Shown: positions 1-45,299 of the stretch, one piece after another
Position numbering within the stretch: position 1 is the first letter of the stretch
Layout of the letters: each line of letters starts with the position of its first letter
From: Rotaria sp.
Lineage: Eukaryota
Length of the DNA stretch: 45,299 nucleotides
NCBI GenBank assembly: GCA_905330235.1
Contig: CAJNUA010000162.1
Location: forward strand, 81,202 to 126,500
Direction of reading: 5' to 3'
Notes under the pieces: model-generated
Database searches by the model: none
The model's input: only the letters and a program-made list of their open reading frames with translations
Told to the model about the DNA's origin: nothing
Translations under genes and position numbers: made by a program

Positions 1-406
1 AAAAAATTTTAATTTTTGAAACTATCTTTTAGTTTATTAATTAAATATTTAGTAGTGAAGATTTTTCCTTCTTATATTTTGAAGAGCGAAAATTAAAAAA
101 AATGCGATGTTAATTTATTCATGACGCTCATTAATTGTTGTCTTTTTTTAAACGTTTATGTAATAGTGATTATGCATAAGAAATCAGCAGCATGAGTCAA
201 TAAAACAACATATGATATCAACAAAATAAAAGAGCATTTTTATTTATTTTCTTTGTACTTAAATCAATTTCATACATTAAGTAGTTGCTTTCTTAAATGT
301 ACTAATCCTTTTGAATGACATGACAGGATTGTTTTTTTATTGAATAACTATTTGTTTTACTTTTTTTCTTAAAGGCACACAATTTCATGGACAAAAGAAA
401 TTGACA

Positions 407-547
407 ATGCTTTGTACTATTGCAAGCAGGGAAGTTTTTCTATTATTGATTATTGTGATGATTGTTACATCAAAAGATTGTTTTCCACTTGCTAACTTTC
501 CAATTGTTCAACCAAATTGGTTCAATTGCCCTGTTCTATCAAATGGA
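407..547 (+). CDS. Exon 1 of a secreted alpha/beta-hydrolase (S33/TAP-like). ATG at 407 is followed by a hydrophobic signal-like segment (VFLLLIIVMIV). Donor GTATGT at 548.
   Basis: ORF 401..604 shows a signal-peptide-like N-terminus. The 57-nt intron 548-604 (gtatgt...ctttag) keeps the frame into the next exon, which continues the hydrolase homology (QCMFVNVPIDW). Confidence 0.45.
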
Positions 548-604
548 GTATGTATTACTCGTATAAATCAAAGATTTATTTCAATTCTATTTATATATCT
601 TTAG

Positions 605-773
605 AGCGAAACAATCAATAATGTTCATGCACAATGTATGTTTGTCAATGTACCTATTGATTGGAATACAACTACAAATTTAACAACATGTACAGAAACA
701 ATAAGGATCTTTATCAAACGATATTTCATAAAAGAAAGTAAAAATACAGGTCATCAGCTATGGAGAATAGCAG
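605..773 (+). CDS. Exon 2 of the alpha/beta-hydrolase (SETINNVHAQCMFVNVPIDWNTTTNLTTCTETIRIFIKRYFIKESKNTGHQLWRIAG). Donor GTAATG at 774.
   Basis: Hand translation. The V.VPIDW...R...LWRIAGG(PG) pattern is typical of the N-terminal part of S33 prolyl/tripeptidyl aminopeptidase-like hydrolases. The phase is consistent with the acceptor at 827. Confidence 0.5.
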
Positions 774-827
774 GTAATGTCTTATGCTTAAATTAATCAC
801 ATATCATTGTGTATCTATTATATATAG

Positions 828-1438
828 GAGGTGGTGGTATACCAATATCGACTTTAGAATCAGAAGCTATTCGTGTTGTTTCTAAATATAATGGTGCAAT
901 ATCAATATATGCTACGGACAAGCGTGGTGTAGGTGAAAGTGATGGATTAGAATGTCCAATATCAATATTTTTAAATTTTTCATCTTGTTTATCATATATA
1001 AAAGAACATCAATATCGTTTAAAGCATAATACATTTACAAATATGGCACGGGATTTACAATATGTATTAAAAGTTGTTTCGAATCGTCAAACCTTAAAAT
1101 CAAATCAACGTGTCATATTAATGGGTTCAAGTCAAGGAACTTATCTTTTACAAAGATATCTTCATTTAATAGAAAATGAAAGACAAATTGATGGTGTTAT
1201 ACTTGATTCTGTTGTTCCAACAGATTTTATTGATCTTATCAAGTATGATAAATATGTTGACTACATGTTCTTAGATTTACTTTTACGATGTGCACACGAC
1301 AAACAAGGTTGTGCAAATAAATTTGAGGATCAAAATCCATTACGTGCTGCCTATACTTATAAAATTAATGAAGAAATTCAAGGAAATTTATCTTGTCTTT
1401 CATCATTAAATACAACTAGTATTGAAATCGGTATACAA
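828..1438 (+). CDS. Exon 3 of the alpha/beta-hydrolase. It contains DKRGVGESDGLECP and the nucleophile elbow GSSQG (GxSxG). Donor GTAAGA at 1439.
   Basis: ORF 809..1471. GGGGIP...DKRGVGES resembles the oxyanion and DPRGVG.S region of S33/TAP-family hydrolases. ILMGSSQGTYL matches the GxSxG serine-hydrolase motif. Confidence 0.6.
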
Positions 1439-1788
1439 GTAAGAATTAAAAAAAACTTAATATCAAGATAACAATGATAGTTTGATGTTTTTTTTCTTTC
1501 GTAAGATGTCATATTTATATTTTCCACTTGTTATGCAATTAATTCCACCATTAATTTATCGAATAAATCGATGTAATTCACAAGATAAAATTGTTTTACA
1601 ACATTTTCTCAAGCAAACATCATCATCACCATTTCCATATAATCGACCTGGATACTCTATGTTGGTAAGATTCTTTTTTTTGTGAAACACGATATAAAAG
1701 GAGTGTTGAAGTATAATTCCGCAGGAATTGCTTTAATAGCTCTTTTAGTCATCATTAAAAAAGCAAACTTGTTTTCTTTATATTCAAG

Positions 1789-2020
1789 GTTGCATTAAAT
1801 AATGATTTAACTGAACTATGGTCTACACGAGATCATAATGACATACAACTTTCTTGTGAATATGTTAAAGGTATGTCGGATAATACATTTATGGCAATGC
1901 AATTGATGTCGAATATTTATTGTCCAATACAAAGAACTGGTGTACTTGGATATAATAGTGATCAATATTATAGAACATATCCAATATTAAAAACTCAAAT
2001 TCCAGTTTTAGTTTTACATG
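1789..2020 (+). CDS. Exon 4 of the alpha/beta-hydrolase (...QIPVLVLHG). Acceptor AG at 1787-1788, donor GTATGT at 2021.
   Basis: The in-frame translation VALNNDLTELWSTRDHNDIQLSCEYVKGMSDNTFMAMQLMSNIYCPIQRTGVLGYNSDQYYRTYPILKTQIPVLVLHG is the typical strand preceding the catalytic Asp in alpha/beta hydrolases. Confidence 0.5.
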
Positions 2021-2071
2021 GTATGTCAAATATATATTAAATACGAAAGAAATTCATTTTTGTAATTAAAG

Positions 2072-2188
2072 GTGACATGGATGAAACATTGCCACTACCA
2101 ATTGCTCGACATTTTTATAAAAAATATTCATCACTAAATTCAAACTTAACTTACATTGAAATGCCTCGAACAGGACATACAGCAATAG
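2072..2188 (+). CDS. Exon 5 of the alpha/beta-hydrolase (GDMDETLPLPIARHFYKKYSSLNSNLTYIEMPRTGHTAIG). It carries the catalytic Asp and His. The 3' end of the gene (a possible further exon near 2240-2330) is uncertain.
   Basis: ORF 2077..2328. The VLVLHG-x-D...G-H arrangement is the canonical acid-His part of the alpha/beta-hydrolase triad. An acceptor at 2071 gives the correct phase from exon 4. Confidence 0.5.
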
Positions 2189-4946
2189 GTTTTTTTTTAA
2201 TTTTTTTCTTTGTCACATACTTAAAATTTTATTTAATTAGATGCATCGCCAATGATAGATCAAGAGACAAGTTGTGGTTGGCTTTTAGTTATGTCATTTA
2301 TTTTATCATCAACATTTCAACCAGATAGATCATGTCTGAATAAAATTAGTCCCATTGATTTTGCTGGAACCACAACGAACAGTCAAGAATTATCCACAAT
2401 ATATTTTGGTACACATAATATGTGGGATTAATTGGTCATTTTTAATGTATTAGGATTGAATGCATTACACTATATATTAAACATAAAAAACCAATAGATA
2501 TGAAAGAAAAAAAGTACATCAGAAAAAGCATAGTATTTTTGTTCACTACAATCTGCAGTAAGAGTAAATAAGATTTTTACTGTTTCCATCGTTTTTGTAC
2601 ATATTGATGAACATAAGTTCATTTTCATAAACCTGTCTATCTGACTAATAAAATACAGTAATGACATATTATTAATAGAAATTCTGAAAAAAATCCAGTA
2701 TCAAATTAGTACATATTTTTGTTACATCATGGATCGATATTCAAACAAATCTTAATTTTGTCTTCTGTGCTATATTTATCTTCTGTTTTCGTCTCATACG
2801 TTCCTTTTTCTATGTCTACACGAGAGAAACATTGAATATATTAAATAAATATCACTATTAAACAATCCAGTTTGCAAAGGTACACGAAAAAATAAATTTA
2901 TCCCGTTTTAGTTTTATGCTGTAGAAGCTGATAAGATTTCCATATTCGTGACACTTTAATTCCTTTAGACCTTTTAGAATGTAGGTGTGGGCGCGAGTAC
3001 GAGTGATGTTGAAGTGAAAGTGCCACAGGGTGCTAAAGGAACTAAAGGTACTAAACGGACTAAAGGGATAGTTTGAGGGAACTAAAAGTAAAACAGGATA
3101 AATTTGGTTTTCCGTGGACTCCTCATTGATTAAGTGATCATAACTTTTGGCACACCCGGTATAGTGTTATTTCGGTTCATTGAACCATTTGAAGTACTAA
3201 AGTGTATATCATGTACTATTTTTGTGAGACACAAACCTAATTGTGTTGAAGTAGATGATGAAATTCTTTACTTTTTCGCACTGTCTGTGAGATATTTTGA
3301 CAACAACTCATCACAAACTTTGACAAATGTAGCATCGAAAGTATAATTTATTATGAATTGTTATAAGTTATTAAAAGAGAAATTCAAAGGTTAATAGAAG
3401 AACTAAAACCCTTGAGGATGACATTAGTGTCTGATAAATTTAACAGAGTATAGAATATGTAAAACGTTGACTTAAACTGATTTGTTAAACATGATTCTCT
3501 ATGATGACAAGCTGTTGTTTTGAATTTTGCATTTTAACCCTACAGGAGTTGTTCTAACACATGTTCTCATATGGCGGAATATTCTAGAAATTGCAATAAT
3601 AAAGTCGATACAAATGCTAGATGAAGATAAGGATGGCAATATTCTTATTTAGGTTGCGTGATAATCAAACTCATGACTCAGTCGACACCAAATTTGTTAA
3701 CGATGCGATAGTCATGTAGTATACACGTGTAATAATCACATATATTTTGAGTTGCTCAAATTTGGCAAACTCCTTGAATTTCTTGACGTCCATCATAATG
3801 TAAAGGCATCGATATCTTATTTACCTATGTATCTTGAATTCTTTAAATTTTCTTAAATTACCAATTCATGGATCTTTCTTCCATTTTAACGACATATTTC
3901 AAAACACGATATTATATCAGGATAGTGCACTATATCGCAATTTATCGTGATTGACTATTTTTAAATTTCAGGCACGTATAATAAGTTCACAATTTCTCCG
4001 AACCGTATGGATTTTGTTCAATATTTCAACCACTACAAAGTGATTCATTAAAAGCAAGGCTATTATGGAGTATTATGGAGAAAATGTCTTCGTGGTCGTC
4101 CAATAATAATCAATCACAATAACTGCTGATCACGAGAATTATTTTATGAGTTTTTCATTTATGTGGTATGGTAACTTCAAGTTTGACAAGTTGTTTTATA
4201 ACAGCAAGATAATAGAATGAAACATATAGGGTTCGAAAGAAAAACGCGAACTTATTCTAAATATTTCTAATTCGAAAATACTCCATCACGATGCATTACA
4301 CTATATCATGAACAACGCCAAATAAGAAATGTGGGTTAATAATAGCAGTAACGTGCTCAGATTATTAAAATATAATTCTCTATTCAACAACCACAGTTGA
4401 ATGTGTTATTCTCTGTTCTCATACACAATCTTTCATCGAGACGATGCTTCACAATGACAAATAGTAATACTCATTACATCTTGATAATCGATACATAACA
4501 TAAAACAAGTTTGATTTTACCGCATATGTTAGAAGTCAGAGATCATCTTTGTGTATAGGTTGACGTATTCGATTCGAATAGAAATGCTGTGACAATTGCT
4601 GATCGAAATTATATTAAAACTGTCATGAATGGCCTATTGGAATAAATGAAGTAAATGATCGGTTTGTTGCGTAACAGGTACGAAGAAAGTCGGCAATTGA
4701 CCGAACATATCACTACATTAAAAACAAATATCCAAAACCAATGTAGAACTGTACACGAATGAATTTATCTATCAAAGGCTCTTGACTGTCTTGGATCTTT
4801 ACATGGGGCTGATGTTATTGCAAGGACTATCAGTACATTAGTTGCACTTAATAATTTGAGTGGCTTCGATGTGCTCGTTGTAGCTGACGTTAGTTTGAAT
4901 CCGATGTCTGCTAGTACATGAGGTGCATTGATTAGGAGTACACTTA

Positions 4947-5401
4947 GGGATGCAAAAGTGACCATAACCGGATCCTCGGTAACCGTACCAATCGTTACCG
5001 GTCTCCGCCGATAACCGTGGTAATTTTCAAAGAAAATAACGTTATTTTATTGAGGCTGACGAAAGTAAATTAGAGTGAGGAATCCAAATCGGCAATTCGT
5101 TTTTCAAAATTCAGTACTCGGTCGCTCATTGTAGGACAGCTATTATAGGCAAGTCGATCGAAAAATCAAGTATAAAATATTGAGAAACTGATTGCAGATT
5201 CTGATTCTCCGACCACGATTCACTTTCGTGAACGTTTATAAAATATCGTTATTTTCTCTAAGAATTCTTTCTTTATTGAGAAAATTAAGCCGATAATACC
5301 AGTGAAAACTTTGTGAAACCGCTAATCATAGTACCGACTATCGGTTATAGCCGGTGAAACGATGACGGTACGGTAGTGAATGATCGGTGTCATTGCATCC
5401 C
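4947..5401. mobile_element. A roughly 455-bp non-autonomous DNA element (MITE). It has terminal inverted repeats GGGATGCAA.../...TTGCATCCC and is flanked by TA on both sides (Tc1/mariner-like target duplication). No coding capacity.
   Basis: Left end cacttA|GGGATGCAAAAGTGACCATAACCGG, right end CCGATCGGTGTCATTGCATCCC|TAtcaag. The two ends are reverse complements over about 11 bp plus partial extension. TA flanks sit at 4945-4946 and 5402-5403. Confidence 0.55.
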
Positions 5402-7222
5402 TATCAAGTATTACTTAAAGGTTTTCGGCACTACGAGGATGTGGATATTTGTGCTAGCACAGAAAATACTCAAACTCTTACAAAAGTTAACTTTACTTCA
5501 AATATCAGTAAATGACCGTAATTAATATTTAATGAAATGGTTGGAAATTCAACGTTTAACCGAAATCAGACCATCATCTACTCAATTAAATAAGGCAATG
5601 TTACATGCCTCATTCATAAATATATTTATGTTATTATCTATACATCTAAATTATCATAGTTCCAATGAAGTTAATCAATTGGTTTTATTTTTATTTTCAA
5701 GACACGAATGAAAAATTTAGCGCTGCTATTAGAAATGGTATAGCTGATGTTAAATATCAATGATCTTAAAGTTTTTAGTCAAATCTGCTTTATATGATTG
5801 TCGAATAGACAAAAGAAAAGATTTCGAAAAAGTGGTTGCAGGTATAAAAAGTACAATGATATCTCTTTCAAAAGACGAAATAATACTTAAGACAGTTCTT
5901 ATTCTTATGGTCTCATCTGTGTTTACGGGTGAATAATTTTGTGATTATCTCTATATGTTGAATGATGACCATTTCCTTTTTGAATAACAAGAATATTCTC
6001 AGAACAAATCGAACCTTTAAGAAAATTCTTGTTAGGAGAATTTGCACTTTTTGGTAAAAATTGTTCCAGAACGTCAAACATTTATAGCATTTTTTTTCTA
6101 TTTTGCATCTGCTAGTTGTGATTTAACTAAAAAAGAAAAAAAGAATTTCTTTTTAACTATGCATGATAGTAAGAAACATTGATCTAAAATAGAACGTGAG
6201 ATGAATTTCTATTACCTATGTAACTTTTTCCAGGCCCCAATATAGTTGAAATCATGTTATTTCGTACGTTCATAATGCACCTGATCACGCGAATTTTTGT
6301 TGCATCTACGAACACAGAGTATTTCATTGTCAGTATAAAACAAACGTTTATCTTGTGTTCGGTACGGTAGAATATAAATGGAAACGTAAATGACTCGATA
6401 AGGTGCTGTTTGTAAATCTAGAAAGGTTATAAGTATAAAAAAAGAACGAAACATCATTATACAAATAGTATTTCTCAGTTTCTATCTGTGATAAATCTTT
6501 CAACTTCTGTATAGTTCTCGAAGTTTTCATTAGAAAGCGAAAGTTACTCGACTACAGAGGTAGTCTAGCAATTATCCATAAACAATAACGATTGACTTCA
6601 ATAGTTACCGTTCCTTATTTAGTTTAATTCCAACGCATCACTCATTTTTATTTTCGAACAAACTAAAACTTGAATTCAAATACAGAATATTTCAATAGGT
6701 GTGATTTTGATGTTGTTCTATCGATTTTTGAATATTTTTCGAATCTCAAAATTCTACAGCGAATTTAATGGTCTTATTAAACATTAATTTGGATTTATCA
6801 TGAATTACTCTTCTGTTCGATCTTCAAACTTTATTATGACCGAGATTGAGATAGAATGATCAAGTAAAGGTGACAATGCAACTGAAGTGGAGACCTTCAC
6901 CATACATTCGCACTCTCCGTTAGACAGCAACATATCTACCTGGTCTCTTCAGTATGTTAGATGACATATATCAATGTAACATAATTTTTTTTTATAATAA
7001 TGCAGAAAAACTATTGATTATAAACAAACAGAGTCAAGAAAACCATAGACGATGATATTTATATTACTTATCAAACTTAACGAAAGTTTTTATTACAAAG
7101 AAAATTTAAATTAATTGAGCTTCTAATATATTTACTTTGCATTTATGTAATTTTAGCAAAATAATAGTAGTCTTTTAATATTACATTATAAATACAACGA
7201 ATTGAAAAGTCTTCCTAGATAT

Positions 7223-7568
7223 TTAATGTTTTTCGACGAAATTAATAAGAGAATTAGCGATCTTTCCATGAAATGGAATAATATTCTTTCGTATTAATCT
7301 TGCACATAAACACTTCAAGCTAAGTTTTGTTTTAGTTTTAAGAAATTGCTTAATATTTGAATTCTTTGCAACGTCAATGGGCGTCTCTCTTAAAGCATTG
7401 ACATAATCTAGATGAGCACCAGAATCATAGAGATATTGGATTATAGTATCATCAACTATAGTTGCATTGGAAACAAATATATGAAGAGATGTGTTTCGAG
7501 CAGCATCTATTGCATTCATATTAGCACCGCAATGTAATAGTATACGAGTTGTATGTAAACATGGATAT
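7223..7568 (-). CDS. fem-1: Fem-1 homolog terminal exon (..LLHCGANMNAIDAARNTSLHI...SLKCLCARLIRKNIIPFHGKIANSLINFVEKH*), stop TAA included.
   Basis: ORF 7223..7519 plus upstream in-frame sequence from the acceptor at 7569-7570. Matches the FEM1 C-terminus (...[33 protein letters not shown]). Confidence 0.8.
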
Positions 7569-7623
7569 CTATAATAATAGATAACCTTTCAAAAATAAGT
7601 AATTTGAAATAAAAAAAACATAC

Positions 7624-7793
7624 TTGCAAATGTCATCGATGAAATAGTCATTTGCAGATGTATGATCACTTAGACTTAAATGTAGTAGAGAAGAACCAAA
7701 TGTTTGGGTAACATAATGACGTTGCACAATGAAGCAAATGTGTCGATAAAACAGTTTACGATCATCATGCGAAATCATTGATTTTGACAGACT
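7624..7793 (-). CDS. fem-1: Fem-1 homolog exon 2 (SLSKSMISHDDRKLFYRHICFIVQRHYVTQTFGSSLLHLSLSDHTSANDYFIDDICK). Acceptor AG at 7794-7795, donor GTATGT at 7618-7623.
   Basis: Matches FEM1B ...[38 protein letters not shown]. The phases join exon 1 (phase 0) and exon 3. Confidence 0.75.
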
Positions 7794-7851
7794 CTGAAAA
7801 AGATAATCTCGATACAAGAAACAAGAAAATTTAGGCTTGACACGTCGATAC

Positions 7852-9207
7852 CTGACTAACAATTGTTATTAAGAAAAGTAAAGTATGTAGATTATAATCA
7901 AAATCCTTCGTATTATGCTCTAACTCTTCAACTATTACTGTTATGACTGTCTTCCAAGGCACAATTGGTATCGATAATGATTTACGTAACATGTCACTAA
8001 AAATCGAAGCCCATTGACGCAAATCCTCAATGTCGATAGATAATGAGTACTGTCGACGTAAGCTAAGTTCATACAACCAAAAATCAGCTCCTCGATGATG
8101 TTGTGCATTGTCAGCTAGAAGGGCACCACGAAATCGAAGAGAACGACAGTATTTTGCATTAGTTGGTCCCAGCAAACGTTCACGTACGAGTAACGCTTCA
8201 GTGTACATATGATCATCGTTTAATCGAAGCTTTTCCAGCTCATCGATTGTTTGACATTCTTGTCGATTATTGAACACTTCGACAGTTGATAATCTTCGAA
8301 CTTTAGGAAGATTATGTTCTGATCGAAGTTCAAGTGCTTCATAGAAGCATTCAAACGATTTTTCAACATTAGAAATTCCATGTTCACGACAGACAAAAGC
8401 ACTTCCAAGTAATTCGTGTGCTTCGATTTGTTCAAGCAATGAACATTGTAGAGAAATAGCATCGACAAGATCAATTCGTCTCTTTTCAGCTGCTAATAAT
8501 AATGGAGACATGTGATTATGATTTGATCGAAAATTTCGAGCATTATGATTTAGTAACAATTGAACTAGTTCAAGTGAACCACGATCTACAGCAAAGTAGA
8601 GTGGTGAACGTCCATCATCTATTGATTCATTCACATCACAACTTAGTTCATCAACGAGATAAGTTGTCATTTCTAAATCTTCATTATAAACACTTAAAAT
8701 AAGATTCGTTTCATTATGTATTTTGTTAATATGTATATCAGCACCGTGTTCGTTCAAGTAACGAGCAATATTAATATTACCATTGGAACAAGCACAACGA
8801 AATGCTGTTGAATTTGTTTTAGTTGTATGATTAACTCGAGCTCCATGTTCAACAAGTAATTTCACGATTTTAAAATTATCAATGGCAGCTGCTGCCCATA
8901 AAACGGTCACATTCTCATACATCAATAAAGTTTGATCCTTTTCTTCGAGTTGTATATCATTTAGCACTTCAAGATCGAGTCCAGAATAATTAAGCAACAT
9001 CTGTACCATGTCTTCGAACTTATTTAAACAAGCAATCATGAGTAAAGTACTTTTTTGTTTATCCGGTTCGTTATATATTTGATTTAAGTAAATCTCGGCA
9101 TTGTTCATTGTTGACAAATGACTTTCGAGTGCTTTGACATCTCCTTGATGAACAAACGATAATAGCAAGCTGCTCACTTTAACACTGGAGTCATCATTGA
9201 ATTTCAT
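7852..9207 (-). CDS. fem-1: Fem-1 homolog (ankyrin-repeat substrate adaptor), exon 1. ATG at 9207 (MKFNDDSSVKV...) and donor GTATCG at 7851.
   Basis: ORF 7831..9228 (-) aligns along its whole length with vertebrate FEM1B/FEM1C (HGARVNHTTKTNSTAFRCAC vs [31 protein letters not shown] vs IEALELLGASF; RNLYTFLYL-like segment). Confidence 0.85.
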
Positions 9208-12200
9208 TGTAGTTGTAAATGCATACAAATAAAAAATAATATTTTACCTTGTATTTATAATCACACGTGCATGTTTTATTATGTAGATTTTTCTTTCTTT
9301 CTTCTGCGTTCTTACGCTATGTAAGATGAATCACAGTGCACACAGAAAATAAAAAACACTTTACTCAAACAAAACAATAAAAGAAAACTGTTTTGTTCAG
9401 TTTTTCTTTATCCTAAAATATTCGAACGTGAAATCTATCTTGAAGATGAAAACTGGCATGGTTTGTTTACAAAAAAATCTATGCATTAATACAAATTAAT
9501 TTATCAGTTTGGATCAAACATAGTTCATTTGATTCTTTAATAAGATTAGTGATACGTCTTCATGAGTTTTTACTCAATATCTGATTATAACGATCAAGCG
9601 CATAAAAGGATTGATGAGAAATGAAAGGAAAGACTTACTGATAAAGAAACATAAAAAAAAATTAAATTGTTCTTGAAAATCGTAGGATATATACATGCAT
9701 TCTATAATCAACACCATAAAGCGAGAAACAGTTAAGTTTTGAAATTGTCTAAAATTATTAATAATATTTTACTATTCTCGAATCATACTTGGTATCTGCT
9801 TATCAAAGAACTCAGTTTTGTATTTTCAAAACCGCGAGGTAATCATGAGTTTCTAATTTGAGTTATTAAATAAATGAAGACTTAATAACCTTATATCAAC
9901 TTGAAAATGATTGAAAAAATTTTGAGTCGGCATTTCACTGCAGAAAACACCAAAGATAAGTTTTAACTCAACTATAATTCTAATTAGAAATAGAAACGCT
10001 CGTAGAGATTTAGTGAACAGATTAAGATTGACATGGAAGACAGAACGACATATGGTACATCATCAGAATGTAATAAAGTTTCTACTTGAATTATAAATAT
10101 GAATTTAGTAAAACTTTATCTATGATTAGAGATATAAGCTGTTGATGACTTTGTTTTTTAATTTTGGTTTATATTCGAACTCGAATTAGATCACTATTCA
10201 AAACATTATACTATGCAACTAATTTGCTCCGTGATAAATCTCTATTAGCGCTGTTGTCACTAGTAAATTTAATGTTTCCATTAAATATAAGTTTGCACAG
10301 TGAAGATGTTTACTTTCCAACGATACGGTAATGAATTGTTGTAAATTTGAAGAAAGTATAGTAAATAGGAGAGAGGAAAATAATTCGACTGCTTTCATAT
10401 TAGAAACATGTGAAGTGTGGGTAAAGATGGAGATTCTCTTTGCGCCTTCATCCATGCCTACACGCATAAGTATTGAGAGCTTTTTTTGGTTAATCATCGT
10501 TCAAAAGGTGAACCATCACAAATTATAGGTATCCACAGTTATAACGTTTAGACAATGACAGATGATAAAATCAAGAACGAAATTTTAGAACTTGTTTATC
10601 GAATTTCTAGTTTTTTCTTCTAGACAAACTTGAAACAGATGAAGCTTATTTGTTTTATCATCTTTATGATCAACTTATTGGAAAACATGGCTGGCATTTT
10701 TATAGAATAGCTGATTAAGATGAAGAACGCCTGAGATTTGTTTCACAACAGATACTTGGTCAACCGGATTTTGAACTTTAGATGTGTTTAAATGATTTTT
10801 TTTATGCAAATGACGCAGTTAGAACATTGTTTGTTTTTTAATACACTTGAAACCCACTGAAATCATTCATTTTTTTTTTCAAAAATGCTTCTTCCTTTTT
10901 TTGACTAAATAAGAACAAATGTCTTAAATAAACAAGTTCAGATAAATTTTAATTAGTTGTACGAAATCTATCTGAATTACAGTAGATTACTTTTCTACAT
11001 ACAATTCTTTAGATTCATATTAGAGAAAAAGGCCGATAAAAGTCAACGAATATTGAATATATCATAGACAGATACTCATATTGAACGAAAATCTAGTAAT
11101 CAAGAAGAATTACTTGGAGAAATATTACGAATGAGCGAATAAACGTGAGTTAAAATAAAGTTTTAACATTGTTTTTCATTTTTCTGTACAATTTATATAA
11201 GTTAAGAGAGAAAAATAAATGTTTGTTAAGTAAATCGCAATTCAAGGTTGATCGAATGAAATGTTTGTTTAGCTTTAGTCAAAGAAATGCCTTTTTCAGT
11301 TTCATCGTTAAGGAATGATGCCGTTAAGAATGTAGCCAGGAATGTTGAGCTTTTTTCATTCTGTTCTTAGAAATTTTTAAATGATTTTCATCGTTTCATC
11401 TTAGGAAGTTAGAAAAGATATTTAAGCCTGAATCAAACATATCTTGTTACGACGAAAACTTATTCGCATTTGTTTCTTTGAAATCTATTCGTCTGATACT
11501 GTCGAACACATTTATCATTTGAATAATACTGATTGTGGAAAAGAGTAAATATCATTGTCCTCTGATATCGACAAAAATCGGACGAATACGAATCGAAATC
11601 ATTTAATCATCAACTGTACATCGTACAAAGAATTTTATTGCATTTAAGAGGCTTTATTTAAACGAATTTCAATTCTTCGAACTGCCTAAACAAACTTTTC
11701 ATTCTTTTACTGCTTCACGTAGTCACTTACTTTGTCATCTCTGCGTGTTGATGTATCTGCTGTTTGCAAAAAAATATTGGTGGACACACACTGCAAGATG
11801 AAATGTCACTATTGCGACTGATCTTTCTAATCGGCGAACAATTAAGTGGTAGAAAGAGAGAAAGGTAGCGCGAAAAATAACAAAACAACTCATCGGCAAG
11901 CACATCACTTCTTACGGCATACATTATTTAAGAGAATAGTGAAAGTAACATTTAAAAAGCTGAAAGTGAGCAGTGACTAAATTTCGTTCTTCTTGGAAAA
12001 ATTGTCTTTCAAACTTAAACTTCGCTTTGACGAAATCAAAAGTAATATTTCTGAAGATTATAGACTGGCAGTCGTTTTTTTTTTACTTAACAGTACTTGG
12101 TGTAGATTCTAAAATATTACTTAATTTGACTTCCTACGGAATATTGAAGAATTTCTGGAGACTTCACTCGAGATCTGCACTCGTTCAATTTCAGAGAATG

Positions 12201-13179
12201 TTTTCTTCCACATCTGACTTTCATTGATAAAAAATTTTTAAAAAGGGATTTTCTTTCGCGTACAAATCAAGCATTTCAGTGAATTAGATTGTATATGCAA
12301 TTCCACTTACTCCAAAAAAGTTCACGAAGAAACATCTCCTAGTATGACATCCCGTTCCTCATCGGGTATCTACCAATTTATGAAATACATGGAGATTAGA
12401 AAAAAATTAGAAGGGTTAATATTTCTGTCCTGTCCGGTTCGTTTTATGACTATTGCATTAAACTTTTGGCATCTTTTCTGACTGATTACCCTAAAAGTAT
12501 TCATGATCATTTTCATCTATCACAGAAGCATCATCTGCTAAAGCTAAAGCATTATCCTACCAGATTCTCGTAAAGTACACAAACTTTAGTGTAATGCTAT
12601 GTCTCACATGAGATCTGCCAAAGCAATAGTTCCTTAACAATTCTGTTGTTGCTTAGAATACATTTTTTATTATACATGTATTTCGTGTCGTCTCTTCAAT
12701 AGAAGATAATCGTACTTTCCACATCGTAAATTTCAATGAGATGAATGTTGCAGCTGCTGATTTTTATAACAAAAAGCAAGATGCTCACAAGTCAGTATAT
12801 CTACTAGAAGACGTGCGATATTATTTTTTTTTTACTGAACTAGTCTCGTGGTTCTCATTCATAGTATAAATATGAGCTTAACTTGCATTTACCATTTGAG
12901 AAAATTACTTCGTAAGATTTCCCTTAATACCATTCACCGAATTTTCTTTTTAGGGTTATGCAAAAAATACTTAATAATGAGCATACTTGTTCGTTCACCT
13001 TGGTAAGAAAAATAGGAGACATAACTTCCTGTGTGTTGTCGTTCATGTCAGAATTCTTTTCTTTTCCAGTTAAGAGAGTTGCGTATTCAATTATTATTTA
13101 AATGAATTTTTCTCATATCTTTTTTCCCTTCAATGACGAGTAGAAACAACATTGAACTTAATGCCTCTTTAAAAGTGTA

Positions 13180-13323
13180 ATGGCATCAGCATTCAATGTG
13201 AATCACCGTCTTTCTAATGATGAAATCAAAGATGAACCGAAACAAATGCTCACACCTATTGAAGATTATGAAGAAGAATCTCTCTTATCTCTCGAATTAG
13301 CATGTGAACCACTTAAAAGCATT
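13180..13323 (+). CDS. Putative exon 1 of the ART-CAP fusion gene (MASAFNVNHRLSNDEIKDEPKQMLTPIEDYEEESLLSLELACEPLKSI). It ends at the weak donor GTCTAA at 13324. Otherwise an in-frame TAA at 13327 follows.
   Basis: The frame is continuous with downstream exons if a 39-nt micro-intron (13324-13362, gtctaa...tcaaag) is removed. There is no in-frame ATG downstream before the ART domain, so translation must start here or in an unseen upstream exon. Confidence 0.35.
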
Positions 13324-13362
13324 GTCTAAGGTGAATTGAACAGAAATATTTTTATATCAAAG

Positions 13363-13559
13363 ACGAATTCAAAAACATCAGCAGACGGTTTGACTCAAGA
13401 TGAATCAGCCTCAATTCATCTTTACAGAACGGAATGGAAGAAATCCGAAGAAAGCCTCTATTGTATTTTGAATCGAATATTAAGAAAAGCAGATCGACGT
13501 TTTTTCAAACATTGGTTCAAATATCTCAAGTTATTTCTTACGGCACTTTTCAAATTATC
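13363..13559 (+). CDS. ART-CAP gene exon 2. It encodes the N-terminal helical region of an ADP-ribosyltransferase fold (ESASIHLYRTEWKKSEESLYCILNRILRKADRRFFKHWFKYLKLFLTALFKL). Donor GTGAGT at 13560.
   Basis: ORF 13336..13563. The pattern aromatic-x-x-x-LY..LN..LR......L...Y...L..AL.KL resembles the region preceding the catalytic Arg in R-S-E ARTs (vertebrate ART1-5, clostridial C3/iota-type toxins). The 48-nt intron 13560-13607 (GTGAGT...ACATAG) contains the TGA stop and preserves the frame. Confidence 0.55.
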
Positions 13560-13607
13560 GTGAGTCATTGTTTTGAAGACATCTACCAATTTGTATTTTG
13601 TACATAG

Positions 13608-14473
13608 ACCGATTGAACGAGGAACTGTTTGGCGTGGTGTAATCGAACATCTCCACGAGCTCTATCCTCGTGGATAATTGCAAGCATGGTGGGCCTTCAG
13701 ATCTTGCACAAGATCTCTCCAAGTACTGGAGTCACCTCAGTATCTTGGTATATCATGTACTCGAACGCTCTTCTTGATTAAGGCATCGAAAGGAAAAGAC
13801 ATTAGTCGATACTCGTGCTTCCGGAATGAGGATGAAATTTTACTTCTTCCTGGTACATACTTCGAAGTAAATAGTCAAATAATTGCGGGAGGATGGTTGC
13901 ATATTATTCATCTTCACGAATATAACCCTCCATATGAACTTCTAGTTTCACCTTTACCTGACTTGCATCCACAGAAGCATACTCCAAGTACGAAAGCCGT
14001 ACAAAAATTTAAGAAAGCAGTGTTAGACAGCAAGAAGGAAAAAACAAGCGTCCAGAGTAAACAGGTCGTGAGCCTGAATGAAGACGATTATGATGGTTCT
14101 AAATTTTGTATAGATGCACTGATTACTCATAATCAGTATCGCCTGCAACACAATACAGCAACACTAATAGCGAATGAACATTTATCTAAAGCAGCCACTG
14201 ACTGGGCACGCGAATTGATCAACATGAATGTACTTAAATATTCTCCCGACCAATGGCGACGTTATCGAAGCTCAGTGTTAGGCGAAAGCCTAGCCTATTT
14301 CATGGGACCTGTACTAAAAGGCGATCGTCAAAATGATATATGGACCGTGAAGTGCAACAACATGATCTTAGTATCTACCTTCAAGAGAAGTCCCTTCATT
14401 TTTCACAACTGGTATGGAAAAGCACCGAACAAGTCGGCTTTGATCGTTATCAAACTCTCGACAAAAAACAATG
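13608..14473 (+). CDS. ART-CAP gene exon 3, with ART catalytic core, linker and CAP domain. R motif TVWRGV; STS-like motif AFRSCTRS; catalytic ExE in TLFLIKASKGKDISRYSCFRNEDEILLLPGTYFEV; then a Lys/Ser-rich linker and a CAP/SCP domain (HNQYRLQHN...GESLAYFMGP...SQLVWKSTEQVGF). It is disrupted by an in-frame TAA at 13675-13677 and an apparent 1-nt frameshift near 14344-14372. Donor GTACAT at 14474.
   Basis: Hand alignment to rat/human ART2: YRG-17aa-FTSSS...GTLFIIKTCLGVYIKEFSFRPDQEEVLIPGYEVYQ vs WRG-19aa-FRSCTRS...RTLFLIKASKGKDISRYSCFRNEDEILLLPGTYFEV. CAP part vs GAPR-1/GLIPR2: HNEYRQKHGV/HNQYRLQHNT, GENLAW/GESLAY, HYTQVVWAKS/HFSQLVWKST. Confidence 0.6.
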
Positions 14474-14565
14474 GTACATTGATAATATTGCAACATAGAA
14501 TAAGCATAGTTTCATTGTGAATCATTTTTGATCAACTTGAAATCGAAAACTTTTCTAATCTTTAG

Positions 14566-14626
14566 GGATGGTGTTGCATTGTACTATCCACCAGGGAACT
14601 TTCCTAACCAGTATCTGTCAATGTAG
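14566..14626 (+). CDS. ART-CAP gene terminal exon. It encodes the CAP-domain C-terminus (W)DGVALYYPPGNFPNQYLSM*.
   Basis: A 92-nt GT...TTAG intron (14474-14565) joins in the correct phase (tg|g = Trp). The peptide matches the GAPR-1 C-terminus YVVCRYCPAGNYVNQNIY. Confidence 0.55.
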
Positions 14627-16999
14627 AGTCATAAGACAATCATGGAACGGAGAATGAACTGTTATTGAAATGAAGTATTCGGTTACACTAGTTATGTATT
14701 GTGCATTTTATAGAACTAACTGCTGAATGTGACGGAGAACTGCAGTCAACTCTGGCCATCGCGAATGTAGCAATAAAATCATATGATGGTGTCGCATCTG
14801 GTAAGTATCAAAATATATATTGTTGAACGCGAGAGTATATGATAATGACCACTTTGGAAGTATTCTCTCAGTACTGATCGGAGAATCATTTCCACGATGA
14901 TTGGCATATCATTCTAGACTCATTTACATAACAACCATTTCATTGTTGTTTCATCAAACAAGAAAACTGTTTGTTTTCTTTCAGATCTCATTTTTAGATC
15001 AATTAAAATTTTCTAATAATTCTAGTTTCGTAGAATCTTGTACAAGTCATTTTATGTTTAACTGAATAGTAACTATTTTAAGCGATATAATCACAATACA
15101 AGTGAAAAAATAGTGAAGAAGGCTTTTCAAAAATGTGTTTTATACCTCATAATTATGAGGTACCTTTTTATAATAGATTGGACTCAAATGGAACCAATTA
15201 AAGGAATATTGCAAGGTAAATAAATATATATCGATTACTGGCAATCGAAATCATAGAATTTCAATTCATACGAAAAACCTTTAACAATGTTACTCTGATG
15301 AATAACTATTACTCAATTTTTCAACATAAGGTTGATAGTTATCTTTATTTTAATAATATCATTTTTATTGTGAAAAATGAAAACGTAACAGAGAATTTTT
15401 ATTTCTAGCAATAAAAAGATTTGATTTTATTCTAACAGAATAAAAAAACAACTAGAACTAAATAAGAACTAAGAAAGTGATACTTACTTAAGGTACGATA
15501 TTCAAAGTACTCAACAAAAAATCATTTCTCTTAATTGTATCGCTTAGACATTCAACAAAAACATAACACTTTCAACGATAATGTAAGGTACACATTTTTT
15601 GGATAAAAGAGACCGCAGAATTATATCCGCCTAAGTCATTCGAAACATGTATGTATTCGACAAAATTGTGCGAACTTTAAAATTTTATTCTTTATAGGGA
15701 TTATTGAAGTTATTTGGTTTTTTGAAGTCAGGATGTGAGTGTGAAGCCTGAGACAAGATTCAGACCCACACCCAAAATGTTTCAGGATATTATTTTCAAA
15801 GTCTTCACCAATGAACTTATTACTCAATGCCCACTAACTTCTTCGTTTTCGTGGATGCAACACAGAACCGTCATGGTAAGATTTGTACTTGAATCGGCCG
15901 AATGACAATAACTAAGATTCTGGATAGAAATAGAGAACAGCCTTGATCATTTCTTAACAAAAACTGAATTCATATAAAAGTATCACGTAAAACATCAATT
16001 ATACATACGTATTTACCAACGACAAAAGTATTACGAATAGTATTTTTGATATAAAATATAGAATTTGTGTTTGAAACAATAGCATAAAGATAGATATGAA
16101 TAGTACAAGAATAGACACTTACAATATAATTAGAAGTTTACAACGAAGATACAAGGTGTTCATATATAGTTTATGTTTTTCTCAATGCATTTTTGAAGAA
16201 AATGTGTGCATAAATCATTGCACGCTTCAGTGGTCACACTCTCCAGTTAAGAACATCATTTTGTAGTATGCAAATGATCAAGTTGTAGGCCTGATTTTAA
16301 CGCTAGTGAGTCAGTACTGAACATTATCAAACAGAAAATCAAACTCAAGAACTTGAAATTACAAGGTCAACAAAAGAATGCGCACGATGAAGTATAAAAT
16401 TGATCTATTAACACTGTATCTTCATTTTAAGCTTTTAATTATATTGGAAGAACCTGTTCTTGCACTATTCATATCTATCTTCATAAAATTATTTCGTCCA
16501 TAAACTATAAATTTAACATCAAAATACGATTCGGAATACTTTTCTCGTAGGTAGTATAATCAATCGTTTTGTAATGAACTTGTTTCACTACCAGCATGCA
16601 TTTCTCAGTGAGAAAGTAAATTACAAATAGATCGCGATGCAATTTTAGCAATTCGGAATTTTGTCAAACTGAATAGTTTATTACACAATAGCTGCCAAAA
16701 ATAATATTCTTTACATAACAGATACAACATTAAAACAAGGTTCATCGAATTGCAATATATTAATTATTCCAAGGATATTTCTCATGAGCACAGTTCTGTT
16801 CAATAGACCAAAACTGATAAATTCGTTTTTTTTTCTTTATTTCAATCCTGAAAACATTGTAAATATCACAGAAGTAGAATAATTCTGTCTTGTGAAATGA
16901 AACACATGATAATAATAATTCGATCGAGTTTATTAGTTATGTAAAAAAAGAAGAATTTCAAAGCTTATTTGTAAGCAAAATAAATATTAGTCTTTGTAA

Positions 17000-17461
17000 T
17001 TATGTGAGTATGGCATTGACACATCGTCGGCAACTTCCACAACATTTTTGATAACTTCTGCATTGAGCATCTGTTATACATGGTGGAAAGCAAAAAGAAG
17101 GACGTCCAATAATAACAGGTGAGGATACTACCAATGGACAACAACCTGGATGCTCATTTGGACAACAATAAGCTCTATCGTATTGATTTATTTTACATGT
17201 ACCACCATTGGCTGCACATCTTCTTTGTCCTTGTCCACAAGTCACATTTCTGATTGGTTGACCATATTTGCATGGATTGCACCTATCTGGCAATGGAAAT
17301 AATAAACAAAAAATACTTGGATCAATGATAATTGGAGGAATCGTTCGAATTGGTTTTAGTGCAGCACGCGGTTTGTCAACATGAATGGGATTGTCTTCTG
17401 CTGCACATAAAGCAATAATAGCAAAAGTTGCTAGTAACAAGCTTATAATTAACTTTTTCAT
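17000..17461 (-). CDS. Secreted cysteine-rich protein with a C-terminal WAP (four-disulfide-core)-like module. Signal peptide MKKLIISLLLATFAIIALCAA. Single exon.
   Basis: ORF 17000..17461 (-). It has a hydrophobic N-terminus and 22 Cys. The C-terminal CFPPCITDAQCRSYQKCCGSCRRC fits the WAP C..C..D..C....KCC...C..C pattern. Confidence 0.5.
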   Translation of the reverse strand: MKKLIISLLLATFAIIALCAAEDNPIHVDKPRAALKPIRTIPPIIIDPSIFCLLFPLPDRCNPCKYGQPIRNVTCGQGQRRCAANGGTCKINQYDRAYCCPNEHPGCCPLVVSSPVIIGRPSFCFPPCITDAQCRSYQKCCGSCRRCVNAILT

Positions 17462-19536
17462 GATGCTTTGATAGTATCAAACTCGAATAGCCTTATGTAA
17501 AAAGATTACTTATTTTGCACAATCGATGAGATTTATATAGTATCATAGTCTTTGGTAGAGCATGACTTCAACTAAAAAACAAAACTAATAAAACGTAGGA
17601 GACACCATATCGTCTTTTTTTTATGAATAATATTGATCTATCTTTGGCAAAATCGTAGATTAGCCTTGACGTATAAAATATTAATCTAATGATAGAGTAT
17701 GTCGTAATACAAAACATGTCTATATTTACGCATTTAGTTTTTTGAATCTTTTCTTTCATTGACGTCATTTATGATAGATAGGTTTTGCGCATCATATTCA
17801 TCGATGCTTGACTAAGCTCCTTGGCTTTCTAAAGATACTACTTATCAAAAGTAGATAAGTGAAACAATAACAGATATATACGCTAATATAAAAATAGTAC
17901 TATGATCATCTTTTCTCAAATATTCACTAGGACTAAATTGTTTGTTTTATCGAAAGACTTACGACAAGTTAAGTTGGAAGTAGATTCAAGAGGTTTATTG
18001 AATTATGCTTTGCAATTTGAACGTTGATTATAATACAGAATAATCAACAACAACAAAAATAATGATGAAAAAAGAGGAAAATATAAAAAAATAAGGATTC
18101 AACACTTCATATACTTTATTTGTTTAGAAATATTTAAAATATGACTTAAAAAAGATTGACATTTTTTTCTTCTTATTTTGTGCAATTATACTGATGAAAA
18201 CGAATAGATTAGTCATCAAAATCAGAAATCGTTGTATGTAAATAAATTTTACATTAATATTCTTACCCATGATAAAAAAATCGAGTTCGTTTTGAAGCTA
18301 AAAGCAAACTGTATATTTATTCTATTTTTAGTTGAACTATAACCTTGACAATCAACTATATGCATGACAATGTTCTGAATTCAAACATTCTTTCATAAAG
18401 TTTTTATAGAATAATAAAACATCTGGTTCCTTTAGATTTGCAGTATATTATCATCAAAATTATGTAATAATTGAATTTATTTCACGATGGTGTGAGTTTG
18501 CATGCGACTGAGTGTACGAATAAGTGAAGAAAAGATTTCCTCTTCAGTTACACACAAATTCACCTAACTAGCTCATCTCACTTTAAAAATCATGAAGACA
18601 CTGATTATTTGAGAAATATACTACGTAGTTGGACGTGAATAGATGTGAAGATCTTGTTTTCATCTACGCTCATTCGTTTTATTAGAATCAACAAAGCAAT
18701 TGTCGTAGATGCTGTTATTGTCTGTTGTAGCAGTTAGTAGATTGAATACGAACGATAACGAATCGTGATTAACTTATAATTTGATAAATACGAAGAATGA
18801 TTTGTGCGAGATATATTCCTATCATATCTGAATATCTTTTCACAAACTAAAACTTCAAGTCAAACTTTTCTTAGACAAGTTAGATTTAGCTGATAAACCA
18901 AATGTGTCACTACATAATGACGTCATGTGCTTGTCAGTTAGACTTCCACCATTGACAATACATATCTAATAGACACTGTTTCATTGTGAAAAAAGACAAG
19001 GAATGATTTGCCTCTTAGAAGTTTTTAGATTTCCTTGAAAAAAAAACAATGATTTGTTTTTGATTGTATTCAATTGGAACATGAAAAAAGTATTTACTAA
19101 ATTTTTGGATTGCTGCGTATTAGTAAGAGCTTGTTATTTGAATCAGTTTCAAAAATATAACACTGATCAATACAATCACAACAAGCTTATCATTTGTTCT
19201 ACTTGCACTCGATTTAGTATGAAATGTGATCTAAGAAATCTGTGAAGCAATAATATAACATATATTGAGTCAAGCTATCAAGTATCATTGAGTCTCAACG
19301 AAAAATTACAATTTCTTCCCTAATAATAACGATATAAAATACTGTCAATATATATGATCACCTATTCATTCATGGATATCGTGAATGAAGAGTCTTTTTT
19401 TCGTGGAGGTGTGCTGATTCTCAGATGCATGCTTTCAGTTCGCTCAAATTGTTACAACGGCTAAATAGACTAGGTCTTCTCGAAAACCTTTCGTTACTCA
19501 TGCGTGTTTTTTTCCAATGATTTCTATTTTTTTTTA

Positions 19537-20027
19537 TTAAATAAAACGTCGTAAACCAAAGTATAATACGAATGCAAAGATAGACGAAAAGAAAATTATT
19601 TTGTTGCTTATAGCTCTTTTCAACACGAAAAGTAAAGAAAGAAAGACAAGTAAAAATAAAGAAGCAATAACGGATCCAGAGAGATTTATGTATGTAAAAT
19701 GTTCATCTGGTCCTAACATGACTAATTCTGGTCCAAAAATGATTCTTGAATTTTTCTCTTTGTAATCAAACACTTGCACGGCTTGATTTTGTGGTACTCG
19801 ATAGGTAACTAATCTGGATTTGTCACGTTTTGTCGTTTGAAATGACGACGTTACTGTTGTTTTGGTACGTCTATCAACTAAAGAATCTCGTTGAAGAAAC
19901 TCTTCTATGCTTAATGGTAATTCTTTTTCCCAGAGTTCTTCATCTTGTGTTAACATGTATGTATTACCAACAATTGCACGAACACGGCCAGTTTTTAAGT
20001 CTCGAACATAGATACCTTCATTTTCAT
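19537..20027 (-). CDS. MVP: MVP terminal region as seen here ([38 protein letters not shown]...[35 protein letters not shown]). The ORF then continues into a hydrophobic tail [45 protein letters not shown] and ends at TAA 19537-19539. A 39-51 nt micro-intron separates it from exon 5. The true 3' boundary is uncertain: there is either a splice donor near 19676 or read-through to this stop.
   Basis: ORF 19537..20154. Homology to MVP residues about 380-520 ([38 protein letters not shown]...[34 protein letters not shown]) ends at ...INLSG. AATAAA lies immediately after the stop on the minus strand (about 19527-19535). Confidence 0.55.
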
Positions 20028-20078
20028 CTAGAACAGTATCTAATAAATAAACAAGATATAAAAGATCAAGCAACTTAC

Positions 20079-20165
20079 CCAAAGGTATCGCTTTTCTTTT
20101 TTGTAAGACTTCGACTTGGACTGGTGGTATGTATTCTTTTGGTCCTCTTATCACCCATTTGTCGC
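20079..20165 (-). CDS. MVP: MVP exon 5 ([29 protein letters not shown]). Acceptor ttttaag, donor GGTAAGT.
   Basis: Matches MVP [30 protein letters not shown]. It is separated from exon 4 by a roughly 1.6 kb intron that contains a repetitive element. Confidence 0.75.
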
Positions 20166-20244
20166 CTTAAAAGAAATTTGAATTGTTCAAAAATTCATAT
20201 AGAATATACAGTTTTAATTCTTGTGTAGGGAGAGCCTAGTAGAG

Positions 20245-21705
20245 TCCTACGGAGTCAACTTTTTCGATTCCGAAACCCGACCGCAACTCCAAAAATTTTA
20301 ATTTTTTCATTTCCCCAGGTTGAAAAAGTACGATCGTAAACGACCGTATACAAAAAAATACGACGGATTACGATGATCGTATACGATGTCTGTATACGTC
20401 ACTGGTATACGATGCTATACAATAATCGTAAATGACCGTTCAATCCGACCATCGTAAACGGCGTTCGTATACGATCGTATTTTGTCGTGTTCAACGCTAA
20501 GTAATTTTCTTTGTACAAAAGAATTTTTTTAATATTTATATCTGTTACAATCGTACAATGTGCAGTAAATATGTTTTGTTATAAGGGACAATTTTTTTTC
20601 TATACGATCCCTCTCGATGGCACAACGAACCTTAAATGTTATTTTAAACTAAACAAGTTTTTTTTCTTTTTTATTTAAATTTATATCAATAGAAAAAAGA
20701 AAAGCAAGTATTAATATATTTAAATAAATTTTACTTTTTAACAACGATACATCGAACAGTAAGTTAGAATTTATGTAAATAATTTTTTTTTTTTATTTTT
20801 AGATTTATTATAAGAATAAATGAAACAGTAAGTATTTACTGAGATAAATTGGGGTGCCCAGCCAGACTGGGCATCCCAAATATTAGTCTTTATATTATTT
20901 GGAGAATGAGAAGGGGGAAATAGGACAAATTTATGTGGAATAATGTGAGAAACGACGTTGTATACCACCGCGTACGATCGTTTACGGTGGTTGTATATAC
21001 GTCGTATTTCGTCGTATACGACACGACGATATACGGTTGTATACGATTGCATACGACGTCGTATACGATCGTTTACGACTGTCGTAATGCTCGTCCTGGG
21101 CCGATTCTAACTCCGAAAAATTACGAATTTTTTTTTTTGTCTGAAATGAGCAACATATAATCTATTCTATTGTTCAAATTTTAACATAGACATAGGCAAT
21201 TGGATAAAAAGTTGAATGAATGAAGAAAAGTCAAAGAATTATTAAAAAATTGATCGTAAATTTCTTTTTCAGTTTTTGTGCGTAAAAAAAAATAAAAAAG
21301 ATTGCAAAGTTTTTGACAAGAAAACAACTTGAAAAACTGATACATGAAAAACATGAAGCTGTAAAACTCGACACGTACTATACCCAAACAATCAAGAATT
21401 GATGATGAAGACAGTTATAGTATTCAGATGAAATTAAAATATTTTTTGATTAATCTCATTATGTTTTCATATAGCTGATTTTTAGAATAGTATAACTAAA
21501 AGTTGATCGTCCTTTTTTTACCTTAAAGCTCATTCTTAATCTATGTAATAAATTATGTTGTTTCTTTTATTATTGTGAAAAGTAAAGCTATTGGTTTTGT
21601 GAAAAGTAAACATTTTTGTCGGAGGCAGTTACAATTTTGACTCTGACTCCGATCACGACTCCGATGGGGTCGGAGTCATAATTGGGTTTCGGAGTTCCCC
21701 GCAGG
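20245..21705. mobile_element. A roughly 1.5 kb TIR-bounded non-autonomous DNA element inside the MVP intron. The terminal inverted repeats are imperfect and about 45 bp (TCCTACGGAGTCAACTTTTTCGATTCCGAAACCCGACC... / ...GGGTTTCGGAGTTCCCCGCAGG). Internally it carries inverted sub-repeats (20300-20500 vs 20930-21135) rich in the CpG-containing motif CGTATACGA / CGTTTACGA.
   Basis: The reverse complement of 21650-21705 aligns with 20245-20290 (shared cct[a/g]cgg...tccgaaaccc...gacc). The flanks ctagtagag / tctctagag may be an imperfect 8-9 bp target duplication. The element is markedly GC/CpG-rich relative to the surrounding AT-rich sequence. Confidence 0.5.
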
Positions 21706-21771
21706 TCTCTAGAGCCTAGCCATTGGTAATTTGTCTACACTAAAAACATTAATAAAATTCTTTTCTCTTAC

Positions 21772-21957
21772 CCGGCACACGAGTCACATTGTCTATTTCA
21801 TCATCAAACGATTCAATACATTTTACTACGATACCTTCATCTTCACTCAATACGTACACATCTTGAATTTCTTTCTCTAATTGTTCATTAGGTTGTAAGA
21901 AAAAGGATTTGTCACCAACGACTAATTTCTTTTTGCCCCATTGGTTTTTACCGTTAG
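21772..21957 (-). CDS. MVP: MVP exon 4 ([63 protein letters not shown]). Donor GTAAGA.
   Basis: ORF 21749..21991. Matches [48 protein letters not shown]. Confidence 0.8.
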
Positions 21958-22018
21958 CTTGAAAAGAAAATAGAAATAATAATAAGTCCAATCATAGTTT
22001 GACATCTAGCATTCTTAC

Positions 22019-22441
22019 ATGTGACTGGATTTAAGATGACACAATATTGTCTTGAATTCAATGTTTTTATATCAACAATTGCCACAAGTTGTTCATAGAC
22101 ATTCAAAATATGTGTTTCAGTTTGCTCTTTTGTCACGAGCCATTCGTCCCCATTATTTCTTGTTTGACCAAAATCATCTGTGAATGTGTTTAGTGCACGT
22201 AAATGTAAAGCTTTTTTATCTGTTACAACATAGCCATTTTCAATGCTCACAACTGTTTCATAAGCCAATGGTAAATAAGCACCCAATTGTTTTACTAACC
22301 AGTTTTCACCCACCACACGACGTTGATCCATACGATCGACAAGTTCTTTTTTAGCACTTAATCTTAGTGCTTGATTTGGACCGATCACGGTAGCAACAAT
22401 GTGTTCTTCAACCGATACTTCTTTGCGTGGTGTATAAGTGC
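22019..22441 (-). CDS. MVP: MVP exon 3 ([37 protein letters not shown]...[44 protein letters not shown]). Donor GTAAGA.
   Basis: ORF 21954..22388 plus the upstream in-frame segment from the acceptor tttttcag at 22442-22449. Matches MVP repeat domains 3-5 (QNQALRLRARKE, TGEEWLVT, HNYCVILDPV). Confidence 0.8.
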
Positions 22442-22535
22442 CTGAAAAATTAAAATATTTGTATAGTTAACGTACACTTATCATGACTCGAGTGAATTCA
22501 CTAAATGAATTATAGCTGAATACGTAGTTACTTAC

Positions 22536-22656
22536 CTGGTCCTTCGAAAAGCCATTCGTCTCCAGCTTTTCGCTGTTCTCCATTATCATCAAAATCCAAA
22601 ACGGCTTTTAATCGTAATGCTGAACTAGCCGCAACATATTTTAAAGGTGTGGCAGC
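22536..22656 (-). CDS. MVP: MVP exon 2 ([41 protein letters not shown]). Acceptor ...ttccag, donor GTAAGT.
   Basis: Hand translation of the rc. Matches [32 protein letters not shown]. The phase (0 in, 1 out) is consistent with its neighbours. Confidence 0.8.
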
Positions 22657-22715
22657 CTGGAATAATATTAATAGATACTATGAAAAATTACTTTAAATAA
22701 TGATATTCAAAGTAC

Positions 22716-23063
22716 CTGTTTTAAAACTTCACCAGGATACAATGGAAATGGTTCTTCATAATCGTTTTCCTGTCTAACATCTAGGCTACCATGCAACAAT
22801 TTTGCTTGACCATTTTTGTCGAATTGTGCTTGATTATTTTCATTCTTCACAACTGGATTTTCAATAACACAGTAGTGTCTTGGTGGTAGAGTAATCATTT
22901 TATCAGGCCCAAAAACTATTGTCTCATTGCCTTGTTTCAAGAACTTGTGTGGACCGATTTCCAATCGTGTTATACTTGTATTCTGGTCTAATACGTGAAT
23001 ATAATAATAAGGTGGAATACGATAGACAGGACCTGTCTGAGCCGGTAAACTCTTAGAAGACAT
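22716..23063 (-). CDS. MVP: Major vault protein (MVP) exon 1 (MSSKSLPAQTGPVYRIPPYYYIHVLDQNTSITRLEIGPHKF...PFPLYPGEVLKQ). ATG at 23063, donor GTACTT.
   Basis: ORF 22707..23156. Near-identity of IPPYYYIHVLDQN...PPRHYCVIENPV...PFPLYPGEVL with the vertebrate MVP N-terminus (IPPYHYIHVLDQN...PPRHYCTVANPV...PFPLYPGEVL). Confidence 0.85.
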
Positions 23064-26000
23064 ACGATTGTCAAATGCTAGCACTAAAATAAACAAAAAT
23101 AAACAAATAACTACCACATATTGCTTTATTTCATCGTATTTATTTTTATGCGACAAATATGATTTGCCTCTCTATTCTTTATGAAAGCGCAAATGCAACA
23201 TAAAAACATATGTTTCAGTTTGTGAGCAACTATCTGTTGTTATTGCTAATCAATGATAAAGAATGTTAATCGTACTATAGCGCAGCGAATAAGGATGAAA
23301 GTCGAAAAACAAGAAGTCTTAAATTCAATTATGTTGTAAGCTGACTCCATAAAAAGCTTAGATTTCGCAAGGATATTTATCATAGTCGATGATGAAGAAG
23401 AAAGCATTGTTAAGATGCTACCCATGATCTGTAACATATCACTACTAAGGTATCTGTTACATGGATGAGAAGGCCCAAGAGGGGGAGAAGGAGGTTCAGA
23501 ATTTTTATCCTACATTTCAACACTTCTCTTAGATTATCTTTCACAAAACAAAAAGATAGCCGTAAGTAATGTAATTTATCTATGTTGATACCTAAGCAAA
23601 TAGTGACTCATTATGCACCTATTTCCAAAAGTTTATCAGTTCCCGTCCAATGCATACATTCATTAGATGCTTGGGAATAAGAATGCCGACTTTCCAATGC
23701 CAAGAGAAGCAAGAAAAAGTAGTAAAACGAGCACTAAAGAAAGAAACAACTAGCGAAAACACGAATGCAGATACGTCCTGAAATACATTTGAATGGCCTG
23801 ACGTAGCTGACTTTAGTGGGTGAGAGTGACGTTTCTGTATGTTAGAGAAAATCGGTAAAGTAATGACTGTTATGATGAATGAATCACGACCAGTTTCGGT
23901 TAAAACTGGAATATTCAACTACTACAGTAGATTCTACCGCCAAATTTCTGCTTTCAAATGCTTCCCATTTTTCTCAGTATTCCAGTCGGAAATTCATGGA
24001 TTCGACCAGTGGAGTCATTGACCTGGGCACAGGAGCATTGTACTTTCTCACACTCATGTTTTTGGTTGTCAGATGTTTTATTATCAAAAACTGGGAGTAA
24101 TAACCAAAGATGATCCTCTCAGTTACGTCTTTCAGTCGCATTTTTGTAGTTGCTTGACTGAGTGAGTAACCGGTAAAAAGAAACACACGGTGAGCTCAAC
24201 GACGACAGGAAAAACTACCAACACTCTTTCATCATTGCTTACCTTACGAAGAAAAACGAACGTGTAATGTGCATTATTTTGTTTCATGGTCGTTTCTTTA
24301 TAATTTTAATATGAATCATTTTCCAAATCTTGCGCGCCATGTTCATCAGTGTTATGAAATAACAGACAAGAAAAAAAAATGATTGACCCATTCGCATTAA
24401 CCAATGAATCAAGTGAAACAAAAGGTGGCGTGGTGTAAGTGTGGCAACAATAGATCAAAGTATGCATCCAAGTCGGTGTATACCTCTATCGTTATGCGCT
24501 TATTGAATATGAATTCAGTTCAGCATCTACAGACATGAACTTTTCCAATGATAAAATTAGGTTTTTTGAAAAAAAAACTCCTATTTTATGAATGGTTCGA
24601 AGATATTTCGCTTCATCTCGGCGAATGTTGCAAGTTGTACTGTTGGTAATTAGACACTGTCTATAGGTAATGATGTTATGACATACAGATGAAAAAACCT
24701 TTCAAAGCATATCCCTTTATTCGATTTTGAAGAGTTTTTTTAATAAGCCACCATCAATAGTAATACACATTGACTTTCTTTTATTTTAGCTATCTTGGAC
24801 CTCTCTAATACTATGAGATCAAGTAATGTATAGATGTTTTTCATTATTTGCAAGTCTTCGATGATCCAAACGAATTTATTGATTTTATAACGATACGATA
24901 CAGAAATCAAAATAGTGTTTTTTTAATTGACTCTGGTGAGGATGCTTCAAATCTCTTTAAAATGATCTACGAATGACCGCGCATCAAAAAGCATTATTTT
25001 GTTGATTAGATTCACACCAGTGTAGTCAAAATACCAGTATGCATACATTTTAAGATATTCGTTTAACAATGTGTGGGTTTATGCGATCACTGGGACACAG
25101 TATGCAATTGTCTATACAAATGGATATGAAATACAGCAGATTTTTGTTCGATCATGAATCAATGTCAGCAATAATTTGTGATTTGCAGGACAAGAGCGAC
25201 GTATTTATCTGCTTTTATTAACAAACTGTGAAACACATTTTCAAAACAATGTAGCGAAGAAACGATTGAGACATTTTTTCCTGCATGTTATCCAGTAAAT
25301 GAACTAAAATTATATGTAAACAATACATTCGTCTATCGTTCAATTAATTAAGCGTTGAGCTGAAATGAAAATATGTGAAATGTTGAAGTTTCGACCTTTC
25401 ATTGCTGCTTTCTATGATCGATTACGAATTCTACATAGTCATAAGTCCGAGCATTCATATAACCTAACACTTTAACGTGATTAAAGCATATTCATCCAAA
25501 CCTCTCCTTCCATACAAGTTCGAGCTATTGTCCCTGTCAAAACAAGATAGGTTTGCATTTTAACTTAATAACTTGAAGTCATCAGTGCAATAGCATCTAC
25601 TTTTATAGCGGCAAAATAATAAACATTTAATGTAACTCTCTATTTTGTTCTTAATGAAGACGGTCGTTTTAGTGGAAAAATATTTTTATCTTTTGCTGAT
25701 TGGGATTAAAATCAAAAAATATATTTCTTTTAATGCTAGACTCATAACATTCGGTATTTTATTTTTTTCACAAATGTCATAATATCGTTATACCCGGTAT
25801 CGAGAGGTAAACGTCAGAATATCCTACAGAGTAACTAAGAGAAGTGAATCTTTTAGTGAGGAAGGGACTAGATGATGAACTTGTTAAATGATTAAAATAT
25901 CGTTCGATATCAATATATTTCATAATGAATGAATCAAAGCTGTTCACATATAGTCTAGTCTGAATATGGGTTTAATACAAACATAAAAAAAAAGATTTTA

Positions 26001-27993
26001 TTTATAGATACCTATTTTCATCATACTAGAGATCATTTAAAGTTACAAAAACACAATAATAATTCGTTAAATTGCTACGACTTATTATTTAATTAGAGAT
26101 GAAGTTTTTCAAAACTTCAGTTTCTTTACATATAGAAAATGATTTAAATTTCAATGAAAATAAAGACTTTGTTAAGTGAACTGAATATAATAAATGATTT
26201 TCAGTTGTTTTCTCATATCTAAGAATACAATTGAAAATAAATTTGTCTCAACAAATTAAGTGAGATAATTCTACTTGTTAATTAGAGCATGCATTTTGTC
26301 AGTAGATTTTAAAGCTTTGTCACCAAAAACTTTTAAAATGGAAAACAAAAATATAGTCGTATTGTTGTAAAAAGTGTTGTCGTGGCATTGAAACTCAGTC
26401 ATATTCAATCAAATACCCGAAACAAATCATGAATAAATTCTTCTTAAACATTGAAATAAGCTAGAGATTAATCAGTATTTCACTACAAAAACCAAATAAT
26501 AAAATTAATATAATTATATTCTAGCACACTCTTATTTAGCGAAGTATATCATTTTATCGTTGGTTCTTATTATTAGTTAGACATCCTAGAACACACATAT
26601 ATATTTTTCAAAGAAAAGTTTTGAGTATCAGTGTAACTGTCAAAGATTTGACTTTCTTCTAGTTCTAACAGTTAGATCAAAATTTAATGAGCACTGTCCA
26701 TCCCACAGTACAAAACAGAGTGTAGTTTAACGAAACAAAAAAAGAACCTAGAGAAAAGATAAAAAGAATACTCAAAATCTTGTAGAGTCATCCAAAGCTT
26801 TCTATGAATTTCAATGGGTAATAATGCATTACTCCACTAATTCTATACTTTTCATAGAAGAGCTATCATTTTGTCAAGATTTTTCAATATACAAATTTTG
26901 TATTATAACATAATACTAAGTACACGTGCATTTCAGATTTCAGTTTATGCAAGTCTGCACAGATAAGTTTCTTTCTATCATCGAGTGTAATTACGACACG
27001 TCCAAAAAAACACCGACGATGATAACAAGAAACAACCCTTTGTCATACGATTTAGTTGAAAATAAACTACCTGAATAATGAAGACAAATATAAACATGTC
27101 ATTGAAAATTTTGTTAATAGATTATCAAACTATTAATAATGAATATGACTGATTGTTCTACCTCAGACATAAACAAATTTTAGATATTATTGACTGTTAT
27201 TTATTTCATTTGATTATTTGTGTTTCATATAAAATGTTTAAGAACTTAGTGATACTATTTTTTAAGAGATAATGATTCATATGAATGGTTTAGTTTGAAG
27301 AAATGATATTCTTCACTTTTCAAACTGAAGTATATTAGTACTGATGATATGAAACAAAGAAGATTTAACTTTTATTTTGATTCTACGTACATTTCAGAAA
27401 CACTTTAAAAACTATTTTTCTTTCATTGGATTTACATAACTGAAGTGAGTATTATTTAAAATCTTTTTTTTTCAAAGAAAACTTTCTTAAACATAGATCT
27501 TTAATAGTAGATAAACTGTCTCTTTAAATGCTTTTTAAAACCATCTATATTTCTTTCTAACGTCAATAGACTCATGTCTATCACTAGATGAGTAACTAAT
27601 AGATATGATACATTTATTAACATCACATCTGTGCAATGAATAACAAAGACAAACGTGAAACTATAATAGTCTCTCGATTATTTTATTAAAACAACTAGAT
27701 TAAAAAATAGTAACAATAAAATATATGAATGAAAGTTTTTTGCATATTATCCGTTTGGTTTTAATGAGAAACACGATTTAGTTGTCGATTAAGACTATGC
27801 AATTGAGGACTATCAATGTAACTATCACATGCATAGCAAAAGACTGAACGATCTGAAAAACTAAGACAAATATTGTGTCCAGTTGATTCATGATGATTCA
27901 ACATATGCTTTTGTTGATAACGAGAACAACCAATCTAATAAAATAATTAAAATAAATATATGAATATATTTCGATTGTTAACGAATGACTCAC

Positions 27994-28152
27994 ATAGTTA
28001 CAATTTTCATGTAGACAAGCCCAATTCTCTTGTGTTTTACTACAATCAACACAGGGTGGTTGATGCTTATCATCATATTGAGACGATTGAAGTAATACAT
28101 AAGCACGATCACCCAAATGAGGACAATCATACTTCGGTACGATAGAAAATGG
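27994..28152 (-). CDS. Exon 2 of a ZnF-UBP (ubiquitin-binding zinc-finger) protein, probably a ubiquitin-specific protease (PFSIVPKYDCPHLGDRAYVLLQSSQYDDKHQPPCVDCSKTQENWACLHENCNY). Donor GTGAGT.
   Basis: ORF 27898..28281 (-). C-P-H-L...C..C......W.CL..C matches the ZnF-UBP signature found at the N-terminus of USP3/USP16/USP44-like proteases and HDAC6. Confidence 0.5.
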
Positions 28153-28209
28153 CTTTAAAAAGAAAACAAAATTCATATTCAATTTGATCAGTATAGTATT
28201 TTTACTTAC

Positions 28210-28269
28210 ACCTATTTGATTTTCATCATTCATCTGCGCGGAAGATGCAGCTGTATTTGATCGACTCAT
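28210..28269 (-). CDS. Exon 1 of the ZnF-UBP gene (MSRSNTAASSAQMNDENQIG). ATG at 28269, donor GTAAGT at 28204-28209.
   Basis: It is in frame with exon 2 across a 57-nt GTAAGT...TTTAAAG intron. Downstream exons (below 27994) are not identifiable as ORFs of 60 aa or more. Confidence 0.4.
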
Positions 28270-31200
28270 TCTTGTTCTCAACAGTTGACTATGATAATAT
28301 GTGTTTTAATACAGTTGAAACTTATGCTTTTTATACCATTGCTAAAATTGATTGCTTGAGTATGGTGAAAGATAGATACACGTGACAAAGGAAATGGTGC
28401 ATGTTTCATGACTGGTAACTTAATCATTCTCAACCATACCTGACGTCAGTTTTTTTTATTCTTTTTATAACACAAGGGAGAACGAAAAAAAAAGTCGCAT
28501 AAGTTTGCTCACCTCTAGAAAATGGCCTCGACAACACACGTATAAATACTATATATGGTAGTACAATGTAATGAATGACTAATCTATACATTAAAGAAAT
28601 TATGTCATTAAAGTAAGCATCTAATTCAACCTACTTTTGTTCGGATTCACTTCCTGACTTGTGTTGCATTACCTTTTGGATGTACTAAATAGAGAATATA
28701 ATAATTCGACGTTGATTGATATCATTTGCATATTGAATTACAATCTTTGTTATCCCTTAATATTGAAATCAATGGTTGTTAAGGATATTTTAGGATTCGG
28801 ATCAATGAAATGCCCTTTACTATAATATGTTATTAATTGCAAGTTTAAAAAATTTTACAAACGAATTTCAATATTTCTTTGTCAATAACCATTTTTTCTT
28901 CACTTACTCATGATTATTCATATGTGGTAGTTTCGTAATATATTGATATCGATAGAAAAGGCAATTTAAGAAAATTCTTTAGTTTACAAAAAGTGATAAA
29001 ATCAAAATTTGATAGAAATTGTGAAGAAAAACTATTTTTCTGATATGAATCTTTATAACCTAAATATGTTTTCTAACTTGTTTTCTATTTCACATACAAC
29101 ATCTTGTGTTTTTTAATAAGTCTATGCAAATATTTTTAAGTTAAAATCATTTATTTTCTCACCATCAGATCAATGATTTATCGTTAAAAAGTTTAGATTT
29201 TTTACAGCTTCGTATGGAGGTTTTATAGAATTCAATAGAACATATTGGAAGTTTAACATATAATTTTACTTCATTAAAATCTGTGACAGATAGAGAGAGA
29301 AAAATGTGTATTTTTCATCGATGAATTTTTCAAATCCACAACTGGTTCACTCTAATCATATACTCTAGTAACGTTTTCTCTCTCTTGTAACTATATTAGT
29401 ACTTCTATCTATTAAAAGACTATTTGGACAACTCTGAAGCTGAATATAGACGTCGTTCTCTGTCTTATATTCTTATCTCTTACTCTCACCATCAGCGCCA
29501 CAATGCCATGGAAACAACTATTCGAGATGCAATAGTCATGCTACTGAATTTTTCTAACGAAATTAAACTTGTTGAAAAATGTAAGTAAGTTCGAATGTAG
29601 AAGAAGTATCAGTTAATAGATATAAGAACTAATAGAAAGTTCATTAAGTTGTGTTTTCTAATAGATAAATAAATTATTCAATTAAAGTTTACTTTAACAT
29701 TGACTAGTCTTTAAAATCTTGTTACTTTTTTCTTCATGCTATGTATTTTAGAGGAAAATATCAGTTATAAATATCTTCCTGAAGGATATTCTTTTCAACT
29801 TTTCTATTTATGTTTTAGTCTTATATTCATTTTTTTGAAAACTAAATCGCTACGTTTATTGTCAACCAAAAAAGAAAAAGTTTTGATAAACATTGAATTC
29901 CAAATCTATTCATATAAAACTCAATATTTTCTACCATAACTTTCCTGGATTTTGTTGACAGTGTTATGAGATAGAGAGTAAAGAAGGAGCGAAACAATAT
30001 GAATAAATTTTATTCAAAAATGAAAATGTATTTTAATTATTGAATTATAAAATTTAACACACTGTAGAACATGTCAGTTTCTAATTGGTTTACTGTCGCA
30101 GAGTGTGAGTGTACCGCAGCCAGTATATTCCCAATACTTACCACTACTTGGGAACTTAGGTATTCGGAAATGATAAATTTTGACTACTCCATTGGCTAGC
30201 TTGTGGAAAATTCTCTTCGATAACTGAGTTTCCACATGATTTCTCATTAAAAACATCATATTGTATAATATGCTACGCTTGGAGCAAATAAAAGCAAAAC
30301 AATCGATAAATTAAAGATTTTTATGAGTCAAAGATTATCTTTTCGCGTTTAATATTACTAAACTTTTAGGAATCAATAAAATTAGCAGTCTTCTAATGTA
30401 ACTAACATCGTTTAACAAAACTCTCGAAAATTGCTATCTGAAAATTCAAGTATCTCACCGTAGACAAGGCATAGACATTCTATATTTAAAAAATTATTAG
30501 AAGTTTAGTGATGAAAGCTTTCATTTCACATGAATTGAGTCAGTCTTCTAAAACTGCAATTCAAAATCTTATTGTGAGAGACGGAACGAGAGAAACGCTA
30601 ATTTACGTTCAATCTAATTTCCCACTCTTCTTTGTTGACAAGACTCTCGGCTTATTTGTGTTCAAGTGTTATACTTCTTCTCTCTCCTCAAATTGTCACT
30701 AGAATCATGTCGCTATCCAAAAAGTTTGTCGTTACTTGTCAAAATGTTTACTGTAAAGAATACAGATTCTTGCGATACTATGCATAAACGTCTTAGATGG
30801 GACCTAGGTGAATGAGTCCAATTGCTGCTGGCAAAAGACGCTAATACTGACATTGTCTGTGAAGATTTTCTTGAGTTAAGAACTGTGTTTGAAGAAAATT
30901 GATAATAGTTGCCTGGTCTTATCGAATATTATTGGGTGTTCATGCATTTGACTAAGGTCTGTATTCAGAAACTGAAGAAGAGAAACTCAGTCGAAATAGC
31001 TGGCTTTCTCTTTTTCCAACCGTTACTTCTATGAAAAATACTAGAATTCCAACCCGATCACCATCATTGAACAAAGCCAATAAGTTTTCAACTTCATCTG
31101 CCCCCATTTTTCACTGAGGATGCATCGAATCTCGAGAAAAACCTTACAATGGGACATCAAGTTTGTCCAACGGCCCTTCCTAACACCGCTCTCTCTCTGT

Positions 31201-34200
31201 CCAACGGTGTCTTTTACTATCTTATGAAATCCAATTGCGAAGATATAGCCGTGAAGATGATGCAGACAAGAGCAAAATTTTCTGTTGAAATCCAGTTTTC
31301 AATGATGACTTTTGTACTTTCTTCTAGTAGACTCAGCTGTTCTTGAAGAAACAAATTTCCCAGCCGATGTAGTGAACAGCAACGCTTCATTCATAGCCTA
31401 AGCGAATATTTGTATTTCACTTGATTTTCTAATTAATTTGCTATGTTCTATTCTTACTGACTACCCAAAACGGGGGTCTTCTCGTGTTTGATCAATCGAA
31501 ACATTCATTTCGGGACGTTTAATTACCAATAAAAACTTCATTGACTTTTTTGAGAAACATATACCGGAAGGTTCATTTCATATCAACGAAGTTGCGAATG
31601 AACATGAGCATGGAGTATGGGTGTATGGGTTAGAGTATGATTCAACGCGAGATCTCAACCATTCCAACATCTATATTCGTTTGAATTCATTCACAAATCT
31701 GGGTAAGAAAGATGGCGGTGCTTATCACTAAAGGTGTCTACAATCGTATTTCAGTAAACTTAGGCGACAGTGACTCGGTTCTATGAAATTTCTATTGTTG
31801 ACATATTGGTGAATTCCGATTAGATCTTTGACTGTAGAATCTAGTGCACAGCATTCAGTAAGTGACATCTACCGACTGTCGCTTAAACTTGGATTCGAGT
31901 TTTAGATAATTCTTAGGATTGACACAGAAAAAGAACATATGATCATAAACATGATCTAAGCCATAAGTCTTCGACTGCTTGATTTTTCGTTGCAATTCTT
32001 CAAAGTGATGCAAACTTTGTCCTCATCATATCTGTAAAATCAATAAAAGCTCCATACTGTTGATATAACTCCAATAAATATAACACGGATCTTTTATCAT
32101 TCTCCAAGGACAGAAGATATGTCATGATTGAATTCAGTTTGGTATTTCCTGGTTGCAACAAAAATACAATCGGATATATCATGAGAAGAAAATAGATAGC
32201 ATAGTCTTGTATGCAGAAAAGTACTATTAGAAAGGTTCAATATTCTAAAAACCAATCCAAGATAATACATATTAGGTTAGTTAAATCTTGCTTTGTTTCA
32301 TCTGACTGACTTATATCTCGATAACGGTCGATTGCAAGTGGCTAGGTATTACAACAGACTGACAATATTCTTTTCGTTTCATGACGCTCTTTCAGAATTC
32401 CATTGTTCTCCATATCAACAACTAATTGTTCAAAGATCGAACATAATGTTGACAGAAATGCGATGACGTCGATTTCAACAGTTCTCGATTGTTCAACTTG
32501 TAGAAACAATACCCATGTCGAGAAATCCAGTCATTGGATCTTGTCGGATCCAACGAAAATCAACGTCGGAAATGGTCGGACTCCAATTCGTTCCAGTCGG
32601 ATCCTGCAACGAAACTTAACAGATCCGACAGGATCCGATCGGATTTTAATCATTAAGCTTCAATAGTTGTTTCCTTTCTGATTCACCATCATCTGTTAAA
32701 TATACAATTGATATAAAGATTTCTGACACCAATTGTAAAAAATCCATTGTTTGTCTTTCTTATCACCTTATTGGACAAGCAAACACGAGAGAAACCCAGT
32801 TATAGTCATTGAACATAGTGCAAACATGTTAATAATGCGTAAACTATATGCTTATACCTATATCCTTACACATATACCCTTATGCCTATACCCTTACACC
32901 CATACCCCTATGCCTATATTCTAATAATTATGTCTTTATCACTATAGCTTTCAACGGTCACAATGACAGTTATAACCTTAGTTTCATACACGTATGAATG
33001 AAGGTAAAAATTTTAGTACTTGCTAGAAATTCTTTGTTTTTTCTTTGTTTTTATAAATTCTTGAATGTTCTAAGTAGGATATAAAGTATTTTACAGCTAG
33101 ATGAATAGTACCCTAAATGTTGATAAGCCTAACGCTACCTTAAAGAAAGGCATATAGCGTACACTGTTGAGAAGATTCTTTTCACATTATCAAAAAACAA
33201 ATAGTATTGAAGATTTGCATGAAACCATGAAAAAAGGATGGGAAAGAAGAAAATGAAATGAGGAAATATTGGAAGTGTACCGTTGAATTAATTTAAGCCA
33301 AAAAGTTAATTAGATATCTTTAGTATGCTTGTTGAAAGTTGTTCATCCCTAATTGGCTATGGGTACAAGGACGATTATTATTCATCATTGGTCTTTCATT
33401 TCGATGAATTTTTTCTAACATTTTCGCATTTTTCAACTTTACTTTGAATACTTTTTGTTTTTGTGTAATGAGAAAAAATTTAAACTAAAAATGCAAGTAT
33501 TTTGAAAAGAAAGGATTGTTATGATGTGAAAGACACTCAATATGTAATGGTGCTGAAGCTGGATGAGTTCGAAACTGCGAAAGATAATAGTGTGTTATTA
33601 ATAGTGAAGATTCTTCAAGCAATAGAAAACGACTATAATAAGATGAAAATATAAATTACTGTATTGTTTGATATTGTATTTATGATAAAAACTTACTATT
33701 CGAGATATTTCCTTATAAATAAGAAATTCTATTTGGTCACACAAAAAGGACTTCTCTACAGTACCAGCTATACATCTTCCCTAGTGACAGGGATAAAGTT
33801 TTGAAAATGTAGAGTATTATTTAGATGCTTGCAAAATATTTTATAGTCTTACGTAGAGCCTTTTCAAATCTGTAATAAAAGAGAAGGAGATATGTTTTTT
33901 AGCAAGTAGTCACACTTTTGTCTCACTCTGTAGGTAACATGAGAGAACATCGACCCTTAGTCTAAAGCAAAAATAATAAAGAAAGGAGCTTGCCATGTAA
34001 TTAATAAACGGTAGAGAAGAACTGTTGACAAATAATTTTGCTGCCTCAGATGAAGCACACGAATACAAATAATAGAAGCATACCATAACGAAAAGAGACC
34101 ACTGATCATCATTCTATACATTGATACAGTCAAAATATTATGATATGAGAAATTCTTTTTGTCTAAATAACTCTTGGTCGTGTACACTACGCATATCGAA

Positions 34201-34497
34201 AGTATTTGATGTCTATTTATTACTAATTGAGCGTTCAAGTCTTGTACTCAGTTAAATGTTTATTATACTAATCTCGTGCAACACTCTGTTCGATTTGATG
34301 CCTTCATTCTTATTGCAGTAGTGAGATAAATATTAAATATGAGAAATCATTCAGTTTTATTTGAAAAATAGTGCTCTGGTAGTCATTTTGTAATAATATT
34401 CCTTCACCCTGCTCATTCATTAGCATGCATGAGCTCATTTTTTTTTGTTAGAATCTAAAAAGCATTCAATTAGAAATAAATTTATATACAGAACATA

Positions 34498-36112
34498 CAG
34501 TGGGTACCAAAATTGATCAACCACCTTAATCAATTTTTTTGTTTTGTTCATACCTCAGAAGCTAAATAAGCTAGAACTATCTGGTTTTTGTCATATACTA
34601 GTTCATGGTCTGTAGTCTACGTATACAAAATGTGAAGTCAATCTATTGATATATTCAGTTGTAATTAGCAATACAATCACGAAATGCCTTTTTTCATTGT
34701 TCCAAAATTGATCAACCACTTGTTGTTCATAATTCAGTGCGCGCCTATTTTAAAGAAAAATTTTCTTTTTGACACACCATTCTGAAGAGTAAATTGTGCT
34801 CTACACAGTACACTACTTTTTATTGCAGCTTCTTTTCAGAAAAGATCGAATAAGAGTGACTTTTAAAGTATATCGAAAGTTTTTGACAAAATGCGATTTT
34901 CTCCTCTAATTCTTAGCCAATATCAATTTTCAATGCACCATTAGAAAGAGCGTTACAAACTGCACCAGAGAGGCTGTTTTCACAGTTATTCTATCTTAGA
35001 AAGTTGACTTGGTAGATTCTTATGTGCACCAATCATGCATAGTGCTCCTTCTATTCTCTCATTCGAGCATCGAAGATGGCATAAAAACTTTTTTTAACAT
35101 TGGAAATTTGTAGAGAATTGCTTTCTCTAGAAAGTTCGTCTATTTGAAATCGACGGTACTTTTATTCTCATGATTAAAATACCGTTATTTCGCTATTAGG
35201 ATCAGAGTAAAATTTGACCGTTAACTTCAACAACAAAGTGGTTTCGAATTTCGTCAAATAAAGAACTTATTTTTCCCCACCATATCTCGCTCGGAAGAGA
35301 GTAAGACGTGGAGAAAAAAATCGATATCACATTTCATCTTACAGTACTTTATTTGACGAAATTCGAAACCACTTTGTTGTTGAAGTTAATGGTCAAATTT
35401 CACTCTAAGCCTAAGAGCGAAATAACGGTATGTTAATCATGAGAATAAAACTACCGTCGATTTCAAATAGAAGAACTTTGTAGAGAAAGCAATTCTCTAC
35501 AAATTTCCAATGTTAAAAAAAGTTTTTATGCCATCTTCGATGCTCAAATGAGAGAATAGAAGGAGCGCCATGCATGATTGGTGCACATAAGAATCTAACA
35601 AGTCAATTTTCTAAGATAGAATAATTGTGAAAACAACTTCTCTGGTGCAGTTTGTAACGCTCTTTCTAATGGTGCATTGAAAATTGATATTGGCTGAGAA
35701 TTAGAGGGGAGAATCGCATTTTGTCAAAAACCTTCGATATGCTTTAAAAATCACTCTTATTCGATCTTTTCTGAAAAGAAGCTGCAATAAAAAGTAGTGT
35801 ACTGTGTAGAGCACAATTTACTCTTCAGAATGGTGTGTCAAAAAGAAAATTTTTCTTTAAAATAGGCACGCACTGAATTATGAACAACAAGTGGTTGATC
35901 AATTTTGGAACAATGAAAAAAGGCATTTCGTAATTATGCTGCTAATAACAACTGAATATGTCAATAGATTGACTTTAAATTTTGTATACGTAGACTACAG
36001 ACCATGAACTAGTATATGACAAAAACCAGACGGTTCTAGCTTATTTAGCTTCTGAGGTATGAACAAAACAAAAAAATTGATTAAGGTGGTTGATCAATTT
36101 TGGTACCCACTG
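34498..36112. repeat. A roughly 1.6 kb near-perfect palindrome (foldback element). The arms are about 765 bp each at about 97% identity, around an 83-nt central spacer (35264-35346). The outer termini CAGTGGGTACCAAAATTGATCAACC / GGTTGATCAATTTTGGTACCCACTG are flanked by TA on both sides.
   Basis: By eye, the rc of 35347-36112 aligns base-for-base with 34498-35263, with scattered mismatches (e.g. gctagaactatctgg vs gctagaaccgtctgg). TA dinucleotides sit at 34496-34497 and 36113-36114. Confidence 0.8.
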
Positions 36113-39100
36113 TATATGTTTATAGCGACAACAATATATCACGTACGATATAACACGTAATAGAAATATTACTACGTAAAAGAAGTGTTATTACGTAATA
36201 ATAGCAGAAATGATCAAGATTACTATCAATGTTTGTTCGACGCTGAGAGAATAGAAGCGAAAGAATAAACAATTTTCAATCATCGAAGAAGAACAAAAGA
36301 GATGCACATATAACAGAAAAAAGAACGAGAAAACAAACAAACATATAGATATTCTTTTTTTAGAAACAATAAATACTTACAACAATTACAGTTATAAGGG
36401 TCATCCTATCAAGAAAAAAAATATCATGTCAACCAATACAAGTGGACACAAGCTAAGATTTTTCTCACACATAGTTGTGTTCATGTGGCAGATAATGTGA
36501 AAATCTGAGCTTAAACAACATTGAACAGATCGAGTTATCCGTTTGGCAAAATATTAAAGTCGTTCTATAAATCATTAATTATGCTATTTCGCAGAATTGC
36601 AAGATAATTGTAGTTTTTTACAAGAATATATTTATTTTCACTTCTATTCTAATGATAACAACATGTACCTGTAGCATTATGTACCGAAAGAAATCGCTAT
36701 ATATGTAACTTACCGTATAAGCACCGCTATAGTCAATAGGATAGAAGTGAAAATAAATACGGATGATAGACAAAAAGTTCTCGCAGTAGCAGTTTAAAAT
36801 TTCATCCTTATTATTTTTATTCCTGATGTTGGTCTATTCTAGAAGAGACAGTGGTTATGTATTAAATTGCCAATACGAACTTTTACCAGGATCTATTATG
36901 AAAAATTCTTAATGAAGTTTTTCGTCACATCTATTTTACAATGGAAAAACTGTGAATATACTCATATATTAAAAAACGTGTTTGTTATTAAGTCTTAATG
37001 CAACAAAAATTCATGATGAATTAACTTCTTGCTTATGGGCAAGCTTATGCTTCATTGTGTACTGTCACTGATTGTGTTCATCAATTTTTAAGTGGATGAG
37101 AATCACTAGAAGATGATCTGCGAAGTAGCCACTCAATAACTGCCATTACTCAACAAATGTTGATTCTATTAAAGATCTATCGAATGCTATTTCACATATT
37201 AGCCTTGATTATATTACTACGATCTTAGACATATCTATCACATAAAAACTATCCTGCTAGATTCTTGAAGAAATTAGCGACAAATTTAGGTAAGGAAAAA
37301 TCATCGTCAACAAAAAATAGTACAAATATGCATAATAAAAATGCATAATCTCACGTGCAAGAAATTATTCGCAATCTCAATAATCTTCAGGAGAAAAAAA
37401 TCTAAGTTATGAATCCTACGCTATGCACGGCTACCTTTACTCTTTCAGACCTTTAGTCCTTCAATTGTCTGAAACGTAGCCTTGATAATATTCAAATGCT
37501 GCTAGTTAAACTAAAGCAATAACAAGGGAGCTCAGTTCAATACCTGTTCACGAATACCAAAAGACACTGCAAAAATGGGTTCAATGGGAGAAACTTTGTA
37601 TTGAACATTATGGACACTACTTCGAACATTTACTTTAAACCGTATACCAAAATGTTTTTTTTCTATGAATAAAAATTCGAAAGTGCATGAACTTCTTGAC
37701 TATCCTATGTATATTATTGTGAAAAACTACAATAGTCTTGCAATTCCTCGAAATAGCATAATTAATGACATATAGAACGACTTTAATATTTTGTAAAACT
37801 GATAACTCGATCTTCTCAGGGTTGTTTGCGCTCACACTTTCACATACTATCTGCCACATTAACACAACTATGTGTGAGAAAAATCTCAGTTCGTGTCAAC
37901 TTGTATTGATTTACATTATATTTTTTTTTCTGATAAGATGACCATTATAACTGTAATAGTAAGGACGCTCTATCTCCTCAGAAACAAGCCAGAAACCTGA
38001 ACTTTGCTACCATAGACACAGCTCACTAAGGGCTACAAGATGCACGAAATCCCGACTAAAAAAAGTTCCGACACTTGGGAATGTTTCCTCGTCCGTCATA
38101 AACGTCGCCAAAGTGTAAAGATTCAAGCTGTTGGTAACTTGACGAGCTTTTGCAGCATGAAAATAAATCGGTAGTGTGAGAACCTTCTCTCTTTCCCATA
38201 CAAGTAGATAAGAACACAAACGAATGAAAGAAAGAAAGAAAAAAAAAAAAGCATTTCATCTGTGCAGCATGTTTGATCGTGTCAAAGTATACAGAACAAA
38301 GCCTGGGTTTCTCTTGTGCATTTTCACTCTTTGGCTTAGGCATACCAATGGTTTATCGCATGAGGCATCAACAACCGTCTCTCTTGCATTGTTCTCTTGG
38401 AGTGAAGAAGAAAGAAGAGTGGCTGCTTTTGTGTGTTGTTTTTTGTCTTGATGCTTATCGCATGAGAGTATAAGAGAACGAGCGAAAAAAAATCCTAGGT
38501 TGCCAGGAGTATAATTATAAGAGTGCAGAAAAAAAAAGAAATCATTTTATCAAGTAGTGGACAAAAAAATATAACGTTCTTTTGTACATCACCAATGAAG
38601 TCTGCCATCGTGAATACAGTGAGCAATGAGAAATTGAAAGAAATTTATAGATCAAATGAGGATGAAATTCGACTACTGGACAAAGGCGGACCTATGAAGA
38701 ACTCGAGCTGTCGTCATCTGGATGAACTCTTGGCAATCACACATATTCGTCCGGTATTCATCGTATTCAACTAAGAATATATCACAACTTTGTAATTTTG
38801 ATGATTCACTCACGAAATATACTGCCTGTACCGGAAGACGCTGCTTTCTCCCGTTTCGATTTAAGTTCTTCTGGATACGGTGACTAACTAATGGTGGCTG
38901 CGTATGTAATAGAAGAAATTAAATTGATTGGTTGAGAAAACTTCGTAGAACCAATGATTTTTTTTGCGTTGAAACTGAATTGTGATAAGCATCGATTGAG
39001 CATCGTAAATGAAGATGGTAAAGAACAAGACGAAATGGCAGTAAATGTTGCCGATGTTCCTCTTCCTTGGTGTCTCTTTGTTCAACTTTCTCGGTCGGTA

Positions 39101-39657
39101 GATCGTGTACCACTCTTATTAATGCTCAGCTAAACAATTGTGGCTGCTTCATTTTCATATTATCATCATATCAAATATGTTGGCAGCCCACTTGTATCTT
39201 TACTTTTCGAAGAGGGTAGGGGTGTGGATCAAGAAAAAAACTCGTATCTACTCTCGAAAATTCAAAAGGAATAGAATGAAAAAAAACACACTGTACCACA
39301 AGGTAGACAATGGTTTTAAATATGTGTTTCAGAAAGACACAGGTAGACGGATAGACGCACCGATAGAATTGAATTAATTACCGTCCTTCCAAATCCTACA
39401 CTGCAAAGTCTAGAGAAAATGTAAAGAACATCCAAGAGAGACGGAACGAATAGAAAAAATTCATTTTCTTCCACTTTTCAACATGAGGATGACTTGTAGA
39501 TGGATGAAATAGAAAAGTAATCTTTTTCGTCCGCGATATTTGCTAGAGGCTTATACTTTGTTGTCATCTTTAGTTTTAAGAATACAATTAAATAGTGACG
39601 ATAACGATAAATTTAATAGATATTATTCTAGATATACTTTGTTAAACATCAATTAGG

Positions 39658-39954
39658 ATGACGAGATGGGAAGTTGAACGGCAGGATGGGGGAATCACGG
39701 ATGTTATGAGAGTAAATATATTGAGCATAATAGGTACTTCAATTGATACACATGGGACATCACAAATGTTCAAGATTGCCGATGAAGTTAGGGGTTGGCT
39801 TGATGCAACTTATGGAAACACATGGGGTGTAGCCATTGGTGAGACAAGCAAATATGAATGCGCTTTTATTCCTTATGGTGGCAAGTTTTTGCGACTCAAA
39901 GAAACAAAGTTAGGATGGACTATTAAAATTTATCAACAATGTCCAAATCAATAA
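39658..39954 (+). CDS. LC8-type dynein light chain-like (DLC) protein, 98 aa, single exon (..KIADEVRGWLDATYGNTWGVAIGETSKYECAFIPYGGKFLRLKETKLGWTIKIYQQ).
   Basis: ORF 39658..39954. Its C-terminal half aligns to DYNLL1 ([51 protein letters not shown]): conserved TW-x-[CV]-[IA]-[VI]-G followed by alternating beta-strand residues. The DLC family is expanded in flatworm tegument. Confidence 0.5.
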   Translation: MTRWEVERQDGGITDVMRVNILSIIGTSIDTHGTSQMFKIADEVRGWLDATYGNTWGVAIGETSKYECAFIPYGGKFLRLKETKLGWTIKIYQQCPNQ

Positions 39955-42121
39955 AAATAGCAAGATTTACTATATTGCACACTTTTTTTAACTCTAATTT
40001 TACTATATTATGCATATCTGACATATTGTTCACACCATCTTTACCTGGCAGTCTCCCATAGTGGTGTGGGTGTGGGTACGGATTCTTGCCTGCTCTTTGA
40101 TAGATATTCACATTCACACCCTTAGCCGTTTTCTCAGAAAAACGCTGAATCCTTGCAGGATCCTTATAGAATTTGTCAAGAACTAAGTACTTAAACATCG
40201 AATATTTCCGCTAGGGTATCGTCATTTTATACCAAAACAAAGAAGCAATTGAATAGTTTCAAACAATTGAAAAGTATACCTTTTTGCGTCGTATTATGTT
40301 GCGACGTGATTTCAGAATAACTAGTGACAACTGATTATTACGGTACTAAAATAAAAGAAAAAAAATTAATTATGTAGTATAAATGTATTCAGTAATATCG
40401 AAGTACTGCTTTGGATATAAACTTCTCGTATACATTCAAAATCTTAACAAAATGAGAGCAGAAGAATTTTTCATTTTCAAGAATGAATCTGCTTGTTTTT
40501 CTGTTAAAAACTGCATCATAAGAAACGAAGCTCTATAAAACAGAAAGAACTAGTGATCAAAATATTTTCTACAAGTTAAAGAATGCACAAATGTCAATAA
40601 TCATCTACAATAAGATGAATAAATAAAGGCAAATGATGACCAAAAAGACGATCGTTTAAAAGAAAAAAGAAAGAGCAACTCTCATATATATATGAAAAAA
40701 ACTTTCTTCATTCTAATTGCATAAAATAAATGAAACTAACTTGCTTTTCTCATTCATAACACAAAAAAGATTGATCTTGATGAGAAAAATAAAGAAATGT
40801 TTAACTTAAACCACAAAAGGATGTGAAAATGAAATATCATGCAAGAAGAAATATCAACAGATGAACGAAAGAAAAAGAAAATGTTGTAAGAGTTTGCTAA
40901 CGTGTGACTAGCCAGTAATATGTATGACAAAATGGCATTCCAAGAGAGAGTGCCACTTTCGTTTTTAATTCAAACAGTAGCATGTAATTACTGCTTACTC
41001 TACTGGCAATACAAAGCAAAAGCTCACCTCGTTCTGACAATAATGGATTACTATTAATAACTTTGTTGCTGATCTCACTAAGATTACCGCTAACAAATGA
41101 CGCACCTACCTAAAAAGCAATTAGTGAATATTCAACTGATATTATACTTAACGCGTGTCAGTATCTATTGGATCCAAGCGTCTAAAAAGAAGAACCATCT
41201 CGCCTCTAAATTTAGATACTAGACAAATGCACCATCTTGGAAGACAGCTGGCTTTTTCTTACAGTGTGCTCTTCATTTGATTCGACTGATGTGCTGCTCT
41301 CATCTTGTTTGTCGCGTTGGCAACAAGTTAGTGACATCGGCCACTGCATATGGCAAACGAACATTTTCATTGAAATTACTTCTCAGCAAGTGGTGTTCAT
41401 CAAACATTATACAAAGACTCAGATCCAATGAGTGGACCGAAAGTTGGAACCAATTCATATTTTCTGTATCTAACATTTCTGAACGCTCGATCTCCGTGCG
41501 ATAGACATTTTTTGCCAGTCTTAATAGAATACAATGTTCTCGAAAAGTTGATCGGTTGTCGACATTTGAAAATAAATAAAAGAAAATATTGCCAGATTCC
41601 TGAAGCAATTATAAAGTATATATGCATTGTTGGAAAATTAGTAATCGATCAGTCAAAAATTAGTGAACAGTTGAGTGTGTTAAATATAAACATGTGGAAC
41701 TGAAAAGAAGAGAAGACAAAAATGTTTTCTTTCGATCTTTTTATATTAAAGCTAGTTGGGAGAATCTAGTAATCGCGTGCACTCGAGTCGATAATTGGAT
41801 ATTTTCGACCAGAGCAATATCAAGTGTAATTTTATTTTTGAAAAACTTTTCTGTAAACGAGAGATACATACAAGCCTATTGGAAAGATGATTTTACTCTT
41901 GAAGAATCGAAATTACGATCAGTCAGATTGATCTCTATTCTATACTCGGTGCTCTTCATATCTGATTGCCATTGGCTATATTTTTATGAAAAAAAAATTA
42001 TGAATCTTCTATAGTTAAGAAGAGATCAAAGAAAACGTATGGAGAAATCACCATAAGCAGTCGAAAACGCGAAAAATTCTGTAATAAATTCAAAAATAGA
42101 TAAATGCAACAAAAATGAAAA

Positions 42122-42553
42122 GTACCTAGGCATGTATCGAGCTTTTTTTACATTATTTTCGAGTTTTTTCATACTAAAGCTGAAGTTGCGAAATAAAAAG
42201 CTGAATCGCGTAATCTAACGTATCAAAAGATTGAGAAAATTTTACTCTATCAGATGAGACATACCTCATCTCTGTGCAGCAATTCTTTTGGTTTTTGTGA
42301 GAACTTTACAAGCCGAGCCTGGCCGAGCTAAGGCTCGGTGCTCGGGCTCGGTTGAGACATTTTTTGCACTGCAAATAAAAATTAGAATAACTGCAACACA
42401 GAACTGTGGAACGTCTCATTTTGTAGAGAAATGTTTTGTCTATCTTTTGATAGGTTCAGCCGCAAGATTAAGTCTTACATTTCAGAGCTCAAGGTTATAA
42501 TATAAAAGTGTTGAAAAATAACGAAAAAAAGCTCGGTACATGCCTAAAAGTAC
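42122..42553. mobile_element. A roughly 430-bp TIR-bounded element (MITE-like) with about 28-bp inverted termini GTACCTAGGCATGTATCGAGCTTTTTTT / AAAAAAAGCTCGGTACATGCCTAAAAGTAC. It contains an internal GC-rich hairpin (GCCGAGCCTGGCCGAGC...GCTCGGTGCTCGGGCTCGG) at about 42310-42355.
   Basis: The rc of 42524-42553 aligns to 42122-42150 with about 3 mismatches. The internal sequence is non-coding. Confidence 0.45.
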
Positions 42554-43573
42554 CCGAGTATCCATAAAAAGCGTATAGTTGTTGAGGAAACTAGCAAGCA
42601 AAACAGAATTGTTTTGAACAGCCCTCTATGATGGGTGCATAACTACATTGCTCTAGTTATTTTCTCTTTTTTATGTTCTGATTCAATATGACGTCATGCA
42701 AGATAAGAAAGATTTGTGCTCCTTCCATATTATATGGTCAGATTGCTTCTTTTAATACTGTGTTTGCATGTATATTACTGTATTATGTGAGTATGTGTAT
42801 CTACATGTCTAAGTTGTTGTACCTAGAGAAATTGAGTATATGTATATGAGCGTGTACGCATATCAGAGTTTACAAAGCTTCACATTACTGATCTTGAAGC
42901 AGAAAAATCTTTATGTTTTATGTATGACGTTGTTAGCTTTTTGTTTGTGATAAAAGTATTAAAAAGAATTACATTTGTCCGAGTAGATAAAGCTAGCTGT
43001 TACAGTGTATTCTTATAACATATACCTCGATCCTCTCTATTCTCTTCTCTTTAGTCATTTCTTTATTTCGTTTCTGTTACTTCTTTTCTTTGACGTTGAT
43101 TAACCTTTGTATTCTTTTTTGTTTTGTCCTTGTTTTCTCATGTGTGTATATAAACACTGTTTTTCTAAAAGAATAAACAGAGAGAGAAGAAAACACGTCG
43201 TTATTGTGTTCATCGCTCTTTGTGAGTGCGAATCCTAACACTAGCAAAGATCGAGTCATAAACGTAACTGTAACAACATCAAACTCAATATTTTTTCTAA
43301 AAAGTTTGGTAAGAAACAGTCACGTGATAAGTTGCGCAACCAGTATGCAACTATATTAGTAATGTGTGCGTTCTCCTTCTAAATAATAACTATGTAAATC
43401 ATGCGTAGGTATCAAATCAGTTTACTAACCAATATGCGTTTATTTATATTTCATATAATCAGAAAATTTAAATAATTTATGTGATTAGTATTTTTTTTCA
43501 ATTAATAATTACTCGAAGATTCACAATTCAGTCATAAAAAAGCTGTGATCCCTACCCTTTTAACAAAAATACA

Positions 43574-43681
43574 ATGAGCAGGAAACGGAACAAAACTGTG
43601 GTGGAGAAGAAAGAAAATAATGACGATGCCTCAATCTCATACAGATCTAAAAAACAAAGAGTAGAAATGACTGTTGAAGAG
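43574..43681 (+). CDS. Exon 1 of a hypothetical basic (NLS-like) protein (MSRKRNKTVVEKKENNDDASISYRSKKQRVEMTVEE). Donor GTAATT.
   Basis: ATG at 43574. The phase-0 donor joins in frame to ORF 43757..44335 through the acceptor ...ACTTTAG at 43744. Confidence 0.35.
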
Positions 43682-43744
43682 GTAATTATACTGTATCCCT
43701 TCGTGAAGATTTACCAGCTTTACGTTTCACTTTTTTTACTTTAG

Positions 43745-44335
43745 TATGACAAATTCTTGATAGAGAAGAAAGATGGTAGATTCAAGCGGACTGGAACATG
43801 GGGTGGAATGTATAAAAACGTAGCACATGAGTGTTGTGACGCTGAATGTGTACGCAAGTGGAAGCCTTCGCCTGCGCAATGTTTGACAGACGATTATTAC
43901 TGTCCTTCCTGTGTACTTCATCATCGGAACAATGAGAGCCGATTTTCAGAAGAAAGATTAAAATGGACAGCTAACGTTCCAAATACGTTCTATGTATTTT
44001 CTCTTGTTGATCCAGGCACGGAAGCAAACGGTAAAATTGAAAGACCGCTGATCAAATTTGGTCGCACTCAACATGAGAATGCTTTGAAAAGGTATCCTAC
44101 ATTAGAACTAAAACAATACCAAATGAAACTCTTGTTGACCTTACGCGCAAAATTAATCACGACTACCAGAATTGAAAATTGGTGGAAGGAGCAAGCAGAA
44201 GAAAAAAATTGGTTTGTAAGATTTAGTAATAGTGATTTTCATGGACAAACCGAATGTATTCAAGTTAGTGATAATGATTTGGCACAATTGATTGCTCAAT
44301 CAAAAGAAATGGCAGCTGCCAATGAAGAAATATAG
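43745..44335 (+). CDS. Exon 2 of the hypothetical protein. It contains a Cys/His cluster (HECCDAECVRKWKPSPAQCLTDDYYCPSCVLHH), a possible zinc-binding module. Family unknown.
   Basis: ORF 43757..44335 (192 aa) extended 12 nt upstream to the acceptor. There is no recognisable homology, but it is the longest clean ORF in the last 6 kb and has an upstream splice-compatible exon. Confidence 0.35.
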   Translation, partial: YDKFLIEKKDGRFKRTGTWGGMYKNVAHECCDAECVRKWKPSPAQCLTDDYYCPSCVLHHRNNESRFSEERLKWTANVPNTFYVFSLVDPGTEANGKIERPLIKFGRTQHENALKRYPTLELKQYQMKLLLTLRAKLITTTRIENWWKEQAEEKNWFVRFSNSDFHGQTECIQVSDNDLAQLIAQSKEMAAANEEI

Positions 44336-45299
44336 AAATAACTGTACCAAAAATATGTAGGATGCCATGAGTGGATCATGCACTGTAAAATAGAAAATAG
44401 CTTATAGAGAACACAAAAAATATTCTAGGAATGTCCACACGAATTCGATAATGAATTTCTATTTGTTTTGAAAATACAATATTCAACTTTCAGGTTTTTT
44501 CATGTTAGAAAATCACGCTCGTATCCATATGGACGCTTCTCTGATAGAGAACTCGATTTTACATTGTGAACATTTTCCGAAAAATGCAAAATCTGTTATC
44601 ATTTTTTATCTTTAAAATAAACTGTTCTTTCATCTCTATACCGATTTTATTTACAACCGTAACGATGCCTATTACCCAGAAGCGTATATATTACTTGATA
44701 TATTATAGTTTAACAATATTCAAGAGAAAATATAATTATCATACAAAGATTTTCGTCTGCATATATTTAGAGCAGATTATGATTTTATAGACAATTAATG
44801 TAACATCTACTAGAGAATTGCTTTTATCTACGTCACTAAATACGCAGAAGTTCTAGTAGAAGTGTGATCATATAAAATGAACCTTTTTGCTATATATATC
44901 AAAGAACCAGTTTTGGGACCAAAAAGGCTCAAAATTAATTTTTTCCTTTGTAAACACGCGTCAAAGGAAAATTTTAGTTTTACGAAAGACAGTATGAGAA
45001 CGACATCTAGTCTTCTTTGTTCCTGCTAGATAATAATATAACTCAGTACAAGAAAGATAAAGAAAAGCATTCACTTTCCGATATTCGTTGCATGCCAGTT
45101 TTTTTCAATTAATTTTATAACTATGATCATTTTCTTTAAAGTTCTTTTCAGCAAAAAAAAAGAAAAAATGATCTCAAGCTACTGTTTGTTCATATCGATT
45201 CAAAGATCTAAATAACGGATGATCTGAAAATTTTTAAACAAAATGTTTGTTCACTTCTGATCCGCTAGAAAGTATTTCCAAGCAGTCAAAAGCTATGAG

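What the first reader, a model, noticed from the sequence alone, without database searches (positions are those of the whole stretch)
13180..14626. Single gene fusing an R-S-ExE mono-ADP-ribosyltransferase domain to a GAPR-1-like CAP/SCP domain
One reading frame (13180 to 14520, then one further spliced exon) encodes an N-terminal domain carrying all three hallmark motifs of arginine-specific mono-ADP-ribosyltransferases. These are the catalytic Arg (TVWRGV), an STS-like motif (AFRSCTRS) 19 residues later (the same spacing as rat ART2), and the ExE catalytic loop (NEDEILLLPGTYFEV, compared with DQEEVLIPGYEVYQ). A K/S-rich linker follows, then a complete CAP domain with HNQYR / GESLAY / (H)FSQLVW / YYPPGNFPNQY motifs (compared with GAPR-1 HNEYR / GENLAW / HYTQVVW / YCPAGNYVNQ). 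No signal peptide is visible, so it resembles group-2 (intracellular, GAPR-1-like) CAP proteins. ART domains are toxin/effector enzymes in bacteria and ecto-enzymes in vertebrates. An ART-CAP architecture in an invertebrate genome is, to my knowledge, undescribed. It could reflect horizontal acquisition or a lineage-specific effector.
Basis: partly seen in the sequence, partly recalled or inferred. Interest (0 to 1): 0.9.

Follow-up and report, generated by a model that had tools for sequence, protein, structure and literature searches.

The report
Decayed ART–CAP fusion gene in rotifer
A bdelloid rotifer locus does join an arginine ADP-ribosyltransferase domain to a GAPR-1-like CAP domain in one frame, but two premature stop codons and a frameshift show it is a dead gene, not a working new enzyme.

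Summary
The window comes from the bdelloid rotifer Rotaria sp. Silwood2. At 13180-14626 (+) both domains are real. The repaired translation passes Pfam's thresholds for ART (PF01129) and CAP (PF00188). The reading frame is open across the ART/CAP junction.

It is not one intact reading frame:
- In-frame TAA at 13327 and at 13675, both inside blocks that are colinear with intact paralogues.
- A 1-nt deletion at 14343/14344 that splits the CAP domain.
- A truncated C-terminal tail.
- Loss of one CAP tetrad histidine (His to Tyr).

All three main lesions are identical in six independent assemblies, and no gene is called there.

The ART half belongs to a very large intracellular bdelloid ART family that is fused to many other domains. 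The CAP half is a 5'-truncated, divergent paralogue of a conserved membrane-anchored GAPR-1-like gene. Both halves keep family-specific introns, so this is neither recent horizontal transfer nor a retrocopy. pN is far below pS in both halves, so each was kept by selection for most of its history and inactivation is recent.

No ART+CAP protein appeared among the hits listed. Verdict: a lineage-specific chimeric pseudogene, a minor curiosity.

The parts
13180..13559 (+). ART exon 1 (codons 1 to 126 2/3), the N-terminal helical part of the bdelloid ART family
   Evidence: 62-63% identical to P0001 and P0002 over aa 1-126; colinear alignment.
13327..13329 (+). Premature in-frame TAA no. 1
   Evidence: Aligns with Asp in the conserved block 'KILDHELKQN' of 20 paralogues, which have no intron there. 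Present in all six assemblies. TAA is a working stop in the neighbouring genes.
13560..13607 (+). Intron 1 (48 nt, GTGAGT...ACATAG, phase 2)
   Evidence: Same position and phase as the 49-nt introns of P0001 and P0002. It contains the TGA that interrupts the raw frame.
13608..13960 (+). ART exon 2: catalytic core. Arg codon 13633-13635, Ser/Cys/Thr 13702-13710, Glu-Asp-Glu 13828-13836
   Evidence: Pfam ART hit. The family profile aligns these residues with R/S/E of rat ART2.2.
13675..13677 (+). Premature in-frame TAA no. 2, between the catalytic Arg and the S-x-T motif
   Evidence: Aligns with Lys/Arg in 'YPKGKKFAWW'. Present in all six assemblies.
13699..13701 (+). Polymorphic codon: AGA (Arg, window) or AGT (Ser) at the first Ser of the family 'SSCT' motif
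   Evidence: A/T variant at 13701 among the six assemblies. The family has Ser, Thr or Asn here.
13961..14082 (+). K/S-rich linker holding the fusion breakpoint
   Evidence: ART paralogues align up to about 13990-14097 and TM-CAP proteins from 13990-14083 onward. There is no significant similarity inside the linker.
14083..14473 (+). CAP domain, matching aa 111-241 of the 273-aa membrane-anchored CAP protein P0042. 1-nt deletion between 14343 and 14344; tetrad His to Tyr at 14239-14241
   Evidence: tblastn HSPs in two different frames (69% and 73% identity) meet at 14343/14346. Homologues read IWYRE where the window reads TGG-AC-CGT. Alignment to GAPR-1 is; H53Y is.
14474..14565 (+). Intron 2 (92 nt, GT-AG, phase 2, inside the Trp codon)
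   Evidence: Identical position and phase to the single intron of P0042 (80 nt) and P0056 (55 nt). The same intron is retained in the predicted protein P0114.
14566..14626 (+). Last CAP exon (DGVALYYPPGNFPNQYLSM, TAG stop at 14624-14626), truncated tail
   Evidence: 15 of 15 residues identical to P0056 and P0060. The DNA alignment suggests a second 1-nt deletion near 14621 and loss of the conserved tail RSxLEDxRLA.

Best explanation
This is a recently inactivated, lineage-specific chimeric gene of Rotaria sp. Silwood2. Its 5' two-thirds is a divergent member of the very large, intron-bearing, signal-peptide-less bdelloid family of R-S-E arginine ADP-ribosyltransferases. Its 3' third is the GAPR-1-like CAP domain of a divergent paralogue of a conserved bdelloid membrane-anchored CAP gene. 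That CAP gene was cut inside its first exon, so the N-terminal about 107 residues with the transmembrane helix are missing. The two parts are joined in frame by a K/S-rich linker.

Shown: the locus can no longer make the fusion protein. Translation would stop at codon 50. A second stop lies between the catalytic Arg and the Ser motif. A 1-nt deletion splits the CAP domain.

Inferred: the join arose at the DNA level, by a deletion or rearrangement, because both family introns are kept. While it worked, it was a cytoplasmic ART whose C-terminal CAP module acted as a targeting or binding domain, like the many other ART-plus-partner proteins of bdelloids. It then decayed.
For: Source and domains:
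- The window is 100% identical to a Rotaria sp. Silwood2 assembly.
- Pfam ART and CAP both pass their thresholds.

Lesions:
- Both TAA codons fall in colinear conserved blocks of 20 paralogues.
- The frameshift is a single missing T in IW(Y)RE.
- All three lesions are identical in six assemblies, and no gene is called there.
- TAA terminates the neighbouring annotated genes.

Relaxed constraint:
- The CAP tetrad His is replaced by Tyr.
- The window differs at 17 of 95 positions that are invariant in six TM-CAP proteins.
- There is an Arg/Ser polymorphism at the Ser motif.
- The C-terminal tail is lost.

Origin and history:
- Intron positions and phases are shared with paralogues in both halves.
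- No N-terminal TM-CAP sequence occurs anywhere in the window.
- Selection acted for most of the history. CAP: dN 0.19, dS 1.3-1.5, ratio about 0.13-0.15. ART: pN 0.29 against pS 0.73.
- Only 1 stop per 126-245 codons in frame, against 6-20 out of frame.

Context:
- Bdelloid ARTs are fused to Rhomboid, Kelch, LRR, Laminin_G_3, GPCR and kinase/TPR domains.
Against: - No transcript data could be examined.
- It is not shown that the chimera was ever functional. The two halves could each have been kept by selection as separate genes and joined only by the event that killed them. An in-frame join has about a 1 in 3 chance.
- dS is saturated, so the dN/dS values are rough.
- The six assemblies are of one species and may share collapsed haplotypes, so an intact divergent copy elsewhere in the genome cannot be excluded. 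None is annotated.
Confidence: 0.85

Rival explanations
1. It is an intact, expressed ART-CAP gene. On this view the stops and the frameshift are sequencing or assembly errors, or are bypassed by readthrough, recoding or unusual splicing.
For: Apart from three or four lesions the frame is very well preserved. R, S and ExE are present. pN is far below pS.
Against: - The same lesions occur in six independently built assemblies.
- TAA ends the neighbouring annotated genes.
- Both TAA codons lie inside conserved, intron-free protein blocks, so splicing cannot remove them without destroying the fold.
- A conserved CAP tetrad His is lost and the conserved tail is lost.
- Annotators called no gene here.
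Confidence: 0.05
2. The chimera never functioned. On this view two adjacent, independently functional genes (a stand-alone ART and a TM-CAP paralogue) were fused by a recent deletion that removed the 5' part of the CAP gene, and the product was dead on arrival. This is a sub-case of the pseudogene reading.
For: - Most family members are ART plus a short tail, and all 28 CAP relatives are CAP only.
- No ART+CAP protein appeared among the listed hits, and the metagenome scan confirmed no relative of the locus.
- The locus lies in an interval (10355-15817) with no counterpart in the partly syntenic Rotaria sp. Silwood1 loci, next to an inversion.
Against: - The junction is in frame and the roughly 40-codon linker is open, which has a chance of about 0.04 at the stop density of the other frames.
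- Both halves are similarly lightly decayed.
- Neither half has a close relative (53% and 72% identity at best). That fits one old gene as well as two.
Confidence: 0.35
3. The ART domain, or the whole gene, was recently acquired from bacteria by horizontal transfer.
For: Bdelloids are known for foreign genes (established knowledge). The ART profile also matches bacterial toxins: Vis, HopU1, SpvB and PAAR-linked toxins.
Against: - The ART half has a spliceosomal intron at the same position and phase as paralogues in Rotaria sordida and R. magnacalcarata.
- Named relatives come from Rotaria, Adineta and Didymodactylos.
- GC content (0.33-0.35) matches its surroundings.
- An ancient bacterial origin of the whole family was not tested.
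Confidence: 0.03

Closest known systems
Bdelloid rotifer 'NAD(P)(+)--arginine ADP-ribosyltransferase' family (Pfam PF01129; e.g. P0001 Rotaria sordida, P0006 Adineta vaga)
   Same: 45-56% identity over about 250 aa. The N-terminal extension, the intron position and the conserved W-R-G, S-C-T and E-D-E-I-L-L-P-G blocks are shared. There is no signal peptide. Variable C-terminal extensions or partner domains are typical of the family.
   Different: The partner here is a CAP domain, which none of the listed members has. This copy carries two nonsense codons and departs from 11 of 94 near-invariant positions.
Vertebrate ecto-ARTs (rat ART2.2, PDB 1OG3/1GXY) and bacterial R-S-E toxins (Vis, HopU1, SpvB)
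   Same: The fold-defining R / S-x-S / (Q/E)-x-E triad aligns with the family profile (E 1.1e-05 to ART2.2).
   Different: There is no signal peptide or GPI signal. Sequence similarity is very low. The bdelloid family is predicted to be intracellular and multi-domain.
Human GAPR-1 / GLIPR2 (PDB 1SMB, 4AIW)
   Same: It is the best solved match for the CAP half (E 9.2e-13) and for its parent family (E 2.2e-19). Both are compact, cysteine-poor CAP domains without a signal peptide.
   Different: The bdelloid parent has an N-terminal transmembrane helix, read directly from the sequence. That GAPR-1 is instead anchored by N-myristoylation is from memory, not tested here. The window copy lacks any anchor, has Tyr in place of the tetrad His that aligns with 'LKHSPE', and is frameshifted.
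Conserved bdelloid membrane-anchored CAP proteins (P0042, P0056, P0057, P0060; 271-273 aa)
   Same: 65-73% identity over 147 aa and an identical intron position and phase.
   Different: The window copy lacks residues 1 to about 107 (the TM helix) and the conserved C-terminal tail. Its synonymous sites are saturated against them (dS 1.3-1.5, against 0.32 between the Rotaria sp. Silwood1 and Adineta steineri proteins P0042 and P0056), so it is an old paralogue and not a recent copy.

Membership tests
R-S-E arginine mono-ADP-ribosyltransferases (Pfam ART, PF01129) | Sequence passes the Pfam ART gathering threshold | tested here: met
   32.7 bits against a cutoff of 22.3, aa 63-224 of the repaired translation.
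R-S-E arginine mono-ADP-ribosyltransferases (Pfam ART, PF01129) | Catalytic Arg, Ser-x-Ser/Thr and Glu/Gln-x-Glu at the positions of ART2.2 | tested here: met
   The family profile aligns wRG, SsC and edEiLLlPg with VYRG, TSS and QE(I)VLIPG of 1OG3. The window has R, S-C-T and E-D-E, but Arg replaces the preceding Ser in this allele.
R-S-E arginine mono-ADP-ribosyltransferases (Pfam ART, PF01129) | Uninterrupted coding sequence able to produce the domain | tested here: not met
   TAA at 13327-13329 and at 13675-13677, within conserved blocks and present in six assemblies.
R-S-E arginine mono-ADP-ribosyltransferases (Pfam ART, PF01129) | NAD-dependent arginine ADP-ribosylation activity | not testable with these tools
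   This needs an enzyme assay of a repaired or paralogous protein.
Vertebrate-type ecto-ART | N-terminal signal peptide and C-terminal GPI signal | tested here: not met
   The N-terminus MASAFNVNHRLSNDEIKDEPKQ is hydrophilic, as in all 20 aligned paralogues. This is a direct reading; no predictor was run.
CAP / SCP superfamily (PF00188), GAPR-1-like subgroup | Sequence passes the Pfam CAP gathering threshold and GAPR-1 is the nearest solved relative | tested here: met
   32.1 bits against a cutoff of 21.1. 1SMB E 9.2e-13 over aa 7-146.
CAP / SCP superfamily (PF00188), GAPR-1-like subgroup | Conserved His-Glu-Glu-His tetrad (residue numbering in GAPR-1 is from memory) | tested here: not met
   The window 'LKYSP' aligns with GAPR-1 'LKHSPE' and with 'LKHSPDQ' of all six TM-CAP proteins. 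The other three tetrad positions are kept.
CAP / SCP superfamily (PF00188), GAPR-1-like subgroup | Uninterrupted coding sequence | tested here: not met
   A 1-nt deletion after 14343 leaves the two halves of the domain in different frames.
Bdelloid membrane-anchored CAP gene family | N-terminal about 107 aa with a transmembrane helix | tested here: not met
   tblastn with four family members finds nothing for aa 1-83 anywhere in the window.
Bdelloid membrane-anchored CAP gene family | Single phase-2 intron in the Trp codon of 'KKQW|YG' | tested here: met
   Intron 14474-14565 lies at the same site as in P0042 and P0056.
Processed (retro) pseudogene | Loss of the parental introns | tested here: not met
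   Both parental introns are retained.
Recent horizontal gene transfer | No introns, foreign composition, nearest relatives outside the host clade | tested here: not met
   Introns are shared with bdelloid paralogues, GC content equals that of the flanks, and all named relatives are bdelloid.

The most novel reading that the evidence does not exclude
The ART-CAP fusion may have been a functional, long-lived, bdelloid-specific intracellular protein. On this reading a GAPR-1-like CAP module (a membrane/lipid-binding domain, from general knowledge of GAPR-1, not tested here) directed an arginine ADP-ribosyltransferase to its targets. It would be one member of a large, unstudied repertoire of modular ART-plus-partner proteins in bdelloids, perhaps a conflict or immunity system. 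Intact orthologues may survive in Rotaria lineages not yet sampled.
Probability: 0.25. Interest if true: 0.45.

Novelty: new variant of a known kind. Interest (0 to 1): 0.2.

Why it matters
The locus itself matters little, because it cannot make the protein. It is a clean example of how bdelloid genomes build and discard chimeric genes by DNA-level rearrangement. The more useful lead is the family behind it. Bdelloids carry hundreds of intracellular arginine-ART genes joined to very different partner domains: rhomboid, GPCR, Kelch, LRR, laminin-G and kinase/TPR/MLKL-N. I found no description of this family in the searchable literature. If it is a modular effector or sensor repertoire, it would be worth a dedicated study.

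Tried and rejected
- **Alternative genetic code (TAA as sense, as in ciliates).** Rejected: the neighbouring annotated genes end in TAA and the taxon is a rotifer.
- **Splicing out the first TAA with a 39-nt GT-AG intron (13324-13362).** Rejected: it would delete a block conserved and colinear in 20 paralogues.
- **P0001 and P0002, the closest ARTs, as possible orthologues with a CAP downstream.** Their contigs are not syntenic and hold no CAP.
- **Multi-stretch or long-alignment hits of the junction search** (P0192, P0226, P0128, P0129, P0188, P0218, P0244, P0261, P0130, P0087). None has both ART and CAP.
- **JGI metagenome scan with the junction protein.** 114 pattern matches, none confirmed.
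- **Departures from near-invariant ART positions as a decay test.** Inconclusive: 11 of 94 for the window, against 0-3 for close relatives but 10-15 for other distant intact members.
- **Repeats or mobile-element ends flanking the locus.** Nothing convincing.
- **Literature searches** for bdelloid/rotifer/Adineta plus ADP-ribosyltransferase, and for ART plus CAP-domain fusions. Nothing relevant.
- **Structure prediction.** Not run, because the locus is non-coding as it stands.
Full report
**Source and setting.** The window is AT-rich eukaryotic DNA (GC 0.26-0.37).
- An exact look-up of the 153-aa secreted cysteine-rich protein encoded at 17000-17461 (-) returns Rotaria sp. Silwood2.
- Six assemblies of that species carry it. 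Locus L002 is 100% identical to window 12900-14900 and the other five are 99.85-99.90% identical.
- Neighbouring genes are an alpha/beta hydrolase, a multi-ankyrin-repeat gene that I call Fem-1-like from the look of its sequence (Pfam shows only ankyrin repeats), and the major vault protein.

- With stops masked, the intron removed and the frameshift repaired, the conceptual protein passes both Pfam gathering thresholds: ART PF01129 (32.7 bits, aa 63-224) and CAP PF00188 (32.1 bits, aa 300-411).
- One ORF (13678-14520) runs without a stop from the second half of the ART domain, through a K/S-rich linker, into the CAP domain.
- The coding frame has 1 stop in 126 and 1 in 245 codons, where the other frames have 6-20.
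- The region is not a single open frame, however. It holds TAA at 13327-13329, a 48-nt GT-AG intron at 13560-13607 that contains a TGA, TAA at 13675-13677, a frameshift after 14343, and a 92-nt GT-AG intron at 14474-14565 before the last exon.

**The lesions are real mutations, not gene structure.**
- Aligned with 20 intact bdelloid paralogues, the first TAA falls on the Asp of 'KILDHELKQN' and the second on the Lys/Arg of 'YPKGKKFAWW'. Both blocks are colinear and intron-free.
- The second TAA lies between the catalytic Arg (13633-13635) and the Ser motif (13702-13710).
- In the CAP half, the homologues read IWYRE. The window reads TGG-AC-CGT, one T short, so tblastn has to switch frame at 14343/14346.
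- A DNA alignment of the 3' end suggests a second 1-nt deletion near 14621. The conserved tail RSxLEDxRLA is lost.
- All six assemblies share both TAA codons and the deletion. The only coding variant is 13701 A/T, Arg or Ser at the first Ser of the family 'SSCT' motif.
- None of the assemblies has a gene called at the locus.
- TAA is the stop codon of the two neighbouring genes checked, the WAP-like gene (an exact match to annotated protein P0121) and the ankyrin-repeat ORF. This excludes a variant genetic code.

**What the two halves are: the ART half.**
- It belongs to a very large bdelloid family annotated 'NAD(P)(+)--arginine ADP-ribosyltransferase'. There were 426 hits in the word-indexed search. 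There were 1455 50%-identity cluster representatives at E <= 0.001 to a 221-aa junction query (its ART half gave nearly all of the listed hits; its CAP half also recruits CAP proteins).
- Named members come from Rotaria, Adineta and Didymodactylos. The best identity is only 53-57%.
- A profile of the family finds rat ecto-ART2.2 first (E 1.1e-05), then the bacterial toxins Vis, HopU1 and SpvB. The alignment places the family's W-R-G, S-S-C and E-D-E-I-L-L-P-G on the R, S and E of ART2.2.
- The proteins start with a hydrophilic N-terminus and have no signal peptide. They are therefore predicted to be intracellular, unlike vertebrate ecto-ARTs.
- The 48-nt intron is at the same codon and phase as the 49-nt introns of P0001 (R. 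sordida) and P0002 (R. magnacalcarata).
- Family members carry many different partner domains: Rhomboid, Kelch, LRR, Laminin_G_3, a 7TM receptor, and a kinase/TPR/MLKL_N protein with two ART domains.

**What the two halves are: the CAP half.**
- It is 65-73% identical to a conserved set of 271-273-aa bdelloid proteins (P0042, P0056, P0057, P0060).
- Those proteins consist of a short N-terminal segment, one hydrophobic transmembrane helix (YWYVWLILSIGVVALITANVLICCYF), a charged spacer and a cysteine-poor CAP domain.
- Their nearest solved relative is human GAPR-1 (E 2.2e-19). For the window copy the value is 9.2e-13.
- The parental gene has two exons, with a phase-2 intron in the Trp codon of KKQW|YG. 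The window intron 14474-14565 is at exactly that site.
- The window copy begins inside parental exon 1, at about residue 84-110. Nothing resembling the first 83 residues exists anywhere in the window.
- It is therefore a 5'-truncated DNA-level copy, not a retrocopy, and not a product of intron-mediated exon shuffling.

**History.**
- CAP half: Nei-Gojobori estimates over 147 codons give dS 1.30-1.48 and dN 0.19 (ratio 0.13-0.15) between the window and P0042 (Rotaria sp. Silwood1) or P0056 (Adineta steineri). Between those two proteins dS is 0.32 and dN 0.10.
- ART half: pS is 0.73 (saturated) and pN 0.29 against P0001 and P0002.
- Both halves are therefore old, divergent lineages that spent most of their history under purifying selection. 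Three or four disabling lesions in about 1.3 kb point to recent inactivation.
- Signs of relaxed constraint agree with this. The window departs at 17 of 95 positions that are invariant in six TM-CAP proteins. One of them is the tetrad His that aligns with 'LKHSPE' of GAPR-1, now Tyr at 14239-14241. There is also the Arg/Ser polymorphism in the Ser motif.

**Is the architecture found elsewhere?** Not among the hits I could list.
- None of the 120 best hits to the whole conceptual protein has both domains. A fused relative would have outscored every single-domain hit.
- An exhaustive HMMER search of 1.84 billion representatives with a 221-aa junction query gave no protein matching both halves among the best 150.
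- The ten candidates with several stretches or long alignments have ART or CAP, never both.
- All 28 relatives of the CAP half are CAP only.
- A JGI metagenome scan confirmed nothing.
- Only the top of each list was inspected, so a distant ART-CAP protein cannot be ruled out.

**Synteny.**
- In the partly syntenic loci L012-L014, two blocks are conserved: the WAP-like block (window 15817-18249) and the ankyrin-repeat block (6662-10355). I assign L012-L014 to Rotaria sp. Silwood1 by inference: the cluster label of P0269 and two assembly accessions shared with the P0042 loci.
- The ankyrin-repeat block is inverted there. The 2.7-kb interval between the blocks has no ART or CAP. Window 10355-15817 has no counterpart.
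- Synteny is otherwise poor, and only 20 kb per locus could be seen. This is weak evidence that the locus is lineage-specific and lies at a rearrangement breakpoint.

**Interpretation.**
- The best-supported reading (confidence 0.85) is a chimeric ART-CAP gene that is now a pseudogene.
- Whether the chimera ever worked is open. For a functional past: the junction is in frame, the linker is open, and both halves are equally lightly decayed. Against: no intact relative with this architecture was found, and each half could have been selected as a separate gene until a deletion fused and killed them. I put the dead-on-arrival sub-case at about 0.35.
- If the chimera did function, the most likely mechanism, by analogy with the other bdelloid ART-partner proteins, is a cytoplasmic arginine ADP-ribosyltransferase with a C-terminal CAP domain supplying localisation or target binding. 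This step is inference only.
- Recent horizontal transfer is not supported, because of the shared introns, the bdelloid-only named relatives and the host-like composition. An ancient bacterial origin of the family was not tested.

**Verdict.** The finding is a decayed, species-restricted domain fusion within a family where fusions are commonplace, so its interest is low. The family itself is the better lead.

Noticed in passing
Related proteins P0011, P0021, P0024, P0055, P0072, P0074, P0079, P0087, P0097, P0120, P0244, P0261: Bdelloid rotifers hold a very large family of signal-peptide-less PF01129 ART domains fused to Rhomboid, Kelch, LRR, Laminin_G_3, a 7TM receptor, or kinase+TPR+MLKL_N. 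A junction query with only half of each domain (ART half plus CAP half) matched 1455 50%-identity cluster representatives, nearly all of the listed ones through the ART half. I found no description of this family in the searchable literature.
   Followed up: partly
L018 6001-6902 (P0042) and L021 3001-3871 (P0056): A GAPR-1-like CAP protein with an N-terminal transmembrane helix is conserved in Rotaria, Adineta and Didymodactylos. Synonymous divergence between the Rotaria sp. Silwood1 and Adineta steineri genes is only 0.32 over 147 codons. Other comparisons here are saturated. The low value is unexplained.
   Followed up: partly
window 13701: An A/T polymorphism among the six Rotaria sp. Silwood2 assemblies changes Arg to Ser at the first Ser of the ART 'SSCT' motif. 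It is the only coding variant in the pseudogene.
   Followed up: yes
window 6662-10355 versus 15817-18249; loci L012-L014: The ankyrin-repeat (Fem-1-like) block is inverted relative to the WAP-like gene block in loci attributed to Rotaria sp. Silwood1, and the major vault protein gene is not adjacent there. Window 10355-15817, which holds the ART-CAP locus, has no counterpart.
   Followed up: partly
window 16044-16174 and 16394-16524: An inverted repeat with 131-nt arms (74% complementary, 219 nt apart) lies upstream of the WAP-like gene. The unit 16394-16543 matches two places in L012.
   Followed up: no
window 17000-17461 (-): A single-exon gene for a 153-aa protein with a hydrophobic, signal-peptide-like N-terminus (my reading) and many cysteines. 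A relative is labelled as a WAP domain-containing protein by UniRef. It has no Pfam hit. Relatives at 49-69% identity occur in other Rotaria assemblies and in metagenomes.
   Followed up: partly
window 43757-44335 (+) and 27898-28281 (-): Two ORFs of 192 and 127 aa have no Pfam match. The first starts with a Cys/His-rich stretch. The second lies in the window stretch 27759-28372 that matches (76% nucleotide identity) a gene region annotated zf-UBP in the Rotaria socialis loci.
   Followed up: no
window 19537-23156 (-): Major vault protein gene in several exons (Vault, Vault_2, Vault_3 and Vault_4 repeats).
   Followed up: no

Follow-up and report, generated by a model that had tools for sequence, protein, structure and literature searches.

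The TAA codon at 13675-13677, which lies within an ADP-ribosyltransferase (ART) domain encoded in the 45,299-nt stretch of DNA analysed here (the window), very probably reflects a true nonsense mutation that has become fixed in an unprocessed pseudogene belonging to the bdelloid rotifer Rotaria sp. 'Silwood-2'. We propose that the ancestral gene was a three-exon chimera, in which a complete R-S-ExE NAD:arginine ADP-ribosyltransferase domain continued, without a change of frame, into the last ~160-190 residues of a rotifer SCP/CAP protein. The locus now bears TAA at codons 50 and 150, has lost 1 nt from its CAP part, ends in a TAG that is probably early, and shows an excess of replacements at family-conserved positions. 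Translation would end at codon 50, upstream of the catalytic Arg, and for that reason the locus would be expected to supply the rotifer with no active ART; transcripts, if made, would be potential targets of nonsense-mediated decay (NMD), since the first stop is situated 230 nt upstream of the first exon junction. On this reading, artefact and recoding would both be dismissed as explanations of the stop. Its importance outside annotation is little, and the locus would serve as a small worked example of gene turnover, in which a chimera formed and then became a pseudogene in an anciently asexual lineage. For in-frame stops met in isolated exons of large families, it suggests that the pseudogene explanation should be tested first. 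The parts of the locus, in window coordinates, are as follows.

13180-14626 (+): putative ART–CAP pseudogene, three exons
13180-13559 (+): exon 1; the ATG at 13180 aligns with Met1 of rotifer ART homologs
13327-13329 (+): first in-frame TAA, codon 50, from translation and homolog alignment
13560-13607 (+): intron 1, 48 nt, GTGAGT...ATAG, with an in-frame TGA if retained
13608-14473 (+): exon 2, with the catalytic half of the ART domain, a linker and most of the CAP/SCP domain
13633-13635 (+): catalytic Arg R136, CGT, an invariant column, equivalent to R126 of rat ART2.2 (profile alignment to 1OG3)
13675-13677 (+): reported in-frame TAA, codon 150, identical in the loci of six assemblies (L001-L006)
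13699-13701 (+): codon 158, AGA (Arg) or AGT (Ser), equivalent to T146 of ART2.2
13702-13704 (+): motif Ser S159, TCT, retained, equivalent to S147 of ART2.2
13828-13836 (+): E-x-E motif GAG GAT GAA (E201, E203), retained; E203 aligns with E189 of ART2.2
13990-14083 (+): ART-to-CAP junction zone, where similarity switches from ART tails to rotifer SCP/CAP in the same open frame
14344-14345 (+): frameshift, a 1-nt deletion in a Tyr codon, from a tblastn frame switch
14474-14565 (+): intron 2, 92 nt, GTACAT...TTTAG, at the QW/Y GVALYY position of the CAP domain
14566-14626 (+): exon 3 (…DGVALYYPPGNFPNQYLSM), terminating with TAG at 14624-14626

The in-frame TAA in its homologous context

A first-pass annotation of this DNA had placed an in-frame TAA at 13675-13677 between the catalytic Arg and the Ser motif of an ART domain, and translation, alignment to homologs and comparison with Pfam PF01129 all bear this out. 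The codon occupies position 150 of the ART frame on the + strand (CCT CGT GGA TAA TTG CAA GCA TGG TGG at 13666-13692), which around the stop reads ...VWRGVIEHLHELYPRG*LQAWWAFRSCTRS... (also written ...GTVWRGVIEHLHELYPRG*LQAWWAFRSCTRS...), and the conceptual translation of the window, with X at stops, scores 32.8 bits against PF01129 over a cut-off of 22.3. In a protein search the ART core matched 390 proteins at E ≤ 0.001 (best 1e-53), and the matches named by organism were all from bdelloid rotifers, namely Adineta steineri, several Rotaria species and Didymodactylos carnosus. Both flanks of the TAA align without gaps to 24 homologs (YPRG*LQAWWAF in the window versus YPKGKEFAWWAF in A. steineri), and because of this gapless alignment we read the stop as a real codon position, residue 150. 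The column is itself variable, holding T (39), A (26), S (19), K (12), D, E and others in 120 relatives, and K (AAA), E (GAA), Q (CAA) and S (TCA) are all a single substitution away from TAA. By profile alignment the codon falls in the loop that leads from the Arg strand to the Ser motif, at the equivalent of G138 of rat ART2.2.

The spacing from the catalytic Arg to the STS motif had been taken to match that of vertebrate ARTs. We found instead 23 residues in the window (R136 to S159) against 21 in rat ART2.2 (R126 to S147), and it is with the rotifer paralogs that the spacing is identical. The active-site Arg, Ser and Glu-x-Glu codons are present as R136, S159 and E201-D-E203, by alignment to R126, S147 and E189 of the rat enzyme, and the Ser is that of the aromatic-x-S-x-S/T motif by which it is defined in ARTs (PMC2576468). 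The PF01129 frame is interrupted by TAA at codons 50 and 150. Judged from its sequence, the locus belongs to PF01129 and, through its CAP part, to PF00188 by descent, without being a functional member of either.

It had further been held that no suitable GT...AG pair surrounds the stop and that an intron is thereby excluded. The conclusion stands and its stated ground does not, as 45 pairs with a length divisible by 3 enclose the stop, 13637-13684 (48 nt) and 13670-13723 (54 nt) being examples. An intron spanning the TAA was rejected because each of the 45 pairs removes family-invariant residues (G137, W154, W155 or S159), and it is therefore homology, not a lack of splice dinucleotides, that rules it out.

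The two introns of the locus are both kept, with GT-AG boundaries, and since they are retained the locus is not a retrocopy, hence unprocessed. Removal of intron 1 regains a gapless alignment (FKLS-PIERGTVWRGV versus FKLPPSKDTSVWRGV), and tblastn matches of proteins P0001-P0007 to the window cover 13180-14010. At the intron 2 point P0146, one of the homologs, has additional sequence resembling a retained intron. A scan for bacterial promoters and terminators upstream was uninformative, and is irrelevant to a metazoan gene.

Further lesions and their reproducibility

The upstream TAA at 13327-13329 (codon 50) also lies in a gapless alignment, with KSIV*GELNRNIFISKTN in the window versus KDLFDQQLKEFITVAKIN in homologs, and falls in a column occupied by P, D, H or Y among 120 homologs. 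On the other side of the reported stop, the frame is open over 280 codons (13678-14517) and leads from the ART domain through a linker into the CAP/SCP domain. Here tblastn with the rotifer SCP/CAP proteins P0140, P0144 and P0145 follows frame +1 to 14343 (…GDRQNDIW) and then frame +3 from 14346 (REVQQHDL…); homologs read IW-Y-RE at this site and the window reads TGG/AC/CGT GAA, i.e., a Tyr codon minus 1 nt. An intron in place of the frameshift was considered and rejected, the CAP homologs aligning codon by codon around the 2-nt remnant of the Tyr codon. With the frameshift repaired, the CAP region of the window scores 32.3 bits against PF00188 (cut-off 21.1), and the CAP/SCP hallmark segments HFxQxVW and YxPxGN are present as HFSQLVWK and YYPPGNF; as it stands, the PF00188 frame is broken by the 1-nt deletion at 14344-14345. 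The TAG at 14624-14626 (…NQYLSM*) falls 13 codons short of the stop of CAP homologs (…NQYATNVQARSALEDHRLA), with weak residual CAP similarity going on in the same frame 3' of it, and may be a third nonsense mutation.

Additional stops or indels in orthologous copies had been named in the first-pass annotation as the mark of a pseudogene, and lesions of this kind are found within this copy itself, in the upstream TAA and the frameshift, neither of which had been linked to the reported stop in that annotation. No gene is called between the flanking WAP-like and ankyrin genes in any of the six annotated assemblies.

The sequence data for Rotaria sp. 'Silwood-2' come from four wild animals, caught and sequenced singly on the Illumina platform after whole-genome amplification, and two of these animals are clonal sisters (Nowell et al. 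2021, PMC7943196). Through exact matches to the neighbouring 153-aa ORF at 17000-17461 we fetched the locus with 10-kb flanks from six assemblies (L001-L006). Three of these are reference assemblies, made from RPSE411, RPSE809 and RPSE812, and the remaining three are probably 'maxhap' assemblies of the same reads. Since a reference assembly and its maxhap counterpart draw on common reads, L001-L006 amount to fewer than six independent samples, and represent at least three independent libraries. Over 13100-14700 the window and L001-L006 are 99.9-100% identical, with only three variable sites in this 1.6 kb (a homopolymer indel at 13119, A/T at 13701 and G/T at 14649) and three distinguishable haplotypes. 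Column-by-column comparison found both TAA codons and the frameshift region identical in the window and L001-L006, and thus on all three haplotypes; every lesion described above is common to every copy examined, and no sense allele at 13675-13677 occurs among the six assemblies and the window. The locus combines family homology with disabling lesions (two nonsense, one frameshift) reproduced in at least three individuals, as is expected of an unprocessed pseudogene. Elsewhere in the window, breaks in its alignment to the three reference assemblies coincide with N gaps at scaffold joins (L001 18380-18386, L003 8359, L004 7622), and the apparent structural differences past those N gaps may be scaffolding artefacts.

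Competing explanations and the timing of decay

The first-pass annotation had offered a very recent nonsense mutation, segregating as a null allele, as one explanation of the stop, and of this proposal the nonsense mutation is upheld and its recency and segregation are not. A young TAA, with an intact allele or copy present in the population or collapsed away in the assemblies, is very unlikely, though it would sit well with assemblies that are collapsed or only partly haplotype-resolved, with a sample of four individuals from one site that includes two sisters, and with the preserved active-site codons. All three haplotypes nevertheless carry both TAAs and the frameshift, in assemblies that differ at 13701 and 14649, showing that real variation gets reported, and not at the stops; three independent lesions on every copy are unlike a young null allele, and no annotated intact protein exceeds 59% identity in any bdelloid proteome searched. 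Less likely still is programmed readthrough or other recoding that would yield a full-length active ART from the locus, also raised initially. The preservation of R136, S159 and E201-x-E203 and the long ORF downstream of the TAA (280 codons) speak for it, but two separate TAA codons, in TAA-G and TAA-T contexts, would have to be bypassed, and the CAP domain would additionally require a +1 frame correction. TAA is the least leaky stop, and the stimulatory readthrough contexts are UGA-CUAG and UAG-CAR-YYA, to neither of which TAA GGT GAA or TAA TTG CAA corresponds; the context of the reported stop, for which inspection had been advised, hence matches no known stimulatory motif. TAA-T also terminates the neighbouring WAP-like gene call, and the lack of a gene model in six annotations likewise counts against recoding.

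A base-call or assembly error at a codon that is truly sense had been listed as well, and whole-genome amplification from single animals can indeed introduce errors. The same TAA, however, stands in both reference and maxhap assemblies, six in all, and in at least three separately amplified and Illumina-sequenced individuals, and random amplification errors would not hit the same base repeatedly; the ART region moreover lies within contiguous sequence free of N gaps. On the strength of this recurrence across individuals we set aside base-call, amplification and assembly errors as extremely unlikely. To a variant genetic code, in which TAA would not be a stop here, we assign a negligible chance. 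TAA is not a stop in many ciliates, and both in-frame stops of the locus are TAA codons in an AT-rich genome (about 31% GC); the organism is nonetheless a bdelloid rotifer, a metazoan, and TAA, including TAA-T, ends 17 of the 20 gene calls in the fetched Rotaria loci, calls which assume the standard code. Homologous proteins align over their full length with TAA as terminator, and the CAP frameshift is independent evidence of decay. As for downstream initiation, the 280-codon ORF after the stop has no Met before the CAP domain.

The preferred reading, a fixed nonsense mutation in an unprocessed pseudogene, would include a number of replacements at conserved positions among the signs of decay. 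The window deviates at seven of the 55 columns that are ≥95% conserved in an alignment of the 120 best relatives (P67S, T83R, L109F, P111H, S158R, S183L and H195Y), against a mean of 1.0 (sd 1.6) in the relatives, two of 120 reaching seven, and this excess could partly reflect membership of an unsampled divergent subfamily, given that each of the sampled subgroups shares 49-57% identity with the ART core. One deviating residue, R158 in 'AFRSCT', is the x of aromatic-x-S-x-S/T (T146 of ART2.2), directly before the motif Ser, S159 itself being intact; Ser at position 158 is ≥95% conserved in the family, and the variable site 13701 makes codon 158 AGA (Arg) in the window, L002, L003 and L006, and AGT (Ser) in L001, L004 and L005. 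The catalytic R, S and ExE codons and all 29 invariant columns of the homolog alignment (A1) are unchanged, and decay is therefore modest. The fold that the first-pass annotation called well preserved reflects the still modest extent to which constraint has been lost, in a single orphan of a family that has hundreds of intact paralogs.

As to timing, 5.9% of the single-base changes in the repaired 1308-nt CDS create a stop, so that two to three nonsense changes would, as a rough estimate, correspond to 34-51 substitutions, or ~3-4% neutral divergence. Sampled haplotypes differ by 0.15-0.44% over the surrounding 12-20 kb. Because the estimate is well above that range, constraint would have been lost long before the sampled haplotypes diverged; because the protein divergence from any paralog, at ~45%, greatly exceeds it, constraint would have held for most of the history of the gene, and most of its ~45% divergence from every other ART would have accrued while it was functional.

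The ART–CAP chimera, its relatives and its neighbourhood

The chimeric ART–CAP architecture is the sole mildly unusual aspect of what is otherwise an ordinary pseudogene of a very large family. Similarity to ART tails extends to about 14010-14055, and similarity to SCP starts at about 13990-14083 (SCP residue ~84-110), just past the hydrophobic N-terminal part of the homologs, both parts sharing a single open frame. A fusion event at the DNA level is probable, because the CAP intron sits where P0146 carries its apparent retained intron. A search of cluster representatives with the ORF spanning the C-terminal ART and N-terminal CAP parts returned 1426 proteins at E ≤ 0.001, with matches to either the ART half or the CAP half, and no ART+CAP protein was found among the ART-core matches, the CAP matches or the best 150 of these 1426. 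Five matches in two stretches, among eight proteins checked in Pfam, were rejected as ART-ART, ART-kinase, ART alone or LRR. It is possible, if doubtful, that the locus before its decay was a functional, lineage-specific ART–CAP chimera of which a live copy may persist in unsampled Rotaria relatives; if true, this would represent the birth of a gene by domain shuffling, and then its death, within the massively expanded ART repertoire of asexual bdelloids. On a described ART expansion in bdelloids, a literature search gave passing mentions only.

The nearest relatives of the two halves are separate rotifer proteins. The ART paralogs of A. steineri (P0001 and P0002) and Rotaria sp. Silwood-1 (P0005) have the same domain, are collinear from Met1 to the PPxxLL tail, and share all invariant residues and the Arg-to-Ser spacing with the window; they are, however, intact single-domain proteins of 240-295 aa, whereas the window copy, 49-59% identical to them, has two TAAs and runs on into CAP. 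The SCP/CAP proteins (P0140 from A. steineri, P0144 from R. sp. Silwood-1 and P0145 from A. ricciae; PF00188) are 58-69% identical to the window over their C-terminal ~160 residues and share its GVALYYPPGNFPNQY end and an intron at the same position. Their N-terminal ~100 aa include a hydrophobic segment and no ART, whereas the window has the ART there instead and its CAP is frameshifted.

Rat ART2.2 (PDB 1OG3/1GXY), whose R126, S147 and E189 correspond to R136, S159 and E203 of the window, is an active enzyme of distant similarity (E = 2.6e-6 with the family profile; about 30 bits), and its spacing differs by two residues. The closest analogue is human ART2P (RT6), an R-S-ExE (PF01129) pseudogene of the vertebrate ecto-ART (ARTC) family whose coding sequence is still recognisable; the lesions that Haag et al. 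are said to have described there in 1994 are premature stop codons. ART2P is a primate gene, whereas the window gene is from a rotifer, lacks a signal peptide and the architecture of a GPI-anchored ecto-enzyme, and is fused to CAP. ART2P moreover has a functional rodent orthologue, and none was found for the window locus.

In the syntenic or paralogous regions fetched around relatives of the WAP-like gene from R. sp. Silwood-1 (L007-L012) and R. socialis (L013-L015), neither ART nor CAP sequence was detected by tblastn. Both the WAP block (nt identity 77%) and the ankyrin gene (identity 85% nt and 81% aa) recur in L010-L012 of Silwood-1, with the ankyrin block inverted relative to the WAP-like block when compared with the window (6662-10355 versus 15817-18528), and the 5.5-kb segment at 10355-15817, which holds the pseudogene, has no counterpart in these three loci within the fetched 10 kb. 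An ART (P0080) on the same Silwood-1 contig as a WAP paralog was rejected as not positional, being ~90 kb away. The segment at 10355-15817 has no self-similarity within the window, and metagenome scans, both with an exact DNA pattern carrying NNN at the stop codon and protein-based, returned no copy.

Several features of the neighbouring genes are recorded here in their own right. The 153-aa ORF at 17000-17461 (-) is intact and cysteine-rich, with a signal-peptide-like hydrophobic N-terminus and no Pfam match; its homologs in other Rotaria are 57-65% identical, that of R. socialis being named a WAP domain-containing protein in UniRef, and it has evolved fast beside the adjacent ankyrin gene, for which aa identity is 81%. 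The ankyrin-repeat gene at 7226-9243 (-) is modelled inconsistently, its product having 392 or 557 aa depending on the Silwood-2 assembly. Two further ORFs, at 43745-44332 (+; 196 codons) and 27901-28305 (-; 135 codons), have no Pfam match. A major vault protein (MVP) gene at 19540-23171 (-), found at 4398-7922 in L001 and 4372-7925 in L002, is called with 526-551 aa and Vault repeat domains only, and its ORF at 19540-20166 ends in a hydrophobic tail. MVP normally has about 850-900 aa with shoulder and cap-helix parts, and this copy may therefore be truncated or mis-modelled.

What the first reader, a model, noticed from the sequence alone, without database searches (positions are those of the whole stretch)
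17500..23063. MVP locus encodes only the N-terminal repeat region and ends in a hydrophobic tail followed by AATAAA
Exons at 23063-19676 reproduce MVP residues about 1-520 with high identity. The next gene on the same strand (a WAP-like protein, 17000-17461) leaves only about 2 kb, and none of it translates to the MVP shoulder or cap-helix region (about 350 missing residues). After ...[10 protein letters not shown] the frame runs on, without an obvious GT donor, into [45 protein letters not shown] (two predicted hydrophobic helices). It stops at TAA (19537) with AATAAA immediately downstream. The possibilities are a truncated MVP paralog (possibly membrane-tethered), a pseudogenised duplicate, or an assembly join.
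Basis: partly seen in the sequence, partly recalled or inferred. Interest (0 to 1): 0.55.

Follow-up and report, generated by a model that had tools for sequence, protein, structure and literature searches.

The report
Truncated, membrane-tailed vault protein paralog
This is an intact bdelloid-rotifer gene for a shortened major vault protein that keeps the N-terminal repeats, has lost the parts needed to build a vault, and carries a conserved greasy C-terminal tail that probably anchors it to a membrane.

Summary
A six-exon gene on the minus strand (23063-19537) encodes 551 aa. Residues 12-506 align to MVP residues 6-502 (E 1e-181). The last 45 residues are two hydrophobic segments, ending at TAA with an overlapping AATAAA. 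No shoulder, cap-helix or cap-ring sequence occurs anywhere in the 45 kb.

It is neither an assembly join nor a pseudogene. A second assembly of the same species (Rotaria sp. Silwood2) is colinear over 23.5 kb, and an annotated protein from other contigs of that species equals my model exactly. The tail, 45 codons without gaps, is kept in four other Rotaria and two Adineta species. Adineta vaga has it one base out of frame. The loop charge is always +3, the end is always RR(F/Y), and pooled pN/pS is 0.60 (p=0.0009).

The truncated proteins form one clade (100% bootstrap), so the truncation predates the Rotaria/Adineta split. The A. vaga ortholog (FUN_013870) is expressed and induced about 15-fold after irradiation of desiccated animals in published data.

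Most likely this is a membrane-anchored rod of vault repeats that cannot form a vault cap. Membrane insertion and function are inferred. I found no prior description. I class it as a new variant of a known family, of moderate interest.

The parts
22716..23063 (-). Exon 1 (ATG at 23063). Encodes MVP repeats R1 to the start of R2, residues 1-116.
   Evidence: GT donor at 22715.
22536..22656 (-). Exon 2.
   Evidence: AG/GT boundaries. Aligns to MVP.
22019..22441 (-). Exon 3.
21772..21957 (-). Exon 4.
20166..21771 (-). Intron 4, 1606 nt. It is enlarged by a lineage-specific insert of about 1.5 kb that looks like a transposon: imperfect inverted ends and many CGTATACGA-type subterminal repeats.
   Evidence: The orthologous introns are 50-125 nt in six other species. 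The insert explains why database model P0001 skips exon 5.
20079..20165 (-). Exon 5 (87 nt; ...[28 protein letters not shown]).
   Evidence: Present in P0122 and P0002.
19675..20027 (-). Exon 6, MVP-homologous part (repeats R8 and most of R9, up to G506).
   Evidence: dN/dS is 0.11-0.37 between orthologs.
19621..19674 (-). Tail hydrophobic segment 1 (residues 507-524, [18 protein letters not shown]).
   Evidence: Kyte-Doolittle mean 2.86. It is the most hydrophobic 17-mer window of the protein (3.08). Conserved in orthologs. The AF2 model makes 512-529 helical, at low confidence.
19600..19620 (-). Basic loop (residues 525-531, KRAISNK).
   Evidence: Net charge is +3 in all eight species, and the terminal K is invariant.
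19552..19599 (-). Tail hydrophobic segment 2 (residues 532-547, [16 protein letters not shown]).
   Evidence: Kyte-Doolittle mean 2.36. The FF pair is invariant. The AF2 model makes 536-550 helical, at low confidence.
19537..19551 (-). C-terminal RRFI and the stop codon TAA (19539-19537).
   Evidence: RR is invariant in all orthologs. The stop is at the same codon in Silwood2, Silwood1, R. socialis and R. magnacalcarata.
19533..19538 (-). AATAAA polyadenylation-type hexamer overlapping the stop codon.
   Evidence: The same TAATAAA arrangement occurs in Silwood1 and R. socialis, and AATAAA lies within 10 nt of the stop in A. ricciae.

Best explanation
The locus is an intact gene for a bdelloid-rotifer-specific paralog of the major vault protein.

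Origin. An ancestral full-length MVP copy lost everything after the middle of repeat R9: the last R9 strand, the shoulder, the cap-helix and the cap-ring. It gained a 45-residue C-terminal tail made of two hydrophobic segments separated by a +3 loop and ending in RR(F/Y)x. This happened before Rotaria and Adineta diverged.

Inferred mechanism. The protein has no signal peptide, so the roughly 500-residue rod of repeats R1-R9 stays in the cytosol. The C-terminal hydrophobic hairpin is inserted after translation into an endomembrane, in the manner of a tail anchor. The waist-forming R1 end is then held away from the membrane. Without the shoulder and cap-helix domains the protein cannot close a vault cap by itself. 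It would therefore act as a membrane-bound vault-repeat scaffold or docking site, not as a shell subunit.

Expression. The A. vaga ortholog is switched on about 15-fold after irradiation of desiccated animals, so the protein probably belongs to the bdelloid stress response.

Shown here: gene structure, absence of the C-terminal domains, conservation and selection on the tail, monophyly of the clade, and expression of the A. vaga ortholog.

Inferred only: membrane insertion, topology, target organelle and function.
For: Gene and truncation:
- The 551-aa model has GT-AG introns and is identical to annotated P0122.
- Pfam finds vault repeats only, with Vault_3 cut at 46 of 62.
- MVP residues 6-502 are matched at E 1e-181.
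- There is no C-terminal MVP sequence anywhere in the window.

Not an artefact:
- A second assembly is colinear at 99.87% over 23.5 kb.

Conservation of the tail:
- Genomic read-through gives the same two-segment tail, 45 codons without indels, in Rotaria sp. Silwood1, R. sordida, R. socialis, A. ricciae and A. steineri.
- The R. magnacalcarata proteins carry it too.
- A. vaga has it in the +1 frame after a 1-nt insertion.
- Loop charge is +3, RR is invariant, and there are no acidic residues in any species.
- Pooled pN/pS of the tail over three path-disjoint species pairs is 0.60, Fisher p=0.0009. In a neutral simulation only 0.14% of replicates keep the ORF open and reach the observed identity.
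- The MVP part has dN/dS 0.11-0.37.

Phylogeny:
- The truncated proteins form one clade (100% bootstrap). Its Rotaria and Adineta subclades match the two genera.

Hydrophobicity:
- Only the tail exceeds transmembrane-like hydropathy (3.08, against a maximum of 1.14 in residues 1-490). The N-terminus is not signal-like.

Expression (Moris et al. 2024, PMC10809525, Table S3):
- FUN_013870 is an MVP with PF01505, PF17794, PF17795 and PF17796 but no PF11978. Its base mean is 1501 and its log2FC is 3.9 at 2.5 h after X-rays (FDR 4e-75).
- Its neighbour FUN_013871 is a PF00685 sulfotransferase. The gene next to the A. vaga ortholog P0007 in L005 is also a PF00685 sulfotransferase.

Role of the missing domains:
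Against: - There is no transcript or 3'-end evidence for this species. None of the cluster members looked up come from transcriptome assemblies.
- Published gene models disagree at the 3' end. Several splice away from the tail or fuse to the next gene.
- Selection on the tail is only moderate (dN/dS 0.33-0.55), weaker than on the repeats.
- Between close Rotaria species the tail DNA (79% identity) is barely more conserved than the 3' flank (75%).
- In a hairpin with both ends in the cytosol, the +3 loop would have to cross the membrane. That goes against the positive-inside rule.
- The two segments are short (18 and 16 residues).
- The AF2 model is poor (mean pLDDT 54.6; tail about 51-54).
- The expressed A. 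vaga gene carries a frameshift in the assembly that removes the tail from the predicted protein. If that frameshift is real, the tail is dispensable there.
- The repeats of the truncated clade evolve about 2.5 times faster than those of full-length orthologs (71% against 86-89% identity). This could mean relaxed constraint.
Confidence: 0.6

Rival explanations
1. It is a real, conserved truncated MVP paralog, but the hydrophobic tail is not a bilayer anchor. It could instead drive self-association in place of the lost cap-helix. It could complete the R9 sheet with its first half (SLFLLV replacing the lost LCLLLG strand) and leave a single classical tail-anchor. It could target lipid droplets, or it could act as a degron.
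For: - The segments are short and the +3 loop fits a hairpin poorly.
- In full-length MVP the most hydrophobic window is exactly the segment just after the break point (TLCLLLGPDFFTDVIVI, Kyte-Doolittle 1.78).
- The best local alignment of the tail falls on that segment.
- The second segment alone, flanked by basic residues and ending 4 residues from the C-terminus, looks like a classical tail anchor.
Against: - The alignment of the tail to the MVP C-terminal region is not significant (p=0.28 or worse).
- Segment 1 has the hydropathy of a transmembrane helix (2.9-3.1 in Rotaria).
- None of these alternatives has direct evidence.
Confidence: 0.25
2. The tail is never part of the mature product. 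Transcripts use a donor near ...FTY and splice to downstream exons, as several database models propose. The conserved open reading frame would then be incidental.
For: - The Silwood1, R. sordida and A. ricciae models (P0003, P0004, P0005, P0011, P0145-P0150) leave exon 6 near FTY and join other sequence.
- Silwood1 has TAT|GTAAAT at that site.
Against: - The joined sequences differ in every model and genus: a Cys-rich secreted gene in Rotaria and an unrelated 411-aa gene in A. ricciae. In A. steineri and A. vaga the annotated ATG27 gene downstream lies on the opposite strand.
- The window has no GT at that site (ACA TAC ATA AAT).
- Homology to MVP continues for six more codons (NLSGSV) beyond that site.
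- The tail is conserved as protein across genera.
- The stop codon is coupled to AATAAA.
Confidence: 0.05
3. It is a pseudogenised partial duplicate of MVP that is decaying neutrally.
For: - The C-terminal half is missing.
- A transposon-like insert sits in intron 4.
- The repeats evolve faster than in full-length paralogs.
- There is a frameshift in the A. vaga assembly.
- The Asp39-equivalent waist residue is Gly in this copy only.
Against: - The ORF is intact and all splice sites are canonical.
- The same architecture is retained in eight species of two genera.
- dN/dS is 0.11-0.37 in the repeats and about 0.4-0.5 in the tail.
- The A. vaga ortholog is strongly expressed and regulated.
Confidence: 0.04
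4. It is an assembly join: the contig is chimeric at about 19676 and the real C-terminal exons lie elsewhere in the genome.
For: None beyond the abrupt end of homology.
Against: - An independent assembly (GCA_905332175.1) is colinear across the junction with 3 mismatches and 3 gaps in 23.5 kb.
- The identical 551-aa protein is annotated on two further contigs.
- The junction and tail are reproduced in seven other species.
Confidence: 0.01

Closest known systems
Canonical major vault protein (human or rat MVP, about 861-893 aa; PDB 4V60, 4HL8, 6BP7)
   Same: The N-terminal repeat array aligns over MVP residues 6-502 with E 1e-181. The Pfam families are the same: Vault, Vault_2, Vault_4 and Vault_3.
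   Different: It lacks the last strand of R9, the shoulder (PF11978), the 155-residue cap-helix and the cap-ring. In their place it carries a 45-residue hydrophobic tail. It therefore cannot form the cap that holds a half-vault together.
Full-length MVP paralogs of the same and related bdelloids (for example P0016, 884 aa, Rotaria sp. Silwood2)
   Same: About 70% identity over the first 506 residues. The bdelloid-specific substitutions at the waist are shared (E4/E5 to S/G, R42 to T).
   Different: The full-length genes run uninterrupted through LSGSVPKKANQ... into the shoulder, with no intron at the break point. They evolve about 2.5 times more slowly between Rotaria and Adineta. They form a separate clade.
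Didymodactylos carnosus MVP (P0008, 864 aa)
   Same: It is the nearest full-length relative in the NJ tree; the clade of D. carnosus plus the truncated proteins has 100% bootstrap. It is identical through ...INLSGSV at the break point.
   Different: It is full length, with shoulder and cap. By raw identity it is slightly closer to the other full-length MVPs, so the sister relationship could be a long-branch effect.
Recombinant N-terminal MVP fragments (R1-R7, PDB 3GF5; PMC2752026)
   Same: A repeat-only polypeptide without the assembly domains.
   Different: Those are laboratory constructs without a hydrophobic tail. This is a natural, conserved gene product that ends inside R9.
Tail-anchored membrane proteins (post-translational insertion of a C-terminal hydrophobic segment)
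   Same: A large N-terminal domain with no signal sequence. The hydrophobic sequence is confined to the last 45 residues. Basic residues flank the last segment, which ends 4 residues from the C-terminus.
   Different: There are two hydrophobic segments rather than one, with a highly basic connecting loop. No experimental evidence of insertion exists.

Membership tests
Major vault protein (sequence family) | N-terminal array of vault repeat domains R1-R9 (Pfam Vault, Vault_2, Vault_4, Vault_3) | tested here: met
   All four Pfam families score above their cut-offs. Residues 12-506 align to MVP 6-502. R9 is incomplete: Vault_3 matches profile positions 2-46 of 62.
Major vault protein (vault-shell subunit) | Shoulder domain (PF11978) | tested here: not met
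   There is no PF11978 hit. tblastn finds no match anywhere in the window.
Major vault protein (vault-shell subunit) | Cap-helix (coiled-coil) and cap-ring domains, which mediate MVP-MVP assembly | tested here: not met
   They are absent from the ORF and from all six frames of the 45-kb window. Domain definitions come from PMC7916137.
Major vault protein (vault-shell subunit) | Assembly into 78-mer barrel particles | not testable with these tools
   This needs particle purification or electron microscopy.
Tail-anchored membrane protein | No N-terminal signal peptide or other hydrophobic segment | tested here: met
   The maximum Kyte-Doolittle 17-mer value in residues 1-490 is 1.14, and the first 30 residues average -0.45. 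This is a hydropathy scan only; no dedicated predictor was available.
Tail-anchored membrane protein | A single transmembrane segment close to the C-terminus | tested here: inconclusive
   There are two hydrophobic segments (507-524 and 532-547), and the last one ends 4 residues from the C-terminus.
Tail-anchored membrane protein | Post-translational membrane insertion with the N-terminus in the cytosol | not testable with these tools
   This needs fractionation or insertion assays.
Pseudogene | Disabling mutations, neutral substitution pattern, no regulated expression | tested here: not met
   The ORF and splice sites are intact. dN/dS is below 1. The A. vaga ortholog is induced. The one exception is a 1-nt frameshift at the tail junction in the A. 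vaga assembly.

The most novel reading that the evidence does not exclude
The truncated protein forms membrane-anchored arrays or open barrels of vault repeats. Their free R1 (waist) ends would dock canonical half-vaults or pair in trans with other arrays. That would give bdelloid rotifers a stress-induced way to tether vault particles or membranes during recovery from desiccation and radiation. It would be a membrane-bound form of the vault architecture, which I did not find described in any organism.
Probability: 0.12. Interest if true: 0.8.

Novelty: new variant of a known kind. Interest (0 to 1): 0.55.

Why it matters
Vaults are among the largest and most abundant eukaryotic particles, and their function is still unclear. 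This is a natural, anciently conserved MVP derivative. It keeps the ligand-binding and waist-forming repeats, discards the assembly domains, and acquires a probable membrane anchor. That separates what the repeat array can do from what the closed shell does.

Its ortholog in A. vaga is one of the genes induced by both radiation and desiccation. This links it to the extreme stress tolerance of bdelloids and gives a concrete gene to test.

In practice, database models of this family are often wrong: exon 5 is skipped, the gene is fused to its downstream neighbour, or the tail is spliced away. In the published expression tables the gene appears simply as 'MVP'.

Tried and rejected
1. Intron read-through as the origin of the tail. 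The full-length paralogs P0016 (same species) and P0008 (D. carnosus) have no intron at the break point. Truncated or alternative models in other animals (P0044, P0056, P0115) end right after ...QFTLI, which hints at an exon boundary there. That site lies six codons upstream of the break, and the intervening NLSGSV is still homologous to MVP. I rejected this origin.

2. Tail derived from the MVP C-terminal region in frame or by frameshift. Local alignments of four tails to two full-length C-terminal regions, and to both alternative frames of the corresponding exon, are no better than shuffled tails (p 0.16-0.85). The origin is unresolved.

3. Relics of C-terminal exons or a repeat element in the 2.2-kb stretch from the tail to the next gene. 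I found none. The region is unique among the sequences held and is only partly alignable to Silwood1 and R. sordida.

4. Structure prediction. The AF2 model had mean pLDDT 54.6 with a 25-sequence alignment, too poor for a fold search. I used it only to note that the tail is modelled as two helices.

5. Waist-interface residues named in PMC2752026 (E4, E5, A6, I7, I36, R37, D39, R42). All bdelloid MVPs, truncated or not, differ from other animals at E4, E5 and R42. Only D39 to G is specific to this copy. This does not discriminate between the hypotheses.

6. Transcript evidence through the protein collection. The clusters contain only NCBI genome annotations and no transcriptome-derived members.

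7. Rfam scan of the window: no hits.

8. Pfam scan of the 'WAP-like' neighbour: no hits.
Full report
**What is in the sequence.** The window is AT-rich eukaryotic DNA (about 31% GC) with short GT-AG introns. On the minus strand I built a six-exon gene: 23063-22716, 22656-22536, 22441-22019, 21957-21772, 20165-20079 and 20027-19537. It encodes 551 residues.

Pfam finds Vault (four stretches), Vault_2, Vault_4 and Vault_3. The Vault_3 match stops at profile position 46 of 62, and there is no MVP_shoulder. Against solved structures, residues 12-506 align to MVP residues 6-502 with E 1e-181. After G506 (19677-19675) the frame runs straight on, with no donor site, into [45 protein letters not shown]. 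It stops at TAA (19539-19537), and AATAAA (19538-19533) overlaps the stop.

tblastn of five full-length MVPs against all six frames of the whole window finds nothing beyond about residue 508-533 of those proteins. The small corrections are these:
- Homology ends at about MVP residue 502, inside R9.
- There is an 87-nt exon 5 behind a 1.6-kb intron.
- The 'WAP-like' label of the downstream 153-aa Cys-rich gene is not supported by Pfam.

**Organism and annotation.** The best database matches are bdelloid rotifer proteins. P0122 (Rotaria sp. Silwood2, 551 aa, annotated on two contigs) is identical to my model. P0001, from a third contig, is the same gene with exon 5 skipped.

**Not an assembly join.** The contig that carries P0001 (GCA_905332175.1) is colinear with window 33063-9537. 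It shows 3 mismatches and 3 gaps in 23,554 bases, and it spans the junction and the 2.2 kb downstream.

**The tail is conserved.** I fetched the orthologous loci and read the genome through the junction, ignoring the published models. The same architecture appears in Rotaria sp. Silwood1, R. sordida, R. socialis, Adineta ricciae and A. steineri. R. magnacalcarata proteins have it too.

The 45 codons align without a single gap. All species share these features:
- a first hydrophobic segment of 18 residues;
- a 7-residue loop with net charge +3;
- a second hydrophobic segment of 16 residues that begins near an invariant FF;
- an invariant RR followed by F or Y;
- no acidic residue anywhere in the tail.

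The stop overlaps or is closely followed by AATAAA in Silwood2, Silwood1, R. socialis and A. ricciae. In A. vaga the tail is present and very similar to that of A. ricciae. However, it lies in the +1 frame because of one extra base exactly at the junction. This is either an assembly error or a very recent mutation.

**Selection.** For the MVP part of the last exon, pairwise dN/dS is 0.11-0.37. For the tail it is 0.33-0.55. I pooled three path-disjoint species pairs for the tail. This gives pN/pS 0.60 with a one-sided Fisher p of 0.0009.

I also ran a neutral simulation at the observed Silwood2-A. ricciae nucleotide divergence. The frame stays open in 8% of replicates. It stays open and also reaches the observed amino-acid identity in 0.14%.

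Hydrophobicity alone would not be remarkable. Read-through into AT-rich DNA readily gives F/L/I-rich peptides, as in models P0044 and P0121. The conservation across genera is what counts. Among close Rotaria species the tail DNA is only slightly more conserved than the 3' flank, so the constraint is moderate.

**Phylogeny and age.** I built a neighbour-joining tree on the shared 503 columns, with 38 sequences and 200 bootstraps.
- The truncated proteins form one clade (100%).
- That clade splits into a Rotaria subclade (100%) and an Adineta subclade (100%).
- It is sister to the two full-length MVPs of Didymodactylos carnosus (100%).
- It is separate from the main clade of full-length bdelloid MVPs.

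The truncation therefore happened once, before the two genera diverged. The D. carnosus sister position is less secure. By raw identity D. carnosus is closer to the full-length clade, and the truncated clade evolves fast. Rotaria-Adineta orthologs are about 71% identical over the first 506 residues, against 86-89% for full-length orthologs.

**Origin of the tail.** It is unresolved.
- Full-length paralogs have no intron at the break.
- A putative exon boundary suggested by truncated models in other animals lies six codons upstream, and the intervening NLSGSV is still MVP-like.
- The tail has no significant similarity to the MVP C-terminal region in any frame.
- One suggestive point: the most hydrophobic window of full-length MVP is the segment just after the break (LCLLLGPDFFTDVIVI), and the best but non-significant alignment of the tail falls there.

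**Expression.** I have no transcript data for this species. For A. vaga, Moris et al. 2024 (PMC10809525) report five induced MVP genes. In their Table S3, which lists the core response common to radiation and desiccation, FUN_013870 is an MVP. Its Pfam list is PF01505, PF17794, PF17795 and PF17796, without the shoulder domain PF11978. Its base mean is 1501 and its log2 fold change is 3.9 at 2.5 h after X-irradiation of desiccated animals (FDR 4e-75).

Its neighbour FUN_013871 is a PF00685 sulfotransferase. In the A. vaga locus of the truncated ortholog P0007, the adjacent gene is also a PF00685 sulfotransferase. I therefore equate FUN_013870 with the ortholog. The match rests on domain content and neighbour identity, not on an explicit ID table.

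**Mechanism.** This part is inferred. The only strongly hydrophobic part of the protein is the tail: the Kyte-Doolittle 17-mer maximum is 3.08, against 1.14 elsewhere. The N-terminus does not look like a signal peptide. The simplest reading is a cytosolic rod of repeats R1-R9 held on a membrane by a C-terminal hydrophobic hairpin inserted after translation.

According to the vault literature, the shoulder, cap-helix and cap-ring complete the shell, and the coiled-coil domain has a role in assembly (PMC7916137, citing van Zon 2002). Without them this protein should not be able to form a vault cap.

Three points weaken the hairpin model. The segments are short. The +3 loop would have to be translocated. 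The AF2 model is poor (mean pLDDT 54.6), although it does model both segments as helices. Alternatives are self-association through the tail, or completion of R9 by the first half of segment 1 leaving a single tail anchor. I rank these second.

**Comparison with what is known.** The protein belongs to the MVP sequence family. It fails the features that define a vault-shell subunit: shoulder, cap-helix and cap-ring. It works like a tail-anchored protein in outline, but it has two hydrophobic segments.

Full-text searches gave these results:
- MVP with rotifers or bdelloids returned only the A. vaga expression study, where the gene is listed as 'MVP' without comment, and an unrelated salmon-louse paper.
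- MVP with paralogs and truncation returned no natural truncated or membrane-tailed MVP.
- 'Transmembrane' was searched only within single papers; the sole mentions, both in PMC3595041, concern colicin-type annotations.

The proteins themselves are already in public databases as unnamed products. I class this as a new variant of a known kind.

**Verdict.** This is a real, conserved and probably functional gene. Interest is moderate (0.55). It is a clean natural experiment on the vault repeat array, and one ortholog is induced after irradiation of desiccated animals. Membrane anchoring and function remain to be shown.

Noticed in passing
window 20166-21771 (minus strand, intron 4): A transposon-like insert of about 1.5 kb, with imperfect inverted ends and many CGTATACGA-type subterminal repeats. 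It enlarges an intron that is 50-125 nt in six other species. It has no other copy in the window. It probably caused database model P0001 to skip exon 5.
   Followed up: partly
window 17000-17461 (minus strand): The downstream 153-aa Cys-rich protein has a signal-like N-terminus and no Pfam hit, so the 'WAP-like' label is unverified. Its position after the truncated MVP gene is conserved in Rotaria. Several database models (P0004, P0005, P0010, P0037) wrongly fuse it to the MVP gene.
   Followed up: partly
L005 about 5800-5812 (Adineta vaga CP075492.1, about 14.67 Mb): One extra base at the junction between the MVP part and the tail puts the otherwise intact, conserved tail ORF in the +1 frame. 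The annotated A. vaga protein (P0007) therefore ends in unrelated sequence. This is either an assembly error or a recent frameshift.
   Followed up: partly
L005 2881-3750 (A. vaga), next to the truncated MVP gene: The adjacent sulfotransferase (PF00685; FUN_013871) has cyanobacterial and other bacterial best BLAST hits in the published table. It is also in the core radiation and desiccation response. It may be a horizontally acquired, co-regulated neighbour.
   Followed up: no
L004 5432-5920 (Adineta steineri): The genome encodes the full two-segment tail. The annotated proteins (P0009, P0137, P0138, P0140) splice out or alter part of it.
   Followed up: yes
window 22929-22931 (codon G45): The residue equivalent to MVP Asp39 is Gly in this Rotaria sp. 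Silwood2 copy. PMC2752026 names Asp39 as the key acidic residue at the half-vault interface. It is Asp in the 5 other truncated proteins and in 17 of 19 other MVPs examined; one D. carnosus MVP (P0008) has Glu and one Silwood2 full-length paralog (P0018) aligns with Asn there.
   Followed up: partly
proteins P0016 (535-551) and P0008 (517-533): In full-length MVPs the most hydrophobic 17-residue window is the segment immediately after the point where the truncated paralogs diverge.
   Followed up: partly
proteins P0044 and P0042 (unnamed JGI organism), P0056, P0115: Short MVP models from other animals end, or diverge into hydrophobic read-through, right after ...QFTLI. This suggests an exon boundary about six codons upstream of the bdelloid break point in those taxa.
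   Followed up: partly
bdelloid proteins (for example P0016-P0021, P0030-P0034, P0041 in Rotaria sp. Silwood2): Bdelloid rotifers carry many distinct full-length MVP paralogs per species. Some of these entries may be allelic or come from separate assemblies. PMC11219742 states that most eukaryotes have a single MVP paralogue. This looks like a family expansion, which I did not find described.
   Followed up: no
window 7831-9228 (-), 809-1471 (+), 13678-14520 (+): Other long ORFs in the window: an ankyrin-repeat protein, an alpha/beta-hydrolase fragment, and a weak sub-threshold match to NAD:arginine ADP-ribosyltransferase. They have no apparent link to the MVP gene.
   Followed up: no

What the first reader, a model, noticed from the sequence alone, without database searches (positions are those of the whole stretch)
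34498..36112. 1.6-kb TA-flanked palindrome (foldback) capable of forming a roughly 765-bp hairpin
The two arms are reverse complements at about 97% identity, with an 83-nt loop. The termini CAGTGGGTACC... are bounded by TA on both sides, like Tc1/mariner-type foldback elements. Long near-perfect hairpins of this kind are the substrates of endo-siRNA (hpRNA) pathways in animals if transcribed. They are also fragile or recombinogenic sites and are often collapsed or mis-assembled.
Basis: seen in the sequence. Interest (0 to 1): 0.6.

Follow-up and report, generated by a model that had tools for sequence, protein, structure and literature searches.

The report
Palindromic non-coding Tc1-like transposon, rotifer
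The 1.6-kb palindrome is real, but it is an ordinary kind of thing: a protein-less, hairpin-shaped "cut-and-paste" transposon of the Tc1/mariner type in the genome of the bdelloid rotifer Rotaria sp. Silwood-2, with no evidence yet of any regulatory role.

Summary
The element spans 34498-36112 (1,615 bp). It has two 770-nt arms that are 95.5% complementary (35 substitutions, no indels) and a 75-nt spacer. Its ends read CAGTGGGTACC, with TA on both sides.

The window comes from the bdelloid rotifer Rotaria sp. 'Silwood-2'. The same palindrome, base for base, is present in other assemblies of that species. A second copy about 4% diverged sits in an intron of an OTU-domain gene; that intron lacks the element in a paralogue and in the sister species.

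The two copies share 15 left-versus-right arm differences (only 2 sites show the opposite pattern). The palindrome therefore spread as a unit. It is neither an amplification or assembly artefact nor a local duplication.

The element has no ORF above 42 aa and no Pfam hit. It has no tandem sub-repeats, which sets it apart from Drosophila Foldback. Each arm carries a 21-bp motif twice, 195 bp apart, as in IR/DR Tc1-like elements.

My best reading is a non-autonomous palindromic Tc1/mariner element, analogous to C. elegans Tc6/Tc7/PALTA. The partner transposase, the copy number, and any transcription or small RNAs could not be tested. Interest is low.

The parts
34496..34497 (.). Left flanking TA (presumed target-site duplication)
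   Evidence: Read directly from the sequence. The second copy in L004 is also preceded by TA.
34498..35267 (+). Left arm, 770 nt, starting CAGTGGGTACC
   Evidence: It is 95.5% complementary to the right arm with no indels, and the first 80 nt are perfect.
34504..34524 (+). Outer copy of the 21-bp motif GTACCAAAATTGATCAACCAC (candidate transposase-binding site)
   Evidence: The 18-nt core occurs 4 times in the window, all inside the element, with 0.11 expected.
34699..34719 (+). Inner copy of the motif (GTTCCAAAATTGATCAACCAC), 195 bp inside the outer copy and in the same orientation
35268..35342 (.). 75-nt unique spacer (hairpin loop), with minor internal pairing
   Evidence: The same spacer is present in copy B with 2 substitutions.
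35343..36112 (-). Right arm, 770 nt, the reverse complement of the left arm, ending GGTACCCACTG
35891..35911 (-). Inner motif copy in the right arm
36086..36106 (-). Outer motif copy in the right arm
36113..36114 (.). Right flanking TA (presumed target-site duplication)
   Evidence: Read directly from the sequence.

Best explanation
This is a non-autonomous, almost wholly palindromic DNA transposon of the Tc1/mariner (IS630-Tc1-mariner) type in the bdelloid rotifer Rotaria sp. 'Silwood-2'. It encodes nothing. To move, it would need a Tc1-like DDE transposase made by another element. That transposase would recognise the 21-bp motif present twice in each arm (at nt 7-27 and nt 202-222 from each end, an IR/DR-like layout), pair the two ends, cut at the CAGTG termini and reinsert at a TA dinucleotide, duplicating it. 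The palindromic body was made once, most plausibly by a strand or template switch during repair synthesis on a parent element, and was then copied to new sites as a whole.

Shown here: the anatomy; the lack of coding capacity; at least 2 diverged copies at different loci, each preceded by TA; absence of the second copy from the orthologous and paralogous introns; and inheritance of arm asymmetries by both copies.

Inferred: the superfamily of the transposase, its binding to the 21-bp motif, the template-switch origin, and the current state of activity. Activity is probably nil, given 4.5% divergence between arms and about 4% divergence between copies. If the element is transcribed it would form a roughly 770-bp hairpin RNA, but nothing shows that this happens or matters.
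For: The host is identified by a fem-1 ORF in the window that is 100% identical to a Rotaria sp. Silwood2 protein.

The palindrome is identical (0 differences over 1.67 kb) in L001 and L003, and its centre is also assembled in L004 and L005.

A second copy lies in L004. It is 1,612 bp long with 64 differences, has a full palindrome with the same spacer, and has an unrelated left flank. That flank is the 5' half of an OTU-domain gene, and the element starts 17 nt into its intron: GTAAGAATCGACATA, then TA, then CAGTGGG. The equivalent intron is short and uninterrupted in a Silwood-2 paralogue (L008) and in the Silwood-1 orthologue (L010/L011).

In the four-arm comparison, 15 sites show left=left differing from right=right across the two copies, 2 sites show the crossed pattern, and 0 sites show both arms of one copy differing from both arms of the other. 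The palindrome therefore predates the split of the copies and was propagated whole.

The element does not code. Its longest ORF is 42 aa. The six-frame Pfam scan of 33301-38100 gave no credible hit, only one chance-level match (EssA, E = 0.17, below its cut-off). A three-frame pseudo-protein found nothing among 5.8 billion proteins.

Each arm carries two same-orientation copies of the 21-bp motif, 195 bp apart. This matches the published definition of IR/DR Tc1-like ends: terminal repeats over 200 bp holding two binding sites as direct repeats (PMC3680223).

The published Tc1 end is TA-CAGTGCTGGCCAAAAAGATATCC, and the end here is TA-CAGTGGGTACCAAAATTGATCAACC. They share 11 of the first 15 bases: CAGTG and CCAAAA at the same positions.

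Palindromic, long-repeat, TA-flanked non-autonomous Tc1/mariner derivatives are a described class: Tc6, Tc7 and the PALTA families, 'essentially foldback structures' (PMC3814204). A foldback-like DNA transposon insertion has already been reported in bdelloids (PMC2861651).
Against: No transposase with matching ends was found, so assignment to the superfamily rests on TA flanks, terminal bases and the motif layout only.

Only two copies are documented. The second is known from a single contig whose right end switches to the flank of the first copy, so its right-hand TA and flank were not seen.

No precise empty site for the window copy was obtained. TA is its own reverse complement and is common in 31% GC DNA, so a 2-bp 'duplication' is weak evidence taken alone.

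Scans for the motif in the JGI metagenome, IMG/VR and GTDB contig collections found no relatives, only two chance bacterial hits. Those collections are not expected to hold this rotifer's genome.
Confidence: 0.85

Rival explanations
1. The element is a functional hairpin-RNA (hpRNA) locus. It would be transcribed, fold into a roughly 770-bp double-stranded RNA and be diced into endo-siRNAs that silence the cognate transposon family or host targets. This is compatible with a transposon origin; the rivalry concerns whether it has a role.
For: The hairpin is extremely stable. Bdelloids have unusually large Argonaute and RdRP families, averaging 21.5 and 38.9 copies (PMC7943196). Copy B lies inside an intron and would be co-transcribed with its host gene if that gene is expressed.
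Against: There is no evidence of transcription. No gene is annotated over or next to the window copy within about 10 kb in L001, and there is no Rfam match. The arms have drifted apart by 4.5% with a neutral-looking pattern of 25 transitions and 10 transversions. No arm-to-arm homogenisation has occurred since the copies split (0 sites of that pattern), so nothing suggests selection to keep the stem.
Confidence: 0.1
2. The palindrome is an artefact of whole-genome amplification or assembly. Multiple-displacement amplification (MDA) chimeras are typically inverted fold-backs, and all Silwood-2 assemblies come from MDA-amplified single animals.
For: The assemblies are SPAdes assemblies of REPLI-g-amplified single individuals (PMC7943196). 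Contigs break or change context at the element in L002, L004 and L005.
Against: An amplification fold-back gives two identical arms, whereas these differ at 35 sites. The same structure, spacer included, recurs in several assemblies. A second copy, 4% diverged, has the same centre and shares 15 arm-specific differences. The precise CAGTG...CACTG termini, the TA flanks and the internal motif layout are not features of chimeras.
Confidence: 0.02
3. It is a member of the Foldback (FB) group proper, like Drosophila FB or FB-like Galileo, rather than a Tc1/mariner derivative.
For: It has very long inverted repeats occupying nearly the whole element. A 'foldback-like' DNA transposon has been noted in bdelloids.
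Against: There are no tandem sub-repeats in the arms (TRF at its lowest threshold). The bases beyond the ends (CAGAACATA and TATATGTTT) share only TA, so there is no 7-9-bp duplication. The termini are CAGTG with a Tc1-like CCAAAA block.
Confidence: 0.03
4. It is a one-off local inverted duplication of host DNA (a non-mobile palindrome) that happens to be bounded by TA.
For: Only two copies were documented, and the window copy lies in a gene-poor, repeat-rich 10-kb stretch.
Against: A second copy has an unrelated left flank, inside an intron that is intact in relatives. The arm sequence matches nothing else in the window or in the flanks. The ends are sharply defined and identical at both ends of both copies.
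Confidence: 0.02

Closest known systems
C. elegans Tc6, Tc7 (CeleTc1) and the PALTA families: palindromic, TA-flanked, non-autonomous Tc1/mariner derivatives
   Same: Nearly the whole element is an inverted repeat around a short unique centre. There is no coding capacity, the flanks are TA and the termini are of the CAGT type. PMC3814204 lists these as Tc1/mariner-associated elements with unexpectedly long inverted repeats, some of them 'essentially foldback structures'. From my own memory, not checked here: Tc6 is about 1.6 kb with arms of roughly 765 bp, which is almost the same geometry.
   Different: The host phylum differs. Sequence homology to the nematode elements could not be tested because no nematode sequences are reachable. 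The doubled 21-bp motif in each arm is not, to my knowledge, a described feature of Tc6. Copy number here is unknown (at least 2).
IR/DR-type Tc1-like transposons (Sleeping Beauty, Frog Prince, Minos)
   Same: Each end carries two same-orientation copies of a roughly 21-bp motif about 200 bp apart, with the outer copy a few bases from the terminus. The target is TA (definition in PMC3680223).
   Different: Those elements have terminal repeats of 200-250 bp flanking a transposase gene. Here the inverted repeat runs on for 770 bp and there is no gene. Binding of the motif by any protein is untested.
Goblin (Aedes aegypti), a Stowaway-like MITE with repeats lengthened by inverted duplication of subterminal sequence
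   Same: It provides a documented route, template switching during gap repair followed by end joining, by which a Tc1/mariner element gives a derivative with over-long inverted repeats. The authors suggest that the same process gives whole-element hairpins (PMC3814204).
   Different: Goblin's repeats are 54 bp and its parent (Ozma) is known. Here the parent is unknown, so the origin cannot be reconstructed.
Drosophila Foldback (FB) and Galileo
   Same: They have long hairpin-forming terminal repeats and are recombinogenic.
   Different: FB and Galileo arms are built of tandem sub-repeats and make longer target duplications. Neither feature is present here.
Animal hpRNA / endo-siRNA loci
   Same: They have the same geometry: a long, near-perfect inverted repeat with a short loop.
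   Different: Such loci are defined by transcription and Dicer products. Neither could be examined here.

Membership tests
Tc1/mariner (ITm) superfamily, non-autonomous derivative | TA target-site duplication | tested here: met
   TA directly abuts both ends in the window. TA precedes the left end of copy B. No longer direct repeat is present in the flanks. One caveat: without an empty site at the same locus, the 2-bp duplication is inferred, not shown.
Tc1/mariner (ITm) superfamily, non-autonomous derivative | Terminal inverted repeats with Tc1-type termini (5'-CAGT...) | tested here: met
   Both ends read CAGTGGGTACCAAAATTGATCAACC. The published Tc1 end is CAGTGCTGGCCAAAAAGATATCC (PMC3680223). 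They share 11 of the first 15 bases.
Tc1/mariner (ITm) superfamily, non-autonomous derivative | Mobilised by a DD34E/DD34D transposase with matching ends (autonomous partner exists) | not testable with these tools
   No nucleotide search of rotifer genomes is available. No transposase remnant lies in or beside the element. Motif scans of the metagenome, viral and prokaryote collections found no relatives.
Tc1/mariner (ITm) superfamily, non-autonomous derivative | Several copies at unrelated sites; insertion polymorphism or empty sites | tested here: inconclusive
   There are two diverged copies with different left flanks. Copy B is absent from the paralogous and orthologous introns. However, copy B's right flank was not recovered, and no empty allele of the window copy was found.
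IR/DR subgroup of Tc1-like elements | Two transposase-binding sites per end, as direct repeats within a terminal repeat of over 200 bp | tested here: inconclusive
   The sequence layout is met: a 21-bp motif at nt 7-27 and nt 202-222 of each arm, with 1 mismatch. Whether these are protein-binding sites is untested.
MITE (Stowaway-like) | Small size (tens to a few hundred bp) and high copy number | tested here: not met
   The element is 1,615 bp and its copy number is unknown (at least 2). It is better described as a long palindromic non-autonomous element than as a MITE.
Foldback (Drosophila FB-like) | Arms composed of tandem short sub-repeats | tested here: not met
   TRF at minimum score 30 finds no array within 34498-36112.
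Foldback (Drosophila FB-like) | Target duplication of about 9 bp | tested here: not met
   The flanks CAGAACATA and TATATGTTT share only TA.
hpRNA / endo-siRNA locus | Long inverted repeat able to form an extended double-stranded RNA | tested here: met
   There are 747 in-register arm-to-arm pairs and the minimum free energy is -1241 kcal/mol.
hpRNA / endo-siRNA locus | Transcribed and processed into siRNAs of about 21 nt | not testable with these tools
   No expression or small-RNA data are reachable. No gene is annotated over the window copy and there is no Rfam family match.

The most novel reading that the evidence does not exclude
The palindrome is more than junk. When read through, for example as part of the intron of the OTU-domain gene that hosts copy B, it would yield a roughly 770-bp hairpin RNA. 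That RNA would feed the greatly expanded bdelloid Argonaute/RdRP machinery and act as a built-in trigger that silences its own Tc1-like family in an asexual lineage. A second possibility is not excluded: the different left-hand contexts seen in L002 and L004 may be real structural variants among wild clones, produced by breakage at the palindrome centre or by recombination between copies, rather than assembly errors.
Probability: 0.12. Interest if true: 0.45.

Novelty: new member of a known kind. Interest (0 to 1): 0.15.

Why it matters
Taken as found, it matters little. It adds one well-described family of palindromic, non-autonomous Tc1/mariner-type elements to the transposon catalogue of bdelloid rotifers, where DNA transposons and a foldback-like insertion are already known.

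It has two practical uses. First, it marks places where the short-read Silwood-2 assemblies are unreliable, because contigs break or join wrongly at this element. Second, its sharply defined 21-bp doubled motif gives a handle for finding the partner transposase.

It would gain interest only if small-RNA data showed it to be a hairpin source of siRNAs, or if the alternative junctions proved to be real rearrangements in an asexual animal.

Tried and rejected
1. Searching for more copies by DNA. I scanned for the motif GTWCCAAAATTGATCAACCAC in three collections. The JGI metagenome contigs gave two hits that are chance 21-24-nt matches in GC-rich bacterial contigs. IMG/VR viral contigs gave none, and GTDB genome contigs gave none. 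None of these collections is expected to contain this rotifer, so the negatives say little about copy number.

2. Searching for copies through spurious gene calls. I searched a 1,623-aa pseudo-protein (three-frame translation of the element, stops as X) against 5.8 billion proteins. Nothing scored at E <= 0.001.

3. Transposase remnants. A six-frame translation of 33301-38100 against Pfam at E <= 1 gave only one chance-level hit, EssA at E = 0.17.

4. An empty site for the window copy. All contigs carrying the downstream 98-aa gene also carry the element, or part of it. All three homology searches were then spent, so the orthologous locus in Silwood-1 could not be fetched.

5. C. elegans on first sight. 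The geometry recalled Tc6, but the window contains major vault protein exons and a fem-1 ORF that matches Rotaria at 100%.

6. Amplification or assembly artefact, Drosophila-type Foldback, and local inverted duplication were all rejected; see the rival explanations.

7. The bacterial promoter/terminator scan is not meaningful for a eukaryote and was ignored.

8. Two papers are not held in the library: Arkhipova & Meselson 2005 and Dreyfus & Emmons 1991. Statements about Tc6 dimensions therefore rest on my memory.

Full report

Yes. The repeat finder reports one outstanding inverted repeat in the window: arms 34495-35267 and 35343-36115, 773 nt, with 75 nt between them. An ungapped local alignment of the left arm with the reverse complement of the right arm gives 738/773 identities (95.5%), with 35 substitutions and no indels.

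The element proper runs from CAGTGGGTACC at 34498 to GGTACCCACTG at 36112. That is 1,615 bp, made of two 770-nt arms and a 75-nt spacer (35268-35342). TA lies immediately outside each end. Its figures of 97% identity and an 83-nt loop are slightly off.

Chance is not an issue. The longest exact inverted match in the window is 117 nt, against 16-20 nt in 20 dinucleotide-preserving shuffles. The 27-nt terminus occurs only at the two ends, with 0 matches expected.

As a single strand the element folds into one long hairpin. Of 766 predicted pairs, 747 are arm-to-arm in register, with a minimum free energy of -1241 kcal/mol using RNA parameters and -829 using DNA parameters.

**2. Where does the window come from?**

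The window is about 31% GC and has interrupted eukaryotic genes: an alpha/beta hydrolase, fem-1, major vault protein exons and a dynein-light-chain-like ORF. The 465-aa fem-1 ORF is 100% identical to a protein of Rotaria sp. Silwood2, and the next best hits are other Rotaria and Adineta species. The host is therefore a bdelloid rotifer sequenced by Nowell et al. 2021 (PMC7943196).

That paper says the Silwood-2 assemblies are SPAdes assemblies of single wild-caught animals whose DNA was amplified by multiple displacement (MDA). Each has a 'reference' and a 'maxhap' version, the latter re-assembled at k = 121. This is relevant because MDA is known to produce inverted chimeras.

**3. Is the palindrome an artefact?**

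No. Looking up the 98-aa gene 3.5 kb downstream retrieved the same locus from five NCBI assemblies of this species.

- In L001 (GCA_905329745.1, animal RPSE411) and L003, the palindrome and its flanks are identical to the window, with 0 differences over 1.67 kb.
- L005 is a contig that begins inside the left arm but contains the centre and the whole right arm.
- L004 contains a complete palindrome (see section 4).

An amplification fold-back would have two identical arms, whereas these differ at 35 positions. I could not establish how many distinct animals the GCA_9053321xx/22xx accessions represent, because they are not listed in the main text.

**4. A second copy, and evidence that the palindrome moved as a unit.**

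In L004 the element (1,612 bp) differs from the window copy at 64 positions spread from 34526 to 35976. From there on it is identical to the window, right flank included. Its left flank is unrelated to the window.

That flank is the 5' half of an OTU-domain gene. An ORF there reads ...HSVEVTGDG, followed by GTAAGAATCGACATA, then TA, then CAGTGGG. Homologous proteins continue ...VTGDGACAFRA.... In a Silwood-2 paralogue (L008) the same position holds a short intron, GTAAGAATCGA(TA)n...TTAAAAG, followed by the ACAFRA exon. In the Silwood-1 orthologue (L010/L011) the intron reads GTAAGAATCGACATACATAGATC... and is about 75 nt long with no element. Copy B therefore sits 17 nt into an intron that is intact in relatives.

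The downstream OTU exon is absent from L004 and from the window. L004 is therefore either a mis-join or a real recombinant between copy B and the window copy. A mis-join is plausible: the two copies are identical over the last 136 nt or more of the right end, which is longer than the k-mer of 121.

I compared the four arms: window left, window right, L004 left and L004 right. The site patterns were as follows:

| Pattern | Sites |
|---|---|
| Left arms agree, right arms agree, left differs from right | 15 |
| Crossed pattern | 2 |
| Both arms of one copy differ from both arms of the other | 0 |
| Private to one arm (window left 8, window right 10, L004 left 29, L004 right 11) | 58 |

The palindrome, already with slightly different arms and with the same spacer (2 differences in 75 nt), therefore existed before the two copies separated. 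Since then the arms have evolved independently, with no detectable arm-to-arm conversion. This is what is expected of a foldback element that transposes as a whole. It is not expected of two independent inverted duplications.

**5. What kind of element is it?**

It does not code. No ORF inside exceeds 42 aa. The six-frame translation of 33301-38100 against Pfam gave only one chance-level match (EssA, E = 0.17, below its cut-off) and no transposase domain. A three-frame pseudo-protein of the element matches none of 5.8 billion proteins. Rfam finds nothing in the window.

The arms contain no tandem sub-repeats, and the flanks share nothing beyond TA. These two points separate it from Drosophila Foldback and Galileo.

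Each arm carries a 21-bp motif twice in the same orientation: GTACCAAAATTGATCAACCAC at nt 7-27 and GTTCCAAAATTGATCAACCAC at nt 202-222. The 18-nt core occurs four times in the window, all inside the element, with 0.11 expected. This is the layout that defines IR/DR-type Tc1-like ends, namely terminal repeats over 200 bp holding two transposase-binding sites as direct repeats (PMC3680223).

The published Tc1 end is TA-CAGTGCTGGCCAAAAAGATATCC. It shares CAGTG and the CCAAAA block at the same positions with the end found here, 11 of the first 15 bases.

From memory, the Tc1/Tc3 target consensus is CAYATATRTG. The reconstructed window site (AACA-TA-TATG) and the left half-site of copy B (CATA-TA) both fit it well. 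In AT-rich DNA this is weak evidence, and I did not verify the consensus.

**6. Most likely mechanism.**

The element is a non-autonomous cut-and-paste transposon. A Tc1-like transposase encoded elsewhere would bind the doubled motif, pair the ends, cut at CAGTG and insert at TA. This step is inferred.

Its palindromic body most probably arose once, by a template switch during repair synthesis on a parent element. That route was proposed for the Aedes MITE Goblin and, by extension, for whole-element hairpins such as the PALTA families (PMC3814204). This step is also inferred, and because the parent is unknown it cannot be reconstructed.

Three observations suggest an old and probably immobile family: 4.5% divergence between arms, about 4% divergence between copies, and a ratio of 25 transitions to 10 transversions.

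**7. The small-RNA idea.**

The hairpin potential is beyond doubt. Bdelloids have strikingly expanded Argonaute and RdRP families (PMC7943196). Copy B, being intronic, would be co-transcribed if its host gene is expressed.

Nothing available here shows transcription or small RNAs. No gene is annotated within about 10 kb around the window copy in L001, and the arms show no sign of constraint. I keep this reading as a low-probability add-on.

**8. Assembly behaviour.**

- L002 (GCA_905330535.1, animal RPSE809) is a 1.37-Mb scaffold. It retains only the right arm from window position 35394 onward, joined without Ns to unrelated DNA. Three of its arm positions carry left-arm states.
- L004 switches context at the element.
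- L005 ends inside an arm.

Whether any of these reflects a real rearrangement cannot be decided without the reads.

**9. Comparison with what is known, and novelty.**

The closest described things are the palindromic, TA-flanked, non-coding Tc1/mariner derivatives of C. elegans: Tc6, Tc7 and PALTA1/2/4. Tc6, as I recall it, has almost the same geometry, but I could not check this because the paper is not held. A foldback-like DNA transposon insertion and diverse DNA transposons are already reported in bdelloids. MITE-like and unclassified repeats are part of the published Rotaria annotations.

This is therefore a new member of a known kind in a new host, not a new kind of system. Membership in the Tc1/mariner superfamily is supported by the ends, the TA flanks and the motif layout. 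It lacks the decisive item, a matching transposase.

**10. Verdict.**

Overall interest is low (0.15).

Noticed in passing
window 36382-37960 (element about 36389-37953): A second non-coding element with terminal inverted repeats lies only about 270 bp downstream of the palindrome. Its repeats are about 250 nt long and 86% identical, around roughly 1.08 kb of unique sequence. Its ends read CAGTTATAAGGGTCATCC..., with TA on both sides. It looks like another non-autonomous Tc1/mariner-type element of a different family. No Pfam hit was found in any frame.
   Followed up: partly
window 16014-16553 and 42127-42546: There are two smaller, older foldback-like elements. One is 540 bp with arms of about 160 nt at 78% identity. 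The other is 420 bp with arms of about 170 nt at 71%, and its ends read TAGGCATGTATCGAGC. With these, the 45-kb window holds four hairpin-shaped non-coding elements.
   Followed up: partly
L002 5736 (window 35394); L002 1-5735: In the RPSE809 reference assembly (GCA_905330535.1) the left arm, the spacer and the first 51 nt of the right arm are missing. The remaining right arm is joined, without Ns, to unrelated DNA that carries a 429-aa single-exon ORF. Three arm positions there carry left-arm states. This is either a mis-join at the palindrome centre or a real breakage and rearrangement.
   Followed up: partly
L004 3767-4862 and 4844-6455: Copy B interrupts an OTU-domain gene just after the codons for the GDG of its catalytic motif, 17 nt into the intron. 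The gene's downstream exon is not on the contig. The left arm of copy B has many more private changes (29) than the other three arms (8-11), which hints that a third copy may be mixed in or that there are errors.
   Followed up: partly
window 29658-39657: About 10 kb around the palindrome has no annotated gene in L001, which is unusual for the gene-dense bdelloid genome. The stretch holds at least the two Tc1/mariner-like elements, so it appears to be a small transposon-rich island.
   Followed up: no
window 43757-44335 (+): A 192-aa ORF (MIEKKDGRFKRTGTWGG...CPSCVLHH...) has no Pfam match. Only a 70-aa piece of it is annotated as a gene in the NCBI assemblies. Its nature is unknown.
   Followed up: no
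window 13678-14520 (+): A 280-aa ORF has weak, sub-threshold Pfam hits to both NAD:arginine ADP-ribosyltransferase and the CAP domain. It may be two fused exons or a chimeric read-through of an intron.
   Followed up: no
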